Below are positions 1 to 64,000 of a stretch of 64,000 bases of DNA, piece by piece; position 1 is the first letter of the stretch, and each line of letters begins with the position of its first letter. This stretch comes from a virus. Both the position numbers and the translations under genes were made by a program. The notes under the pieces were generated by a model. The model was not told the DNA's origin. It saw only the letters and a list, made by a program, of their open reading frames with translations, and did no database searches. The DNA is taken from positions 1-64,000 of IMG/VR virus record IMGVR_UViG_3300025872_000053; one strand, written 5' to 3'.

Positions 1-78
1 AATCTTTTAGCATACCAACAGTTATGGTTTTCATATCTGTTCTGTTTGCCCAGCTAATGATTGTTTCTGCTATCATAT

Positions 79-699
79 TCATATATCAACATCTTTAATA
101 GGAGCCTGAGACTCTTCTGCAATATGTCCTTCTCTGATCAATTCAATGAACACCTCAAATGTTCTTTGATTCAAATAGGTGAGACTGTTTTGCATGAATG
201 TCATTCTATTTGATCCACTCTTCACAGAGTTTTCCTTCTTTTGATTAACCTCAAGCTCTAATGCCTGAATAAGATCATGTGCAGTGTATTCTCCTTCTCC
301 CAGTATTTTGTTAAATTTAATCTTACACTCATCCTTCTTAACCCTCATAGCACGTGTGCCTTTGAATGTCTTACCGTGATGTGTGAATGTATCAGTACCT
401 GGATAGGCTTTCCACCACATTTCAAAATCACTGTTAGCAGGCTTTTTCCTACTAATCTTTGTCTCTATAGGACTAGAAAGGAAGTCTATAAGAGACTTCC
501 CTTCTAATGTAAGTTTACACTCTTCAGTGATTAAACCTTTCCTAATGAGAGTTTGATAGAGTAGGGATAGCTTAGGGTTCTCATAGCACAATTCTTTTAT
601 GTCACATTCTTGCTCATCAACTAGTGTGAGCAGGAATACAATGTCAAGATTGTAACCTTTTTTGATTATTTCCTCAAAATGGGAGAATGTCAGGTTCAT
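79..699 (-). CDS. hypothetical early protein (206 aa)
   Basis: Intact ORF in minus-strand gene block; no recognizable motif. Confidence 0.5.
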   Translation of the reverse strand: MNLTFSHFEEIIKKGYNLDIVFLLTLVDEQECDIKELCYENPKLSLLYQTLIRKGLITEECKLTLEGKSLIDFLSSPIETKISRKKPANSDFEMWWKAYPGTDTFTHHGKTFKGTRAMRVKKDECKIKFNKILGEGEYTAHDLIQALELEVNQKKENSVKSGSNRMTFMQNSLTYLNQRTFEVFIELIREGHIAEESQAPIKDVDI

Positions 700-861
700 G
701 TTCTGGGGTTTTCTTCTTCACGACAAATATCTTAGCAGCCTCTCTAATATCTTCCAACAGGAATCTAGTTTCCTGTTCCAATTCAAATGCTCTCTCTTGC
801 AAATATACTGAATCTTTCAGAAAGTCCCTTTCAAAATCTTCATTCATAGCTTTAAATTTTA

Positions 862-1422
862 TTAACATGATGCCCAACCAAAGAACACCCATCTACCCTC
901 TCTTTCAGTGGATGATGGTTTGTATGTCACCTTTGCAACCAGTGCATGTGCATCTTTCTCAAGTCTTCTTTCCATCTTGACAGTGGTGGTGCATTGATTC
1001 TTTTCAGAATACTCACGAGCACGCTTTACAGCTTCTCCTTTTGTAACAGCACTAGCTATTCTAGATTCACCACGGTAGACAATGTATGTAAGCACCCATC
1101 TCTTTGTACCAGGAGTTACAACATGCTCCACTTGGCTCTTAGTCTTGTTTTTGTTTTCTATTGGTTCTTGTATGCATACAGCACGAGCACCATCAAACTT
1201 GCTGAGCTTGTCTAGTTGTTCATCGATAAACTGTTCTAGAGATACAGACTTCTTATAGTTTTTGAACTCACGAGTGATGTCACTAAATCCAGCAGAAGAA
1301 TTAATCTGTCCACTGTATCCATCCTGATGTCCATATTCTGCTTCAGCTTGTTCTACAGCTCTATTGTACGCATCTTTAACGTTCTTACCCCTTGAATAGG
1401 TGGTAAATGCTTGTGATCCCAT
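862..1422 (-). CDS. hypothetical protein (186 aa)
   Basis: Intact ORF, tight spacing with neighbours in minus-strand operon. Confidence 0.5.
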   Translation of the reverse strand: MGSQAFTTYSRGKNVKDAYNRAVEQAEAEYGHQDGYSGQINSSAGFSDITREFKNYKKSVSLEQFIDEQLDKLSKFDGARAVCIQEPIENKNKTKSQVEHVVTPGTKRWVLTYIVYRGESRIASAVTKGEAVKRAREYSEKNQCTTTVKMERRLEKDAHALVAKVTYKPSSTEREGRWVFFGWASC

Positions 1423-1434
1423 AAATAATTGATT

Positions 1435-1758
1435 TTAACGGTCAAACATGTCTGGATTTGCATCCGATTCTAATCTACTTATAACATCTTTTCTTTCTTC
1501 CTCCGTAGGAACTACACGAAGCCCATAGTTTAAATCAAACATGCTAAGGATTAGCTTAGCTCTGTTTGTGTTACACTTATACACCTTCTTGATTAGTGGT
1601 AGGGCATATACATTAAAGTCTGTGATTTGCTCACGAGTGAGTGTATTGTTATAATACCACTCTGGATCATCTTTGATATCATCTATTGTCTTTCCAATCA
1701 TTTTCAATTGGAAATCAATAAGATGTGTTGCTAGATTTTCTCTTGTAATCTTCTCCAT
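1435..1758 (-). CDS. hypothetical protein (107 aa)
   Basis: ORF immediately downstream of DNA polymerase; start abuts polymerase stop. Confidence 0.5.
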   Translation of the reverse strand: MEKITRENLATHLIDFQLKMIGKTIDDIKDDPEWYYNNTLTREQITDFNVYALPLIKKVYKCNTNRAKLILSMFDLNYGLRVVPTEEERKDVISRLESDANPDMFDR

Positions 1759-3719
1759 TAGAATAAACTTAATTGGTTAGGATTTACATTCACCTTTCTC
1801 TTCTTTCCTTTATAAAGGATCTTATGAATGATTTTCTCTGCACGCTCTATATAATAATCATAATTGATTCCTGCTGTAGCTACATCAGTAGTCTTTGGTA
1901 GATTATTACAAACTGTACAAACCCATTCACCAGCCTCCACTTGAGAAACATCTGCTGCACCACTATCACTATCATCATTCTTCACCTTGAGCAGCTTCTC
2001 TCCTGTGTTGGATACATAATACCTAATCAGCTTATTGTATATGGTTTTCTCACCTTTAGCTCTATTTAGTCCCTCATAATGAAAGTCTTTACTGGCTTTC
2101 TGTCTTAAGCAGAAGTCAAAGATATTGCTATGATTGACAATAGTATGCTCAATAGGTATATTATGAACATAATATTGTTCGAGAGCCAAAGGCACAATCC
2201 TGGCTGATTTGTTCTTATGTAATTCAAAATCCGTGAGGAAATCCCCTTTCTTTTTAACTTCTCCATCTGTTTTAATTGCTAGATAGTCATTAACTGTTGA
2301 GAATATAATCTTCTTGTAATCAGTGCGTTCTAGTTCATACTGAGTGAGAGTGGACCACCATGCATTAATTGAATTCATTACATCAAGTTGGTCTTTCTTA
2401 ATCAGAATAGTTACGCCATCTGTATTAGCTGATATAACATGTATACCTTTAAGTTCATATGCCTCAATAAGCATCATCAAGCTAAGCTCACCCGTAATAG
2501 TGGTGAACATAGTTAGTTGCCTATCATAAATCCAGTTCTGCATGTCTGAACTTTTACCATAAACACTATTTACTGCAAGCTTTAGGGCACCAACGATACC
2601 TTTAATACGCTTATCAGTTTTTGCTAGTGGTTTTAGCTCAAGACGCTTTTCAAACATCTTTCTATATCCAGAAAGAAACTGTTTACCCAAGTGTGCAGGA
2701 TAACGACCATTGTTAATAATAATAGCAGGATAATAAGAGCTTACATCCCAATCAATAATCTCATATTCATCATCAGCTTCAAACACCTCAGGTTTGTTCT
2801 CTGTGTGTAATCCGCCTTTCATGAATGAATATACATTGTTGTAGAAATGTATTTCCTCTTTAAAGTCATCCTGGATACCAAGATGCATCTTCTTGATCTT
2901 CTTGAGGAACTCTTGTAATGCAGGTGTTTGGAACTGTACATAGTCAGCAATACAGCTTTTTACAGCTATATTCTTTCTAAAAGTTCCCTTTTTGGGAAGT
3001 TCTTTGTAATCAATTCTCTTTTCCTCACAATAATACTTCTTGATCATCTCATCACCAATCTTACTATCTGAATAGTTAAGACATGGAATACCAAACTCTG
3101 ATTCAATATCTAGCCTCAGCTCTATTTGGTTGTTCCCTTTGTACAGAGGATGATTTGTCTCACCAATAGTGACAAGATAGAACTGATATGTAGCCCAGAC
3201 ATCATTAAGACAATATCCTGTTGTAGTTACAATATCATCATGTGTCATTCCTTCTTTAGAATGATGAATAGGCATCTCTTCAATGTTCTCAAGATCCATT
3301 TCAAATTCTAGTCTCTTAAGACTAACACGTCTGTTCTTATTGTCAAAGTGGTGTATCTTAAACAGATCTATCTGTTTGAGTGTCAAGTCTGATTCACGAT
3401 ATTCAGGAAACACATCATAATTAGCATCATGAATAACATCAGCAGCTTTCTGTGCTATTCTAGATGTTATTTCTAGATTGCTCAGCTCATGCCAATGCTC
3501 ATAGTTCCTAAGCACCCACTCAACCACTTGACTATCAAAACGTAAGTTGTTATAACCCACCCAGTAATAGTCTTGATGTTGTTCTGTGAATCTAACAAAT
3601 GCATCTAAATCATTCTGTTCACTATTCACCTTAAACACTCTGTATGGCTCCTGAGGAATGAGACAAACAACCAAGAAGTATTCTTTCAGTGTTTCTATAT
3701 CGTAAATTATTACATTCAT
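1758..3719 (-). CDS. family B DNA polymerase with 3'-5' exonuclease domain (653 aa)
   Basis: Exo I 'YDIET', Exo II 'NNLRFD', Exo III 'YCLNDV'; Pol motif A 'DWDVSSYYPAII' (DxxSLYPS-like), motif B 'KLAVNSVYGK' (KxxxNSxYG), motif C region 'SANTDGV'. Compact size resembles protein-primed-type PolB. Confidence 0.85.
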   Translation of the reverse strand: MNVIIYDIETLKEYFLVVCLIPQEPYRVFKVNSEQNDLDAFVRFTEQHQDYYWVGYNNLRFDSQVVEWVLRNYEHWHELSNLEITSRIAQKAADVIHDANYDVFPEYRESDLTLKQIDLFKIHHFDNKNRRVSLKRLEFEMDLENIEEMPIHHSKEGMTHDDIVTTTGYCLNDVWATYQFYLVTIGETNHPLYKGNNQIELRLDIESEFGIPCLNYSDSKIGDEMIKKYYCEEKRIDYKELPKKGTFRKNIAVKSCIADYVQFQTPALQEFLKKIKKMHLGIQDDFKEEIHFYNNVYSFMKGGLHTENKPEVFEADDEYEIIDWDVSSYYPAIIINNGRYPAHLGKQFLSGYRKMFEKRLELKPLAKTDKRIKGIVGALKLAVNSVYGKSSDMQNWIYDRQLTMFTTITGELSLMMLIEAYELKGIHVISANTDGVTILIKKDQLDVMNSINAWWSTLTQYELERTDYKKIIFSTVNDYLAIKTDGEVKKKGDFLTDFELHKNKSARIVPLALEQYYVHNIPIEHTIVNHSNIFDFCLRQKASKDFHYEGLNRAKGEKTIYNKLIRYYVSNTGEKLLKVKNDDSDSGAADVSQVEAGEWVCTVCNNLPKTTDVATAGINYDYYIERAEKIIHKILYKGKKRKVNVNPNQLSLF

Positions 3720-3958
3720 TTCTTTACTGCTTTCTTTTTAAGAGCTGCTTTCTTTTTTGCTTTCTTTTCTTTTCTTTCATTATGTGCTACTAACAAAGCC
3801 TCAGCTGCTGTAACAACAAGGGTAGAAAGTCTATTATCTTCTAATCCAGCAGCAAGTCCTGCTGCTAACCAATTATCAGGTCCATCTATTACAAAATGTA
3901 CATTGTAATCATCATAAACCTTCATTGTGATGTGCCCCTTCTTTTTAGCCTTTGCCAT
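3716..3958 (-). CDS. small Lys-rich putative DNA-binding protein (80 aa; ORF track extends to 4018 but the MAKAKKKG start at 3958 avoids overlap with the upstream gene)
   Basis: ATGA overlap with polB start (translational coupling); K-rich N- and C-terminal tails (KKKAALKKKAVKK). Confidence 0.5.
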   Translation of the reverse strand: MAKAKKKGHITMKVYDDYNVHFVIDGPDNWLAAGLAAGLEDNRLSTLVVTAAEALLVAHNERKEKKAKKKAALKKKAVKK

Positions 3959-3959
3959 G

Positions 3960-4214
3960 TTATAATCCTTTTGTTTTGTAATATGAATTTCTAACCATAC
4001 CACCAAGCTCCATATCATTAGGAGTGTTTAGTATTGTATCTTCATCTATATGTATAACAACCTTCATTTCATTTTGCCTGTCGTTATTAAAGCAATGTAA
4101 ACAAAGCTGTCCAGCACCTTCAACATAACCTATTCTATAATCAATGTGATCATTGAATCTGTATTGTGTTTCCTTGTCACACAATATACATCTTTCTATT
4201 GGATTGTTTTCCAT
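3960..4214 (-). CDS. CxxC...CxxC zinc-ribbon protein (84 aa)
   Basis: 'CILCDKET...CLHCFNND' paired CxxC motifs. Confidence 0.5.
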   Translation of the reverse strand: MENNPIERCILCDKETQYRFNDHIDYRIGYVEGAGQLCLHCFNNDRQNEMKVVIHIDEDTILNTPNDMELGGMVRNSYYKTKGL

Positions 4215-4217
4215 GTT

Positions 4218-4412
4218 TCATTTTCTTTTTGGTGAATAATAGTATTTCTTTAACCATTCAAATGGTGACATTGCATTAAAAGGACCACCAAACACTGGAT
4301 ACTCTTCCTTCAAATACTCTTTCTCTATATCCTCCCATGTTTCATATAGTCCATCCTTAGCATCATCATTCATTACTTCTGTTAGTAGTTTCTTTTGTTG
4401 TTCTTTATCCAT
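4218..4412 (-). CDS. hypothetical protein (64 aa)
   Basis: Short ORF filling gap in operon. Confidence 0.4.
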   Translation of the reverse strand: MDKEQQKKLLTEVMNDDAKDGLYETWEDIEKEYLKEEYPVFGGPFNAMSPFEWLKKYYYSPKRK

Positions 4413-4463
4413 AATGTGTTATTTAAAGGACAAAATCCGTATTATATTACCTTTTATGATACT

Positions 4464-5048
4464 TTATTTAAGTTTAGGGACAAGTTTGAATCCTAATACA
4501 TCTAACACTTTTAGAACAGTGGAATGTAAAGGATTCCCTTCTCCTTTCTCAATTTGGTGTATTGTCTTTTCTGATACACCAACCAGTTCTGCTAAATCTT
4601 CTTGTGTTATCTTTAGGTTCTTTCTCCTATTTCTTACAAATGTGTGTAAATTGGACAACTCATTCACCTCATTTTTTACACCCTGTAGAATGTCATTTAG
4701 TTTCTGTTGTTCTTCAAGTATCTCTTGCTGTAACTTTTTAATAGCAGCACCTTCATATCTAGTAACATTAAATAGATTACAACCAGCACTCTCATAAAAC
4801 TGAATCCAAAACTTCTCTTTTGCTAGTAAATCACCCTCGTTACATTCCTCAAGAACATCTATCAATGGACACAAACCTTGTTCCCTTAGCTCCATAACCC
4901 AAAGATTAACAGACTCGTTGTGTGAGAATGTTAAATGAGTTTTAGCTCTTGACATACCAGAACTACTCTTACCTATATATCTGTAATCATCTGTCTTAGG
5001 ACACCTGAGCCCATATATTAAGCACTGATTCATGTTACAAATATACAT
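4464..5048 (-). CDS. GIY-YIG endonuclease fused to C-terminal XRE-type HTH (homing-endonuclease-like, 194 aa)
   Basis: N-term 'IYGLRCPKTDDYRYIGKSS' (GIY-(x10)-YIG); C-term 'LKITQEDLAELVGVSEKTIHQIEKGEGNP' HTH; architecture like I-TevI (catalytic domain + linker + HTH). Confidence 0.7.
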   Translation of the reverse strand: MYICNMNQCLIYGLRCPKTDDYRYIGKSSSGMSRAKTHLTFSHNESVNLWVMELREQGLCPLIDVLEECNEGDLLAKEKFWIQFYESAGCNLFNVTRYEGAAIKKLQQEILEEQQKLNDILQGVKNEVNELSNLHTFVRNRRKNLKITQEDLAELVGVSEKTIHQIEKGEGNPLHSTVLKVLDVLGFKLVPKLK

Positions 5049-5069
5049 GTAATTCGAAATAAATCCGAA

Positions 5070-5294
5070 TTATACTACTGATTTTGGCAATAATGATTCA
5101 CCTGCTGTAGGATTACCATATATCTTTATATCATTCTGATCCACTGTTCTAACATCTCCTGTATTGTACAATCTGACAATAAACTGTGGATTGGAATGAA
5201 TAGATCCTGCTATCATAAATAGTACAACACCATATCCTAATGGTGTTTCTACATCAAAAGGATTCATAATTTCATGTATGGTTTGGTACATCAT
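5070..5294 (-). CDS. hypothetical protein (74 aa)
   Basis: ORF only. Confidence 0.35.
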   Translation of the reverse strand: MMYQTIHEIMNPFDVETPLGYGVVLFMIAGSIHSNPQFIVRLYNTGDVRTVDQNDIKIYGNPTAGESLLPKSVV

Positions 5295-5501
5295 AGCTCA
5301 AACTTTATGAATTCATCAATATAATCGTCCTTGGTAGCCTCACATCTATCACATTTTACGTGAGCTTTTATACTGTAAACATACATAATTCTCCATTTAT
5401 GGCCTAATAATTTGCATCTAATTAACTTGATTAGTCTTTTCATGGCTTAAATTTGGTGGTTTGGTTTAATTTGCATATATTGCACGCCTAAATGTTTAAT
5501 T

Positions 5502-5660
5502 ATGCAAGAAAAAGTATTAGGTATTCTTAGACACGCTTTTACATTTATTGGTGGTCTTGTTATAGCTAAAGGCTACATTGATGAATCTCTTTATGTAGAA
5601 TTGTCTGGTGCACTACTCACCCTTATTGGTGGTGTGTGGTCTGTACTGTCTAAGAAATAA
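5502..5660 (+). CDS. small 2-TM membrane protein (52 aa, MQEKVLGILRHAFTFIGGLVIAKGYIDESLYVELSGALLTLIGGVWSVLSKK), holin-like; not in ORF track (<60 aa)
   Basis: Two hydrophobic Gly-rich segments, charged C-terminus; own intrinsic terminator immediately downstream; lone plus-strand gene inside minus-strand block. Confidence 0.45.
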   Translation: MQEKVLGILRHAFTFIGGLVIAKGYIDESLYVELSGALLTLIGGVWSVLSKK

Positions 5661-5684
5661 TCCACAATCTATGAAAAACAATAA

Positions 5685-5716
5685 GGGAGCACATTACATG
5701 CTCCCTTTTTGCTTTT
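5685..5716. terminator. bidirectional Rho-independent terminator
   Basis: Stem gggagca/tgctccc (7 bp), 7-nt loop, followed by TTTTTgcTTTT on plus strand and a T-rich run on the minus strand; sits between convergent genes 5502..5660(+) and 5715..5918(-). Confidence 0.7.
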
Positions 5717-5918
5717 AGGAGAGACGCTTTAGTCTAATGACCATCTTTCTAGTTCCATCTGAAGGAACATAGATGAATCTGTCTCTCTCAACTACCAAAT
5801 TCCTCTGTGCTTTCTTTTCACTGAAAATAGCATCAATTAACTTACTGGCTAAAACAAAATGTTTTCTCTCAATTGGTGAGTAATTGTGCTCTTTGGAATA
5901 AACTGATAGTGTTGACAT
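5715..5918 (-). CDS. hypothetical protein (67 aa)
   Basis: ORF ending at terminator. Confidence 0.4.
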   Translation of the reverse strand: MSTLSVYSKEHNYSPIERKHFVLASKLIDAIFSEKKAQRNLVVERDRFIYVPSDGTRKMVIRLKRLS

Positions 5919-6102
5919 ATATATGGATTTATTGGTGACTATTAACAGTCAGCGAGCTGGTCCCTATAGAAACAAGCTACAGCTATTAGTCTTTCAACAA
6001 GCTGTAATTCGTTCTCTTTGGCTAGCTCTATTACATCATTAACTGTCTCATACTCATCTCCTGATAAGTCAAGAATAGAATCGATTAGTAATTCTCTCAT
6101 GA

Positions 6103-6384
6103 TTAGAAGTATAATGTGACACTGTTATTGTTATGTAAAACTACTCTTTTAACATTAGCTATGTCAAATGACCAACCTTTAGGAAGTTCTATTCCCTTTT
6201 TAGCTACACGTGTAGATGTTGGGTTGTCTCTCATTTTCATAACCTTTATGTAAAGAGATGCTTTTGGTCTATTCCACAAACTAGAATATTTCTTAGCTAT
6301 TTCACTAACTGATACTCCTTTGTGCAATTCCTTAACTAGTGTCTGATTCTGAAGGTCTGTGTAAAAATTGATTTTTCTTTTCAT
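6103..6384 (-). CDS. hypothetical protein, possible HTH (93 aa)
   Basis: 'GVSVSEIAKKY' helix-turn-helix-like segment; weak. Confidence 0.4.
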   Translation of the reverse strand: MKRKINFYTDLQNQTLVKELHKGVSVSEIAKKYSSLWNRPKASLYIKVMKMRDNPTSTRVAKKGIELPKGWSFDIANVKRVVLHNNNSVTLYF

Positions 6385-6385
6385 T

Positions 6386-6934
6386 TTATTTAATTTTAGC
6401 TATACAAAACATGTTTGATGTGTCTCTGTAAGGTGTATAAATATATACTCCTCCATTGTGTGTTTCATACACAGTGTGTAAAATAGGATGCTGTGACTGA
6501 ATTTCTTTAATCACTTTCTCACCACGTGTTTTAAAGAATGTAGCTAGTGATTCTATATCTTTAATACGTCTAGAGAATGTCATAATGAAGTTCTTTTTAA
6601 ACTTAGCAATATGCTCCTTCATATAACGTGCTGTTACGCAATAATCTAAATCATATAGAGTATCATCCAAATCTGGATTAGCGTGTAATATGTCACCAAT
6701 TTTGTACTGAAAGTTATGATTGTCAACAATTTGCATTTGTTTAACAGCTGTCTCTAAATCTCTTTCATATACAATGATGTTCTTAAAGCCATTCTCTTTA
6801 CATTTAGCTAAATACTCATTAATATCTGGACCAGCTAGTCCTACAATATTATTGAATTTAAAATGACTGAATAAAAATTCTCTTACAGCTATTTTCTTAG
6901 CTGCTTCTAAGTAAGTTTCTTTTTTCTTTGCCAT
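6386..6934 (-). CDS. hypothetical protein, weak class-I methyltransferase-like features (182 aa)
   Basis: 'NIVGLAGPD' (motif-I-like) and 'NIIVYERD' (motif-II-like); not conclusive. Confidence 0.45.
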   Translation of the reverse strand: MAKKKETYLEAAKKIAVREFLFSHFKFNNIVGLAGPDINEYLAKCKENGFKNIIVYERDLETAVKQMQIVDNHNFQYKIGDILHANPDLDDTLYDLDYCVTARYMKEHIAKFKKNFIMTFSRRIKDIESLATFFKTRGEKVIKEIQSQHPILHTVYETHNGGVYIYTPYRDTSNMFCIAKIK

Positions 6935-6945
6935 GCTTTCAATGT

Positions 6946-7248
6946 TTAAATGTGAGAAGATAAAACTCTTTTATTTAACTTCTTTGCTTTCTTGATGTTT
7001 CTACGTTTTATAACTAATTCTTCAGGAGAAATCTCATTATTTACAATAAGCTTTGCATGCATTTTACATGGTACAAAGCCTGCTGTTGTTCTTGCAATAC
7101 TAATTTGATCATCATTACGCACATCTTCTCCTGTCTCATACATTATCTTAATGTCTGATAAATATTCTTGTATACAACAGTCTGGATATCCAAATATTTC
7201 TCCGTATTCTTTTATTTGATCTTCAGTTGCTTCGCAAAATATACACAT
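6946..7248 (-). CDS. Cys-rich small protein with basic C-terminus (100 aa)
   Basis: CIFC...CC...C...H pattern; KRRNIKKAKKLNKR tail. Confidence 0.45.
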   Translation of the reverse strand: MCIFCEATEDQIKEYGEIFGYPDCCIQEYLSDIKIMYETGEDVRNDDQISIARTTAGFVPCKMHAKLIVNNEISPEELVIKRRNIKKAKKLNKRVLSSHI

Positions 7249-7286
7249 AAGTAATTGATTTTAAGCTGTTTAAAGAAAAGAAAAAG

Positions 7287-7311
7287 CCCCAGGAATCACT
7301 CCTGAGGCTGT
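7287..7311 (-). terminator. candidate intrinsic terminator for minus-strand transcript
   Basis: Imperfect 9-bp stem (agccccagga / tcctgaggct) followed on minus strand by TTTTTCTTTTCTTT. Confidence 0.4.
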
Positions 7312-7522
7312 TTTCCACCATTAAACCACCAATTGTTAACCAAAATATGTTGCTTGTCTTCCATGGAGCATAGAAACACGTAATGTATCACACCATTCTT
7401 GGAATGATAGTTGCTCCTCAGGAAGCGTTGTACGAAATCTTTGAATATGTTGTTGTTTAGGCATAGGCTCATCAGCCAAACCTAAATAGATTAGAATTGC
7501 TTTCATTGTTTAATTGATTTAA

Positions 7523-8023
7523 TTAGTCAAAACTGTCTTCTGTGTGTGTATCATATTCTTCTTCATCATCATCATCATCCTCGTCATATTCATCCTCTAG
7601 ATCAGCATATGATATGGTCACCTTGTTATTGTATAATACTGGTGACAACATGTTCTCATCATCCTCATCCTCATGATAATCCACCTCAATAAGAACATAC
7701 CCATCATAGCCCTCTATTATCCTATTGAAATGTCTCACCTCAATATCACATAACTCATCACACCATTCACCCTCATCAAACCAGCCTATTTGCTCTGGTG
7801 TGGCAAGAATCACCTCATTTTGTGGTAAATTAGGATTGACAAGATCAATTATATATGGCTCTACAGGATAGCCATTGATTTTAACATATTCCTCCTCATT
7901 AGCAGGAACTCTGTCTAGCTTAACTATTTCTTTATACCTTGGTTGCTGTACAATGAACAACATTCCCTTCTCAAGCTTGAGAGGTTTGTAGCTCTTGAAC
8001 ACCATTAGTGCTTCAATAAACAT
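7523..8023 (-). CDS. highly acidic protein (166 aa, poly-D/E C-terminus)
   Basis: C-terminal 'DEDDENM...EDEYDEDDDDDEEEYD'; composition reminiscent of DNA-mimic/anti-restriction proteins. Confidence 0.5.
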   Translation of the reverse strand: MFIEALMVFKSYKPLKLEKGMLFIVQQPRYKEIVKLDRVPANEEEYVKINGYPVEPYIIDLVNPNLPQNEVILATPEQIGWFDEGEWCDELCDIEVRHFNRIIEGYDGYVLIEVDYHEDEDDENMLSPVLYNNKVTISYADLEDEYDEDDDDDEEEYDTHTEDSFD

Positions 8024-8550
8024 AACTGATTGGTTTATATGGTTTTAAAAAGTTTTGCTACACTCTGGCAGTAGCCTCCCACCTGATTAGATTAATTCCA
8101 AATTCAAAACCACCGAGAATGGTAAAGGGGAAAGAATAAGCCATCTAATCTATGTCTAACCCAACCCTGGTGCAAGGGTACAAGGGAATGTGAACTCCCC
8201 CTTTTCAATAGTCGAACTAATAACCTCTGCCTGCTCTTTCCATGAGCTTGAGCCTATATTGCTCAAGCCATGTTAAGAACTTCAATATCTTTTTCATAAG
8301 CCTATTATTAATAGCCAATACTGTCTAAATGATCAACATTAGCTGTAACATGTACAAATCCACTCTTGACATACATATCAAAGAAGAAATGTGCTACTTG
8401 TTTAAAGGAATAAAACTCTGTTGGTGTAAGTGAAATGGTTTTCATTTGATTATAATTGAAATGGTTAATAATGCTATATTAATGTTGGAACAAAAAAGAG
8501 CCCCATATGGACATACAGGGCGAATAACTCTTAAAACTCAACTGACTGAC

Positions 8551-8751
8551 TTATAATGATTTAGACTCTTTCCATGTCATATATGAGAGAAACGAACTCC
8601 CATATCCTGCAAATACAAGAATACTAAGAACATAAGCTTCTTCAACATACATAGGTCTATTATCCTTAAGAATAATAAGCATAAGAATAGTGGTTGTCAA
8701 GAAGAACATAATAACGCTGTAAACTAATAAAGACTGGTTGGTATTTTTCAT
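8551..8751 (-). CDS. small 2-TM membrane protein (67 aa; internal Met start of ORF 8551..8892)
   Basis: 'LLVYSVIMFFLTTTILMLIIL' and 'AYVLSILVFAGYGSSFLSYM' hydrophobic helices; upstream part of track ORF looks non-coding. Confidence 0.35.
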   Translation of the reverse strand: MKNTNQSLLVYSVIMFFLTTTILMLIILKDNRPMYVEEAYVLSILVFAGYGSSFLSYMTWKESKSL

Positions 8752-8930
8752 GTTAATAGGTTTTAGCACAAAGATAAGGAAAAAAGAATTGAGAGGACTG
8801 ATTACCCTCTCTGTACCGTTGTGCTGGTTGAAGCATCTATTCCCCACTACCTGATCCGTAGACCATACGCGTGGTTCGGTTGTTATTAACACATAAAGCC
8901 TGTGAATAGAATGATTGAGCTCTATATGTG

Positions 8931-9272
8931 CTAGCTAGTTTTGCTAATAGATTGAAATTTAACCATATGTGCATAAGAACTATCTTCATTATCATAAAAA
9001 TAGCCATTAAGCTCTTGTATGAAATCAGTGGTGGATGATATATCAATGAACGTAAGAACTGTAATACATGTATCATGACCAATCATATCCTCCTTAATAT
9101 AATCCTTACAATATGACTTATCAATCCATTCAGAAATCTTACGAGACCAATTTGTATCGTATTCAGAATGTGAATAAAGTTTATTAGTGAACTTAGCTTG
9201 GTCAACAGCTGAGAACGTGTGAATATACACCCTCATACAGCCATTCATTAATCTATCGAAAATAACAGTCAT
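8931..9272 (-). CDS. hypothetical protein (113 aa)
   Basis: ORF only. Confidence 0.4.
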   Translation of the reverse strand: MTVIFDRLMNGCMRVYIHTFSAVDQAKFTNKLYSHSEYDTNWSRKISEWIDKSYCKDYIKEDMIGHDTCITVLTFIDISSTTDFIQELNGYFYDNEDSSYAHMVKFQSISKTS

Positions 9273-9949
9273 AACTAATTGGTTTTAATTGGTTTGTGTA
9301 AATAAATGAGCCCCACAAGCAGGAATCGAACCTGCACAACATTCATATATGTCAGTAGAAAAACATATATAACGTAAGAACCCCTAAATTCTACTATTTA
9401 GTGTTCCCTTAATAGAACTGTCGCTCTATTACTGATCCAATCTGTGGGAAATAAGTTTAATGAAAATACAACCCACTGTTGCCTAGATTGTATTCTCTAT
9501 GTGTTCCATGTGCAACAGAAATCCCTCTGCACTCAGAATGTAATAAGTTCTCATAGTGTAAAGAATCATCAATGCTTACTGCATGAGAGGATTATACATA
9601 CCTTATTACAATCTGTCAGCCCTTGGGAAGCTGAAATGGTGCATTAAAAAGCCCAACATAGAAATGTCAGGCGTTATCGGTTGCAATATTTTTGTGCAGC
9701 TGGAGGGACTCGAACCCTCATTTCCTTTGTTAATAACCATGTAAACATGGCATCTCTCCCTTATCTTTTACATTTCCATAATGTAGAGAGCCAACTGCAT
9801 ATTAAAGCTATATCTATTGTCTGTATAATGTGTTATTGATGATGTCTGAATATAGTAGTAATAGGCATGAGATGATGACACACCCTCCTATTTACATCCA
9901 TAATTCACCCACCCAATTCAACATAATCTGTTGATTCCCACCCTTATAT

Positions 9950-9990
9950 ATAACAAAAGAACTCCCCACGCTGTTGTGAGGAGTTCAATT
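9950..9990 (-). terminator. Rho-independent terminator after gene 9994..10398
   Basis: Minus strand reads aactcc-tcacaacagcgtgg-ggagtt followed by cttttgtt. Confidence 0.55.
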
Positions 9991-9993
9991 GAA

Positions 9994-10398
9994 TTAGATG
10001 GCAACAGAAAGCAAGCTGTTGATAGCAGATTCTGTCAAGCCTGCACTCTTTGCTTGTGCACTAACTGCTTGCTTAATCTCTATGTCAAGAGTTGCTGTGT
10101 CTACGTGAGCAGATGTTAGAGCTTCTTTGTTTGGGAAGATGCTCAATGCTTGTAGTCTGTCGTTAAGAACTGGTGTTCCGTCTGCATTAACCATTGGTTG
10201 ACCATTTGCGTCAAGTTGACCAATCTGTCTAACTGCACCAATAGCATAGAATGGAAACTTTACGTCTTCCTGCTTTGTCCAACCAAGACCATTCATTTGG
10301 CTCTTGTGGATGAAAAGTCTTTCTCCTAATGCTGTGTAACCTGTGAAGTTACCTTTTCCTGTTGAGAAGTTACCGCTGTGGATTGCAAAATTCTTCAT
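9994..10398 (-). CDS. hypothetical protein (134 aa), first gene of minus-strand block, monocistronic
   Basis: Flanked by divergent control region upstream and intrinsic terminator downstream. Confidence 0.55.
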   Translation of the reverse strand: MKNFAIHSGNFSTGKGNFTGYTALGERLFIHKSQMNGLGWTKQEDVKFPFYAIGAVRQIGQLDANGQPMVNADGTPVLNDRLQALSIFPNKEALTSAHVDTATLDIEIKQAVSAQAKSAGLTESAINSLLSVAI

Positions 10399-10951
10399 TT
10401 GCTTTTCGATTTAAAATGTTAATAATAAAAGAGTAGGGGGACTATCCCACTCCCAATTTGTCCATAGGGTCTGCAGCTTGGAGTAGCCCTCTCTCCCTTC
10501 TATACGGTACACCCCCATATTTGGAAAAAAATTTTTGCGCAGGTCTGTAGTGTGTTCTAGAGGAACTTGGGACATCCATGAAAAATAAATTTGGTTTGTA
10601 TATCCCCTAGGGGTTAATTTTGAGGGCGGAGGGTGGGAATGTTTATTAACCTCCTTAATATAGAATAGCTATGGTATGGATCATTGGTGTTTTGTTTGTT
10701 CTTCTTCTAGCTTTGTTCATGGGCTTTAAGGGATGTTCTCAGGTGGATATTGGTTTAGAGATTAATACGTTTCAGTCTCCCTTTTATAAGATTGGAATAT
10801 TCTCTGATAGACACATGTTGGAAGATGGTAGTTTTGAGGACGAAGTGACAATTGGTTTGTTCTTTGTTAACATTGTGTTTGTGTTCTGGAAGCCTAACGA
10901 TTAATTTGAGCATAATATAGCATTAGTGTTTACAAATAACATAAATGGTTA

Positions 10952-10982
10952 TTTGCCAGTGTTTTATTTATCCCTACCTTTG
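10952..10982 (+). promoter_or_regulatory. Bacteroidetes sigma-A-type promoter candidate for virion-gene operon
   Basis: TTTG (10952..10955) - 19 nt - TAccTTTG (10975..10982), matching TTTG-N19-21-TAnnTTTG consensus; ATG of first ORF at 10995 (short leader, no SD, typical for Bacteroidetes). Confidence 0.55.
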
Positions 10983-10994
10983 TATTAATTACGT

Positions 10995-11357
10995 ATGGAA
11001 CCAACAGTTAAAAAGACAATTGTACAGAAGCTCAAGAAGGCTGAGACAGATGTGTTTCAGGCAGCACAGAGGTATTATTCCATTCTGTCTGCTGTGAACA
11101 GTCTCAATCTGACAGAGAGGGAGTTACAGTTGGTAGCTTTTACAGCTGTTAAGGGAAACATTTCTTATGGTAATATAAGAGAAGAGTTTTGTGAGAAGTA
11201 TAAGAGTTCTCCTCCTACGATTAATAATATTATTTCTAAGCTGAAGAAGGTGGGGGTGTTGGTGAAGGATGGAAGTAAGATAAAGGTTAATCCTGTAATT
11301 ACGCTTGATTTTGAGAATGATGTAGTGTTGGAAGTTAAAATTACAAGCAATGGATAA
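10995..11357 (+). CDS. hypothetical protein (120 aa)
   Basis: First ORF of plus-strand operon. Confidence 0.5.
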   Translation: MEPTVKKTIVQKLKKAETDVFQAAQRYYSILSAVNSLNLTERELQLVAFTAVKGNISYGNIREEFCEKYKSSPPTINNIISKLKKVGVLVKDGSKIKVNPVITLDFENDVVLEVKITSNG

Positions 11358-11775
11358 GCCTATAAGCATGTCTGTTAAGGACTATCTCATCAGGATGATG
11401 TCTGTGAAGATGATGCTCAGTGAGAAGACTATTGAGGCAGTTGTGAACCATCAGTTTCAGAGTGCCAATGTAGCTCTTCAAGAGAATAACAGCTTGGAAA
11501 TCAGTGGGTTTGGTAAGTTTTATTTCAACCAGAAGAAGGCGCAGAAGAGGATGGAGAAGATGTTGAGTAAGGCTGAGCTGTTTGCAAAGCAGGCAGCAGA
11601 CGAGTCACTGTCAGAGCAGAGAAGAAATTCGGCAGCAGTGAAGCTGGCAAACACACTAGCTGGTATAGAAGTTTTAAAACCAAAATTACAAACCAATGAA
11701 AATCAATCTGTTACAGATCTACGAGGGGTGGAAGAATCACTTGATCCCTGCGTCAGATATGAAGGAGCAGATTAA
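11350..11775 (+). CDS. HU/IHF-family DNA-binding protein (141 aa)
   Basis: 'LSEKTIEAVVNHQFQSANVALQENNSLEISGFGKFYF' aligns with HU '[37 protein letters not shown]' incl. GFGxF arm motif. Confidence 0.6.
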   Translation: MDKPISMSVKDYLIRMMSVKMMLSEKTIEAVVNHQFQSANVALQENNSLEISGFGKFYFNQKKAQKRMEKMLSKAELFAKQAADESLSEQRRNSAAVKLANTLAGIEVLKPKLQTNENQSVTDLRGVEESLDPCVRYEGAD

Positions 11776-11794
11776 ATCTGTTAGTGAGAGCAGG

Positions 11795-12022
11795 ATGGCT
11801 ATCTGTAAGGAGTGCCACTACTACTCAGAGAACAGGAAGAAGGATGGTAAATACACCACCTCTAGACCAGATGTACATTGTACAAATTGTGGATGTACAC
11901 TGGCTGCCAAGACTAAATGTCTGTCTTGTAACTGCCCAATGAAATATTGGAAAGCTTTGATGACAGATGATCAGTATGACGAAATAAGAAACACCCTAGG
12001 GGAAGATGATGGCGAAGGATAA
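11795..12022 (+). CDS. Cys-rich zinc-binding protein (75 aa; internal start of track ORF 11696..12022)
   Basis: MAICKECHYY...HCTNCGCTLAAKTKCLSCNCP; ATG 19 nt after upstream stop. Confidence 0.45.
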   Translation: MAICKECHYYSENRKKDGKYTTSRPDVHCTNCGCTLAAKTKCLSCNCPMKYWKALMTDDQYDEIRNTLGEDDGEG

Positions 12023-12302
12023 ACAAGTCACTATTAAGAAGATTCACTTGGACAGTCTTATAGGTATACTGGTCGACCTTTATGATAAGGGGGTGGATTA
12101 TGTTGACATTATAGGATTGAATGACAAGATTCAGGACACCATAGGTATTTCCTTCTCGAAGGAGTATATGAACACAGAGCTAAGAGAAAACTTTGACAAT
12201 ATTCCCACTACAAACAAAAAGGAAACTGACAGTAGTGATGAGAATGTTAAAGCTAAAATAAATATTAAACTGTCGGATGACGACTTAAACCAACTGTTAT
12301 GA
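12006..12302 (+). CDS. hypothetical protein (98 aa)
   Basis: ORF, overlapping coupling with neighbours. Confidence 0.45.
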   Translation: MMAKDKQVTIKKIHLDSLIGILVDLYDKGVDYVDIIGLNDKIQDTIGISFSKEYMNTELRENFDNIPTTNKKETDSSDENVKAKINIKLSDDDLNQLL

Positions 12303-12481
12303 ACCCAGTAGTAGAAGCATGGATTGTTATTGAGAAATTAGGAGCTCTTGTTGCCACACCAGGTGTGTCAGAAGAAGTGAAGATTGCAGCCAACGAACAA
12401 ATTGAGAAACTTCTAAAGGACGTTGTTGCTCCAAGTCTTTCAAAACTATCAGCTAAGGAAGCAGGGCTCTTGATTAAATAA
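12299..12481 (+). CDS. hypothetical protein (60 aa)
   Basis: ATGA coupling. Confidence 0.4.
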   Translation: MNPVVEAWIVIEKLGALVATPGVSEEVKIAANEQIEKLLKDVVAPSLSKLSAKEAGLLIK

Positions 12482-12487
12482 TGGCCT

Positions 12488-12778
12488 ATGAAAAGGAAAC
12501 CAAACTATCACAAGCAAATCATGACTCTTCTGGAGGATTTGCACAAAACCTATCCTGATTATAACATGGGTAGGCATCTTTCCACAGCGTTAGATGGTTA
12601 TGGAGAAGTGTGGGGATTGTCAGACAAAGAGTTTGTGTTCCTGCTAGAGAAGTATAAAACAAGGATGGAATTAGATATTCCTCATATAGCAGACAATGAG
12701 GAGCTTGATCAGATACTGAGAGAGGGGATGGATTTAGACAGTCTGTTTAAAGAAGAAGAAGATGGCGACAGCTATTAA
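12488..12778 (+). CDS. hypothetical protein (96 aa)
   Basis: ORF. Confidence 0.45.
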   Translation: MKRKPNYHKQIMTLLEDLHKTYPDYNMGRHLSTALDGYGEVWGLSDKEFVFLLEKYKTRMELDIPHIADNEELDQILREGMDLDSLFKEEEDGDSY

Positions 12779-13100
12779 AAAAACTACATATATTAATGCA
12801 GAGCTTGATTGGGCAGAGCAACAGCTTACGTCCTGGAAAGCTTATGTGGATGCAAATCCCTTGCATGAACTAAAAGACAGAATTGAATGGAAGCCTACAG
12901 CTAAAGGAGGAATGTTACCTATGGTGATAGCCTCTATTGAAGCACAGGGTAAGTTCATTCAGGAGACAATGAAGAACTATCTAGCTCTTCTTGAGGTGGT
13001 TGATAAGCTACGTAAAATAGAAGAAGCTAAGGTGGAAGTGAGGGGAAAGGGAGAACTTAGCTCAATGGCTGAAGATTTCCTGAAAAGTAGGAGATCATGA
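12762..13100 (+). CDS. hypothetical coiled-coil protein directly upstream of terL (possible small terminase subunit)
   Basis: Position and ATGA overlap with terminase; no motif. Confidence 0.35.
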   Translation: MATAIKKTTYINAELDWAEQQLTSWKAYVDANPLHELKDRIEWKPTAKGGMLPMVIASIEAQGKFIQETMKNYLALLEVVDKLRKIEEAKVEVRGKGELSSMAEDFLKSRRS

Positions 13101-15133
13101 GCATAATTCAAAGTGTGGATTATAAAGACTGGTTCATTAACCAGAAGCGCATTCCTGACAAAGAGAGTGAGGAGTTTAGAGACTTTTTTAACTTTCATAA
13201 GGATTTGTGCTTAAATGGATGTATGATGAATGGGGTGTATATCAACCCCTTTTTATATTGGCACTTGAACATCTGGCACACAGAAGTGGATGTCATAGAT
13301 GAGAGAGGTAGAATCAGCCAACAATATGCAAATCCACTGCTTCGTGATAATGAGTGGATAGTAACCAACGAAATAGATAAGGCTCAACAGGAGAAGAAAG
13401 GGCTAGTTATTCTAGGAATTAGACGTTTTGCTAAGTCTGTTCTTGAGGCTAGTTATATAGCATGGGGAGCTACGTTTGATGAAAACAGTCAGAATATTAT
13501 TGCTGGATTGAATGCTCCAGATATAAAACTGATTACAGATAAGATTGACAAGGGATTAAACTTCCTTCCAGAAGCTTGGAGATGGCAGAGAATTGAGGAT
13601 AATTGGAAGAACCAAGTGACTTTAGGTATTAAAACAAAGGGAGGAGAAAGGATACCGTTCTCCCAAATCCTTATACGTAACCTTGATGAGGGTAATAATG
13701 AGGAAGCTATTGCAGGTACAAAACCAAGAAAACTAATTATTGATGAGATTGGTAAAGGGAATTTTCTCAGAGGATTTCAGGCAGCTGTGCCTGGTTTCAC
13801 CACACCTTTTGGATGGGGTTGCTCTCCTATTCTTACAGGTACAGGCGGTGATATGAAGAAATTCATGGATGCAAAGAGCTTAATGTTCGATGTAGACAAC
13901 TTTAACTTTCTTACATACAATAATGAAAAAGATACAACTAGAGTACATGGACTATTCATCTCCTACAAATATAGGATGGAAGCTAAAGAAGACTCCAGCC
14001 TTGGTGCGTTTCTTGAGCAACCAACTGATAGCGATTTGCACAATATCCCTATGCTGGTTAGCAATGAGGAAAAAGCAAAACAAATAACTACAACCAACCT
14101 TGAAAGATTAAAGAAGGCTGGAGATAGGGTGGCATATCTTAAAGAAAAGATGTACTACCCATTGGAAGTTGATGATATATTCCTTAACGAGGACACTAAT
14201 ATATTTGATATTGAAGCTGCCAAGAGGCAGAAGACTAGGATTCTTCAGAATGACCGTACAGGTACTTCTGTTGTTCTGTTCTCTGATGGAGAGAAGATAG
14301 GGCATGAGTTTTCAGACAAACAGCCCATTACAAACTTCCCTCTCAAGAACAGCGATCTGAAGGATGCTCCTGTTGTAATATATGAGTTCCCTGTAGCAAA
14401 TCCTCCTTATGGATTGTATGTTGCAGGAGTTGACCCATATAGGCAAGGACAATCTGCATATAGCTCATCTTTAGGTGCTGTGTATATTTATAAAAGAATG
14501 CATGACCTAACAGGTGAGAAATATCAAGATATGTTCGTAGCTTCGTATGTAGCTAGACCTGATAAGAAGGAAACTTGGGAAGAACAAGCTAGATTGCTTA
14601 TCAAGTATTACAATGCTAGAACGCTCTGTGAAAATGATGATATCTCCTTCATAGAATATATGAAAGCAAAAGGAGACGCTCACTATCTTGAGAAACAACC
14701 TCAATGGTTGATGGAGATTGTACCAAACACCACAGTTAAACGTGAATATGGTATACATAGAAGTTCTCAAAAGATAATTGACTATCTTCACAACTGCTTG
14801 AAGAAGTATTTGGAAGAAGTTATACACACAGAGAAGGACGATAATGGAAACCTGATTAGAGAGATAACAGGCGTGAGCAAGGTGTTTGATCCTGTTCTTC
14901 TAGAGGAGATAATACAATACCATGATCAAGGAAACTTTGACCGTATTGTAGCAGCAGAACTAGCAATAGCACAGGCTCTCAAACTTGACCCAATTATGGG
15001 TAGAGTTGGAGGAAGCGGTGATGAAAGAGTGAAAGCATTATTCACAAACAGAGGTGGTGGTATAAAATTGTTTGACACAAAATCACCAGGAATGTTTGGA
15101 TCAAGTAAATACAAACGTAAACTTTTTACATAA
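13097..15133 (+). CDS. terL: terminase large subunit (678 aa)
   Basis: Deviant Walker A 'GIRRFAKS', Walker B 'KLIIDEIG', nuclease-domain 'VAGVDPY'; immediately precedes portal. Confidence 0.8.
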   Translation: MSIIQSVDYKDWFINQKRIPDKESEEFRDFFNFHKDLCLNGCMMNGVYINPFLYWHLNIWHTEVDVIDERGRISQQYANPLLRDNEWIVTNEIDKAQQEKKGLVILGIRRFAKSVLEASYIAWGATFDENSQNIIAGLNAPDIKLITDKIDKGLNFLPEAWRWQRIEDNWKNQVTLGIKTKGGERIPFSQILIRNLDEGNNEEAIAGTKPRKLIIDEIGKGNFLRGFQAAVPGFTTPFGWGCSPILTGTGGDMKKFMDAKSLMFDVDNFNFLTYNNEKDTTRVHGLFISYKYRMEAKEDSSLGAFLEQPTDSDLHNIPMLVSNEEKAKQITTTNLERLKKAGDRVAYLKEKMYYPLEVDDIFLNEDTNIFDIEAAKRQKTRILQNDRTGTSVVLFSDGEKIGHEFSDKQPITNFPLKNSDLKDAPVVIYEFPVANPPYGLYVAGVDPYRQGQSAYSSSLGAVYIYKRMHDLTGEKYQDMFVASYVARPDKKETWEEQARLLIKYYNARTLCENDDISFIEYMKAKGDAHYLEKQPQWLMEIVPNTTVKREYGIHRSSQKIIDYLHNCLKKYLEEVIHTEKDDNGNLIREITGVSKVFDPVLLEEIIQYHDQGNFDRIVAAELAIAQALKLDPIMGRVGGSGDERVKALFTNRGGGIKLFDTKSPGMFGSSKYKRKLFT

Positions 15134-17718
15134 TGGCAATAATAAGATATACGAAAGACGCTACTATCAGATACGCCTATCTGAACATTTTTCCTGATCA
15201 ATTTAAAACTGAGAAGGAGAAAAAAGATGAGAGCTGGATTAAAAACACAATGGACTATTTTGCCAACAAAGCTTATGCTGAGTATGTAAAAAATAGAGAT
15301 ACGTTTGTAAAGAACTATGACCTTGTAAAAGGTATTCTTCGTATGGAGGATTTCTATCAAGAACCTCAAGTGAGAAGCTTCACTGATATGCTCACAGCTG
15401 ACCTACAGTTACCTGCATATGTGAAACACTACTCTATCATCACCACGCCAATTAACGAGCTTGTTGGAGAGATAACAAAGCGTCCTGATGGTTTCAGGAT
15501 TAAAGCATTTGATGAAGACAGCCAGTCTGAAGAACTTGAATTTAAAACAGATATTCTTCAAAACTACGTTATCACTCAAGCTAAACAAAAGATACAAGAG
15601 AATCTTGCTCTTCAGGGACAAGAGATAGATGAAGAACAACTTCAACAGATGACTCTTGAGGAAGTGAAAGATGAACTTGATTCTTACACTTCAGCAGCAG
15701 AGAAGTGGGCTAACCACATTCTTACAGCTACAAAAGCTGAGTTCAATATCAAAGAGAAGTCTGAAGATGCCTTCAGAGACATGTTGATATCTGCTCGTGA
15801 ATACTACCACATCTATGAGGATAACTCAAAGGTGGGATATAACATTGAAGTGGCTAACCCTAAGAACACTTGGTTCTTAACAACACCAGATAGAAAATAC
15901 ATTTCTGATCCAACAGGTAGAGCACAAGGTGCTTATGCTGCTGGTACAGTGCAAGTGATGGAGCTTTCTGAAATTATTGAAAGTGTTCCTGATCTTACAA
16001 AGGAAGAAATAGACCATCTAAGAAGTTCTCTCCAAGACTACGGACTTATTAATGTTCGTGAATCCAACCTAGGTAACCCTAACGTAACACCAGGCATTGA
16101 TTCAGTGACATACGATACGTATGATCCACTAGTTCTTCAAACTCGTATGATTATCGAAAGTGAAATGAAGGAGAACAATGATGGTCTAAAAGATTTCTTA
16201 GGACTAACATCAAATGTGTCTTCATTTGGATACAAGTATGTAGTGGTGAGATGTTATTGGTTGAGTAAGAAGAAGATAGGTAAGCTTATCTACTTGGATG
16301 AATTAGGAAACGAACAGTCTACATTAGTAGATGAAAACTACAAGAGTGGAACTATTCCTACAGAACAAAGCTTAGAGTGGGGATGGATTAATCAGTGGTA
16401 TCAGGGAATTAAGGTTGGACCAGATATCTATCACATCAAACCATTCAAGCTTCTTAACTATTGTCCAATCATTGGTATTAATTATGAAGTGAAGAACACT
16501 GAGGCTAAGAGTCTTGTAGACTTGATGAAACCTTTCCAAGTGTTGTATAACGTATGTATGAACCAGCTTTACAAACTCCTTGAGAAAGAAGTGGGTAAGG
16601 TTTATCTAACATCTATTAGACACGTTCCTGTTCCAAAGGATGGTGATGCACAAGATGCTCTTGACATTTGGGAAATGGAAGCTAGAAATAGAGGTGTGGT
16701 ATTTATTGATGACTCTCCTGAGAACCTCAAGAGCCCAAGCTCATTCAATCAGTTTAGAGATATTGATCTTACACGTACGCAGGAGATTCAATCTAGATAT
16801 CAACTTGCTATGCAGTTGAAGAATGAGTGTTGGGAATTGATTGGTATGACAAGACAAAGACTTGGTTCTGTTACAGCTAGTGAGTCTGCTACAGGTACAC
16901 AAGCTGCAATTCAACAATCATATGCTCAAACAGAACCATTGTTTGTAGCACATGAATATGTTCTTGGTCAATTGTACCAAGCAATCATTGATGCTTCTTT
17001 GTATGTAGAAAGTAAGAAGCCTCAGTCAACTATTTCATATATCACTTCAGATGGAGAGTCTGCATTTGTACAAGTGAATGGTACAGATCTTAAGTTCCGT
17101 GATTTGAAAGTGTTTGCAACTAATAGACCTGAAGATAAGAAATCATTTGAAGAAATCAGAAGCTTGTCTCAAGCTGTTATTCAGAACGGTGGTTCTCTAC
17201 ATGACATCATTGAGCTTTACTCTACTGATTCATTGAGACAAATGAAGAAGGTATTCAAGCAGCTTAAGGATAGACAACAGCAGTTGGAAGATCAGAAGAT
17301 GCAACAGCAACAGCAGCAAATGGAGCAACAAGCTCAAATTGCACAAGCTCAATTGGAACAAGCACAGCTTGCTAATGAGCAGAAAATTGCAAATGACAAC
17401 TACCAGAAAGAGCTTGACAGAATCAACAAGAAAGAGATTGCTATCATTCAAGCTACAGGATTTGGTAGAGTGGAGAGTGAAGATGCTAATGCAAACGCTG
17501 TTCCTGATGTGTTAGAGGCAAGTAAGTTTGCTAGTGAGGAAGCTGCTGCAGCTAAAGACTATCAACTTAAGATGTCAGACATACAGAATAAGAACAGACT
17601 TGCTGCTGAAAAGCTACAGCTCGAAAGAGAAAAGCTACAGCTAGCTAGAGAAAACCAAGCAAACGATCTAGCTATTGCTAAGGAGAATGCTAAAGGTAGG
17701 AACAAAAAATCTAAATAA
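15133..17718 (+). CDS. portal protein (861 aa) with Gln-rich coiled-coil C-terminus
   Basis: Position directly after terL, size, start overlapping terL stop; C-terminal QQQQQQMEQQAQIAQAQ coiled coil. Confidence 0.6.
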   Translation: MAIIRYTKDATIRYAYLNIFPDQFKTEKEKKDESWIKNTMDYFANKAYAEYVKNRDTFVKNYDLVKGILRMEDFYQEPQVRSFTDMLTADLQLPAYVKHYSIITTPINELVGEITKRPDGFRIKAFDEDSQSEELEFKTDILQNYVITQAKQKIQENLALQGQEIDEEQLQQMTLEEVKDELDSYTSAAEKWANHILTATKAEFNIKEKSEDAFRDMLISAREYYHIYEDNSKVGYNIEVANPKNTWFLTTPDRKYISDPTGRAQGAYAAGTVQVMELSEIIESVPDLTKEEIDHLRSSLQDYGLINVRESNLGNPNVTPGIDSVTYDTYDPLVLQTRMIIESEMKENNDGLKDFLGLTSNVSSFGYKYVVVRCYWLSKKKIGKLIYLDELGNEQSTLVDENYKSGTIPTEQSLEWGWINQWYQGIKVGPDIYHIKPFKLLNYCPIIGINYEVKNTEAKSLVDLMKPFQVLYNVCMNQLYKLLEKEVGKVYLTSIRHVPVPKDGDAQDALDIWEMEARNRGVVFIDDSPENLKSPSSFNQFRDIDLTRTQEIQSRYQLAMQLKNECWELIGMTRQRLGSVTASESATGTQAAIQQSYAQTEPLFVAHEYVLGQLYQAIIDASLYVESKKPQSTISYITSDGESAFVQVNGTDLKFRDLKVFATNRPEDKKSFEEIRSLSQAVIQNGGSLHDIIELYSTDSLRQMKKVFKQLKDRQQQLEDQKMQQQQQQMEQQAQIAQAQLEQAQLANEQKIANDNYQKELDRINKKEIAIIQATGFGRVESEDANANAVPDVLEASKFASEEAAAAKDYQLKMSDIQNKNRLAAEKLQLEREKLQLARENQANDLAIAKENAKGRNKKSK

Positions 17719-18248
17719 TGTTTGATAAACTCATAGATCTGCTCACTTCGTGGTGGAATTACATCATACCTGCTGTAATTGTTCCTAGCTATGAACAAGC
17801 AGTTCTATTGAGGAATGGTAAGTTTAAGAAGGTACTGGAACCAGGGTTCCACGTGAAACTTCCAATATTTGATGAGGTGATAAGTCAGCACGTTGTAATT
17901 ACAACCTTGAGTTTAGCAGCCCAATCGCTCTATACAAAGGATCGTCAGAACATTGTGGTGAAAGGAGTTATCAAGTATAAGATAGCTGATGTGAAGGTTT
18001 TCCTTCTTGAGGTGTTTGATGCTCAGGATGCTTTGGCTGACATGACACAGTCTATCATTAAGAACATTGTAATATCCTTACCGTTAGAACAGTGTATTGA
18101 TCCTGAGATTGATAACATCCTCACTAAAAAGGTGAGGGTAGAAGCTAGAAAATGGGGTGTTGACATTCAACAAGTCACCCTTACAGACATAGCTCCTATA
18201 CGCAGTTTCAGGATAATAAATGACTCTATACTAAACAAACTTGATTAG
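17718..18248 (+). CDS. SPFH/band-7 (stomatin/HflKC-like) domain protein (176 aa)
   Basis: 'EQAVLLRNGKF...GFHVKLPIFDEV...YTKDRQNIVVKGVIKYKIADVKVF...ARKWGVDIQQVTLTDIAP' matches SPFH blocks (ERAVVFRLGK / PFIDxV / TKDNVxVxVDAVVYYRV / WGIxVxRVEIKDI); N-terminal hydrophobic segment. Confidence 0.7.
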   Translation: MFDKLIDLLTSWWNYIIPAVIVPSYEQAVLLRNGKFKKVLEPGFHVKLPIFDEVISQHVVITTLSLAAQSLYTKDRQNIVVKGVIKYKIADVKVFLLEVFDAQDALADMTQSIIKNIVISLPLEQCIDPEIDNILTKKVRVEARKWGVDIQQVTLTDIAPIRSFRIINDSILNKLD

Positions 18249-18366
18249 AGTAAAAAATAATAATGCTATATTATCCCGAATATTGGGTGATATAGTGTTC
18301 TATGTCTTTGTTAATAACTAATTCTAATATACTTTTACGCTGAAAACCAAATAAATAGAACTACAT

Positions 18367-19623
18367 ATGGCCGAAAATCTAGATACTCCATCATTTGGAA
18401 ACTTTAGCATTGAGAACACAATGGAAATGGGAATGGGTAATGCAGATCTTTTAAACGATCTCATGTCTCCTGAAACTGCCACAGGTTCTCCTGATGACAT
18501 TAAAACAATTGATGAACCTGCTCCTCCAGCTCCTGAAAAGAAAGCTGCAAAAGCTGCTTCTGCTCCTCAGGAAGAAAAGAAGGAAGAAGAGAATGTTGAC
18601 ATACAGAGTTTTCTGTATGGAGATGATAATGAGGAAGAGGAAGAAGAGGAAGTGGTTGATAAACAACAAGTTAAGAAAACTCCTGAAGCTAAACCTGAAG
18701 AATCTTCAGATGAGGAAGAAGGTGAAGAAGAACAAGTTAGTCAATTCACAGCTCTATCTAGAGACCTTTTCAAACTAGGTGTCTTTTCAAAAGATGATGA
18801 GGAAGAGGATACACCAATATCCACTCCTGAGGAATTTCTTGAGAGATTCAACCTAGAAAAGAAAAAAGGTGCAATTGAGGTGGTGAATAATTTCATTGGT
18901 CAGTTTGGTGAAGATTACCAACAAGCCTTTGATGCCATCTTTGTAAAGGGTGTTAACCCTAAGGATTATTTCGGCACATATAATCAAATACAGAGTTTTT
19001 CAGAAATGGATCTGTCACAAGAGAATAATCAGGTGGCAGTTATTAAACAAGCTCTAGCAGACCAAGGCTTTGATGCTGAGGACATTACAACAGAAGTGGA
19101 GCGTCTGAAAAACTATGGTGATCTCGAAACTGTTGCTACAAAACACCATAAGGTGCTTGTTAAGAAGGAAGCTGCAAAGCTCCAACAAATGGAACAGGAA
19201 AGAGAATCACAATTAAAACAACAACAAGCGTACAAACAGCAATACGTTGCTAATGTACAAACGGTTTTACAGGATAAGCTCAAACAAAAAGAGTTTGATG
19301 GTATTCCTCTAAACCCAAAACTTGCTAGCGAACTACAAGATTTCCTTCTAGTAGATAAGTACAAGACATCCTCTGGAGAAACACTCACAGACTTTGACCG
19401 TACAATACTAGAACTGAAGCGTCCTGAAAATCATGAAATGAAGGTGAAGGTTGCTCTTCTACTCAAGATAATTGAGAAAGATCCAACACTATCCACAATT
19501 CAGAAGACAGGAATTACCAAAAAATCAAATGATCTTTTTGGTGAGGTAGCTAGACAAGCTTCCAAATCTTCAGTGAAATCTAGCAGTGGTAAATCAAGCA
19601 AGCCTAATTCTTGGTTCCTTTAA
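18367..19623 (+). CDS. scaffolding protein (418 aa, acidic/coiled-coil)
   Basis: Poly-E runs, coiled-coil middle, located between portal and major capsid gene. Confidence 0.55.
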   Translation: MAENLDTPSFGNFSIENTMEMGMGNADLLNDLMSPETATGSPDDIKTIDEPAPPAPEKKAAKAASAPQEEKKEEENVDIQSFLYGDDNEEEEEEEVVDKQQVKKTPEAKPEESSDEEEGEEEQVSQFTALSRDLFKLGVFSKDDEEEDTPISTPEEFLERFNLEKKKGAIEVVNNFIGQFGEDYQQAFDAIFVKGVNPKDYFGTYNQIQSFSEMDLSQENNQVAVIKQALADQGFDAEDITTEVERLKNYGDLETVATKHHKVLVKKEAAKLQQMEQERESQLKQQQAYKQQYVANVQTVLQDKLKQKEFDGIPLNPKLASELQDFLLVDKYKTSSGETLTDFDRTILELKRPENHEMKVKVALLLKIIEKDPTLSTIQKTGITKKSNDLFGEVARQASKSSVKSSSGKSSKPNSWFL

Positions 19624-19659
19624 TTTTATTTATAACCTTTAATTTAAAAGATAACACAA

Positions 19660-21213
19660 ATGGCAATTCAAACAATCCCAGGTTTAACTGGATTTACGTA
19701 TGCTAGGGTGGCTTCTATGGATAAGCGTGCTGTTGGTAAGCTTACCGATGCTAACCACCTGGAGAGCTTCCACTCAACTGAGCCAGCTGATTATGACAAA
19801 AAGATCATCAGCCTTTACACTCAGAGCTCCCTCTATAGCAATGACTTCTTGGACATGATCAACAAGTCAACCCCTTATTACATTGACAACAACAGTGATG
19901 CATGGAAATGGCAAGTTGCAGTTCCATACAAGTTCCCAAAGATCATTGATGTACCTACTTCTACAGCTGAGCTGTCTAAGCCTGGTATTGATGGTCAAGA
20001 ATTCCAATTGGTACTTGATACCAATGAGTTCTCTAAGAACGCTATCGTTTCTGTTGGTTCTCGTCAGTATGGTCCTCGTTTCTATGTTATCAAGGATCCA
20101 GTTCCTTGGAACATGGGCTTCCTTTATTCTTTCACTCTTATCAGTGACAATCCTACTGTAGATTTCGTATCTTCTACTTTCTTGCAGTATGGTATTGAAC
20201 TTGAGCTTGTAGATGCTGCTATTGGTGAGTTCGATCAAGATTTGCTTGGTCTTCCTCGTCTTGGTGAGCAAATCACTATGTTTGAATCTTTAGGTTCTGC
20301 ATATGGTTTCGAGCACAAGATCACTGAGTGGGCTGATGACAAAATGATGCGTGATGCTTCTGGTAAGCCTCTTGACATCCTTGTTTATGCTCCACAGCGT
20401 AGGAATCAACTTCCTCTTACAAGAAACGATGTTAAATGGGAACCATTCATCGAGTTCTGGATGCGTAAGTCTATGCTTGAATTGAAAGTTAAGCGTATGA
20501 TTTGGGCTAAGCCAGGCACTGTTAAAACAAATGGTAGCAAGCAAGAATTGAAGCGTACTTCTGCTGGTGTTTATCACAGAATGCGTAACAACGGTAACTT
20601 GGTACAATACAATCGTGGTGAATTCTCTGCTAACTTGATTCGTTCTGTATTTGGTGATTTGTTCTACAGAAGGGTTGATGTTAAAGATCGTAGAGTTAAA
20701 ATGTACACTAACGAAGCTGGTTTTGACGTATTCCAACAAGCTTTGAAGAATGACGCTTTGAACAGTGGTCTTACCTTCATGGCTGATTCTGGAAATCGTT
20801 ATATGCAAGGCGAAGGTCAGCACATCACTTATAACTTTGCATTCGATGCAATGGTTACTCGTGAGACTGGTCGTGTTGAGTTGATTCACTTGAAAGAGTT
20901 GGATCTTCCACAATCTAACCTTGAATTCGGTCAGAACAAGAAATCTACTCCTGTATTCATGGTATTTGATGTATCTCCAATGAGCGATGGTTCAATGGTG
21001 AACAACATCCGTGAAGTAAGAATGAAGGGTGCACCTTCAATGACTTGGGGATATATTGATGGAACTCGTCACCACTTAGGCTTTGCTAAGTCTCAGGGTA
21101 TGAGCTCTGCTAACAAGTTCCCTGGTTATGAGATTTGGATGAAAGACCGTTGCGATGTATTCATTGAGGATTTGTCTCGTACAGTTCTTATTGAGGAAAT
21201 CCCACAGTTCTAA
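19660..21213 (+). CDS. major capsid protein (517 aa)
   Basis: Gene following scaffold; followed by strong structured/terminator region typical of a highly expressed capsid gene. Confidence 0.6.
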   Translation: MAIQTIPGLTGFTYARVASMDKRAVGKLTDANHLESFHSTEPADYDKKIISLYTQSSLYSNDFLDMINKSTPYYIDNNSDAWKWQVAVPYKFPKIIDVPTSTAELSKPGIDGQEFQLVLDTNEFSKNAIVSVGSRQYGPRFYVIKDPVPWNMGFLYSFTLISDNPTVDFVSSTFLQYGIELELVDAAIGEFDQDLLGLPRLGEQITMFESLGSAYGFEHKITEWADDKMMRDASGKPLDILVYAPQRRNQLPLTRNDVKWEPFIEFWMRKSMLELKVKRMIWAKPGTVKTNGSKQELKRTSAGVYHRMRNNGNLVQYNRGEFSANLIRSVFGDLFYRRVDVKDRRVKMYTNEAGFDVFQQALKNDALNSGLTFMADSGNRYMQGEGQHITYNFAFDAMVTRETGRVELIHLKELDLPQSNLEFGQNKKSTPVFMVFDVSPMSDGSMVNNIREVRMKGAPSMTWGYIDGTRHHLGFAKSQGMSSANKFPGYEIWMKDRCDVFIEDLSRTVLIEEIPQF

Positions 21214-21220
21214 TAACCTC

Positions 21221-21360
21221 TCTAGAGATAGTATCTCTAGACAATTCCTACCGAGAAGAGCCCTCCTCCCTACCTCCCACCTTTGGAGGGCTCTCCTCAA
21301 ACTACAGATGGATGGATTGGGGTGTCTCCCAGTCGCATTCCCTTCGATGGGACCCATCTG
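21221..21360 (+). other. GC-rich multi-hairpin structured element downstream of capsid gene
   Basis: Perfect inverted repeat tctagagata-g-tatctctaga (21221..21241); 10-bp stem agagccctcc/ggagggctct (21257..21294); cagatgg...ccatctg with internal atgggacccat palindrome (21305..21360); ~55% GC in a ~35% GC genome. Confidence 0.55.
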
Positions 21361-21391
21361 CAAATTAAAACCAAGTTAAAATAAACTACAT

Positions 21392-22360
21392 ATGGGTAAG
21401 ACAGGAAAAATCTCCACTATTAAGAAGGAGTATAATAGCTCACAGTTGCAGACAATGCAAAGCGGTTTGGCTCAAAAAGGTCTAACAAGAATCCCTGGTA
21501 CAGGCGTATTCAAGTATCCTTACAAAGAACTTGATGGTCAGTATAGAACAGGATTAGATCCACAAGCTGCATACATTAGAAGAATTGGTGATCCTACTGA
21601 AAGAGAAATTGAGATTGAGCGTGTAACAGCTCTTCGTGACAAGCTTCAAGATGCCCTTGGTGGTATTGATCTTGGACCACGTTCTAAGTTTTGGAACTAT
21701 GGACTCTCAACTTCTACAGATGACGTGCTGCATGTACAACCAGTAAAACTTGTAGATGGAGATAATTATTTCGATCTTTCTGTTCCTCTACAGGAACTAG
21801 CGTTTGCTTGGTTACGTGTTCACCCAACAATTGCAAGCTCTTATCAAGCTTGGGAGCGTGGTGAGTTTCCAGCAGAAACACAGTTCTATGTAGCTGATGA
21901 AGATATTGAAAATGCAGTGATGTTTAAGAAGAAACAACTTATCAATAAAGCTATTGTTAAGTTTGATTCTATGACTCCTGAGAAAAAGAGAAAGGTTGCT
22001 CGTTTATTAGGTTTACCAGTGACAGAAGATACAAAAGAAGAAGCTGTGTATAATCAAGTGGACAATCTTCTCAAACAAACAGAATTCAAGAATGGTAAAT
22101 ACCAAGGTCTCAATCCAGTTGAGATATTTGGAAGATTTGCAGATATGAAGGAAAACTTACTCCATATTAAAGACTTAGTTAAGCAAGCTTTGTCACATTC
22201 GGTTTATAGAATTAAACCTAATGGAAGAATATACGAAGGTGAATATGAAGTGGCTATTGATGAAGAGGAATTGGTAAAGTTCCTTGCAGATGAGGATAAT
22301 CAAGATGAATTACTCACCCTAGAACAAAAATTAAAAAGTAAAAAATTAGCTTCTGTATGA
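21392..22360 (+). CDS. virion-associated hypothetical protein (322 aa)
   Basis: ORF in head/connector gene region. Confidence 0.5.
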   Translation: MGKTGKISTIKKEYNSSQLQTMQSGLAQKGLTRIPGTGVFKYPYKELDGQYRTGLDPQAAYIRRIGDPTEREIEIERVTALRDKLQDALGGIDLGPRSKFWNYGLSTSTDDVLHVQPVKLVDGDNYFDLSVPLQELAFAWLRVHPTIASSYQAWERGEFPAETQFYVADEDIENAVMFKKKQLINKAIVKFDSMTPEKKRKVARLLGLPVTEDTKEEAVYNQVDNLLKQTEFKNGKYQGLNPVEIFGRFADMKENLLHIKDLVKQALSHSVYRIKPNGRIYEGEYEVAIDEEELVKFLADEDNQDELLTLEQKLKSKKLASV

Positions 22361-23088
22361 TACCTGTAGATAGTTTGTTGTACAAGATAGATCAGAAACT
22401 AAATAAGCTATCAACCAACGAACATCAGCAGATAGTATTAGAAGATAAAATCTTGGCTTTGAATGAAGCTCAGATTAAATTAATAAAGCAAAAGGTTGAT
22501 GGTATAAGTACTGTTTCTGGTCTGGGATTGGATGCCTTTAAGAAAAGGTATGAAGATCTCCAGAGTTTAGTAGAATCTTATAATCATCAACCTCTTGATC
22601 TTACTCTAATGAACGAAGAGGTTCACCAATATGCAGCATCATTGCATGCATTGACTCCTAAATATATGTTTTATTTAGATAGTTACATATTGGCTGATAA
22701 AGGAAGATGTAAGGACAGGGTGATATGGGTTAATAGAGATTTAGCAAAGCATGGTGATTTGCAATTCATTTTGAATAACGATCATTACAAACCATCTTTT
22801 GAATATCAAGAAACCTTTAACTTCTTATCATCTGATCAGATAAGTGTCTTTACAGATGGTACGTTCATACCAACTAAAATTTACATAATGTACATGAGGT
22901 ATCCTCAGTATATTAACAAAGAGGGATACATCATGCTTGATGGTACACCATCATTCAATCAAGACTGCGAACTTGAGACTTATCTAGAGGATGAACTTCT
23001 AGACTTGACAGTTCAAAACCTTGCAATGTACACCGAAAATCAGTCTGCTGTCCAGAGTTCAATCTATAGGATACAGACAAACGAATAA
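22357..23088 (+). CDS. virion-associated hypothetical protein (243 aa)
   Basis: ATGA coupling with upstream gene. Confidence 0.5.
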   Translation: MIPVDSLLYKIDQKLNKLSTNEHQQIVLEDKILALNEAQIKLIKQKVDGISTVSGLGLDAFKKRYEDLQSLVESYNHQPLDLTLMNEEVHQYAASLHALTPKYMFYLDSYILADKGRCKDRVIWVNRDLAKHGDLQFILNNDHYKPSFEYQETFNFLSSDQISVFTDGTFIPTKIYIMYMRYPQYINKEGYIMLDGTPSFNQDCELETYLEDELLDLTVQNLAMYTENQSAVQSSIYRIQTNE

Positions 23089-23115
23089 GTTTTTTAATCA
23101 TTAAAATAGCACAAA

Positions 23116-24273
23116 ATGGCTGATTTTTCATTAACTACGCTCTTCGTAGTTCCAGTAGGAAACTCTCTACCTAGCTCTGGTTCTACGCAAGACTTGACCG
23201 CAGGTCAATTTGGTATCTTTAGGAGTGATTACAGTGTTGCAAACGCTGGTAACATCGCTGCTAAACCATACTTCTATTTAGCTCAAGGTAGAACAAACAC
23301 ATATCTTCAAGGTTCAAAGCGTTCTGATAAGATCGCTGGTTGCGTTGATGGTAGCTGTAAATCTAACGTTACTGAGTGGTACAAAGTAAGTGGTTGTCCT
23401 CTTCCTGCTACCCAAGTAACAGATGTATCTGGTTGGAATGTACAGTGTGGTGATATCGTAACACTTACACTTCGTGCACACTCTTCTTACCTTGATACTT
23501 TGTATTTCAATGGTTTCACTCGTTCTGTAACAGTTCAAGCTCCTTGTTGCGAGTGTGGTGGTGACCCTTGTACTAATGTTGATGTACCTGCATTGATTGA
23601 TCAGTTCATCTATCAATTGACTCTTCAGGCTCCTGGTAACAACCCAGACAACATCAACTTCAACGATTTCTATCAATTCCAAAGAATTGGTAACGATCAA
23701 AATGCTATCCTCCGTATTTCTGGTAAGCCTCTTACCAAGTATGGTCAGCCTTGTGACGTTGCTGCATTCCCTTGGGAGTATGACAGAATGTGGTTCCGTA
23801 CTTTCGTGTACAGTGGACCAGCTACTACTGCTGACTTCATCGTAGCAGATGCTTGTAACATTGTTGCTGATGCTCAAGTTATTCAGCGTGCTTCTTATCC
23901 TTCAGGTACTTCTGATGAGATCAAGCAGCTCGAGAAGAACTTCTATAGCTATCAAGCAGGTTACTTGAAGCATCTTTACAGAATGGCAGGTTACAACGAG
24001 AACTTTGAGTCTTGGGTTTCTGACGGTACTACCTATGATACCTTCTACATCAAGTTCAACGAATATGACAAATCTGCTTATTCTTGGGGTGACTACATCA
24101 AGGAAGATAGCACTGTAATCATTGCTGCTCCTCAAGCTTTGAGTGCTGCAATTCAGGCTGTTCTTGAGGCTGGTCTTGGTCTTGTTGCTGATGATAATGC
24201 TTGTGTAAGCACTACATCTACAACTACCACTGTATGGCCTACAACTTCAAGCACTACCACTCTTGTTCCTTAA
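23116..24273 (+). CDS. structural protein with poly-Thr C-terminal tail ending ...TTTLVP (385 aa); possible auxiliary capsid/decoration or tube protein
   Basis: Own terminator downstream; Cys-rich middle; C-terminal STTSTTTTVWPTTSSTTTLVP. Confidence 0.5.
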   Translation: MADFSLTTLFVVPVGNSLPSSGSTQDLTAGQFGIFRSDYSVANAGNIAAKPYFYLAQGRTNTYLQGSKRSDKIAGCVDGSCKSNVTEWYKVSGCPLPATQVTDVSGWNVQCGDIVTLTLRAHSSYLDTLYFNGFTRSVTVQAPCCECGGDPCTNVDVPALIDQFIYQLTLQAPGNNPDNINFNDFYQFQRIGNDQNAILRISGKPLTKYGQPCDVAAFPWEYDRMWFRTFVYSGPATTADFIVADACNIVADAQVIQRASYPSGTSDEIKQLEKNFYSYQAGYLKHLYRMAGYNENFESWVSDGTTYDTFYIKFNEYDKSAYSWGDYIKEDSTVIIAAPQALSAAIQAVLEAGLGLVADDNACVSTTSTTTTVWPTTSSTTTLVP

Positions 24274-24302
24274 TAAGAGGTAGAAACAATATCATATAAC
24301 CT

Positions 24303-24350
24303 AAGCCAGAGGGTGAGAGGATCTTCTCAAATCCTCTGGCTTATTTATTT
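24303..24350 (+). terminator. Rho-independent terminator
   Basis: 10-bp stem aagccagagg/cctctggctt, loop 20 nt, followed by ATTTATTT. Confidence 0.6.
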
Positions 24351-24358
24351 AGAAGAAC

Positions 24359-24922
24359 ATGGCAGACTTGAAATTAGATTTTTTAGTAATTCCTACATAC
24401 AACGTACAAACGTTGGGTATTGCTGATGCATCAACTTACCCAGCAGCTCCTCCTGTTAGCTCTCCTACAATAGAGATAGATGTTCCAGGATTTGGTCTAG
24501 TCAGCCTTCCATTTAACATAAATGACTTCAACATTTACACTACTGCTTCATTAGGAATAACTTCAGTTGGTGATCCTCTGTTACCACTTCCTGATGGAGT
24601 TTATTATATTAAATACTCTGTTGCTCCTGCATATCAGAACTTTGTGCAGAAAACAATAATGCGTGTTGATCAACTTCAAGAGAAGTTTGATAGTGCATTC
24701 ATGAAGCTTGATATGATGGAATGTGATGCAGCTATTAGAAAACAACAGATGGTTGATCTAAACAGCATCTATTACTTCATACAAGGATCTATTGCTGCTG
24801 CAAATAATTGTGCTATTGATACAGCTAATAAACTGTACAATCAAGCAAATATGATGTTAAACCAATTCATAGCAAATAGGTGTAATTGCTATGGTAACAA
24901 TTATGTAAACAATTTCTATTAA
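24359..24922 (+). CDS. hypothetical structural protein (187 aa)
   Basis: ORF. Confidence 0.5.
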   Translation: MADLKLDFLVIPTYNVQTLGIADASTYPAAPPVSSPTIEIDVPGFGLVSLPFNINDFNIYTTASLGITSVGDPLLPLPDGVYYIKYSVAPAYQNFVQKTIMRVDQLQEKFDSAFMKLDMMECDAAIRKQQMVDLNSIYYFIQGSIAAANNCAIDTANKLYNQANMMLNQFIANRCNCYGNNYVNNFY

Positions 24923-24923
24923 T

Positions 24924-25067
24924 ATGGCAAACTGTAGAAACTGCGGTGTTAAAGTTGGATGTGGCTGTCAATTGATAAACGGTCTATGTTCAGCTTGCAA
25001 CAATGCTATTAAACAAGCTACTAAAAGAATAAAGAATGTTATATCCAAGGCTTACAAATTGCGTTGA
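24924..25067 (+). CDS. Cys-rich micro-protein (47 aa, MANCRNCGVKVGCGCQLINGLCSACNN...), not in ORF track
   Basis: 6 Cys in first 25 aa, style similar to CxxC N-termini of neighbouring fiber genes; overlaps start of 25036 ORF in another frame. Confidence 0.3.
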   Translation: MANCRNCGVKVGCGCQLINGLCSACNNAIKQATKRIKNVISKAYKLR

Positions 25068-25302
25068 TTGTTCTAGCGTTCCTGCATTGCTTGCAGATAT
25101 TGATTGCAAGCTTACAGAACTAGCTAAGAATGAATATAACAATATTGTGTTTCAATTAAACTGGCCTGTTCCAGGAACAGTGATTTGGGATCTTCTCAAC
25201 TACAAAAGAATACTTACTTACAAGTATTGTAGCCCAGAATATGCTGGATCATATTCCATAGAAAGAATAGCTAGTAGAGTTAAAATATTAATCAATAAAT
25301 AA
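25036..25302 (+). CDS. hypothetical Cys-containing protein (88 aa)
   Basis: ORF. Confidence 0.4.
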   Translation: MLYPRLTNCVDCSSVPALLADIDCKLTELAKNEYNNIVFQLNWPVPGTVIWDLLNYKRILTYKYCSPEYAGSYSIERIASRVKILINK

Positions 25303-25311
25303 ATTATACAA

Positions 25312-26439
25312 ATGTCTTGTTCAAACTGTTACAACGGATGCACTGAGATTGTCTCAGATAGGTGTGTGAGATATACAGGATTAGATGTACCTGCTCTAGG
25401 TATTCTATCAGGTGATTCTCTATCACTCGTAGAATCTTCTTTAATAGAGTTTCTTACATCCACTTTAAATGGTGTAGGAATCAAACCTATTGTTGATCCT
25501 CTAATCATCTGTAATCTTGTTCAACAATATCTTCCTGATTGTGGTGAGTTTACATTGAATGACTACATTACAGCTCTCATCAAAGCTGCTTGTGATCTGC
25601 AGGTACAAGTTGATTTACTTGCTGCTGACATCACAACATTGAATGCTGATTATGATGTAGACTGTTTAGTAGGTGTTACGCCTTCTTCAGACACACATGC
25701 TGTGTTGCAAGCAGTTATTACAAAGCTTTGTGACATAGATGTAGAACTTGCAGCTCTTGCTTTAGATGTTGATACCAACTATGTAAAGCTTGCAGATCTT
25801 AATACATTAATTGCTGCTTACCTTGCTAGTGTATCTCCTGATGGTACAAAGTATTACACCAAGATGGTTCCTTATACAGTGGTTGAATACTACGGACCTC
25901 TTACAGGAAACTTTGATGTAACAGGTGCAGGACTAGGTGACTGGGAGAAAATCTACCTCTGTAATGGTAACAATGGAACACCTGACAAACGTGGTAGAGC
26001 TGCTGTGGGTGCTATTGTTGGTGTAGGTGGTGGAGCTCTTGATCCAGTAGTGGATCCAGCAACCCCTACAAACCCTAACTATGCTCTCAATGGAACAGCT
26101 GGTGCAAACACTGTGTCTTTGAACACTTCTCAACTTCCTTCACATACACATGGTGTCACTGTAATTGATGCTGGACACACCCACTTTACATTAGCAGATG
26201 CTGTTGATACAACTGGTGTTCTTCCTACAAATACAACAAGTATTGCTAAAGAAAGCTCATTTGGTACATCAGGAGAAGAATATGCAATGCGTTCATCTGC
26301 TTTGAGTGGAGCAAGTTTAGGTTTAACAAGTGCCTCTGGTTCAAATATTAGCGTTTCAATTGCTAACACTGGAAGTGGAAGCCCACATAGCAACATTCAA
26401 CCTGTTCTTGCTTGCTATTATATTATGTACATTCCTTAA
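25312..26439 (+). CDS. tail fiber protein with C-terminal phage tail-collar domain (375 aa)
   Basis: 'GDWEKIYLCNGNNGTPDKRGRAAVG' (LPDLRGR-like) and 'LPSHTHGVTVIDAGHTHF' (LPxHxH) collar-domain signatures; Cys-rich N-terminal anchor domain. Confidence 0.7.
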   Translation: MSCSNCYNGCTEIVSDRCVRYTGLDVPALGILSGDSLSLVESSLIEFLTSTLNGVGIKPIVDPLIICNLVQQYLPDCGEFTLNDYITALIKAACDLQVQVDLLAADITTLNADYDVDCLVGVTPSSDTHAVLQAVITKLCDIDVELAALALDVDTNYVKLADLNTLIAAYLASVSPDGTKYYTKMVPYTVVEYYGPLTGNFDVTGAGLGDWEKIYLCNGNNGTPDKRGRAAVGAIVGVGGGALDPVVDPATPTNPNYALNGTAGANTVSLNTSQLPSHTHGVTVIDAGHTHFTLADAVDTTGVLPTNTTSIAKESSFGTSGEEYAMRSSALSGASLGLTSASGSNISVSIANTGSGSPHSNIQPVLACYYIMYIP

Positions 26440-26457
26440 CAAATAAACTCTAAATAA

Positions 26458-26787
26458 ATGGCTTGTACTCCAGGTTCACCATGTAATCCATTGGTTGTCA
26501 ACACTGTATATCCAAAGAAGTGTAACAACGGATGGTTTGCTGGCTATCCAATATCAACAAATTTAATATGTTATAATGGTCCAAATCTGCCAAATACAGG
26601 TGTCAATACTAATGATAACCTGAATCTGGTTTTAGAAAAGATTGACGCAGAGTTGGATCCAGTAACCTTAGCAGAAACATTATTACAAACAATTGCAACA
26701 AATGTTTCCCTTCTTACAGCTTTCTGTGAGATAGCTAACCTTTGTGCCTCTTACACAACCACAACTACCACCACGGTAGCACCATAA
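26458..26787 (+). CDS. small fiber-anchor-domain protein ending in TTTTTTTVAP (109 aa)
   Basis: N-terminal domain paralogous to N-terminus of gene 61809.. ('TGVNTNDNLNLVLEKIDAELDP' vs 'TGINTNDNLQTALEKIDAKFAD'). Confidence 0.55.
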   Translation: MACTPGSPCNPLVVNTVYPKKCNNGWFAGYPISTNLICYNGPNLPNTGVNTNDNLNLVLEKIDAELDPVTLAETLLQTIATNVSLLTAFCEIANLCASYTTTTTTTVAP

Positions 26788-26797
26788 ATTATCAAAA

Positions 26798-26855
26798 ACC
26801 CTGTTTTGTTGGTTTTACAGGGTATCTCCTGGGGTTTCTACCCTGGGAGTTTTTG
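26798..26855 (+). terminator. tandem hairpins / intrinsic terminator
   Basis: accctgt...acagggt stem (26798..26823) then ctcctgggg-tttcta-ccctgggag (26826..26849) followed by TTTTTgTTT. Confidence 0.6.
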
Positions 26856-26907
26856 TTTAAATTATAACCAATTTGGTTATTACAGATAATCTATTTGGTT
26901 AAATAAA

Positions 26908-26940
26908 TTTGGAGAATTTCAAAAATTGTTCGTACCTTTA
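26908..26940 (+). promoter_or_regulatory. candidate promoter for 26968.. transcription unit
   Basis: TTTG (26908..26911) - 21 nt - TAccTTTa (one mismatch to TAnnTTTG). Confidence 0.3.
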
Positions 26941-26967
26941 CTGTAATTTTAACTAAAATCTAGTCCA

Positions 26968-28218
26968 ATGGTAGGGAACCAGCATCTCTTAGAACAGTTG
27001 CAACAAATGCTAAACTGGAAGAAAAGTAAAAAGTTTTATGCAGAAAAACTAGGGATTACAGAAGATGAGGTGGATGCGTTATTAAAAGAAATTAGAAAGA
27101 GTGAGGTGGTAAGAAATGAGGCAGAGGTTTCACATTACATAGATCAGCTTGAAGAAGCTGTTGTAAGATTTGAGGAAGATTTAATCAAGGGTACAGGTGA
27201 GATAGTGTTCAATAGTCCAGAAGAAATTCGTTCTCTGGAGGATCTTATTGAAAAGTGTAAGATTGATACAAGTAAGTGGGAAATAACTAAATATGTCCAG
27301 AACTACTGGGGAAATGGTTCAAATCCACATTGGCAAGTAAAGGCTTGGCTTGGTAAGAAAACTGAAGGTCAGGTGTTTCAAAATGCTTTTGTAGATTTCT
27401 TGAATGAATACAAACCATGTTCTCCAGATATCGTTGCTCCTAAATACATCACTGGGAAAAGCGAAGCTTGTCTTGTGATTAACAAACAAGATTCACATCT
27501 CAACAAGTATGATGTTTATGGTGATAACAACATAAACGATAGATTTGGTGGTATACTTGAGAAGGTGGAAATAATTTTGAACCAAGCTACTCTGTCAAAT
27601 AATCTCGAAAAACTAATTTACATCATTGGATCGGATGAGTTTAATAGTGAGTTCACAAACACTACAACAAAAGGAACTCCACAAACTAACATCCTACCAT
27701 ATCATGAATCCTTCCAAAGGATCTGTGAATATGAAGTTCAAATGATCTCCCTCCTGTTACAGAATGCAAATAACGTAGATGTTGTATATGTAGCAGGAAA
27801 CCATGATGAGTATGTAGGATGGCATCTAATAACATGGTTGCAAACCTACTTTAGAAACACTGATAGGTTAACATTTGATTGTTCTCCTAGATATAGAAAA
27901 TACATAAGCTTTGGAGAAAGTGCGTTAATGTTCAATCATGGAGATGCAATAAAGCCAGCAAAGCTAGCTGCAATCTTTCCAATGGAATATAGAGATGAAT
28001 GGTCTTATCATACCAACTTCTACATATTCACAGGAGATAAACATCATGAGTTGAGTCAGGATTTTAATGGAATCAAGTTTTATCAAATTCCAGCTTTTTC
28101 TAGTGCTAAAAGTTCATGGGATGAAAAGAATGGATACACGTGTGCGAAGGCTGAAGTTACTGCATTCCTAATAGAAGAAGATAACGGAATGACAAACATA
28201 TTCAAACAATATTTATAA
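26968..28218 (+). CDS. calcineurin-like metallophosphoesterase-domain protein (416 aa)
   Basis: 'QDSHL' (DxH), 'YGDNNIND', 'VAGNHDEY' (GNHD/E), 'FNHGD', 'FTGDKHHE' in canonical order. Confidence 0.6.
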   Translation: MVGNQHLLEQLQQMLNWKKSKKFYAEKLGITEDEVDALLKEIRKSEVVRNEAEVSHYIDQLEEAVVRFEEDLIKGTGEIVFNSPEEIRSLEDLIEKCKIDTSKWEITKYVQNYWGNGSNPHWQVKAWLGKKTEGQVFQNAFVDFLNEYKPCSPDIVAPKYITGKSEACLVINKQDSHLNKYDVYGDNNINDRFGGILEKVEIILNQATLSNNLEKLIYIIGSDEFNSEFTNTTTKGTPQTNILPYHESFQRICEYEVQMISLLLQNANNVDVVYVAGNHDEYVGWHLITWLQTYFRNTDRLTFDCSPRYRKYISFGESALMFNHGDAIKPAKLAAIFPMEYRDEWSYHTNFYIFTGDKHHELSQDFNGIKFYQIPAFSSAKSSWDEKNGYTCAKAEVTAFLIEEDNGMTNIFKQYL

Positions 28219-28943
28219 TGTCAACATTAAGAAAATTAGTTTCAGATGTACGCTCAATGCATAAGTTGTTGTCAACAGACAACCTTATCACTGATAGAGC
28301 TATTGCATCTGAAGTTAAGAATAATTCTCTTTTACTAATCAAAAGAGAAACAAACCTCAGGAAGCTTTGGGCTACTGATACTTTGTTTACCACCATTCCT
28401 TGTTTAGAAATGGTGCAAGTTCCTATTTCTGAATGTTGTGACTTTGCTGATCCTTGTACTGTCTCAAGGAGCAAGTATAAACTCCCTCGTATAGCAGAAG
28501 GTAACTATCAATACATCATCCAAGGTGTATATTCTATCAATGCTATGAGTGGAAGAGGAACTAAGTTTAAAGAAATCACAGTGAACAGATATGTTAACTT
28601 GATTAAGCTTCCAATTGTAAAAAGAGAAACCTACTACTGGATAATGAATGGATATCTATATGTTAGCAATCCACTTCTTCAGACAGTAAGAATTTCTGCT
28701 TTGTTTGAGGAAGATGTTCCTAATGAGATTATGTTTCCAGAATGTGATTGTGGAAAAGAATATACAAACGAAGAATGGTGCAAGAATCCATTGGATAAAC
28801 CATATGCTGTTCCTGGGTACTTAGAGAAGCAAGTTCTAGAACTTACTTCACAAAAATTGTTAGCAACATATTTCAGAATTAAAACAGATATGACCCAGGA
28901 TGGCGTAGATGGTCAAGCACCAAATGCTAAACCAACTAGCTAA
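28218..28943 (+). CDS. hypothetical tail-region protein (241 aa)
   Basis: ORF, overlapping start with upstream stop. Confidence 0.5.
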   Translation: MSTLRKLVSDVRSMHKLLSTDNLITDRAIASEVKNNSLLLIKRETNLRKLWATDTLFTTIPCLEMVQVPISECCDFADPCTVSRSKYKLPRIAEGNYQYIIQGVYSINAMSGRGTKFKEITVNRYVNLIKLPIVKRETYYWIMNGYLYVSNPLLQTVRISALFEEDVPNEIMFPECDCGKEYTNEEWCKNPLDKPYAVPGYLEKQVLELTSQKLLATYFRIKTDMTQDGVDGQAPNAKPTS

Positions 28944-29419
28944 TGAGAGTAAAAATAGACTGGAGAAGTTCAAGTAGAGAAAACTATAACAACTTCTGTA
29001 AGAAACATCCTGAGGTAAAGATTTCATTTGATGAGTGGAAAAACATTGTTTACACATTCAACGAGTCTTTCAAAAATTACATATTAGAAACTGGAGAGCG
29101 AGCAAAGCTCCCTTTTGGATTTGGTGAGTTTTCTATCAACAAAAAGAAGAGAAGAAAGATGAAAGGTGTTGATGGAAAAGAGTTTGTCAATCTTCCTATA
29201 GACTGGCAAAGAACTAAAGAGAAAGGAAAGGTTATTTACAACTTCAACTATCATACAGAAGGTTACTTTTTTGGATGGGTTTGGTTTAAAGAAACAGCTA
29301 GACTCAAACATACAGATCTTTGGTATTTCAAACCATCAAGAACTACCTCCAGACTTCTATCGCACTACATAAAAACCAACGACAAATATCAACATATTTA
29401 TCGTGAATGGAAAAAATAA
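28943..29419 (+). CDS. hypothetical protein (158 aa)
   Basis: ORF. Confidence 0.5.
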   Translation: MRVKIDWRSSSRENYNNFCKKHPEVKISFDEWKNIVYTFNESFKNYILETGERAKLPFGFGEFSINKKKRRKMKGVDGKEFVNLPIDWQRTKEKGKVIYNFNYHTEGYFFGWVWFKETARLKHTDLWYFKPSRTTSRLLSHYIKTNDKYQHIYREWKK

Positions 29420-29424
29420 TATAG

Positions 29425-30399
29425 ATGTCAAATTACTATAAGTATAATTTTATCAGCCCTGAACCAGTCTACTCTACTGTTAAGGAGGAACTTAAATCCT
29501 ACTTTGATACAGGAGCAGTGGATGACTTGATGTTCCCTACTTATCTAGACAAATGTCTTAGAAAGTTAGGAAGAGCAACTTATGTAATTAGCGAACAAAT
29601 CTTGTACATTGAAGACTTTGAAGCTAGGCTTCCAGACAACTTCTATGCTGCAAGAGAAGCGTGGATGTGTACAGAGATTCCTCAGGATCCTTACCAAACA
29701 CCAAACTCTTTTTATTCTCAAGCTGTTGACCAAACCACTATTCAGGTTAGTCCTGTTATTTCTGGAGGTCAACCTTGTACTAACTTAAACTGTACAAACC
29801 CTGGTTGTGATGGAACATGTATGCCTGAACTTATTCAAGCTGTGTTCAAAACAAATCAGCAAATGACAAGATCTTTCCAAAGATCATATTTGTTGAAACC
29901 AGGAACAATATCTGCAAGAGGTAATTGTGATGTTAGTTATACAGATGCTTGGGAATTTGTAAGTGCCCCTGCACCATTACACGAATTCACTCCTGGATCT
30001 GCAGGATATGATTCATTCGACATAAGAGGTAATAAATTTGTTACCAATTTTAGAAATGGTGTTGTACATCTTATATTCTATGCTACAGCATATGATGGTA
30101 ATGATAACCAAATGATTCCAGATAACTTTCGTATCAGGGAATATATTGAAGCATTCATTAAATATAAAGTTTTTGAAACTCTGGCAAATCAAATAAATGA
30201 TGAAACGTTTGATCAAATCCAAAAGAAGTTAGGTTACTATAAAAACCTTTCTGACGAAGCTTTCATAATGGCAGACATCGAGATCAAGAAACAAGATGCC
30301 TGGACTAAGCAACGCAGAATTAAGAATGACCTTAATAGGTTTAATATGTATGAACTTCCAAACAGAGTAGGTAGATATGGCTGGAGAAGGAACAACTAA
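29425..30399 (+). CDS. hypothetical tail-region protein (324 aa)
   Basis: ORF; 23-nt overlap with next gene. Confidence 0.5.
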   Translation: MSNYYKYNFISPEPVYSTVKEELKSYFDTGAVDDLMFPTYLDKCLRKLGRATYVISEQILYIEDFEARLPDNFYAAREAWMCTEIPQDPYQTPNSFYSQAVDQTTIQVSPVISGGQPCTNLNCTNPGCDGTCMPELIQAVFKTNQQMTRSFQRSYLLKPGTISARGNCDVSYTDAWEFVSAPAPLHEFTPGSAGYDSFDIRGNKFVTNFRNGVVHLIFYATAYDGNDNQMIPDNFRIREYIEAFIKYKVFETLANQINDETFDQIQKKLGYYKNLSDEAFIMADIEIKKQDAWTKQRRIKNDLNRFNMYELPNRVGRYGWRRNN

Positions 30400-33300
30400 T
30401 ATAATTCAGGAGAGAACTGCTGCTCAAACAGGGTTGAACCTTGACAGAACTGTTAATCAGATTCCTAAAGGTCAATTAACCTATGCATTGAATGCTGCTG
30501 TTGAAAACTTTGACTCAAACTCTGTTAACTATCAGAATGAGCCAGGTAACGAGCTATGTCTAAACTTTCCTGAAGACTATCATCTTATAGGCACACACTT
30601 CATTAATGAACAGGCTAAACATATATTCTTCCTTACTAACCCTTCTACAGGAGATAGTGAGATTGGTTATATGGATAATAATGATTGTGTCTACCGTAAA
30701 TATATAAGTGGTAAATGTCTTAACTTTAATATTGACTATCCGATACACAAAGCTGTACATAAGATTACAAACTGTACAACAGAAATATATTGGACAGATG
30801 GTTTGAATCCACGTAGGTTCCTTGACCTAAACAACCTTCCTTACATCACTTCTCCAGGACTCACAGGTTGTGATCCTATTGTTACACCTGAACTTGATTG
30901 TAACAAACTCAAGGTTCAACCAAATTTTAATATTCCTCAAATAAACATAACTGGTGTAAACAATACAGGAAACCTAGTAGCAGGTACCTACCAGTTTGCT
31001 ATTCAATATAGTGATGCTTCAGGAGATCCCTACACATCCTATTACTCAGTGACTAACCCCACTTCTATAGGAAATGTTGATATTACCACTCCTGATTTCA
31101 ATTATTCTGTAGGACAGGCTATTGAATTAGCAATTAACAATCTAGATGTCACTGGATATTTCCAGTATTTTAATATAGCTGTAATAAAGACAGTTAATGC
31201 AATCTCCTCAGTGGAGCTTGTTGGAACATACTATATTGACCAAGCATCTAGAGATATAACATACACTGGTCAGAATCAAACTCAAATAAGACTTACACTT
31301 AATGATGTATTTGAGAAGTTTCCATATTATGATATTGCACAAGATCTTACATCTGTTCAGGATGTATTAGTTTGGGATAATCTTACATCAATAGATAGAG
31401 TTAACTATCAGAAGATAGCTAACGGCATAACATTAAACTGGCAGACTTATAAGCTTCCTGCAGATGAAAACTATGCAGACAATGCAAACTCTGCTAATCT
31501 AAGAGGTTATCTTCGTGATGAGGTGTATGCTTTTGAAATAGTGTTTCTACTAGGAAACGGTAAACAAACTGATGGTTTTCATATTCCTGGTAGAGCAAAG
31601 AACTTTAATGAGTTTTCTCAACCAGATGTTCCAAATACCAATCCTGATTTTGTTGGGGATGGTACAAGTGCTCCATATTGGAAGATATATAACACAGCTT
31701 CTGTATTAGGAGTTGGTGCAGGAGAACCAATTGGTAATGCAACACCATATCAATATGGTGAATTTGCATATTGGGAATCAACAGAAACATATCCTTGTAA
31801 TGAAGAAGTGTGGGGAGACTTAGCTAATCAACCAATTAGACATCATAAGTTTCCTGATGTATTAGTTAGTCCAATATTTGAAAGTGGTACACCTACAATT
31901 GAATATGATGGAACATACAGTGGATTAACTATTGAAAATAGATCAGTGTTTCCAATAGGTGTTAGATTTGATGCTAATCAAATAAAACAACTAATCGAAT
32001 TCTCTGGTCTTACAGATGAACAAAAGAGCAACATTGTTGGGTTCAAGATTGTAAGAGGAAACAGAAACACAAATAAATCTGTCGTAGCAAAAGGTATATT
32101 GAGAAATGTGGGTGAGTATGAAAGAGAAGGAAATACATTCTACTTTCCTAACTATCCATATAATGACCTTAGGGTTGACCCTTTCCTTTTGAAAGAAAAC
32201 AATGCATACGATGCTGTATGTAGGGAGTATAAAATCACTGTAACTAATGTTGCTGGTACAACAATTAGCTACTATAATTGTGATACAAATGAATTAAGTA
32301 CAGAGGTGGTAGCTTCTGCAACCACTGTTAATCTTTGTTCTACAACTTTCCCTACTCTATCAGCTCCTTCTGATGGTACAATAGAAGCTACAGACTATGG
32401 TGTTTGGAGACTTTGTTCTAAAGTTGCTGGTTTATTCACAGGAAATACATTTGAATATCTTCCTCCAGATCAAGCTGCACCAACTACAGCTTTTGTACCT
32501 TCTGGTATAACTTCTCCATTTTGCGTAGTTGTAAACTCTGTAACCAAACCAATATTTGTAAGTGGAACTGGAAGGTTTGAAATTACACTTCTACAAGAAA
32601 TAAAGAATGGTGTTTTAAATTGCACAGTTAGTGATGATAACTTGGATGCATTCAACAACACCAACTCTCCATACAGATATGTATTCAACTCACCAGACAC
32701 ATCGTTTGGTAGTCCTTTCTTAGGAAATGTTTTGAAACTTGAGAATGCAATCTATGGAAGAGGTAATGCACATTTTGTACAAGTTAGTAAGAATGCAAAT
32801 TATAAACTCATCACTATAGAAGCTCAAGAGGATGCTCTTGCATCTAGTGAAGAGATAGCAGATACTACAACTCCTTTTGATGTACCAGCAATGTTTGCTG
32901 CATATCAATCCTATCTGACTATTTATATCAATGGTATAACTAGAAAGAACTATGCTAAGTCTTACAACTCTATAGCAGAGTATGACTATTCTATAGCAAT
33001 TAATAATGATTTAGGTGTTAAGCAAAGACAAATTGATATAGCTCAATACTTAATTCCTGGTGTTCAGAATGTTGGAGATAACTTAAACATTAATAACTTT
33101 AACAGAGAATCCTCTGTATACATAAAGACAATAGACACTAGAGATGGAAACTCTGTCTCAAGCTTACCTTATCCTGATAATACACCAAACGCATTAATAG
33201 GAGGAACCACTCCTGTTATTCAGGATAAATCAAGATATACATTATCTGAAATAGGAAACTGTCTAAATCCAGAAAAAGAATTTGAAATATCCACTATAAC

Positions 33301-35494
33301 TTATTATGGATCAATTAAGAATATATTTGACAACCAATGGGGTCAGATTTATTCTTATGAAACAATTGACACTGGTTGTCAAGTGATATTCAATTCTGTA
33401 ACATCTAGAATCATTACAGCTTTTGGAGGAGATACATTTATTAACAAGTTCTCTTTCAAAACAAAACTTCCATTCTTTATAGATAATAGAGTGGGTGCTC
33501 CTGATGATAGTGATGTGTTCTATGATGAGATAGGTAATGTAGCCTATCCAAAATATTGGCACTCAGCTAGATCAATTCTTTATAACTACACAACAGTCTT
33601 AACTTCACCTGCTGTCACATTAAAAAATATCATATCAATCAAAGCTCACAACTTTGATTGTCCAAATGCTCAGATAGAAGGATCTCCTGGAAGAACTTAT
33701 TATGATGGAAGCTTCTACCTATTTGCTTATGGTATTCCTACATTCTATTGTGAATCAAATGTTAACGTAGATTTACGCCAAGCATTTAATAATAGAGAAG
33801 GTGATTTCTTCCCACACGTGAGTACAGGTATTCCTGATCAGTGGGTACAAGAAAGTAATGTTCCTATTGCGTTTGACAATACGTACTATTATAACCCAAC
33901 ATATTCTAAACAGAATACAGAGAATTCGTTCACACATCTTCCTGTAAACTGGGACAACAACCAATGTTATACAAACTTCCCATTCAGGGCTATCTATTCT
34001 GATAGACAGCAGAGCTTTGTTGATAATGAAGTGAACAACTGGTTGATATACAGACCTATAAGCTTCTTTGATTTCCCACAGAACTATGGAAAGCTTACAA
34101 GCTTAGACGGTATTCAGAATAGAGCAATCCTTGCTAGGTTTGAGAATAAATCATTGTTATACAATACGTTGTTGACAATTGATACAAGCAATCCTCAAGC
34201 AGCTTATGTAGGAAATGACTCACTATTTAGAAGTGCACCTCCAATAGACTTTGCAGAAACAGACTTGGGATATGTAGGAAGTCAGCACAAGATGCTTCTA
34301 AAAATACCACAAGGACAGGTTACTGTAGATGCTAAGAGAGGTCAGGTGTTCTTGATTGCTGGTAATCAAGCTACAGATTTGTCAGGCTTTGGTTCAGGAT
34401 TGAATAGGTTCTTTACAGATCATTTAGCATTTGAAATACTTAGATATTTCCCTAATGTTCCTGTAGACAATCATTTCAATGCTATAGGTTTACATGGTGT
34501 ATACGATAGTAAGTTTGATAGAGTTATTATCACCAAGCTTGATTATATTCCTTTGAGAAATGACATCAAGTATGATGCTACAACTAACGAGTTTTATTTT
34601 GAGACTGAGTATGTAATGCCTAGTGAGACTTTGTATTACAGTGTGGTTCGTACTGTTGTTGATTTGACAGATACTAACTATTTCTGCAACAAGTCTTGGT
34701 CACTATCATTCAACTTCAATACAATGAGTTGGATAAGTTTCCATAGCTATATTCCTAACTTCTACATTGCTGAAAATAACTTCTTCTATTCTGGATTGAA
34801 TGGTAGCTGTGATGTAGAAGCACTTGCTGCTGAGATTGTACCAACAACTACAACAACTACAACACTTGCTCCAACAACAACCACTACAACTACATTACCG
34901 CCTCCTAATTGTGCTCTAGCAGGAACAATAGAATTGTTGAACTGTGAACTAGTTGGTACAGCAGAACGTATCAGTCCTTTGAATTGTGACTTGGCAGGAA
35001 CTGCAGAAGCAATATATCCTACTACTACCACAACAACTACTACAGTGTTAGATTGTGCATTAGGTGGAACAGCTGAGGCTATTGCTCCAGAACCTACAAC
35101 TACCACTACCACTACAACGTTACCTCCTGAGTTTTTCTTTTTAGCATTTACTCCTGAGGGAACTGCTCAAAGATGTTCTGATTTAGGTGAGGGTTGTACA
35201 AGTTGTGGACCTTACTATGGAGCACCTGGTTCTACTTTATCTGAAGGACTTGCTTTGTATCAAGATGAAACATTGACAACTCCTGCAGCAAATGGTTATT
35301 ATAATGACTGCTGTAATTATTGGGTTTGTACTGGAGGCGTGTTTGGTAGTGGAGGAACTTGCGATTGTTATTTTGAAGGAACTGCTGAGAAGATAGAACC
35401 TACAACAACAACCACAACTACAACAGTTCTTGATTGTGATCTGGCTGGTAATGCTGAACAAACTAACCCTCCACCACCTCCTCCTACACCTTAA
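30377..35494 (+). CDS. large tail/host-recognition protein (1705 aa) with C-terminal poly-Thr linker array and Cys-rich terminal module
   Basis: C-terminus: four T7-8 linkers alternating with 'LDC(A/D)L(A/G)G(T/N)AE' peptides, 9-Cys module, ends PPPPPPTP. Confidence 0.55.
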   Translation: MAGEGTTNIIQERTAAQTGLNLDRTVNQIPKGQLTYALNAAVENFDSNSVNYQNEPGNELCLNFPEDYHLIGTHFINEQAKHIFFLTNPSTGDSEIGYMDNNDCVYRKYISGKCLNFNIDYPIHKAVHKITNCTTEIYWTDGLNPRRFLDLNNLPYITSPGLTGCDPIVTPELDCNKLKVQPNFNIPQINITGVNNTGNLVAGTYQFAIQYSDASGDPYTSYYSVTNPTSIGNVDITTPDFNYSVGQAIELAINNLDVTGYFQYFNIAVIKTVNAISSVELVGTYYIDQASRDITYTGQNQTQIRLTLNDVFEKFPYYDIAQDLTSVQDVLVWDNLTSIDRVNYQKIANGITLNWQTYKLPADENYADNANSANLRGYLRDEVYAFEIVFLLGNGKQTDGFHIPGRAKNFNEFSQPDVPNTNPDFVGDGTSAPYWKIYNTASVLGVGAGEPIGNATPYQYGEFAYWESTETYPCNEEVWGDLANQPIRHHKFPDVLVSPIFESGTPTIEYDGTYSGLTIENRSVFPIGVRFDANQIKQLIEFSGLTDEQKSNIVGFKIVRGNRNTNKSVVAKGILRNVGEYEREGNTFYFPNYPYNDLRVDPFLLKENNAYDAVCREYKITVTNVAGTTISYYNCDTNELSTEVVASATTVNLCSTTFPTLSAPSDGTIEATDYGVWRLCSKVAGLFTGNTFEYLPPDQAAPTTAFVPSGITSPFCVVVNSVTKPIFVSGTGRFEITLLQEIKNGVLNCTVSDDNLDAFNNTNSPYRYVFNSPDTSFGSPFLGNVLKLENAIYGRGNAHFVQVSKNANYKLITIEAQEDALASSEEIADTTTPFDVPAMFAAYQSYLTIYINGITRKNYAKSYNSIAEYDYSIAINNDLGVKQRQIDIAQYLIPGVQNVGDNLNINNFNRESSVYIKTIDTRDGNSVSSLPYPDNTPNALIGGTTPVIQDKSRYTLSEIGNCLNPEKEFEISTITYYGSIKNIFDNQWGQIYSYETIDTGCQVIFNSVTSRIITAFGGDTFINKFSFKTKLPFFIDNRVGAPDDSDVFYDEIGNVAYPKYWHSARSILYNYTTVLTSPAVTLKNIISIKAHNFDCPNAQIEGSPGRTYYDGSFYLFAYGIPTFYCESNVNVDLRQAFNNREGDFFPHVSTGIPDQWVQESNVPIAFDNTYYYNPTYSKQNTENSFTHLPVNWDNNQCYTNFPFRAIYSDRQQSFVDNEVNNWLIYRPISFFDFPQNYGKLTSLDGIQNRAILARFENKSLLYNTLLTIDTSNPQAAYVGNDSLFRSAPPIDFAETDLGYVGSQHKMLLKIPQGQVTVDAKRGQVFLIAGNQATDLSGFGSGLNRFFTDHLAFEILRYFPNVPVDNHFNAIGLHGVYDSKFDRVIITKLDYIPLRNDIKYDATTNEFYFETEYVMPSETLYYSVVRTVVDLTDTNYFCNKSWSLSFNFNTMSWISFHSYIPNFYIAENNFFYSGLNGSCDVEALAAEIVPTTTTTTTLAPTTTTTTTLPPPNCALAGTIELLNCELVGTAERISPLNCDLAGTAEAIYPTTTTTTTTVLDCALGGTAEAIAPEPTTTTTTTTLPPEFFFLAFTPEGTAQRCSDLGEGCTSCGPYYGAPGSTLSEGLALYQDETLTTPAANGYYNDCCNYWVCTGGVFGSGGTCDCYFEGTAEKIEPTTTTTTTTVLDCDLAGNAEQTNPPPPPPTP

Positions 35495-35523
35495 TAACAT
35501 TTTTAAAATATAAAATAAAAACT

Positions 35524-36027
35524 ATGGCACAAACAGTATTGATAACACTAACAACTGCAGGAGCTGATACAGGACCCTTTGACTTGTATTCAGATGCTGA
35601 TAGTTATGTTACACCATTTGAAAATAATGTACCGAAAGCATCATTAGTTTCAGGATATACATCAACAGTAGTTCCTGATCTTGCTACAATTATTAGAGTG
35701 CAATCTGATGGTACTTGTACTAATTACATTGATCTAACTATTGTTACAACCACTACTACAACCACAACAGCAGCACCTGTTTATGCATTCTCAGGATCTG
35801 GATATAGCAATGTAGATGAAAATGCTGCTTGTTCTGATGCAATCTTGAATAACAGAACACTAACTTCTGACTGTGCAGTGATTGCTCCAGGTTGTGTAAT
35901 ATTTACAAATCCTTTGGGAACTAATCCGCTTCTTGGTAACTCCTATGTATTGATAGGTGGTGCAGGAAACTTTGATTTAGATCCTCTAACTGGTGTTGTA
36001 TTAGGTGCTTCAGCAATTCAATGTTAA
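35524..36027 (+). CDS. small virion protein with internal T8 linker (167 aa)
   Basis: N-terminus paralogous to next gene (MAQTVLITLTTAG.. vs MAKTIVIRLTKSG..); 'TTTTTTTTAAP'. Confidence 0.5.
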   Translation: MAQTVLITLTTAGADTGPFDLYSDADSYVTPFENNVPKASLVSGYTSTVVPDLATIIRVQSDGTCTNYIDLTIVTTTTTTTTAAPVYAFSGSGYSNVDENAACSDAILNNRTLTSDCAVIAPGCVIFTNPLGTNPLLGNSYVLIGGAGNFDLDPLTGVVLGASAIQC

Positions 36028-36033
36028 TAATAA

Positions 36034-36906
36034 ATGGCTAAAACAATTGTCATAAGGCTAACTAAGTCTGGCAGCAGAACAAGTACATTCTCCATTTCTG
36101 ACGATTTGGGGAATGTGCTTGCATCTGATGTTCCAAAGGAGGAACTTATCACTGGGTTAGCACTCAGTGTTGCAGATTCTGTGAAGGTGGTTATATTGTC
36201 TTCTACAGGAATAAACTGTTGTAATAAACGATGGAACATTCCTGTAACAACAATTACCACACCAGAACTTGCTGCTATTAACTATCAACAAGTTAATACA
36301 GCATCTATTTGGACACATCTGAAGAATCCTGTGATATACAATACGTTCTATGGATGTATCAACCCATACATCATAGAATATCCTTTTGCATATCAATACT
36401 ATGATGAGATTCTTCAGAATGTAAAAGACTATACAAAAGCCTACAAGTATCTACCTGATCAGTTTGGTGTGTTTGATGATAGTAGAAAGGTAGAAACAGA
36501 CAATCAGTATTTCAACAAAGCTATTCTTTATAACGGTCAGCAGTGTTCTGGTATATTGGAACTTGTTCCAAAACCAATGAATAACCTAAAGGAATACATG
36601 AAATATCCTATATATAATGCTGAGAGTAAGACAATTACATTCACTAAGAGTGATAACTTCTATCAGTATAATACATTCTGGTCGTTAGTTAAAAATAAAT
36701 CCATACCTTTGTTTACTGTTAGTTGTGAATCACTATCAATAGACAAAATTGTAAACCAGTCTAATATGGACTACGGAAAGAGATCCTTTAAGAAGGAACC
36801 TCTAAGAGCAAAAGAACTGAAGGTGAGACATATATTAGACAACAAGTCTGACGCACATTTGGTAAGTCAGTTTATCTTTACACCTGCTCAAATCTCTTAC
36901 AAATAA
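36034..36906 (+). CDS. hypothetical virion protein (290 aa)
   Basis: N-terminal domain paralogous to 35524 gene. Confidence 0.5.
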   Translation: MAKTIVIRLTKSGSRTSTFSISDDLGNVLASDVPKEELITGLALSVADSVKVVILSSTGINCCNKRWNIPVTTITTPELAAINYQQVNTASIWTHLKNPVIYNTFYGCINPYIIEYPFAYQYYDEILQNVKDYTKAYKYLPDQFGVFDDSRKVETDNQYFNKAILYNGQQCSGILELVPKPMNNLKEYMKYPIYNAESKTITFTKSDNFYQYNTFWSLVKNKSIPLFTVSCESLSIDKIVNQSNMDYGKRSFKKEPLRAKELKVRHILDNKSDAHLVSQFIFTPAQISYK

Positions 36907-39900
36907 TGGCTAAGAAACTCACATCCACAAAAGCTAAGAAAATCCTTCATGACAAAACTGTTCATGGGAAACCTCTTACAGATAAACAACGTAGGTTCTT
37001 TGGAGCTATTGCTAGTGGTGCAATTCCACAAGCACAGAATGGTATTGAAGGAACAATGGGTGGATTGACAGACATTGGATTCAATTACAATGGTGCATGG
37101 GGTGGAACAATGCAAGATGGTGGATTAACATTTCTTGAACCTACAAGTAGAAAGTTACCAAAAGGATATGTTATTCCATACAACACTCCTAGTACAGAGT
37201 TAGCAATGTCTATAGGTGGAGTGGGTAATGAACCAGCTTATTTGATTCCCTCATTTAAGTATGGTAGACTTTTAGAAGATCCTGTAGCTGAGTTTAGAAA
37301 AACAGGAGAACATCTTGGTGGTCCATTTAAAACATATCAAGAAGCTGATGAGTGGGAAAGAACAGTGAGACATCCTTATGTTGAGAAGGGTCAGTCTATT
37401 CCTACTCCTTTAAAGAGATGGGGAAAAGATTTTGCAATGGGTGGTGGTATTCCTGGTGCTGTAGGATTCACGTACGCACGTACAGCTGGTGCTGCTCCTG
37501 CTAATGGTCCTTATGCTAAGAAGACAAAGGCTAGTGCACAAGATGGAAAGAACGTAGAATATATGGAACTTCCTGAAATAACAGTGGTAGGTTCAAAAGA
37601 TAAAGGTACTAGAGACTTCTACAATAACTTAATAGATACATTTTCAAAAGGAAGAAACACAAATAATCCTTTTGTAAATCAGCAAGTGATGGGTAATTAT
37701 TTAGGAGTAATGAATCTTGGTAAAGAGTATGGATTTCCTAAAGTGAAGCCTGAAACAAAATCAGGTATATATAAAAATGCAAAAGGACATTATAATCCTC
37801 TTACAAAAACTATATATGCTAACAATCCTGATACATGGCTTTCAGAAATGGCTCACCATGTACAAATGAAAGATAATGTAGTTGGTAAAGGAGTTCAGTG
37901 GTTAACAAATGATTTACCAGCTTATTTAGAAAAACCTATGATGGAACTTAGGAATGCGTTTAAATATGGAATAAATGCAACTCCGCTTGACTATTCTGAA
38001 GATGATTTTTTTGAGTGGTCTCAATCAACACCATATTCAAAAAAAGGAACTGTAGAACATGAAGCTCATAGTGTAATTGAACCTATGCTAAAAGAGAAAA
38101 TTAAAAACGCTCGTAAAGATTATAAAAATAGTCCTGTTTCAGAAGCTAGTAAAAAAAGATTTCGTTATGAAAAAAGAAATCTACAGAACGGTGGTGAAAT
38201 GAAATACTACCAAGAAGGATTAGATTTCAAACCTAAGACAATCAGTCAAGATGGTTCTATTCTCACTCCTTATGGACAATGGGAATACCCTGGTGAGATA
38301 ACAACCATCCCATCTAACGAAATAACAATGCAAGGTGTTCCTTATCCTGTTCTCGGTATATCAGATATAGGAGATGTGCAAATGATGTATCCTGGACAGG
38401 ATTACACATTTGATGGTAAAAGCGTGACAGAATATCCTATGATGCAGGGAGGTGGTTCACTTCCTACAAGAGGCGATAGTTTAAGAGTGTACAATGCTCA
38501 ACTTGCACTTAATAATTTTTACAATAAGGAAGTTAAGGCTGGTAGATTGAAAAAAAGCACTCAGCTACCTTTTGATGTATATCCAAAGATTTTTGATAAT
38601 GAATTAACTTCTAGAAACCTAGAGTTCTATCGTGAAACGATATCAGACAGAAAAAGAAGAGATCAACGTGGTGGTGGATATTTTGATGACCAGTATAAAA
38701 AGTATTTTAACCTAACTCCTGAACAAGTTAAAAAGTTAGAAAATCAAGGACTTGGTATAACTAAAAGTAGCACTCCAAATGTAGAGTATTATAGAGATCT
38801 AATAACACCTATGCAAAATTTAGCATCTCCTTTTGCAGTGTTTGATAAACGTATAAAACCGCAAAGAGTAATTGGATATTCTCCTGCTTCTGGTGATGTA
38901 GGAGATTATCCAGGAGGAGAGGTGAGTGTCTATGACTATGACCCTCTTGCTGTAAAACCTTATGACTTAAGAACTCCCCAAGAAAAAATTGAATGGGAGA
39001 AACGATATGGAAAACCTAAAAAAGAAAAACCAGATCAATTTGGTTTAACAAAAGAAGACTATATAACAGCACGTAAGAGTAAGTTTGTACCAACACCAGG
39101 TAATAAGAAGGGTGATGGTTATTATGAATTGAAAAAAGACGGAAAGCCTTATAAAATTTATACATCATCTGGTGGAAACAGTTGGGTGGATGTACCTAGT
39201 AAACCTGCACCAGTTAAGAAAACTGAACAACCTAAACTACAACCATTAGAACCTATTAAGAAAATAGAACAACCTAAACCTGTTGAAAAGAAACAGAATG
39301 TATACGAAGGAACTCCTGTATACTCTGCAACAGTTGGATCTGGTGGACCAAGTGCTCTTGTAGGATTTGCTAATCAGAAAGGTGATACAACATTCATCAA
39401 ACCTGAAGACTATGAAAGGTTTGGTGTTCCTAAATATGGTAGGGAGTATATAGAAAAAGCAACTAATAAGTTTAGAGATGGTGGCATTAGTGTAAATGAA
39501 GCTGATGCACAACCAATAAAGAAATTAGACCAACTACTCAATTTTACAAATTATAACGACATGGCAAAAGCTAAAAAGGGTAAGAAATTACCAAAAGCTC
39601 AATTTGGAATTCCTAGTGAGTACAATTTAAACTTGGCTCAGTATGATCCAAAGACTCAGATGTTTAATTCTCCAACTGGTAGAATAAGCATGTATGACAC
39701 TACGAGCCTAGGATTTACAAACACTGGTTCAAAGATGGGAGCTTTTACTAATATCAATGATGTCAACAATGCTCTTGGTGATATGGGAGGAATTGGAGGA
39801 GCATCTACACAAATATTAGGCGGAGTGCAACAATTGTTGGAAGAAAGAAAACAAAGGCAGAAAACCAAACAGTTTGCTGCACTTAGTGATGTTGCTGTAC

Positions 39901-42269
39901 AAGCTGCTACATCTAAACCTGTAGGTATACAGCGTAAATATGTACGTCCAGAAGATATGTTAGTTAATCCTGGTGAGGTGAGTTCTCCTTATGGAACAGG
40001 ATATGATTTCCTTCAGGCGGAATCAGGAGCACTAATTGGTGGTAATCCTACAGAGATACAGAATATGTATAATCCTGGTACACTATATTCAGACTTAGGA
40101 TATGAACCTCTTGAAGATAGTAACCAAGTTAAACAGTTTGAACATGGAGGAAAAGCTCAGTTTGGAACTGTACAAGCTGGTCAACTTGGTAGCACGTTTG
40201 GTAGCTTCCTTGGTGGAGGTGGTGGACAACAATCAGGTGCTGGTACAATAGGTAGTGCTGTTGGTGGTATTGCTGGAAACCTTTTGCTTCCAGGAATTGG
40301 TGGTCCTATTGGTAGTGCTTTAGGTGGTCTTGTTGGTGGTGCTATTGGTGGACAGTCTCAGAGGAAGATGGAACAAATGCAAATGAGAGCTCAAGGTAAC
40401 TTGGGAACAGCAGCATTACAACAATCTTTACAAGGACAGTTCTCTGCATATATGGAAGATGGTGGTGAGCTTAAATACTTAAGTCATGATTGGCAGCCAC
40501 AAGTGATTACTAAGTTTGGTGAATATGATGTAAAAGATTTGTTGAAAGCTCCAAAGGATGCTGATATGCTCAGAGCTGGTGGTCATCTAAAAGAATACAC
40601 TCCTCCTAGTGAAAGTGCTATGTCTACAGAAAGACCTGATTTTCAAATGGGTGGAGAACTTCAAACACACTGGGGTGGATATGCAGAAACTATTTCTGAA
40701 AACCCATACCTACCAGATGGTGGTGAAACTGTAATGTTTAGAGGACAATCTCACGAAGAATCTGATGGTAAAGGAAGAACAGGTATTGGTATTACATATG
40801 GTAATAATCCTGTAGAAGTGGAAAGAGGTGAGCCTGCTGTAAAGCTTAAAGATGGTGGAACAGGACAAGACAGTATGGTAGTATTTGGTAATATGAAGAT
40901 TCCTTCATACGGAGCATCTGAACTTAATGATCCAAAAGCTAAAGGTATGAAGTTTAAAAGATATGCTGAAGACTTGAGTAAGATTGAGAACAAAGCTAAC
41001 AAGGTGAGTGACAAAGCATTAAAACTAATTGATGAAACTGATGGAGATGATCAGTTTGGTTTACTTTCTCTATCTACAGCTAATATTATGATGAAAGGAT
41101 CTGACATGAAACTTAAAGATGCAGCTATGAAAAAGCAACTTGCTGCTGGTATTCAAAGTGCTATTCTAGATACAGCAGAAGAATTAGGAATAGAGAACGA
41201 TGCTCTGGCTAAGGGTAAGATTAAATCTGCTAAGGGTGGAGGTAAATTCACTTCTGCTCAGGTAGGAATAAATCAACCTTTGACACCAATTCTTCCTGTA
41301 AATACATATTACAAAGTTCCAGTTAGAGAGAATGAGGTTATGAAAACTACTCCTGCTGTAGAAGAATTAATAAAACAACAACAGGCACAAGTTCCTCCAG
41401 TAAAAAAGAAGTCTTCTAAAGTTGCAAAAGCTGCTGCTACAGCTGCTCCTATAAAAAGAGAGTTAGCAAAGTTAGACTTTGAACCTAGAGAACTTTCAGA
41501 TATGAGTCCTATTGTAGAGGTGGATTCTTTAAAGACTACAACTCCTGGTATAGAAAAACTTAAAGCATTTGAAGCAGTTCAACCAACAGAAGATAAGTTT
41601 GATCTATTGGATTTTGCAAACATGCTAAGTCCATACACTAGACCACTCTTAAGGAATCCTCTTGACCCAGGTCAGCTTGCTCCAGAGATGATGGCTTTAG
41701 CTACAAATGTTGTAGAACCTGTTCAGGCTCAACAGTTTAGACCAATGTTAGAACAAGCTCCAACTGTGTCTTTCCAAGATCAGTTGAACGAAATACAGGC
41801 TGAAGCAAATGCTGCTAGAAGATTAGTAGGAAATAACCCAGCAGGTCAAGCAGCTATTGCAGCTCAAGCAGCTGCTGCTAAAAACAAGGTGTTGGGAGAA
41901 CAATTGAGAACTAATCAAATGATTCAATTAGAGTCTCGTAGAAGGAATTTGGCTACATTGAATGATGCCACTCTTAAGAATCTTGGTATACTTGACCAGC
42001 AGTTTATGAGACAAGCTCAGGCTAAATCTGCTACAAAAGCACAAGCTCAGGTGGCTCTTAGCTCAATCGCTGATAAGATTGCTAGGAATAAGGCTGAGAC
42101 ATTACAGGCTAATGTTATGTCAAATATGTATCCACAATATACATTTGGTCCTAAGGGTAGAGTGTTTAACACTGGGCTTACCAAGTTTAACATTCCTACT
42201 ATAGCAGAAAATGTTGATAAAAAGATGAGCAGAAATGGCTCTATTGTCAAAGCTATAAAAAACCTCTAA
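36906..42269 (+). CDS. giant internal/ejection-type protein (1787 aa) with glycine-zipper hydrophobic segment
   Basis: 'GSTFGSFLGGGGGQQSGAGTIGSAVGGIAGNLLLPGIGGPIGSALGGLVGGAIGG' (nt ~40195..40360); recurring 'GGE(L/M)K/Q' motifs; Ala/Gln-rich coiled-coil C-terminus; TAAATGG start coupling. Confidence 0.55.
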   Translation: MAKKLTSTKAKKILHDKTVHGKPLTDKQRRFFGAIASGAIPQAQNGIEGTMGGLTDIGFNYNGAWGGTMQDGGLTFLEPTSRKLPKGYVIPYNTPSTELAMSIGGVGNEPAYLIPSFKYGRLLEDPVAEFRKTGEHLGGPFKTYQEADEWERTVRHPYVEKGQSIPTPLKRWGKDFAMGGGIPGAVGFTYARTAGAAPANGPYAKKTKASAQDGKNVEYMELPEITVVGSKDKGTRDFYNNLIDTFSKGRNTNNPFVNQQVMGNYLGVMNLGKEYGFPKVKPETKSGIYKNAKGHYNPLTKTIYANNPDTWLSEMAHHVQMKDNVVGKGVQWLTNDLPAYLEKPMMELRNAFKYGINATPLDYSEDDFFEWSQSTPYSKKGTVEHEAHSVIEPMLKEKIKNARKDYKNSPVSEASKKRFRYEKRNLQNGGEMKYYQEGLDFKPKTISQDGSILTPYGQWEYPGEITTIPSNEITMQGVPYPVLGISDIGDVQMMYPGQDYTFDGKSVTEYPMMQGGGSLPTRGDSLRVYNAQLALNNFYNKEVKAGRLKKSTQLPFDVYPKIFDNELTSRNLEFYRETISDRKRRDQRGGGYFDDQYKKYFNLTPEQVKKLENQGLGITKSSTPNVEYYRDLITPMQNLASPFAVFDKRIKPQRVIGYSPASGDVGDYPGGEVSVYDYDPLAVKPYDLRTPQEKIEWEKRYGKPKKEKPDQFGLTKEDYITARKSKFVPTPGNKKGDGYYELKKDGKPYKIYTSSGGNSWVDVPSKPAPVKKTEQPKLQPLEPIKKIEQPKPVEKKQNVYEGTPVYSATVGSGGPSALVGFANQKGDTTFIKPEDYERFGVPKYGREYIEKATNKFRDGGISVNEADAQPIKKLDQLLNFTNYNDMAKAKKGKKLPKAQFGIPSEYNLNLAQYDPKTQMFNSPTGRISMYDTTSLGFTNTGSKMGAFTNINDVNNALGDMGGIGGASTQILGGVQQLLEERKQRQKTKQFAALSDVAVQAATSKPVGIQRKYVRPEDMLVNPGEVSSPYGTGYDFLQAESGALIGGNPTEIQNMYNPGTLYSDLGYEPLEDSNQVKQFEHGGKAQFGTVQAGQLGSTFGSFLGGGGGQQSGAGTIGSAVGGIAGNLLLPGIGGPIGSALGGLVGGAIGGQSQRKMEQMQMRAQGNLGTAALQQSLQGQFSAYMEDGGELKYLSHDWQPQVITKFGEYDVKDLLKAPKDADMLRAGGHLKEYTPPSESAMSTERPDFQMGGELQTHWGGYAETISENPYLPDGGETVMFRGQSHEESDGKGRTGIGITYGNNPVEVERGEPAVKLKDGGTGQDSMVVFGNMKIPSYGASELNDPKAKGMKFKRYAEDLSKIENKANKVSDKALKLIDETDGDDQFGLLSLSTANIMMKGSDMKLKDAAMKKQLAAGIQSAILDTAEELGIENDALAKGKIKSAKGGGKFTSAQVGINQPLTPILPVNTYYKVPVRENEVMKTTPAVEELIKQQQAQVPPVKKKSSKVAKAAATAAPIKRELAKLDFEPRELSDMSPIVEVDSLKTTTPGIEKLKAFEAVQPTEDKFDLLDFANMLSPYTRPLLRNPLDPGQLAPEMMALATNVVEPVQAQQFRPMLEQAPTVSFQDQLNEIQAEANAARRLVGNNPAGQAAIAAQAAAAKNKVLGEQLRTNQMIQLESRRRNLATLNDATLKNLGILDQQFMRQAQAKSATKAQAQVALSSIADKIARNKAETLQANVMSNMYPQYTFGPKGRVFNTGLTKFNIPTIAENVDKKMSRNGSIVKAIKNL

Positions 42270-42310
42270 CTAATTCAGTTATACCAACTTATGAAAACTC
42301 GTTAGAGCTC

Positions 42311-42341
42311 TTGGTTGTTATAATATTTTAAATTAAATTTG
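42311..42341 (+). promoter_or_regulatory. candidate promoter for giant-gene operon
   Basis: cTTG (42311..) - 20 nt - TAaaTTTG (42334..42341, exact TAnnTTTG), 15 nt before ATG. Confidence 0.35.
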
Positions 42342-42356
42342 CTAACTTAATCTATC

Positions 42357-44939
42357 ATGGCTTCATTTACTGACCAAATAATGCAATTTAACCCCTATGT
42401 TCAGCAATTGCCTGTTGAGGCAATGGCTCAGGTGGGTATGTACAAACAGCAGAAGTATGAAGAGGGAGTACAGAAAGTACAGAGCTATATTGATAATGTA
42501 GCTGGATTAGATGTAACCAAACCTTTACACAAGCAATATCTTCAGTCTAAGCTTAATCAACTAGGTAGTAAGTTAAAAACAGTTGCTGCTGGTGACTTCT
42601 CAAACTTCCAATTGGTTAACTCTGTAGGAGGTATGGCTACTCAGGTGGTAAAAGATCCTGTTGTTCAAAACGCTGTATACTCAACTCAAAAGATAAGAAA
42701 GGGTCAACAAGATAGAGACACTGCTGACAAAGCTGGAAAAGCTTCTCCTGAAAATGACTGGTGGTGGACAAGTCAGATCAATGACTGGATGAACGATAAT
42801 AACCTTAATACTAAGTTTGATAGAGATTATATTGAGTATGTAGACGTTGATTCTAAACTTAGAGAGGTTGCTGAGAAAGTTAAAGAGATAGATAACTCTT
42901 TTGATATTCCTTACCAGAGAGATAAAAATGGTGACTTTGTCCGTGATAAGAATGGTAACCCTGTGATTGATGATGCTATGCTTCGCATCAAGACTAAAGG
43001 TAAGTCTGCTCAAAAGCTACTTGACAATTTCTACTCTAGCTTAGATGAGAGAGAAAAGCAACAGTTGAGCATCACTGGAATGTATCATTACAGAGGAGCA
43101 ACAAAAGACACATTCAAAAAAGATATCCAAGATACATACAACAAGAATAAGAAAATGTTGTCTGATGAGGTGGTTGATTTAGCAGTGGAGCTTAAGAACA
43201 ACACAAATCTTACAGCTACCCAAAGAGCAGAGAAAGAAGCACAGATTAATAGAATAAACAGTGTTCTACAAAGTGGAAGTCTTGAGAATAAACTTCAAAC
43301 AGATCTTTCACAGATAGATAACATCTCTAACTTAAACGATTATAAGTCAAGACTATACACTCAAAAGTATCTGACCAACTTGGCTCAAGATATGTCTTAC
43401 CAAAGCTATATTCAGGAAATCCAGAACAATCCTTATGCTCAGATGAATATGCAAAAGAAGGATTTAGAGTTTAAAGTGAATAGAGCTAGGCAGGAACATT
43501 CAGAGTGGTTAGCTAGTCATAACCTGCAGGTAATGAAGTTCCAAGCTGAGGAAACAGAAAGAGTAAGAAAAGCAATGCTTGAATCTCCTGTTGTAACTCC
43601 TGGAGCTATTTCTACAAGTACAAAGATGCCTACTCTTGCTGAACTTAATACACAAATAGAAGCTGCTGGTCAAGCATCAAAACAGCTTGATTCAGAATAT
43701 GCTTCTCAATTGTTTCCAAAACTATCAGCAGGTGAAAGACAAAAGGCTTTACAAAAGCTTGTTGATGATTATAACATTAATCCAAGAAACATAAAAGATC
43801 CTTTACAAAAAGAATATGTAGAAAGAAAGAGAGGATTTGAAATAGACATTGCACAGAAAAACAACTTGTTTAAAACTGTGCATGAAGGAAGTAAGCAGTT
43901 TGACCAACAGATTGGTAGACTCATGGGGTCTGAAACTGGTGTCAACTTTACAAACGGTCAACAGCTTTACAGCGCAGAAGAACTTTTCTCTGTAGTGAAT
44001 GATGCTAAAAAGTTTATAAAGAGTGAAGTTGCTACCTTTGGAGGAGTTGAACCAAAAGTAACATTTGATGCAGAAGGATTAATGGCTAAGTATAAAGGAA
44101 CTAAGTACGAACCAATTGCAAAAGCTTACGTTAAACGTAATCAGAATCAACCTTTAACTACTTTTGAAAAGTCACTTATTGATAGAGGTATTTCTCTTGA
44201 TAGAAAATATCAACCAGCTCTTGCAGGAGTAGTTAAACAAAAACTTGATTATCAATCAGCTGAGTTAGCTAAGAGAATGCCTGAGTATCAAGTAGCTGTT
44301 GGTACAATAGACTCAAAGAATGAAAATGTCAAGAGACGTATTGACAATCTTTTAGGAAACAAGTTTCGTGAATACGAAGCACTTGGTGCAGTGGATGTTG
44401 AACGTAAAGGACAATTCAACCCTGCTACTATTACAGAGCTTCAGAAGAATCCTAATACAAAATACACTATTGAGAAGAAAGGTGATGGTAGTGCTAATAT
44501 GATTGTTACTGATGGATCAACTACTCAAATAGTTCCAATGACTGCTAATGAATTTGGTTCTTTCTTCCCAGACTATGCACAAACACATCCTTTAAATAGT
44601 ATTAAGTATGCTGTAATGTCATCACCAAATCACACTACAAATCTTGCTGGTGGGAATGATGAGACTGCTGCTGTTAATGCTTATTTCACTGGATACAATA
44701 TTCCTGGTTTAGCAAAAACTGCAATAGCTCCTAAAGTTAGACTAGATGTAGAAGGTAATCCGTTTAATAATGGTGGTCCTAATGATAAGTATAGTGTTAG
44801 AATGTATGTGTATGATGGTAATGTATGGAAGACAGATATTCTTAACCAACAAGGATTCCTTACAGAAGATGGTGTACTTGGAGTAATTAACAATATTGGA
44901 ACAAACACTGTAGAAGATCTACTGAAAAAAAATAGATAA
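42357..44939 (+). CDS. large hypothetical protein (860 aa), first of coupled trio
   Basis: Stop/start TAAATAATGG with following 3969-aa gene. Confidence 0.55.
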   Translation: MASFTDQIMQFNPYVQQLPVEAMAQVGMYKQQKYEEGVQKVQSYIDNVAGLDVTKPLHKQYLQSKLNQLGSKLKTVAAGDFSNFQLVNSVGGMATQVVKDPVVQNAVYSTQKIRKGQQDRDTADKAGKASPENDWWWTSQINDWMNDNNLNTKFDRDYIEYVDVDSKLREVAEKVKEIDNSFDIPYQRDKNGDFVRDKNGNPVIDDAMLRIKTKGKSAQKLLDNFYSSLDEREKQQLSITGMYHYRGATKDTFKKDIQDTYNKNKKMLSDEVVDLAVELKNNTNLTATQRAEKEAQINRINSVLQSGSLENKLQTDLSQIDNISNLNDYKSRLYTQKYLTNLAQDMSYQSYIQEIQNNPYAQMNMQKKDLEFKVNRARQEHSEWLASHNLQVMKFQAEETERVRKAMLESPVVTPGAISTSTKMPTLAELNTQIEAAGQASKQLDSEYASQLFPKLSAGERQKALQKLVDDYNINPRNIKDPLQKEYVERKRGFEIDIAQKNNLFKTVHEGSKQFDQQIGRLMGSETGVNFTNGQQLYSAEELFSVVNDAKKFIKSEVATFGGVEPKVTFDAEGLMAKYKGTKYEPIAKAYVKRNQNQPLTTFEKSLIDRGISLDRKYQPALAGVVKQKLDYQSAELAKRMPEYQVAVGTIDSKNENVKRRIDNLLGNKFREYEALGAVDVERKGQFNPATITELQKNPNTKYTIEKKGDGSANMIVTDGSTTQIVPMTANEFGSFFPDYAQTHPLNSIKYAVMSSPNHTTNLAGGNDETAAVNAYFTGYNIPGLAKTAIAPKVRLDVEGNPFNNGGPNDKYSVRMYVYDGNVWKTDILNQQGFLTEDGVLGVINNIGTNTVEDLLKKNR

Positions 44940-44942
44940 ATA

Positions 44943-47900
44943 ATGGCTATTTTTGATAACGAACTTATTGATAACGTTTCTAATAGAACTCCTGAGAGTC
45001 CTAAACAACTTCTTCCATCTCCTACAGTGAGAGATGTTGATGTTAGTCTTGGTGGTTTTGAAGTATATGGTAATCCAAGTTCTGGAAAAACAGGGTTGAG
45101 CATTGATCAACTTTCTGAGTTTTCTGGAGTTAGAACTAACCAGTCTTCTTTCAGTAGTCCTGTGCAGATGGTTCCAAGAAGTGAGCTTCTTGCAAATCAG
45201 CGTTATTCAAATTATCAAAGAGGTGTAGATCTTGAAAATGTATATGGATTAAGTCAAAGCTGGTACGATCAGCTAGGAAATGGCATCATTAAAATGGGAG
45301 GTCTTGGTGTAGGTACATTCTTACAAAGTTTTGCTACCATCCCAAACACAATGGCTGCTGTTAAGAATGGTAAACTCTCTGACCTATCTGGAGGAACAGA
45401 TGGTTATGAAGCTGCTATTGATAACTGGACAAAGAACTTAGAAGACATCTTCCCAAACTATTACACTCGTGAGGAACAAAAACATCCTTACTTAGCAATG
45501 CTTCCTTTTGCTCCAGGTTCTGCAAACTTCTGGGGTGATAAGGTTATTAAGAATCTTGGTTTTACAGCAGGTGCTATTGGTGGAGCAGTTGCTCAGGATG
45601 CAGCAATAGGTCTTGTAACAGAGGGTGTTGGAGCAGTTCCATTAATCTCTGCTCAATTAGGTAAAGCTGCTCTTTTCTTAAATAAGATATTCACTGGAAC
45701 AAATAATGTAGAGAAGGCACTTGATATAGCAAAAGCATCAGGTGTTGCTGCTGATACAATACTAGATGTTAAAAAGCTAGGTGATATTGCTGCATATACA
45801 AAAGTTGCTGATGGGTTTAGATATGGTATGGCTTTATATGGATCAGCAAGAACTGAGGCTGCTATTGAAGCTAGAGATTCCTATCGCACTGTAAGAGAAG
45901 ATCTTTTAAAACAATATAAAATTGAGAATGCTGGTGTTGATCCTACAGGAGAAGATGCTGAGCAAATCGAAGATTATGCAACCAGTGCAATGAATACCAG
46001 ATTTGGTATTAACATGGCACTACTGACAGCATCTAATGCTATTCAGTTTGGAAACTTATTTAAATCATTTACATCTGCAAACAAAGCTGTTTCAGGTCAA
46101 CTTACAAGAGAACTTGAAGATATCGGTAAGATAGGTTTGAAGGAAGGATCAAAAGATGTATTTGAAGCAAAGGTTGCTACAGGATTAAAAGATAGAATCT
46201 GGGAATCTGTTAGACCAAAGATGGCAAACATCCTAGTAGAAGGTGTATATGAAGAAGGTGGTCAATATGCTGCTGAGAAAGGTGTGTATGATTATTACAC
46301 AAGAAAGTATAAGAACCTATCTAATCCAAAGAATAAAGAAAACTGGGACACTGTAAATGAAACAATAAGTTCTACACTTACAGGATTAAAGAATCAGTTT
46401 GGTACTTCAGAAGGATTGGAGAACATGATGGTGGGTGCAATTAGTGCTCTCATCACAGGTGGTATAATGGGAAGAGTTGATGCAGCTAAAGGACAAGGAA
46501 AAGAAGCACGTTTACAAAGCTCAGTTAATCTTCTTAACCAATACGGACTCACTGGAATATTGTCTAACCAATATGACAATACATTAAGTTCTGCTGCTAT
46601 TGCTAAAGAGATGGATGAAGCTGCAAAGACTGGTGACATCTTTAAATATAAGAATCTTAAGAACGACATGTTCTTCAACTTTGTACAATCACGTATTCCT
46701 TCAGGAATGCACGATGTTACAATTGAACAGTTGAGGATGTTAAAAGATTTGGACAAAACTGAATTTGAGAAGTCATTTGGTATGGACTTCAATTCTTCTA
46801 ATAAGTCCACTGTAAATGAATATGTAGATTCACTAATCAATGAAGCTAATCAAATTAAGAAGATTAGTGATTCAATTGATTTCACATTCAAGAATCCTTT
46901 CAAGAAGATAGATAATCCAACCACTGAAGAGCAGGCTGGTGAAACAATGAACTTCATGCTGTTTAATCAGTGGAAGACAGAACTTACCTATCTTGCAGCA
47001 AAGGTTCCACATGTAAACAACAGACTTAGCTCTGTACAAGAAAGTGTTAGCAATCTTGCTCCTGCTGTTACAAATGACTTATTAGCTCAGTTGACTAACA
47101 AGGAACTTCTTAAAGATCTTAGTGCATCTTATGAGGAAAGAGCTAATCAGTTAAATAAAACTATTACAGACTTTACATCTCCTCAAGATAGAAAGAGTAT
47201 AAAGGATCAAGTTAAAGCATTGCGTACAGCTTCTGAGAGAATCAATCTTGGTTTGAAAGATGGTGTAGACAATAAGCTATTTGATTACTTACTTAATTTT
47301 GAACTTAATAATCAAGATCCAAAAGCTGATAGACAAGTTGGTCCAGAAAAGTCTGTTGACTTGTTTAATTATGGTCATGATATCAACAGGCTTAATGCTT
47401 TGAAAGATAGAGTGGTTGATTTGTATGACAACCTCACTAGTGAAGAAGGATTTAACAAGTTCATGGAACAAGGAGAAGAATTACGTTCTGGTGCTGTTCC
47501 TGAGGAAGAAACTAAAGAAGAGGTTGTTGAAGTTAAAGAAGGTCCTAAGTTTACAAACAAGGCTGGTGTTAAAGAAACATTTGAGGAAGGTAGAGAATAT
47601 GAAATCCCTGTAAGTAAGAAGGCTAGAGTTAGGAAAGTGGGTGCTGATAGATTCAAAGTAACTCTACCTGATGGTACAGCTACATTCTATCCTACAAGAG
47701 AAGAAGCAGTTGCTGCAGCTGCTGAAGTAAATGAAGAATTTGGTAACCTTCAGAAAGTGAAAGTGCTTGGTATCAATGATGATGGTACAGTGAAGGTTGA
47801 AGATATTAATGGTGATATATACAATCTTGATCCATCTAAGTTTGATGGATATGAAAAGATAATGAGTGCTCAGGAGAAGTTGATGAAGGATAAAAGTGAT

Positions 47901-50900
47901 ATTGAAGCTGAGCAGGCAGAACTTGAAAAGTCTTCTGGTTCTATAGGAACAGACACTCTTGATAACGATATTAAGAAGATTGTTATTGAGGATCCTAAGA
48001 AGGATGCTAATATATTATATACATCTGATACAGGAGCATCTGAAGATTGGGAAGCAGGTAATCTTAAGGCTTATTCTATTAGGAGAATTGAGTTTCTTAA
48101 TAACGTGAAACTTATGTCTAATAGAGGAAGACTTAAAGTAATTCTTGTCACTCCTAAACAAAAGATTCCTGGATTGGAGAATCTTCCAAGTCTTGCATTT
48201 GAAGGACTAGGTGTTACAGAAGATCAATTTAGTGATCCAACTGTAGGACTAGTTGCTGCAATATATGTAGAACAAGATGGTAATGATTACTATTATGTGA
48301 ATGTTGCTGGTAGAAGACTTGCAAAGGTTGGAGAACCAGTAGATATTGAGTCTATTGTATTTGGTACAATGCCTACAGCATCTCTTACATGGAGCAATGG
48401 AAAGCCTAGATATAGGTCTAGTCAAAAGACTGAAGCTGAGGAAATGTCTAAGAGATGGCAGGCTAAAAGAGATGAGTTGTTCAATGCTCCTGAAGGAACA
48501 TTCCAAGCTTACTCTTTTTCTGTAAGCAAAGGTATTCCTGAGGTGAATGATTACTATGATGTAAATGCTGTAGGAGACAATCTTATTCCTGAGAATATGA
48601 TTCCTACACAGGAAGGACTTATTCAAATATCAACTACAGGGTTTGTTGCTCATCAGGGTGAGAACGTATCTATCCCTGCAGGTAGACCAGCTCTTCAGTT
48701 TGGTGAAACTTTAATGTTCCTTAATAACAGGAAATTTACAAAGCAAGAGGCTGAAACAATATTTGAATTATTGAATCGCATCTCTAATGAGATAAAGGAT
48801 CAGTCTGATGCTAATGAGAAGATAAAGATTAACAAGAAGATTGCAAGATTTCTTCAGAACGTCTTATACTGGAGAAAGTCTCCTTCTACCAAAGGTAATC
48901 AACTGTACATTGATACAGACGGAATGAACTTGTTCTTTGGTGGTAAAGCTTATGACTTAACAAACCTTGAAGCTAGCAGAGATGAATTGATTGCTCAGAT
49001 TCAAGAGATGTATAATAATGTGAACAACGAAACTTTAAAAGCATTTGGAGAACCGTTCACAGAATACTATATGAAAGATGGTAAGGTTGTTACAAATGAA
49101 TGGACAAACTACCAAACATATCTTCTTTCATCATCTTTCCCTGATGGTTCAGCTAGATCTGAAAAACAAATTCCTCTTTCTACAGCTGTAGCTAAACCTA
49201 CAGAAGCTGTTCCATACAACTTCAAACAGAAGTATGCAATCCTCCAAGGATTAGATCTTCCTGTTGTATCTGTTAAGAAGGAAGAAGTTAAACCTACAGA
49301 ACCTACTCCTGGAGCTCCTAGTGCTGTAAAGGTTGGTGACTATGTGTTAGATGGTCAAACAAAGAATACATATCAATTAACTGCTGGTCCTGTTGAGTTT
49401 ACAGCAGATATTGATGCAGATGATAATATATCAGTTAGTGTTGAATCTAATGATGTAGTTAGAAATGTTGCTTCTAACAAAGAAACTATGGCTACCATCA
49501 TTGAATCTCTCAAAAAACAAGAAAGGTTTGATGCTGCTAAAGATGAAGAGCAACTTGCTCTTGATTTTATTGCATTAAGAATCACAGCAGATTTAAAGAA
49601 ACAGAAGTCTGAACAAGCTCCTACAACAGCAGCTGTATTACAGCCAGATGTTTCTCCTCTTGCACAAGCACAAGGAACAGCTAGAACAGAGCCTGTTGTT
49701 ACAGCAACTCCTGTTTCTGATATAGAAGCTAAGAAAGCTGACATAGAAAAGAGAAGACAAGAAGAATTAAAAAGTGTCGAACCATATAAAGCAGTATTTG
49801 ATGCTGTTAAAAAAGCAAATGTAGACACAGATAGTGTAGAGTCTTTAAACAAAATAAAACAAGATGCTATTGATTTAAAGATAATTGATGCATCAGCAGG
49901 TAATAGTTTTGTAAGAAGCAATGGTTCTAAATTTACATCTGAAGAGAATGTTTTTGTAATTGAACCAACTAATAAAATCAATGCTAAGTATGACGCAGAG
50001 TTAGCTGCTTTAGAAGAAAAACCTGCTGCACCTAAGAACTTTGGTGGAACCAAACCTCCTGCAAATAGTGAATATAGAAGAGTGGGTACTTTAGGAATAG
50101 ATAGAATCAGTGATGCAGAGATTGAGTTGTTTAAGATATGGGCTGCTGATAAAGTTCCTGGTATTCCTTATGAGGTGATGGAGAGCATTCTTACAACACA
50201 CGATGGTGAGAAAGCATGGGGTGCATTTGAAAATGGTGTTGCTAAGTTTTACAAGTCTGCAGCTAGAGGTACAGAATACCACGAGATATTTGAGGGTATA
50301 TGGAAAGGATTCCTTTCTCCAGAAGAAAGACAAGCTATTCTAGATGAGTTTAAATCTAAGAAGGGTGAGTTCAAAGATAGGCAGTCTGGTAAGATGATTG
50401 CATATGTAGATGCTACAGATCAGCAAGCTAAAGAAAGAATTGCTGATGACTTTGCAGATTTTAAAGTGGGTAAGCTCCCAGCTCGCTCCTTAGGAGAAAG
50501 AATAGTTAAGTTCTTCAGAAGCATTATTGAATTTGTAAAGCAGTTTGTAAACAAACCTTCTAGAAAGGAAGAATTGTTCAAAGCTATTGATACAGGTAGA
50601 TTTAAAGAAAGCGTTCTTCCAGAAAGTGTAAAGAATGACTTTTCTGAATACAGAGCTGTAGAAGGATTGAATGAAAAACAAACCAGAGAGTTTGTTGAGG
50701 ACATCACTGCTAGAGCTTTCCAAATTATATTCAGAACTAATACATCATTGTTCTCCCCAGAGAAACTTACAGCTCCTCAGATATTTGATGACATAAAAGC
50801 TCAATATGAAGAAGAGGGTAAGTTAGAGATTCTTGGAGAGAAAGCATGGAGTGAACTTGTTGGAAAGACAAAAGACTTCTTGCGTACGTTCAAGATTGAG

Positions 50901-53900
50901 TTTGATGACAATGCTCAAGTGAACATTAATGACGAGAATTATAACAACCGTCTATATGCTCCAGAGGCATTCTCTGTAGATTTCAAGAAACAATCTCCTT
51001 ATCCAGTGAAGCTTTTGTTGGGAACACTAACAGAAGCAGTTGCTACAAACCAAGAGAATTCTAATGGCTTGGAACTTCCAAAGCTAAAGAACTCAAGTAT
51101 AATAGGATTGAAGCTATTGAACTTTAGCAGAGCGTTTGTAACTGTACTTGATAAACTTTCTAACACAACAAAGGTTGGAAAGATGATTGATAAGCTAGTT
51201 GACCTAGCTAAATACGACAGTAACTATGTACGTTTGTTCACTCGTCTGAAGGGAACATTGAAAGATAATGAAGGTAATGCAATAATTGATTTCTCTAAGT
51301 TTGAACCTCAAGATTGGAGATTGTTCATTAACTTCTATCAAACTTTCACCAAACAGAAACCAGAAGCTTTGATTCAGTATTTGGATGGAGGAGAAGTGTA
51401 TACAGCTCCTGCTAATTTATTCACTGTAATTAAGCAAACTCAAAAGGGTTGGACAGAGAACATGAAGGCTCTTTCAAAAGATCCTAGTTCTTTAATCACT
51501 TACAATAGTACAGATAAGGTTTATAAAGTTAAAGATCTTAAGGATGTTCCTGTAACATCTCCTCAAGAGATGGTTGAGTTTTTGTCAAGAATAGGTATTG
51601 ATTTTCCAATTGATGTGTTCTTGAAGCTAAGAGAAAAGCAGCAGAAAGAATTTATTACAGCTGTAGGCTCACTTCATACATATCTTCAGAAGGTAGATGA
51701 GGTGATGAGTGTGAAAGGAGAAACTTTAAATGTAGGTGGTCAGTTAGTTAAACTTGCAGAACTATATGTAAGAGTGACCAATCCTTCTCATGAAAACACT
51801 TATAGAAACGTAGAGGACAAACAAACAAATGCATTTGCTGACAGTAATGCTCCATCTGTATTTGAAAGTGAGTTCAATGATGCTAATACATTAGATGAAC
51901 TTCTTGAAGCTAGACCAGAACTTAAAGATGTATTCTCTAAGAACAGCGTGGTTCTTAAGAAGGGAGGATTATTCTTTGATAAAAACGGAAAGAGAATAAA
52001 GTCAGTTAAGGTTAAATACATCCAGGGTGTAAGAGATAATGATAACAAAAAAGGAACTTCTACAGACAGACTTGGTTTAAACACCAGATCTATGTTGGAA
52101 ATTAACCAAAACCTTAATGGTGATTACTATGTTCTTATTCCTGCAGATAGCTCTACAGAGTGGATGATGAACTTGGGTAATGTTGTATCATTTGAAGATA
52201 TTGAATCTGGTGATGCATGGCCTACAATCTACAGCATATTCAGAGGTTATCTAGAAGATGAGATTGCTTTAGCAAAAGCTGATAGAAGACAACTTAATAA
52301 TGTTGGTAGCAGAGCACAAGAGCTTAGGTTCTTTAAAGATATTCTTCCTATAGGTATTCTTGGCAGAATCAATGATATGATTTTGAACAATGAGTCTAAT
52401 GAAAATATCAATACATACATTGATGAAAACATTTCTGAAATCAATGAGTCTGTTAAGAATCTGATTTCTGAACAAGCAAACGAAGTTAATCTCAATCCTT
52501 CTCAGCTAGACAGCAACTTCTTAAAGAAAGAGAAGTTAGGTAAAGATCTTTCTCCAAAGGAACTTGAGAGCGTTAAAAACTTCTTGGCTGTAAACTATAT
52601 CATAAACAACATAGAATACCACAAGGTATTGTTTGGTGATCCTTATCAGTTTGAATTAAAGAACGGTAAGCTTGATGAAACTAAACGTATCAAGTCTTTC
52701 CTTTCTCCAAGAAGATTAACTGTAGATTTCCCAGAGCTTAACTCTGCATTGAATGTAGATTATAACAAAGCAGGAAACATTGCTCTTGATCCTGAGGAAC
52801 TAGGATATCACATGTTCAAACCATTTACTAATACAGTTACTCTTAGTGATGTGAAGGTAGTTGGTAGTTTGGCTAACCTTAATCCTGCGTATGCTAAAAC
52901 TAATGAAGCAGATGCTGCTTCTTGGATTGCAGATAATACATACAGAGAGGTTAAGATTAAGAATGGTCAGTGGACTGATGAAGCAGAAGCTTGGCATCAG
53001 CATGAAATGGCTTACACTAGACTTAAGCTTCATGAGAAAGGATTGTATCAATATAAGAACAATCGTCTTAGAGAGCAAGATGCTATTGAAGCTGCTAAAC
53101 CAAGTCCTAAATATGTAACAGAGGTTCTTAAACCTATTGTATCTGGAAACAAATTTAACAAGACAAACTTTGATCTTGTACTAGATAAGTTCTCTCAGAT
53201 GCCTTTATATTATAGCATGGTTGAAGGAACTAACCTTGAGGCTCTTTACATGAAAATGTTTAAAGAGAAGATTGGTTATGTTATTATGGAAAGTGGTAGA
53301 AAGGTTGGTAAAGAAGGAACATATAAGTTGTACAATAATGATGGTACACTTAATCAAAAACCTTTCAACAATCTTGTTCAAGTTCCATGGAAAGCTTATG
53401 GTATACAAGTGGAGAATGCTTTTGAAGGAGCTAAGTCTCAGACTAGAGGTTCTCAGCTTATGAAGATTGCAACACTAGATTTGTTTGATAATGGTAAAGC
53501 TAGTCCAGAAGCAAAAGAACAATACAACAGACACAAGAAAATACAAGATGCTCTTCATAGAAATGGATACATTGAGCTATTGAAGAAGCTTGGGATCAAA
53601 GATCTTGGTGATAGTTATGAGCTTGTTGACAAAGCAAGTGTTTCACAACTTCTTGAGCGTGAGATGCTTAGAAGAGAATTGTCTGACAATGCTAAAGATA
53701 CAGTGAGACTTGATGATAAAGGACAGTTTAGAATTCCTTTTGAAGCATCTAATGCTTATGTACAAATAAGAAACATTCTATTCTCTTTGGTAGACAAGTC
53801 TCTTGTTTCTCCAAAGATGAATGGTAGCTCTCACGTACAGGTTCCTGCTACAGGATGGGAAAGTTCTGCAGAAGGAAGATCTCTTGCTATAAAGAGAGAT

Positions 53901-56852
53901 GATAAGTGGGTTAAGATTAGTAGAGGTGAGTTTGAAAAGCTTTCTGATGAAGAGAAATCAAAGGTGGCTCTTACAGACACATCATTGAAGTTCTATACAA
54001 AGGATGCTCCTTATTCTGAGATTCTTCTTCCACATTGGTTCAAAGAGAAGTTTGCTAATTCTAGATTCTCTACAGACGAGCAGCTTTTGGACTATCTCAA
54101 TAAACCAGAGAATCAATCTATCCTTAGAGGTATTGGTTTCCGTATTCCTACACAGGCTCTTAGTTCTGTAGAAGTATTCAAGGTGAAAGGTTTCCTTCCA
54201 CAATCTATGGGAGCTACAGTGGTTGTTCCTTCTGAAATTACTACCAAGGCAGGATCTGACTTTGATATAGATAAATTGAATATGTATTTAAAGAATACAT
54301 ATGTAACTAAATCAGGTGATATCAAGCAAGTTCCATTCTTTGGAATTGGTGAAGAGGGAATGAATAAAGCAAAAGAGTTTATCAAAGCTCAAGACTTGAC
54401 TGGTGATAACGGTCAAAGAACTGAAGAGGCTCTTGAGGATGATATCAATACACTAGCAGAGAGACTATACAAACAATCTCTTGAGAACGAATACTATGAA
54501 TCTTTGGAAGCTATTATTACACTTCCTGAGAACTTTGAAAGACTTATCACTCCTGTAAGTGATGGTGGTTTGAAGAAGATTGCTGACAAGCTTGATGATC
54601 TTAGAAATGAAAAAGAAGAGAACATCAAGAATAAACTTATCAGTAGAAAGTTCATGGATTCAGTGAGACATGCTTTTGTTACTGGTAAGAAGTGGGTAGG
54701 TATTGCTGCTGTAAATATTACAGGTCAATCTCTTACACAGAAATCAGAAGTGTATATTGATCCTACAAAGTTTGCAGCTGCAGGTGGAAAAGATATGTTC
54801 TTCTTAGGAGATGGTAAAGTTGCTCTTCCTCATAACACTGTAAAGATAAACGGTGAGGAAAGAATATCTATCTCTGGTGTATATGATTATACAGGTAAGA
54901 AACTTATCTCTGATGGTCTATCTGGATATGCTACATCTTTTGTGGACGTTGCTAAAGATCCATACATACTTAAGGTTATTCAAAGTGATCTTGCTGTAGG
55001 TACATTTATGTTCTTACAAAGGATTGGAGTTCCTATTGAGACAGCAGCAATGTTCATGAATCAGCCTATCATCTCTGAGTATTTAAAGATGCTTGATGAT
55101 AGAGGAACTAAAAATTTATTTACAAAAGGTGCTATATTAGATATACAAGATAGGTTTGTAACAACAGGACGTGGTATCGAATTTGCAGAAATAAGTTTAG
55201 GTACATTAGAAGATAATATTAGTGAATACTATTCTGGAAAAGAACTTAGTCCAGCAAAGAATGCAGAACAACATAAGATATTCTTTGAGTTCTTGAAGTA
55301 TGCTAAGATGGCTGAGTTTAGCTTCAAGCTTACACAGGCATCTAACTATGACACTACTAAGTTTAAGAGTGGTGATACATTATTCAAGAAACAAACAAGA
55401 ACTGATGTTGCTAGAGAGGTGAATATATTCTCTTCTGTAGATAAGATTCTTGACAACAACTTTATTGGTGAACAAGCTAATCTTTTAGACAAAGCTGCTG
55501 AATCACTTGGTGAGATTCTTAAGCTTGACAAAGATCAGTTTACAATCATAACTAACTCAGTGTTAAAGAGTTATGCTGAGAACGAATACCTATCTGCTGA
55601 TAAGTATGAAAAGATAGCAAACAAACTCAAAGCGTCATTCCTTGATTACATTATTCAAATCAAGAGCGGAATCAACACTGAGATTAAAGATCTATTGGTA
55701 GAAAAAGGAACTTCTGTAGCAGACAAACTTGCTCTTGCTAAGAAGAATCATCCTGAGGTTACTATTCTGAAGGATCTTCAGATAGAAGGTTCTGATAGAG
55801 TGGATGGTGCAAAGAGTATTAAGCTTGCTGCAAACATTAAAGAAGCTTATGACGAGAACTACTATACAGGATTAATGAGAGAGATGAGAGATAATCCTGC
55901 CACTAGAGATTTGTATTATGATATTGTGGTGTTGGCAATGTTGCAAGGAACATACCAGTCTGCCATCTCTATAAAGAACATTATTCCTATTGAAGACTTC
56001 AGTGAGAACATTGCTCCTATCATATCAACCTTGATAGCAGACACAGATGTACAAGCTTTCTCTGAAGGATGGTTCCAAAGAAACAACTGGAAGGATAATG
56101 ATGTATGGAAGACTGTTAGTCCTAGATTCTTTCCTGCAGGAGAAGATGCTCCTATAGGAGAAGATCAGTATGGTAACGATATATATCAGTATGTTTCCAC
56201 TGCATACTTCCCTAATATTACAGAAGGACTTGGAATTAAATCTGTTGATAGAAAGATTCTTGCACTAAGTGATGCATTTAATTCTTTTGATATAAATGCT
56301 GACTTTGTTCTTGTTCCTAGAGTGATTGATCAGAACGGTGAGCAAATTGATATGAAGACAGGACAAACAATCACACCATCAATGTTTGCTCAAAGAAAAG
56401 CAAAAGGTGATCTTTCTCTGAAAGAAGTGTATGGATATAAAAAGGTTAAGTTTAAAAATGGTCAACCATTAACTTATACAGAAATGTATAAGGGTGAGCC
56501 TATAACAAAATATGTGTATAAGCTCATCAACTTATATGGTGATGGAGCTCTTGCTTCTGAATACTATCTAGACTTCCAACCATCTGTTCTTGATAATGGT
56601 ACAGTGAAGATAGCTAATGAGATTCCTGATGCAGACATTCTTAATTACTTTGCTCCAAAACAAGCTGCTGAGGAATTAGCTGTTGCAAACCTTGACGCTT
56701 TAGAAGAGTTTAGTGATGAAAGAAAACAAGAAATTATAACTAACTTTGCTGCAAAACATAAGATGACAGAGGAGCAAGCTAAGGAATATATCAACCAAGC
56801 TCTTCAGAAGGATAAAGAAAACACAATAGCTAAACTTAAAGAATGTTATTAA
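44943..56852 (+). CDS. giant protein (3969 aa) with multisubunit-RNAP beta-prime-like catalytic segment; candidate virion RNA polymerase
   Basis: aa ~3066-3117 'FRIPTQALSSVEVFKVKGFLPQSMGATVVVPSEITTKAGSDFDIDKLNMYL' vs RPB1/beta-prime 'NRQPSLHKMS...YNADFDGDEMNMHVP' (R.P(S/T)...DFDxDx(M/L)NM(H/Y)); DFDID at nt 54258..54272; N-terminal P-loop-like 'GNPSSGKTG'; Gly/Ala-rich hydrophobic segment near N-term. Confidence 0.55.
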   Translation: MAIFDNELIDNVSNRTPESPKQLLPSPTVRDVDVSLGGFEVYGNPSSGKTGLSIDQLSEFSGVRTNQSSFSSPVQMVPRSELLANQRYSNYQRGVDLENVYGLSQSWYDQLGNGIIKMGGLGVGTFLQSFATIPNTMAAVKNGKLSDLSGGTDGYEAAIDNWTKNLEDIFPNYYTREEQKHPYLAMLPFAPGSANFWGDKVIKNLGFTAGAIGGAVAQDAAIGLVTEGVGAVPLISAQLGKAALFLNKIFTGTNNVEKALDIAKASGVAADTILDVKKLGDIAAYTKVADGFRYGMALYGSARTEAAIEARDSYRTVREDLLKQYKIENAGVDPTGEDAEQIEDYATSAMNTRFGINMALLTASNAIQFGNLFKSFTSANKAVSGQLTRELEDIGKIGLKEGSKDVFEAKVATGLKDRIWESVRPKMANILVEGVYEEGGQYAAEKGVYDYYTRKYKNLSNPKNKENWDTVNETISSTLTGLKNQFGTSEGLENMMVGAISALITGGIMGRVDAAKGQGKEARLQSSVNLLNQYGLTGILSNQYDNTLSSAAIAKEMDEAAKTGDIFKYKNLKNDMFFNFVQSRIPSGMHDVTIEQLRMLKDLDKTEFEKSFGMDFNSSNKSTVNEYVDSLINEANQIKKISDSIDFTFKNPFKKIDNPTTEEQAGETMNFMLFNQWKTELTYLAAKVPHVNNRLSSVQESVSNLAPAVTNDLLAQLTNKELLKDLSASYEERANQLNKTITDFTSPQDRKSIKDQVKALRTASERINLGLKDGVDNKLFDYLLNFELNNQDPKADRQVGPEKSVDLFNYGHDINRLNALKDRVVDLYDNLTSEEGFNKFMEQGEELRSGAVPEEETKEEVVEVKEGPKFTNKAGVKETFEEGREYEIPVSKKARVRKVGADRFKVTLPDGTATFYPTREEAVAAAAEVNEEFGNLQKVKVLGINDDGTVKVEDINGDIYNLDPSKFDGYEKIMSAQEKLMKDKSDIEAEQAELEKSSGSIGTDTLDNDIKKIVIEDPKKDANILYTSDTGASEDWEAGNLKAYSIRRIEFLNNVKLMSNRGRLKVILVTPKQKIPGLENLPSLAFEGLGVTEDQFSDPTVGLVAAIYVEQDGNDYYYVNVAGRRLAKVGEPVDIESIVFGTMPTASLTWSNGKPRYRSSQKTEAEEMSKRWQAKRDELFNAPEGTFQAYSFSVSKGIPEVNDYYDVNAVGDNLIPENMIPTQEGLIQISTTGFVAHQGENVSIPAGRPALQFGETLMFLNNRKFTKQEAETIFELLNRISNEIKDQSDANEKIKINKKIARFLQNVLYWRKSPSTKGNQLYIDTDGMNLFFGGKAYDLTNLEASRDELIAQIQEMYNNVNNETLKAFGEPFTEYYMKDGKVVTNEWTNYQTYLLSSSFPDGSARSEKQIPLSTAVAKPTEAVPYNFKQKYAILQGLDLPVVSVKKEEVKPTEPTPGAPSAVKVGDYVLDGQTKNTYQLTAGPVEFTADIDADDNISVSVESNDVVRNVASNKETMATIIESLKKQERFDAAKDEEQLALDFIALRITADLKKQKSEQAPTTAAVLQPDVSPLAQAQGTARTEPVVTATPVSDIEAKKADIEKRRQEELKSVEPYKAVFDAVKKANVDTDSVESLNKIKQDAIDLKIIDASAGNSFVRSNGSKFTSEENVFVIEPTNKINAKYDAELAALEEKPAAPKNFGGTKPPANSEYRRVGTLGIDRISDAEIELFKIWAADKVPGIPYEVMESILTTHDGEKAWGAFENGVAKFYKSAARGTEYHEIFEGIWKGFLSPEERQAILDEFKSKKGEFKDRQSGKMIAYVDATDQQAKERIADDFADFKVGKLPARSLGERIVKFFRSIIEFVKQFVNKPSRKEELFKAIDTGRFKESVLPESVKNDFSEYRAVEGLNEKQTREFVEDITARAFQIIFRTNTSLFSPEKLTAPQIFDDIKAQYEEEGKLEILGEKAWSELVGKTKDFLRTFKIEFDDNAQVNINDENYNNRLYAPEAFSVDFKKQSPYPVKLLLGTLTEAVATNQENSNGLELPKLKNSSIIGLKLLNFSRAFVTVLDKLSNTTKVGKMIDKLVDLAKYDSNYVRLFTRLKGTLKDNEGNAIIDFSKFEPQDWRLFINFYQTFTKQKPEALIQYLDGGEVYTAPANLFTVIKQTQKGWTENMKALSKDPSSLITYNSTDKVYKVKDLKDVPVTSPQEMVEFLSRIGIDFPIDVFLKLREKQQKEFITAVGSLHTYLQKVDEVMSVKGETLNVGGQLVKLAELYVRVTNPSHENTYRNVEDKQTNAFADSNAPSVFESEFNDANTLDELLEARPELKDVFSKNSVVLKKGGLFFDKNGKRIKSVKVKYIQGVRDNDNKKGTSTDRLGLNTRSMLEINQNLNGDYYVLIPADSSTEWMMNLGNVVSFEDIESGDAWPTIYSIFRGYLEDEIALAKADRRQLNNVGSRAQELRFFKDILPIGILGRINDMILNNESNENINTYIDENISEINESVKNLISEQANEVNLNPSQLDSNFLKKEKLGKDLSPKELESVKNFLAVNYIINNIEYHKVLFGDPYQFELKNGKLDETKRIKSFLSPRRLTVDFPELNSALNVDYNKAGNIALDPEELGYHMFKPFTNTVTLSDVKVVGSLANLNPAYAKTNEADAASWIADNTYREVKIKNGQWTDEAEAWHQHEMAYTRLKLHEKGLYQYKNNRLREQDAIEAAKPSPKYVTEVLKPIVSGNKFNKTNFDLVLDKFSQMPLYYSMVEGTNLEALYMKMFKEKIGYVIMESGRKVGKEGTYKLYNNDGTLNQKPFNNLVQVPWKAYGIQVENAFEGAKSQTRGSQLMKIATLDLFDNGKASPEAKEQYNRHKKIQDALHRNGYIELLKKLGIKDLGDSYELVDKASVSQLLEREMLRRELSDNAKDTVRLDDKGQFRIPFEASNAYVQIRNILFSLVDKSLVSPKMNGSSHVQVPATGWESSAEGRSLAIKRDDKWVKISRGEFEKLSDEEKSKVALTDTSLKFYTKDAPYSEILLPHWFKEKFANSRFSTDEQLLDYLNKPENQSILRGIGFRIPTQALSSVEVFKVKGFLPQSMGATVVVPSEITTKAGSDFDIDKLNMYLKNTYVTKSGDIKQVPFFGIGEEGMNKAKEFIKAQDLTGDNGQRTEEALEDDINTLAERLYKQSLENEYYESLEAIITLPENFERLITPVSDGGLKKIADKLDDLRNEKEENIKNKLISRKFMDSVRHAFVTGKKWVGIAAVNITGQSLTQKSEVYIDPTKFAAAGGKDMFFLGDGKVALPHNTVKINGEERISISGVYDYTGKKLISDGLSGYATSFVDVAKDPYILKVIQSDLAVGTFMFLQRIGVPIETAAMFMNQPIISEYLKMLDDRGTKNLFTKGAILDIQDRFVTTGRGIEFAEISLGTLEDNISEYYSGKELSPAKNAEQHKIFFEFLKYAKMAEFSFKLTQASNYDTTKFKSGDTLFKKQTRTDVAREVNIFSSVDKILDNNFIGEQANLLDKAAESLGEILKLDKDQFTIITNSVLKSYAENEYLSADKYEKIANKLKASFLDYIIQIKSGINTEIKDLLVEKGTSVADKLALAKKNHPEVTILKDLQIEGSDRVDGAKSIKLAANIKEAYDENYYTGLMREMRDNPATRDLYYDIVVLAMLQGTYQSAISIKNIIPIEDFSENIAPIISTLIADTDVQAFSEGWFQRNNWKDNDVWKTVSPRFFPAGEDAPIGEDQYGNDIYQYVSTAYFPNITEGLGIKSVDRKILALSDAFNSFDINADFVLVPRVIDQNGEQIDMKTGQTITPSMFAQRKAKGDLSLKEVYGYKKVKFKNGQPLTYTEMYKGEPITKYVYKLINLYGDGALASEYYLDFQPSVLDNGTVKIANEIPDADILNYFAPKQAAEELAVANLDALEEFSDERKQEIITNFAAKHKMTEEQAKEYINQALQKDKENTIAKLKECY

Positions 56853-56853
56853 C

Positions 56854-59800
56854 ATGGCTTGTATAAATCCAAATAGTCCAGAATTTAAAGCTGCTCTTGA
56901 GAGAACAGGCAATCCTCTATTGGCTGAGATTGAAGTGGATAATGTTTCTCCAAAAACCATGGCATTGATTAAAGATTTTATCAAGCGCATTGGTGTAGAC
57001 ATAAAGTTAGTTAAAGACATTTCTGTAAATGGTATAAAGCAAGATGCTAATGGTGTAGCTCTTATTATGCAGAAGCTTATACAGGTGGTAGAAGGTAAAG
57101 AAGATACAGTACTTCCTGAGGAGGCAATGCACTTTGCTGTTGAGATTATACAGCAGACAGACCCCAAGCTTTTCAATACACTTCTGAAGGAGATTAATGG
57201 TTATAGGATATTACAAGAAGTGATTGATACATATGGAACTGATCCTAACTACCAAACAAAAGATGGTAAGCCTGATATACTAAAGCTTAAGAAAGAAGCT
57301 ATAGCTAAGGTGTTGGCTGAAGTGGTGATTAATAAATCAGAAGGTTTATCTGAGAATGCTAATAACCTTGCTAAGGTGGAGAGCTGGTGGAGAACAATCC
57401 TTGATGCTCTAAAGCGTATATTCCAAAAGTCTGGATTTGACACAGCAGCAATGAAGGTGTTAACTGGAGAAGCTATTGGTACAGTAGATGATATTAGAGC
57501 TGAGGAAGATGCTATATTCCTACAGAAAAGTACATCTCAAGAAGCTGTATATAATAAACTTAAAGACATCCAATCCAAGATTGCTAAAAAGGATGATGGA
57601 TATTACATAGATGGTAAGAAGGTTCCTAGAAGAGTAACTGACTTAGTTAAAGACTGGTACGAAAGAAGATTTAAAGCTAACGATCTTACCAAGTCTGATT
57701 ATCAGAAAGCTGTTGATGATCTCAAAGCTGAGAAAGGTACAGCTGGACATGCTGATATAGAATATGCATTCTCTGTATTTGTAGATGAGGATGGATTCCT
57801 AAGAGATAATCCTTTAGATGATTCTACATACATATCTCAACTCAATCCTTCTAACAGAGACATGTATGACCTCTTAAAAAACAATCTTAAGGATCGTCTT
57901 AATTCTTTTCCTGTAGGAACAAGATTTATGTCTGAGGTGATGGTGTATGATGCTAAACGTGGATTGGCTGGTACAATAGACTTCCTTGCTATCACTCCTG
58001 ATGGAAAGATGAACATCCTTGACTGGAAGTTCATGGATCTTAACGTTGATAAATATGAAGATGTTCCTTGGTATAAAGTGAATGCATGGAGAGAGCAGAT
58101 GGAACAGTACAAACTTATTCTGCAGAACGTTTATGGTGTTAAACCACAAGACTTCCAGCAGACAAGAATGATTCCTATTAAAGCATTCTACTCTCCTGGA
58201 AATGCTAAGCTTGGTGTTCTTCCACAATTGCAGTCAGTTAAAATAGGTGATGTTAATATAAAGAACATCACAGATGACTATCTTATTCCTGTAGGACTTG
58301 AGGGAGAAAGCACAGGAAACAAAAAGATTGATGCTCTTCTAGAAAAACTAAACGCTGTATACAAAAGGATTTCTGAAAAGAAAGCTCTTCCTAGTGAGAA
58401 GTTATCTAAAGCTGAGCAACTTAATTCTTTGTTTACAGCTATACGTCAATTGCAAATGAAGCAAAACTTAAAACCTTTGCTTCGTCAGGCTAATATATTG
58501 AACAAAGAGATTCAGAAAACAATTGATAGATATAAAGAAAACTGGGCTGGTAAAGATCCAAAAGACTTTAAACAATCAGATATTAGTAACTTCTATGAGG
58601 AATTAGAAACAGCAAAGAACTCATTGATTGCTTACACTACACTGAATACAGACCTTAAGTTTTTATTCCAAGGAGAACTTTCTGAGGAAGACAAAGCACT
58701 TAGAGAAGAACTTCGTACTGTAACAGAATCAGCACAAGAACTTGATTCAAACCTTGATGATATATCAGGAGAGTTTGTAAACGATTTTGTTGCTGGATCA
58801 GAAGGAGTTGAGAACTATCTATCTCCTGAGAAAGTTATCAAGGGTATGACCAAGTGGTTTGTTTCTACAACAGGCTTACAGCTCAAGGCATTAGAAACTT
58901 TATATAAGAAAGCAAACAGAGCTTTTGGTTTTGCAGCTATGGACACCATAGATGAAACTAAGAAGCTTGGAACATTGAAAGAAGCTTATGATAAATGGGC
59001 TCAGGCTAAAGGATTAAACAATAAGAACTACTTTGACATTCTTAAAAAGAAGGATAAGAACGAACTTATTGATGAGTTTCAACGTGATTTCTACAGAGAG
59101 CTTAAATCTAAATCTACTGACAAAGACTTTGCTTGGATTAGAGATAACATAGATGCAGCTGAGTACAATAAGTTTTTGAAAGAAAAGCTTCAGGAAGAAC
59201 TTGATAGGATTGATAATAAAGTGAGAGTTGGATCTGAAGAAGATATCAACAGAGAAATATCTAGAGAGAAAGCAAATATTACAAACCTATATAATACATC
59301 TACAGCTGAATCACCTGGTTGGTTTTTGTATGATTTGACAAAGAAGTTCCCTAAGAGAGATAAGTGGGAGTCTGCTGAATGGAAAGAACTTACAAAACCT
59401 GAGAACAAACCTGCATTTGATTTTTACAACTATATCAAAGAAAGGAATGAATATTATCAAGAGATAGGATATATTAGTAAGGCTGAGGCTAGGGTGTTTC
59501 TACCGTTTGTTAGAAAAGGACTAATGGAGAAAATCATCTTTGGTGGTAATGTTACACTTGGTGAACAGTTCCTAAGAGCTATATCTATTGATGAAGGTGA
59601 TATTGGATTTGGTAAAATAGATCCTCTTACAGGTAGATTGATTGATACGATTCCTACATATTTCACAAAAGAGATTGAGGGAGATTTAAGTGAAGACTTG
59701 TTCAGGAATATGGCTCTCTATAATGAGATGGCTATTAGATACAAGTATGTTAGTGATATCGAAGCACAGGCTAGAGCTCTTGTTGCTACAGAAAGAAACA

Positions 59801-61500
59801 AGAAAGCTATTGCTACTTCTATGTTTGGTAAAACTCAATACAAGAACGGTAAGCTTGAATACACTCCAGATAACAACGAGAACACAAAGCTTGTTGAGGA
59901 CATGATGAAGTCTATCATCTATGGACAAAAGTTTATTCAAAGTGAAACCTTTGATCAGCTCCTTGGTACATTAGGTGACTTTGGAGAAAGAGCAAACAAG
60001 AAACTTGGAATGAAGATATTCCCAGAAAACCTTTCTGGAAGACAGATTAGTATTAACAAGGTGCTCAATCAGTTGAACACTACATTCCAATTAAACGCAT
60101 TAGGTCTTAATCCATTGTCTGCACTTTCTAACTTGTTGGGTGGTAATTTCCAGTCTATGATTAATGCTGGAACATATTTTACTAGACAAGACTATTTATC
60201 TACAGAGCTTTGGATGGCAGGAAATAAAATGACTCGTGGTGAGGATAGAGAAAAGATGATTCGTTCAATCGAATACTTCCTTCCTTTCACAGACAGTTAC
60301 AATAGAGAACTTGCTAAAAAGTTATCTCTAAGTAAGTTGAGTCAAGAGAATATACAGGAGTTTCTTATGGTGCTCATGAGGAATTCTGATATGTTTGTTC
60401 AGTCTGCTAACTTCTTTACATTCCTTAAGAACACAATAGTGGATGGTGATAGAGTGGTTAACGTTAGAGAATACCTAAGAGAGCAACCTGAATATCAAGA
60501 TATGTATGCTGGTACACAGGAAGAAAGACAAGCTAGAGCTGATAAGTTTGAAAAGGATGTTAAAGAGCTAGTAGAAAGTAAAGGTGTATTGAAAGTTGCT
60601 GAGGTTAAGAATGGTGAACTTACTATTCCTGGAGTGGATAGAAAATCAGAATCTGTTATTGAACTCAGAAGAAAGGTACAGCAACTTAGTAAAGATGCCC
60701 TTGGTAATCTTACAGAGGATGATATCAGAGCTATCAACCAGAACATATATGGAAAATCATTTATGTTGTTCAAGAACTGGATTCCTCGTCTAGTGGATGT
60801 ACGTTTGGGTAATCTTAAATACAACTCAGCATCTGATGCTTATGAGTGGGGTAGAATGAGAAATGTATTCAGAGTGATATCTGAAGACGTGATTGGCTCA
60901 ATCAACAATCTTACAAACTCCCTGCAAGCAAATGACAAGGGTGTAGAGTTTATGAAAAATCTTTACAAAAAGAAGAAAGAAGAATATGAAACAGAAACTG
61001 GTAAGGAGTTAGATATGACTGAGTCTCAGTTTATTGACCTTACTAGAAAGAACATCAAAGGACAACTTGTAGACTTGATGTTTATGTTAACTATATATGC
61101 TCTCTATCTTGGACTAAAAGCAAATGCTCCAGATGATGATGAGGATGCTGCAGTTAAGAATCAATATAAGTTTATGCTTAGAGCTGCTGACAAGATTAAG
61201 GATGAATTGGCTTACTTCTATGATCCAACTAGTTTGACAAGTCTTGTATCCTCTGGAATATTCCCATCAACAACCTATTTAAATAATTTTAAAAAGCTTA
61301 TTGTAAATTTCAACACTGAAATGTTTGGATTGGTAGTTGGTGATGAGGAGCTTGTAGAGAAAACCAAAGTGATAAAGTACTTGATGAAGACATTCCCTGT
61401 AGCTAATCAGGCAGCTGGAATGCTTCCAATGTTCTATCCAGAGCTTGCTAAAGATCTAGGTATCAGAGCACAGTCTCAGGCTAGACCAGTTAGCCTATAA
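56854..61500 (+). CDS. giant protein (1548 aa) with RecB-family PD-(D/E)xK nuclease-like motif set
   Basis: 'GTID376FL...ILD390WK392F...Q415MEQY419' = D / (D/E)xK / QxxxY in RecB-like order and spacing (nt 57970..58110); start 1 nt after upstream stop. Confidence 0.5.
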   Translation: MACINPNSPEFKAALERTGNPLLAEIEVDNVSPKTMALIKDFIKRIGVDIKLVKDISVNGIKQDANGVALIMQKLIQVVEGKEDTVLPEEAMHFAVEIIQQTDPKLFNTLLKEINGYRILQEVIDTYGTDPNYQTKDGKPDILKLKKEAIAKVLAEVVINKSEGLSENANNLAKVESWWRTILDALKRIFQKSGFDTAAMKVLTGEAIGTVDDIRAEEDAIFLQKSTSQEAVYNKLKDIQSKIAKKDDGYYIDGKKVPRRVTDLVKDWYERRFKANDLTKSDYQKAVDDLKAEKGTAGHADIEYAFSVFVDEDGFLRDNPLDDSTYISQLNPSNRDMYDLLKNNLKDRLNSFPVGTRFMSEVMVYDAKRGLAGTIDFLAITPDGKMNILDWKFMDLNVDKYEDVPWYKVNAWREQMEQYKLILQNVYGVKPQDFQQTRMIPIKAFYSPGNAKLGVLPQLQSVKIGDVNIKNITDDYLIPVGLEGESTGNKKIDALLEKLNAVYKRISEKKALPSEKLSKAEQLNSLFTAIRQLQMKQNLKPLLRQANILNKEIQKTIDRYKENWAGKDPKDFKQSDISNFYEELETAKNSLIAYTTLNTDLKFLFQGELSEEDKALREELRTVTESAQELDSNLDDISGEFVNDFVAGSEGVENYLSPEKVIKGMTKWFVSTTGLQLKALETLYKKANRAFGFAAMDTIDETKKLGTLKEAYDKWAQAKGLNNKNYFDILKKKDKNELIDEFQRDFYRELKSKSTDKDFAWIRDNIDAAEYNKFLKEKLQEELDRIDNKVRVGSEEDINREISREKANITNLYNTSTAESPGWFLYDLTKKFPKRDKWESAEWKELTKPENKPAFDFYNYIKERNEYYQEIGYISKAEARVFLPFVRKGLMEKIIFGGNVTLGEQFLRAISIDEGDIGFGKIDPLTGRLIDTIPTYFTKEIEGDLSEDLFRNMALYNEMAIRYKYVSDIEAQARALVATERNKKAIATSMFGKTQYKNGKLEYTPDNNENTKLVEDMMKSIIYGQKFIQSETFDQLLGTLGDFGERANKKLGMKIFPENLSGRQISINKVLNQLNTTFQLNALGLNPLSALSNLLGGNFQSMINAGTYFTRQDYLSTELWMAGNKMTRGEDREKMIRSIEYFLPFTDSYNRELAKKLSLSKLSQENIQEFLMVLMRNSDMFVQSANFFTFLKNTIVDGDRVVNVREYLREQPEYQDMYAGTQEERQARADKFEKDVKELVESKGVLKVAEVKNGELTIPGVDRKSESVIELRRKVQQLSKDALGNLTEDDIRAINQNIYGKSFMLFKNWIPRLVDVRLGNLKYNSASDAYEWGRMRNVFRVISEDVIGSINNLTNSLQANDKGVEFMKNLYKKKKEEYETETGKELDMTESQFIDLTRKNIKGQLVDLMFMLTIYALYLGLKANAPDDDEDAAVKNQYKFMLRAADKIKDELAYFYDPTSLTSLVSSGIFPSTTYLNNFKKLIVNFNTEMFGLVVGDEELVEKTKVIKYLMKTFPVANQAAGMLPMFYPELAKDLGIRAQSQARPVSL

Positions 61501-61582
61501 AAGGGACATTGTATAGCTATATTATGTCTAAAACTTTCTTCTAAGTCATTGAAAATCATTTAAAACAATTAACTTTGTAACT

Positions 61583-61798
61583 ATGCGTATTGCTACAATT
61601 TGCCCAACGTGTGCCACACACATTAACTCTGTGTGTGTGATTTATGATGGTGAGTATCTTGCTAATTTAGATGTAGCTCCAGGAGATACCCTTGAGGATA
61701 TCCTTCTGAAGATTAACAATAGTTGTGCTTGCACTACTACTACAACTACTAGCACTAGTACTTCAACCACCACTACAACTACTACTATAGCACCATAA
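61583..61798 (+). CDS. small fiber-anchor-domain protein ending TTTTTTTIAP (71 aa)
   Basis: CxxC N-terminus + 'PGDTLEDILLKINN' like other anchor-domain paralogs; poly-Thr + IAP C-terminus. Confidence 0.5.
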   Translation: MRIATICPTCATHINSVCVIYDGEYLANLDVAPGDTLEDILLKINNSCACTTTTTTSTSTSTTTTTTTIAP

Positions 61799-61808
61799 CT
61801 TAATATAC

Positions 61809-64000
61809 ATGAACGTTACTTGTGGAGCCACCCCCTGTCCAGTTATACTGAATAGCACCTGCGTATTTTACGAAGGTGCTAATCTCATTTATACAGGCAT
61901 CAATACTAATGATAATCTTCAAACTGCTCTAGAAAAGATAGATGCTAAGTTTGCAGATGCATCAATAGGATACGTGTTTCAAAACGGTATTATTCAAACA
62001 GCACCTGGTCAACCTGTAAAGTTGGGAGGTTCTTTGAATCAAAACACCGTAATTAACAGTGCTGGTTATACATTTGAACTTACAGGTACTATTGAATCAT
62101 CTGCATTCATTACCTCTGGAGGAACATCAAGCCAGTTTGTTAAGGGAGATGGTTCTTTAGATTCTACATCCTATCAGCCTGCTGGTAACTATATCACTGG
62201 TCTCACTGGTGATGGTACAGCATCTGGTCCAGGTAACGTTCCTTTTACATTAGCTACAGTTAACTCAAACCCAGGCACTTATGGATCATCTACATTGATT
62301 CCTGTAGTGACTGTGAATGGTAAGGGATTGGTAACTAATATTACCACCACAGCTGTAAATATTCCTTCTGGCTCAATCATTTTACAAGGAGATGTAACAG
62401 GTGTTGGAACCACAGGTGTTCCTCTTACAACTACACTTGCTACAGTGAATGCCAATGTGTATGGTACAGACACTCCTCTTAAATTTGCTGTAAATGGTAA
62501 GGGATTAGTTACATCAGCTTCTCCTCTCACTGCTTTAGATATAATAGGCATTCTTGGTTATACACCAGTTCCTGATAGTAGAACTATCACGATCAATGGT
62601 GTAACCTATGATTTGTCAGCTAATAGAACTTGGTCTGTAGGAACAGTCACAAGTGTAGATCTTCAAATGCCTTCAGCATTTGCTGTATCTGGTAATCCAA
62701 TCACCTCATCTGGAACTTTAGTAGTAACTGGTACAGGTACTATAAATCAATATGTTAGAGGTGATGGTTCATTAGGAAACTTCCCATCAGGTATTGGTTC
62801 TTCAGGTACCTCAGGTGCTGGAGGTACATCTGGTACTTCTGGTCAAGGTGGTACATCTGGTACTAGCGGTGCAACAGGTGTGTCTGGTACAAGTGGTACT
62901 TCAGGTGGCACAGGTAGTAGTGGTACTTCTGGTATAGGAGGTTCCTCTGGTACAAGTGGACAAGCTGGGTCATCAGGTACATCAGGTGTTTCTGGTGGTT
63001 CTGGTAGCTCAGGATCTTCTGGATCCTCTGGAATAAGCGGAACTTCTGGAACAAGTGGTGGCACAGGAACCAGTGGAACATCTGGTAACAATGGCTCTTC
63101 TGGTACTTCTGGAGGAACAGGAACTAGTGGTACCTCAGGTGACTCTGGTACATCAGGCTTATCTGGTACTAGCGGAACATCAGGTGGAACTGGTACATCA
63201 GGTACAAGCGGAGGTACAGGAACCTCAGGTACTAGTGGAGCTACTGGCTCTAGTGGTACATCAGGTAATAGTGGAACTTCTGGAGACTCTGGTACAAGTG
63301 GAAGTTCTGGTGTATCTGGAACTAGCGGTGATAGTGGGTCTAGTGGTACATCTGGTGCAACAGGTTCTTCTGGAACAAGTGGTATTTCTGGTACTAGTGG
63401 CACGTCTGGTGCTGTTGGTAGCAGTGGTACATCTGGTGAAAGTGGAACTAGTGGTAACAGTGGGACAAGTGGCACAAGTGGTATAAATGGAACTTCTGGT
63501 AATAACGGCACTAGTGGTACTAGTGGAGGTACAGGTACAAGTGGTACTTCTGGAGACAGTGGTTCATCAGGTGTGAATGGAACTAGTGGTACGTCAGGAG
63601 ATAGTGGTAGCTCTGGCACCAGTGGGTCTTCTGGACTTTCTGGTACTAGTGGTCAATCCTCTACAAGCGGTACAAGTGGAAACAGTGGTTCTTCTGGCAC
63701 TTCTGGTTTGTCAGGTAGTTCTGGAACAGCAGGTGAATCTGGTACAAGTGGTAATAATGGCTCCTCTGGAAACAGTGGTACGTCAGGTACAAGTGGTTTG
63801 AATGGTGATGATGGTACATCTGGTACCAGTGGTATTAGTGGTACATCAGGTACCAATGGACAAAATGGTACAAGCGGTACATCTGGCTTGTCAGGTACAA
63901 GTGGAAATAACGGTAGCTCTGGTTCTTCTGGAAACAGTGGAACAAGTGGCACCTCAGGTATAAATGGTGATGATGGAACTTCAGGAACTTCTGGCGTTAG
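61809..64000 (+). CDS. tail fiber with phage-tail-fibre repeats and long Pro-free collagen-like (Gly-X-Y) domain; 3' partial (runs off window), absent from ORF track
   Basis: Open frame from ATG 61809 to window end; N-term anchor domain; two 'T(L)ATVN..GTY....VTVNGKGLVT' repeats (lambda Stf-type 'AGTYTKVTVNAKGLVT'); from ~62791 continuous GTS-GTS-GxG triplets. Confidence 0.7.
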   Translation, partial: MNVTCGATPCPVILNSTCVFYEGANLIYTGINTNDNLQTALEKIDAKFADASIGYVFQNGIIQTAPGQPVKLGGSLNQNTVINSAGYTFELTGTIESSAFITSGGTSSQFVKGDGSLDSTSYQPAGNYITGLTGDGTASGPGNVPFTLATVNSNPGTYGSSTLIPVVTVNGKGLVTNITTTAVNIPSGSIILQGDVTGVGTTGVPLTTTLATVNANVYGTDTPLKFAVNGKGLVTSASPLTALDIIGILGYTPVPDSRTITINGVTYDLSANRTWSVGTVTSVDLQMPSAFAVSGNPITSSGTLVVTGTGTINQYVRGDGSLGNFPSGIGSSGTSGAGGTSGTSGQGGTSGTSGATGVSGTSGTSGGTGSSGTSGIGGSSGTSGQAGSSGTSGVSGGSGSSGSSGSSGISGTSGTSGGTGTSGTSGNNGSSGTSGGTGTSGTSGDSGTSGLSGTSGTSGGTGTSGTSGGTGTSGTSGATGSSGTSGNSGTSGDSGTSGSSGVSGTSGDSGSSGTSGATGSSGTSGISGTSGTSGAVGSSGTSGESGTSGNSGTSGTSGINGTSGNNGTSGTSGGTGTSGTSGDSGSSGVNGTSGTSGDSGSSGTSGSSGLSGTSGQSSTSGTSGNSGSSGTSGLSGSSGTAGESGTSGNNGSSGNSGTSGTSGLNGDDGTSGTSGISGTSGTNGQNGTSGTSGLSGTSGNNGSSGSSGNSGTSGTSGINGDDGTSGTSGV
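62791..64000 (+). repeat. nucleotide-level triplet/nonamer repeat encoding (Gly-Thr-Ser)n collagen-like tract
   Basis: ggtacWtcWggt-type units repeated for >1.2 kb; every third residue Gly. Confidence 0.8.

Follow-up and report, generated by a model that had tools for sequence, protein, structure and literature searches.

A fibre gene at the end of the window

The window analysed here, a 64,000-nucleotide stretch of viral DNA, ends inside a long plus-strand frame that runs into a proline-free Gly-X-Y repeat. What kind of protein does this frame encode, and what might stabilise such a repeat? The frame is missing from the list of open reading frames because it runs off the window end. That a gene had been overlooked here, as the first-pass annotation claimed, is borne out: from the ATG at 61809 to position 64000 there are 730 codons with zero stops, and the translation begins MNVTCGATPCP. 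The minus-strand ORFs that are listed here were correctly taken for mirror artefacts; one antisense frame reads TPEVPEVPSSPF... with just 2 stops per 1.2 kb, and these long frames result from codon periodicity in the plus-strand tract. The features of the region are:

61583..61798, plus strand: upstream ORF of 71 aa, immediately 5' of the fibre gene
61809..64000, plus strand: 5' part of the fibre gene, 2,192 nt, 730 codons, the first quarter of the gene
61809..61958, plus strand: N-terminal Cys-containing motif (aa 1-50, ...CPVILNSTCVFYEGANL...LQTALEKIDAKF)
62184..62345, plus strand: fibre repeat unit 1, aa 126-179, GNYITGLTGDGTASGPG..TLATVN..GTYGS..VTVNGKGLVT
62373..62522, plus strand: fibre repeat unit 2, aa 189-238, 49% identical to unit 1
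62796..64000, plus strand: start of the proline-free Gly-X-Y tract, 133 triplets in the window and 499 (aa 330-1827) in the full gene
62820..62849, plus strand: 27-nt in-frame indel (9 aa, GGTSGTSGQ), its placement ambiguous within the repeat
62843..63619, minus strand: antisense ORF of 258 aa, a mirror artefact of the triplet periodicity and no gene

The stop codon was to be sought by extending the sequence. Contig L001 is 100% identical to the window across 10.2 kb upstream and 2.2 kb of the gene, except for one 27-nt indel, and in it the gene (L001:10227-18776) continues beyond the window as a single uninterrupted ORF of 2,849 aa, or 2,858 aa when the window's 9-aa insertion is counted. Everything past nt 64000, including the full gene length, was read from this one short-read metagenome contig. 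For the frame in the window, the same sequence was recovered in independent contigs from ENA, JGI and Logan. The encoded protein consists, in order, of a 329-aa N-terminal module, 499 triplets, about 48 repeats of 17 residues and a Peptidase_S74 domain, and Gly, Ser and Thr make up ~63% of the whole. We consider, with a probability of about 0.7, that it is a very long homotrimeric tail fibre or similar virion appendage built of these four modules around a collagen-type shaft. The modules are of known kinds; the newly seen point is the linkage of this gene, and of unrelated genes with such tracts, to sugar-modifying enzymes.

Upstream of the fibre gene, on the same strand, are found genes for terminase, portal and major head proteins. 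TerL, the large terminase subunit, is closest to those of Cellulophaga and crAss-like phages, and the sequence places the phage as a tailed, distant relative of both. These TerL relatives make a host among the Bacteroidota likely. The giant ORFs contain no convincing instance of the crAss-type DxDGD RNA-polymerase motif, and a test for a circular genome found no match between the downstream DNA of L001 and the window start. The fibre gene closes the late (structural) operon, lying at its distal end past the giant tail-region ORFs.

An N-terminal module common to environmental phage fibres

In 600+ metagenomic fibre proteins the N-terminus carries a conserved version of the Cys-containing motif, whose region is presumed to be the virion-attachment end. 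Searches with the complete module returned 638 homologues, mostly with non-collagen shafts; the 329-aa module is common to hundreds of environmental phage fibre proteins, in which it stands ahead of differing shafts. The 71-aa upstream ORF starts with a sequence paralogous to the fibre N-terminus (37% over 46 aa), behind which comes a poly-Thr/Ser tail. A motif search detected no further copies besides those in the fibre gene and in this ORF.

Two repeat units had been pointed out in this part of the protein, and both are present: aa 126-179 and 189-238 share 49% identity across 57 aa (pairwise E=1e-7). Their description as lambda Stf-type had to be dropped because the comparison with lambda stf (L009) gave no similarity. 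BLASTP of the N-terminal part against both lambda Stf halves (orf-401 and orf-314) returned nothing, and a Pfam search with the 327-aa N-terminal part detected neither Phage_fiber_2 (PF03406) nor Phage_fiber (PF03335), even at E<=10; the control sequences, lambda orf-401 and orf-314, do match PF03406 and PF03335. The lambda PF03406 repeat (...TTRKGIVQLSSATNSTSETLAATPKAVK...) also differs by eye from the motif of the units. A link to T-even fibres (T4 gp34/gp37) was likewise not recovered. Foldseek with the N-terminal AlphaFold2 model against PDB gave T4 gp34 matches at E=1.5-5.7 (all E>1) and TM<0.1, which is a weak negative only, because the monomer model is of moderate quality (pLDDT 75, pTM 0.31; no solved homologue). 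The same search contained no match at E<=0.001, phmmer against PDB gave none with the module, and no family in Pfam or PHROG matched it. Foldseek matches of the model in BFVD are tail-fibre and S74 proteins. The internal duplication is a different motif, found also in other environmental fibre proteins.

A proline-free Gly-X-Y tract in a single register

Glycine at every third residue and the absence of proline had been noticed from about position 62791 over more than 400 aa. Both observations stand, with the register starting at residue 330 (nt 62796) and the tract reaching about 1,500 aa in the full gene, well beyond its window part. In the window, 132 of the 133 triplets begin with Gly and one with Ser (aa 618), with zero Pro. 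The full tract of 1,498 aa keeps one register through all 499 triplets, with no register shift; position 1 is Gly in 456, Ser in 29 and Ala in 14. Position X is Thr in 52% and Ser in 21% of triplets, position Y is Ser in 84%, and the tract has 0 Pro and just 18 charged residues. It opens with 93 uninterrupted triplets and has no recurring turn motifs, and its 43 Gly→Ser/Ala substitutions turn periodic distally. The GTS-GTS-GxG nonapeptide super-repeat described at first pass is real but degenerate: a triplet other than GTS or GSS recurs three triplets later with P=0.67 (base rate 0.39; 0.13 at lag 1), and the phase drifts.

The Pfam Collagen profile (PF01391) matches the window part of the tract in 4 stretches at E=3.8e-47, with 158.3 bits against a gathering cut-off of 27.2, and Gly is held in a single register; stabilising Pro/Hyp or charge pairs of the kind present in Scl2 are absent. 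Established host-guest work on collagen peptides assigns no more than a moderate propensity to Thr in the X position and to Ser in the Y position. We infer that the proline-free Gly-Thr-Ser tract would form a collagen-type triple helix, and with ~1,500 aa an unusually long fibre shaft, as proposed earlier, is supported as a prediction. The composition, which had been called unusual, is so relative to characterised collagens only, since 69 of the 119 best database matches to the tract also have zero Pro; among phage proteins from metagenomes, Pro-free G-T-S tracts are common and in some cases longer than 2,000 aa. According to the literature, Pro normally fills 19-31% of X positions and Thr 32-48% of Y positions (PMC8968730). 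Charge pairs, by which other bacterial collagens are stabilised, are missing from the tract as well.

The DNA repeat had further been regarded as a hotspot of recombination and length variation. Length variants between samples do occur and are in frame, all of these indels being multiples of 9 nt; the window and L002-L007 carry the 27-nt GGTSGTSGQ insertion, which L001 lacks. The tract DNA is not a strong repeat: it contains no exact repeat of at least 24 nt, and its tandem arrays matched just 59-88%. All 4 Gly codons are used, and Ser at position Y is encoded by 194 AGY and 223 TCN codons. The alignment with the relative P0001 has no gaps and shows conservation of 94% at the Gly position, 75% at Y and 49% at X. 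Within the tract itself, Gly is replaced by Ser or Ala exclusively. The triplet rule is kept by selection on the protein rather than by recent DNA amplification.

C-terminal repeats and a Peptidase_S74 domain

The C-terminal modules lie outside the window and were read from contig L001. After the tract come ~48 copies of a 17-residue repeat, NTAVGxxALxxNTTGxx (by direct count, period 17 in 29 of 43 segments), which hold many N-T-T/N-T-S motifs. A YadA-like head/Hep_Hag identity was considered for this region and rejected: the likeness is by eye only, the period is 17 against about 14, and Pfam gave no match for the repeat region at E<=0.1. Across the repeat-plus-chaperone region the protein matches PHROG tail-spike family 4636 (E=4.1e-136). 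With a 358-aa query, tblastn detected tail-spike/intramolecular-chaperone proteins at 35-37% identity over 92% of its length, namely SPO1 gp2.52, the CampHawk tailspike, the P-SSM2 tail spike and the 'FhaB-like adhesion protein' of the Methylophilales phage Venkman. These share the last 330 residues (repeats and S74) and come from other phage lineages with other N-terminal parts.

Peptidase_S74 (PF13884) matches the C-terminus at E=1.7e-11, with 44.6 bits against a cut-off of 22, over profile positions 1-57 of 58. Ser2731 of SDIRDK falls on profile position 1, and the Lys follows five residues on (S2731-D-I-R-D-K2736); we take the meaning of this Ser...Lys motif at the domain start from work on endosialidases. 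PDB sequence searches with the 1,024-aa C-terminal region and with the S74 domain alone gave nothing significant. The K1F endosialidase and the L-shaped fibre pb1 of T5 (PMC4690869, PMC3357383) likewise end in PF13884 with Ser...Lys at its first residue. By analogy, the domain of the present fibre, which has a collagen shaft, unlike K1F endosialidase and T5 pb1, would be expected to trimerise, to fold the beta-structure ahead of it and to cleave itself off.

Self-cleaving chaperone domains on collagen-like phage fibres are not new. The EPclA-D prophage tail fibres of E. coli O157:H7 resemble the present one in having a (Gly-X-Y)n trimer between non-collagenous fibre domains and length differences in multiples of three residues (PMC3368898). 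EPcl proteins have Pro at about half of X positions, frequent charge, a longest Col domain of 322 aa and lambda-type PfN/Pf2/PfC domains (PMC3368898), whereas the present fibre has no Pro, almost no charge, Thr/Ser at X/Y, a tract of ~1,500 aa, no lambda-type domains and an S74 C-terminus.

Linkage of the fibre gene to glycosyltransferase genes

A GT1+Methyltransf_21 gene follows the fibre gene in L001, and the syntenic locus L021 carries GT1, FkbM methyltransferase and sulfotransferase genes. A glycosyltransferase (GT) gene adjoins a collagen-like gene in L001, L010, L012, L013 and L020-L034; these GT genes are on the same strand as the fibre gene and directly adjoin it in the late operon. 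The GT of L001 has zero BLAST similarity to those of L010/L012, and they are therefore independent types. Reverse sampling started from two unrelated GT types and comprised 16 close-relative and 35 distant loci. Pro-poor Ser/Thr-rich G-X-Y genes were found near 13 of the 16 close relatives versus 1 of the 35 distant ones; many of these positives are related by descent, and Fisher p is about 1e-8, or about 1e-7 once loci are collapsed to lineages. Of the apparent negatives, L022 and L025 are truncated on their upstream side, both beginning inside the non-collagen part of a fibre gene, and L019 has upstream sequence of only about 1.5 kb. Three relatives with the same backbone but without the collagen tract have no GT within 10 kb. 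Among forward-sampled G-T-S collagen loci, 3 of 7 are without a GT within 8 kb.

The adjacency of fibre, GT, FkbM-methyltransferase and sulfotransferase genes, missing in non-collagen relatives, suggests glycosylated shafts. On this comparative evidence, Thr/Ser of the shaft would probably be O-glycosylated by the products of the adjacent GT/FkbM-methyltransferase genes, plus sulfotransferase in relatives. The glycosylation raised as an option in the first-pass annotation thus gains support from the linked genes (13/16 vs 1/35), and the 3 forward-sampled loci of 7 without a GT weigh against it.

The main alternative is that the linked GT, methyltransferase and sulfotransferase act elsewhere, on phage DNA, host surface glycans, another virion protein or the N-x-T sequons of the 17-residue repeats, and that the shaft is unglycosylated. 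We regard this as a possibility to be taken seriously, although not as the favoured one: the best-known roles of phage GTs are in glucosylating DNA and converting serotypes (PMC12619734, PMC10202952), the 17-aa repeats offer many N-T-T/N-T-S motifs, and the same forward-sampled loci without a nearby GT fit it. It does not readily account for same-strand GT genes directly adjoining the fibre gene in the late operon, for the same linkage in two unrelated GT types, or for the lack of GTs in non-collagen relatives. Moreover, GT-linked fibre genes without 17-aa repeats still carry the G-[TS]-S tract, and C. difficile SgtA, encoded beside bclA3, O-GlcNAcylates Thr/Ser of the collagen repeat (PMC7157674).

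For a glycosylated shaft, the arrangement seen with BclA3/SgtA, a GT gene adjoining a collagen-like gene, is found here and is conserved in relatives. B. anthracis BclA and C. difficile BclA3/SgtA (PMC7157674) resemble the present system in the collagen-like filament and the neighbouring GT gene, from which O-glycosylation would be expected here too; they differ in that they come from bacterial spores, are built of GPT repeats (Pro at X, Thr at Y) and have terminal domains of other kinds. Virus-encoded GT (and methyltransferase) genes are shared with mycobacteriophages and chlorovirus PBCV-1, which differ in targets, enzymes and viruses, and decoration of a structural protein may be extended to the present phage by analogy. 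A064R of PBCV-1 is a GT-methyltransferase. Glycans of the mycobacteriophage capsid and tail tube are attributed to Freeman et al. 2023, as cited in PMC12619734. Literature searches on Gly-Thr-Ser collagen, proline-free phage collagen and crAss-like collagen fibres gave no direct precedent, and no report of a GT link to collagen-like phage fibres was found in the searchable literature.

Other readings of the tract and of the appendage

The tract might instead form no triple helix and serve as a flexible, intrinsically disordered Ser/Thr spacer of mucin-like character, perhaps with heavy O-glycosylation, by which the distal binding domain is tethered to the virion. Zero Pro, almost no charged residues, the ~63% Gly+Ser+Thr of the whole protein, the linked glycan-modifying genes and the fast-evolving X-position residues all suit such a spacer. 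We think it unlikely, for a disordered linker could do without small residues at regular intervals of three, yet the register is held over 499 triplets, Gly (94% conserved, X 49%) gives way to Ser/Ala alone and all indels are 9-nt multiples; in addition, the modules flanking the tract (S74) occur in known fibres as obligate trimers.

A collagen-type fibre could also be placed away from the tail, as a head fibre, neck fibre or whisker. An interaction with baseplate or adaptor was not identified, and in L011 a G-T-S collagen tract is fused to a head-completion protein. We hold this placement to be rather improbable in view of the gene's position at the distal structural operon after the giant tail-region ORFs, the homology of the C-terminal module to annotated tail spikes and fibres, and the tail-fibre and S74 proteins that the N-terminal module matches in BFVD.

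Known polyglycine-II bundles consist of short helices linked by turns. A glycine-dependent fold of this type (polyglycine-II/PPII bundles, as in some phage adhesin tips and snow-flea antifreeze protein) would fit a tract in which each third residue is Gly, the side chains are small and polar and Pro is absent, but we consider it highly improbable given the 93 unbroken triplets at the tract start, the absence of recurring turn motifs, the strong Pfam collagen match and relatives that set the same tracts between globular inserts, like modular collagen-like fibres. An assembly artefact or non-coding low-complexity DNA can practically be dismissed: six contigs besides L001 stop inside the tract, but eight contigs, drawn from three data sources, are identical at the base level save synonymous SNPs and 9-nt-multiple indels, the 8.5-kb ORF is flanked by homologous protein domains, and no long exact repeat is there to mislead an assembler.

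Proposed assembly and function of the fibre

For a homotrimeric collagen-type tail fibre we propose the following course. The C-terminal S74 domain would trimerise and template folding of the repeat region, and the S74 trimer would nucleate C-to-N zippering of the triple helix; the domain would then cleave itself at Ser2731, shedding 119 aa. The N-terminal module would dock on the virion and the distal repeat domain would bind the host. With a rise of 0.286 nm per residue, the length of the shaft would be ~430 nm, and the Gly→Ser/Ala sites may act as hinges that widen the capture radius in dilute water. The products of the adjacent GT/FkbM-methyltransferase genes (sulfotransferase in relatives) would probably O-glycosylate shaft Thr/Ser and so make up for the missing Pro.

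Beyond this phage we suggest, tentatively and at less than even odds, that aquatic phages hold a widespread, undescribed class of 'glyco-collagen' fibres, Pro-free (Gly-Thr/Ser-Ser)n triple helices whose stability and surface properties would be glycan-dependent. Equally tentative is the extent of the class, which would cover hundreds to >2,000 residues (0.1-0.6 um), with O-glycans added, methylated and sulfated by a fibre-adjacent GT1/FkbM-methyltransferase/sulfotransferase cluster.

Significance

To our knowledge, characterised prokaryotic collagens all rely on Pro or charge networks. A G-T-S helix of 1,500 residues with neither charge nor Pro, as predicted here, would challenge current rules of triple-helix stability, and its predicted ~0.43 um would place the shaft among the longest phage fibres known. 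Such genes break short-read assemblies and, where a contig ends, escape ORF lists; in abundant freshwater phages, genes for host recognition are therefore systematically under-annotated. The coupling to glycan genes yields a concrete hypothesis, phage-encoded O-glycosylation of a fibre shaft, and the linked enzymes and tracts are candidates for making recombinant glycosylated, hydroxyproline-free collagens. If the 'glyco-collagen' reading is true, glycosylation would replace proline/hydroxyproline as the helix-stabilising principle in these fibres.

A fibre gene at the 3' end of the window

At 61809-64000 on the plus strand we found 730 stop-free codons, the translation of which starts MNVTCGATPCP. 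The first-pass annotation had proposed here a long collagen-like fibre gene absent from the ORF list. The finding is real and its core reading correct; the gene is missing because ORFs running off the source get no entry, and at this region the list holds only short ORFs in other frames. The ORFs concerned here are:

61583-61798, +, 71-aa ORF directly 5' of the fibre gene (ORF list)
62843-63619, -, 258-aa antisense ORF (ORF list)

Read on the opposite strand, one frame of the tract gives TPEVPEVPSSPF..., with just 2 stops in 1.2 kb, the expected mirror of a (GGN-ACN-TCN/AGY)n coding strand; the minus-strand ORFs had therefore rightly been called mirror artefacts. The tract, a proline-free Gly-X-Y region, starts at residue 330 (nt 62796) and continues in a single register through 133 in-window triplets, with Gly first in 132, Ser first in one and no Pro; Pfam Collagen matches the in-window protein at E=3.8e-47. 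The nonapeptide super-repeat GTS-GTS-GxG described earlier is present but loose: once a variable triplet occurs, the triplet three places on is also variable 67% of the time, compared with a 39% base rate and 13% for the next triplet.

Over its first ~46 residues the 71-aa ORF is a paralogue of the fibre N-terminus (37% identical, E=1e-5), and its tail is a poly-Thr/Ser stretch, CACTTTTTTSTSTSTTTTTTTIAP. Possible roles are a minimal 'anchor-only' protein or a further glycosylation substrate.

The complete gene and its domain order

The full-length gene was sought in public assemblies via the complete 71-aa ORF, which yielded 13 contigs. Contig L001 (ENA, 46 kb) matches the window at 100% identity across 10,226 nt 5' of the gene and, across the gene's 2.2 kb, identical except for a single 27-nt indel. 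Extension through L001 reaches the stop codon and gives a fibre of 2,849 aa, a length taken from this contig, as all six other contigs entering the gene stop inside the tract. These six independent assemblies (L002-L007) break at fibre aa 906-1448, within sequence lacking an exact repeat of at least 24 nt. Four parts make up the L001 fibre:

aa 1-329, N-terminal module
aa 330-1827, collagen-type tract, 499 triplets in one register
aa ~1881-2700, 17-residue repeat NTAVGxxALxxNTTGxx, ~48 copies
aa 2731-2849, Peptidase_S74 (S74) domain, E=1.7e-11, above cut-off

The tract, for which more than 400 proline-free residues had been claimed, contains no Pro and only 18 charged residues over its whole length. 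The Gly position holds 456 Gly, 29 Ser and 14 Ala; X is Thr in 52%, Ser in 21% and Val in 9%, and Y is Ser in 84%. Triplets 1-93 are perfect in Gly, and in the later tract Gly→Ser/Ala sites are paired 9 residues apart within 27-36-residue blocks starting GSSGSSG. This regular pattern of paired substitutions, weak points of the putative helix, occupies the distal half (L001:12720-15700, fibre aa ~830-1800).

Position 1 of the S74 profile is the Ser of S-D-I-R-D-K (Ser2731). Together, the 17-residue repeats and S74 match PHROG 4636 'tail spike protein' at 4e-136, and this region is 35-37% identical to SPO1 gp2.52, the CampHawk tailspike, the P-SSM2 tail spike and an adhesin-like protein of a Methylophilales phage.

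Constraint on the triplet pattern

On the evidence, the triplet rule probably stems from selection on the protein rather than being a leftover of DNA amplification. The 4.5-kb tract contains no exact DNA repeat of 24 nt or longer, and Tandem Repeats Finder detects nothing beyond short arrays that match at 59-88%. All four Gly codons are used, and Y-position Ser is encoded by two unconnected codon families (AGY 194, TCN 223). Contigs differ only by synonymous SNPs and by indels whose lengths (27, 9 and 9+9 nt) are multiples of nine, so that the triplet register is preserved. The earlier description of the DNA repeat as a hotspot of recombination and length variation was thus overstated, although in-frame indels between contigs do occur. 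The differences among L002-L007 suggest shaft microdiversity within the population; the SNPs of L002 are synonymous and fall at four consecutive third positions.

Compared with a close relative, database protein P0001, the N-terminal module is 94% identical, and the tract aligns without gaps across 204 residues with identities of 94% at the Gly position, 75% at Y and 49% at X. If the tract were merely a disordered linker, this pattern would be hard to explain, since a small residue is kept at every third position. The pattern shows a strict need for that small residue, with exposed positions free to change, and fits a collagen-type helix, short of proof of a triple helix. In the L021 orthologue (78% identity at the N-terminus, 44% in the C-terminal region) the tract is ~690 aa, split in two pieces, with extra 17-residue repeats; shaft length is therefore plastic.

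Composition and length among collagen-type proteins

Characterised bacterial and prophage collagens have a Pro-rich X with Thr at Y or charge pairs, and the longest Col domain of E. coli prophages is 322 aa (PMC3368898, PMC8968730), in contrast to the 499 Pro-free triplets here. Of 8,000 scored proteins, 2,077 matched the tract; among the best 119 of these, 69 have no Pro and 95 less than 1%, so such a composition is common in the databases and the rarity first claimed for it was overstated. An exhaustive search returned 51,356 collagen-type proteins (E<=1e-3), and 21 of the best 150 have less than 1% Pro. One such protein, P0240, carries G-x-Q triplets across 1,485 aa, and P0340, a 1,716-aa relative, combines the same N-terminus with G-T/S-S tracts and an S74 end. 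Loci L029-L033 hold ORFs of at least 2,013-2,353 aa with 1,596-2,016 aa of Pro-free triplets. The following Ser/Thr-rich Gly-X-Y ORFs, still open at the locus end, have tracts longer than that of the fibre:

L029:15891-21971
L032:15887-21925
L033:15899-22957

These three lie directly 3' of a gene block of GT1+FkbM, FkbM and GT1+GT9 (GT, glycosyltransferase). Neither composition nor length is unique; the class is under-described. In a siphovirus-type head module, the gene at L011:8001-9734 encodes a head-completion protein (Phage_HCP) with a fused G-T-S collagen tract, and this tract type therefore serves non-tail virion proteins too.

The N-terminal module

Two repeat units assigned earlier to the lambda Stf and T-even type are both real (aa 126-179 and 189-238, 49% identical to each other); the type is another matter. 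A Pfam scan of the N-terminal part gave no match to Phage_fiber_2 or Phage_fiber even at E<=10, whereas both lambda Stf halves, used as controls, match these models. BLASTP of the fibre against the Stf halves found no similarity, and the Stf repeat ...TTRKGIVQLSSATNSTSETLAATPKAVK... is visibly a different motif, so we rejected Stf-type identity. The T-even label is probably wrong as well; T4 gp34 matches the AlphaFold2 model of the module only at E>1.

The unit recurs in metagenomic fibre proteins, such as P0094 and P0105 (two copies in each), and in a small number of cultured phages (Limnohabitans DC31, Pelagibacter HTVC008M, Synechococcus phages and the Acinetobacter ME3 tail fibre). The majority of the 638 homologues of the whole module have non-collagen shafts, which marks it as an exchangeable proximal module. 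The AlphaFold2 model (pLDDT 75; >85 at residues ~150-250) has no significant match in the PDB and, in BFVD, matches fibre proteins of uncultured phages, S74-containing proteins and the ME3 tail fibre.

Phage and genomic context

The window derives from a tailed phage, with the following genes:

13097-15133, +, large terminase subunit TerL
15133-17718, +, portal
19660-21213, +, major head protein
26968-28218, +, SbcD-like DNA repair exonuclease (PHROG 704, E=2.4e-47), amid the virion structural genes
44943-56852, +, 3,969-aa ORF

After the head protein come further virion proteins and then giant ORFs of 1,705, 1,787, 860, 3,969 and 1,548 aa; the fibre gene is last in this series, every member of which is on the plus strand. 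TerL is closest to that of Leptolyngbya phage Lbo-JY46 (41%), followed by Cellulophaga phages phi17:2 and phi4:1 (32%) and crAss-like phages (26-30%). The 3,969-aa ORF has no Pfam or PHROG match and no convincing DxDGD polymerase motif; positional counterparts of 4,245-4,333 aa are conserved in relatives L016-L018. At ~10400-11000 the genes switch from minus to plus strand, coinciding with a sign change in GC skew; possible explanations are a divergent promoter or a boundary related to replication.

Modification genes linked to the fibre

Downstream of the fibre gene, L001 carries a 220-aa ORF (PHROG 1574, weak GT2 signal) and then the gene of a 521-aa protein that combines a Glycos_transf_1 with a Methyltransf_21 domain. 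The syntenic L021 has the full set: a 219-aa ORF (75% identical to the 220-aa ORF), GT1, an FkbM methyltransferase, a sulfotransferase 3' of the orthologous fibre gene (L021:11852-12670, PF13469, E=2.9e-18) and a 315-aa ORF. It would be unusual for a phage fibre to bear sulfated glycans.

Among six unrelated G-T-S collagen genes taken as a forward sample from long contigs, three adjoin GT genes and three have none nearby. L010 carries GT1+FkbM and GT1+GT9, L012 GTs orthologous to these, and L013 an entire sugar-nucleotide/GT cluster; there (L013:4768-17576) the G-T-S collagen-like gene, P0126, lies among a UDP-GlcNAc 2-epimerase-like gene, a DegT aminotransferase, acetyltransferases, two GT2 and a GT1. 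None of three relatives taken as controls, sharing the backbone and N-terminal module without the collagen tract, has a GT within 10 kb.

In the reverse direction, IMG/VR loci were chosen by GT relatedness and then scored for Pro-poor, Ser/Thr-rich G-X-Y tracts. Relatives of the L001 GT have such a tract upstream on the same strand in 6 of 9 cases. The other three count as apparent negatives: L025 opens partway through a fibre gene, in its terminal 17-residue-repeat/S74 part, the visible 3,108 aa of the L022 fibre ORF, open at its 5' end, are all 17-residue repeat, and on L019 the sequence extends upstream for only ~1.5 kb. All 7 loci with close relatives of the L010 GT carry tracts downstream, as does 1 of 35 distant hits with the methyltransferase domain alone in common (close versus distant, Fisher p ~1.5e-8; ~1e-7 once collapsed to lineages). 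GT-linked fibre genes lacking the 17-residue repeats retain the G-[TS]-S tract.

In C. difficile the GT SgtA, whose gene adjoins bclA3, O-GlcNAcylates Thr and also Ser in collagen repeats (PMC7157674), a bacterial precedent. Virion glycosylation is known in mycobacteriophages, according to work cited in PMC12619734, and we found no literature report of phage GTs linked to collagen-like fibres. On comparative evidence, the shaft is a candidate substrate of phage-encoded glycosylation.

Proposed assembly of the fibre

The data show the domain order, the triplet constraint, the S74 motif and a genetic link with modification genes; the folding and cleavage steps are modelled on established S74-bearing fibres and on collagen folding. 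The C-terminal domain would trimerise, chaperone the 17-residue-repeat domain, fix the register in which the triple helix zippers from C to N, and then cleave itself at Ser2731. The N-terminal module would attach the fibre to the virion, and host binding would fall to the distal repeat domain at the end of a shaft of ~430 nm (1,498 residues x 0.286 nm per residue), in which the periodic Gly→Ser/Ala sites probably act as hinges. O-glycans on Thr/Ser may stabilise, stiffen or shield the Pro-free helix. The building blocks are of known kinds; what is new lies in the class of composition and in the conserved way glycan-modifying genes are coupled to it, and these make the fibre worth an experiment.
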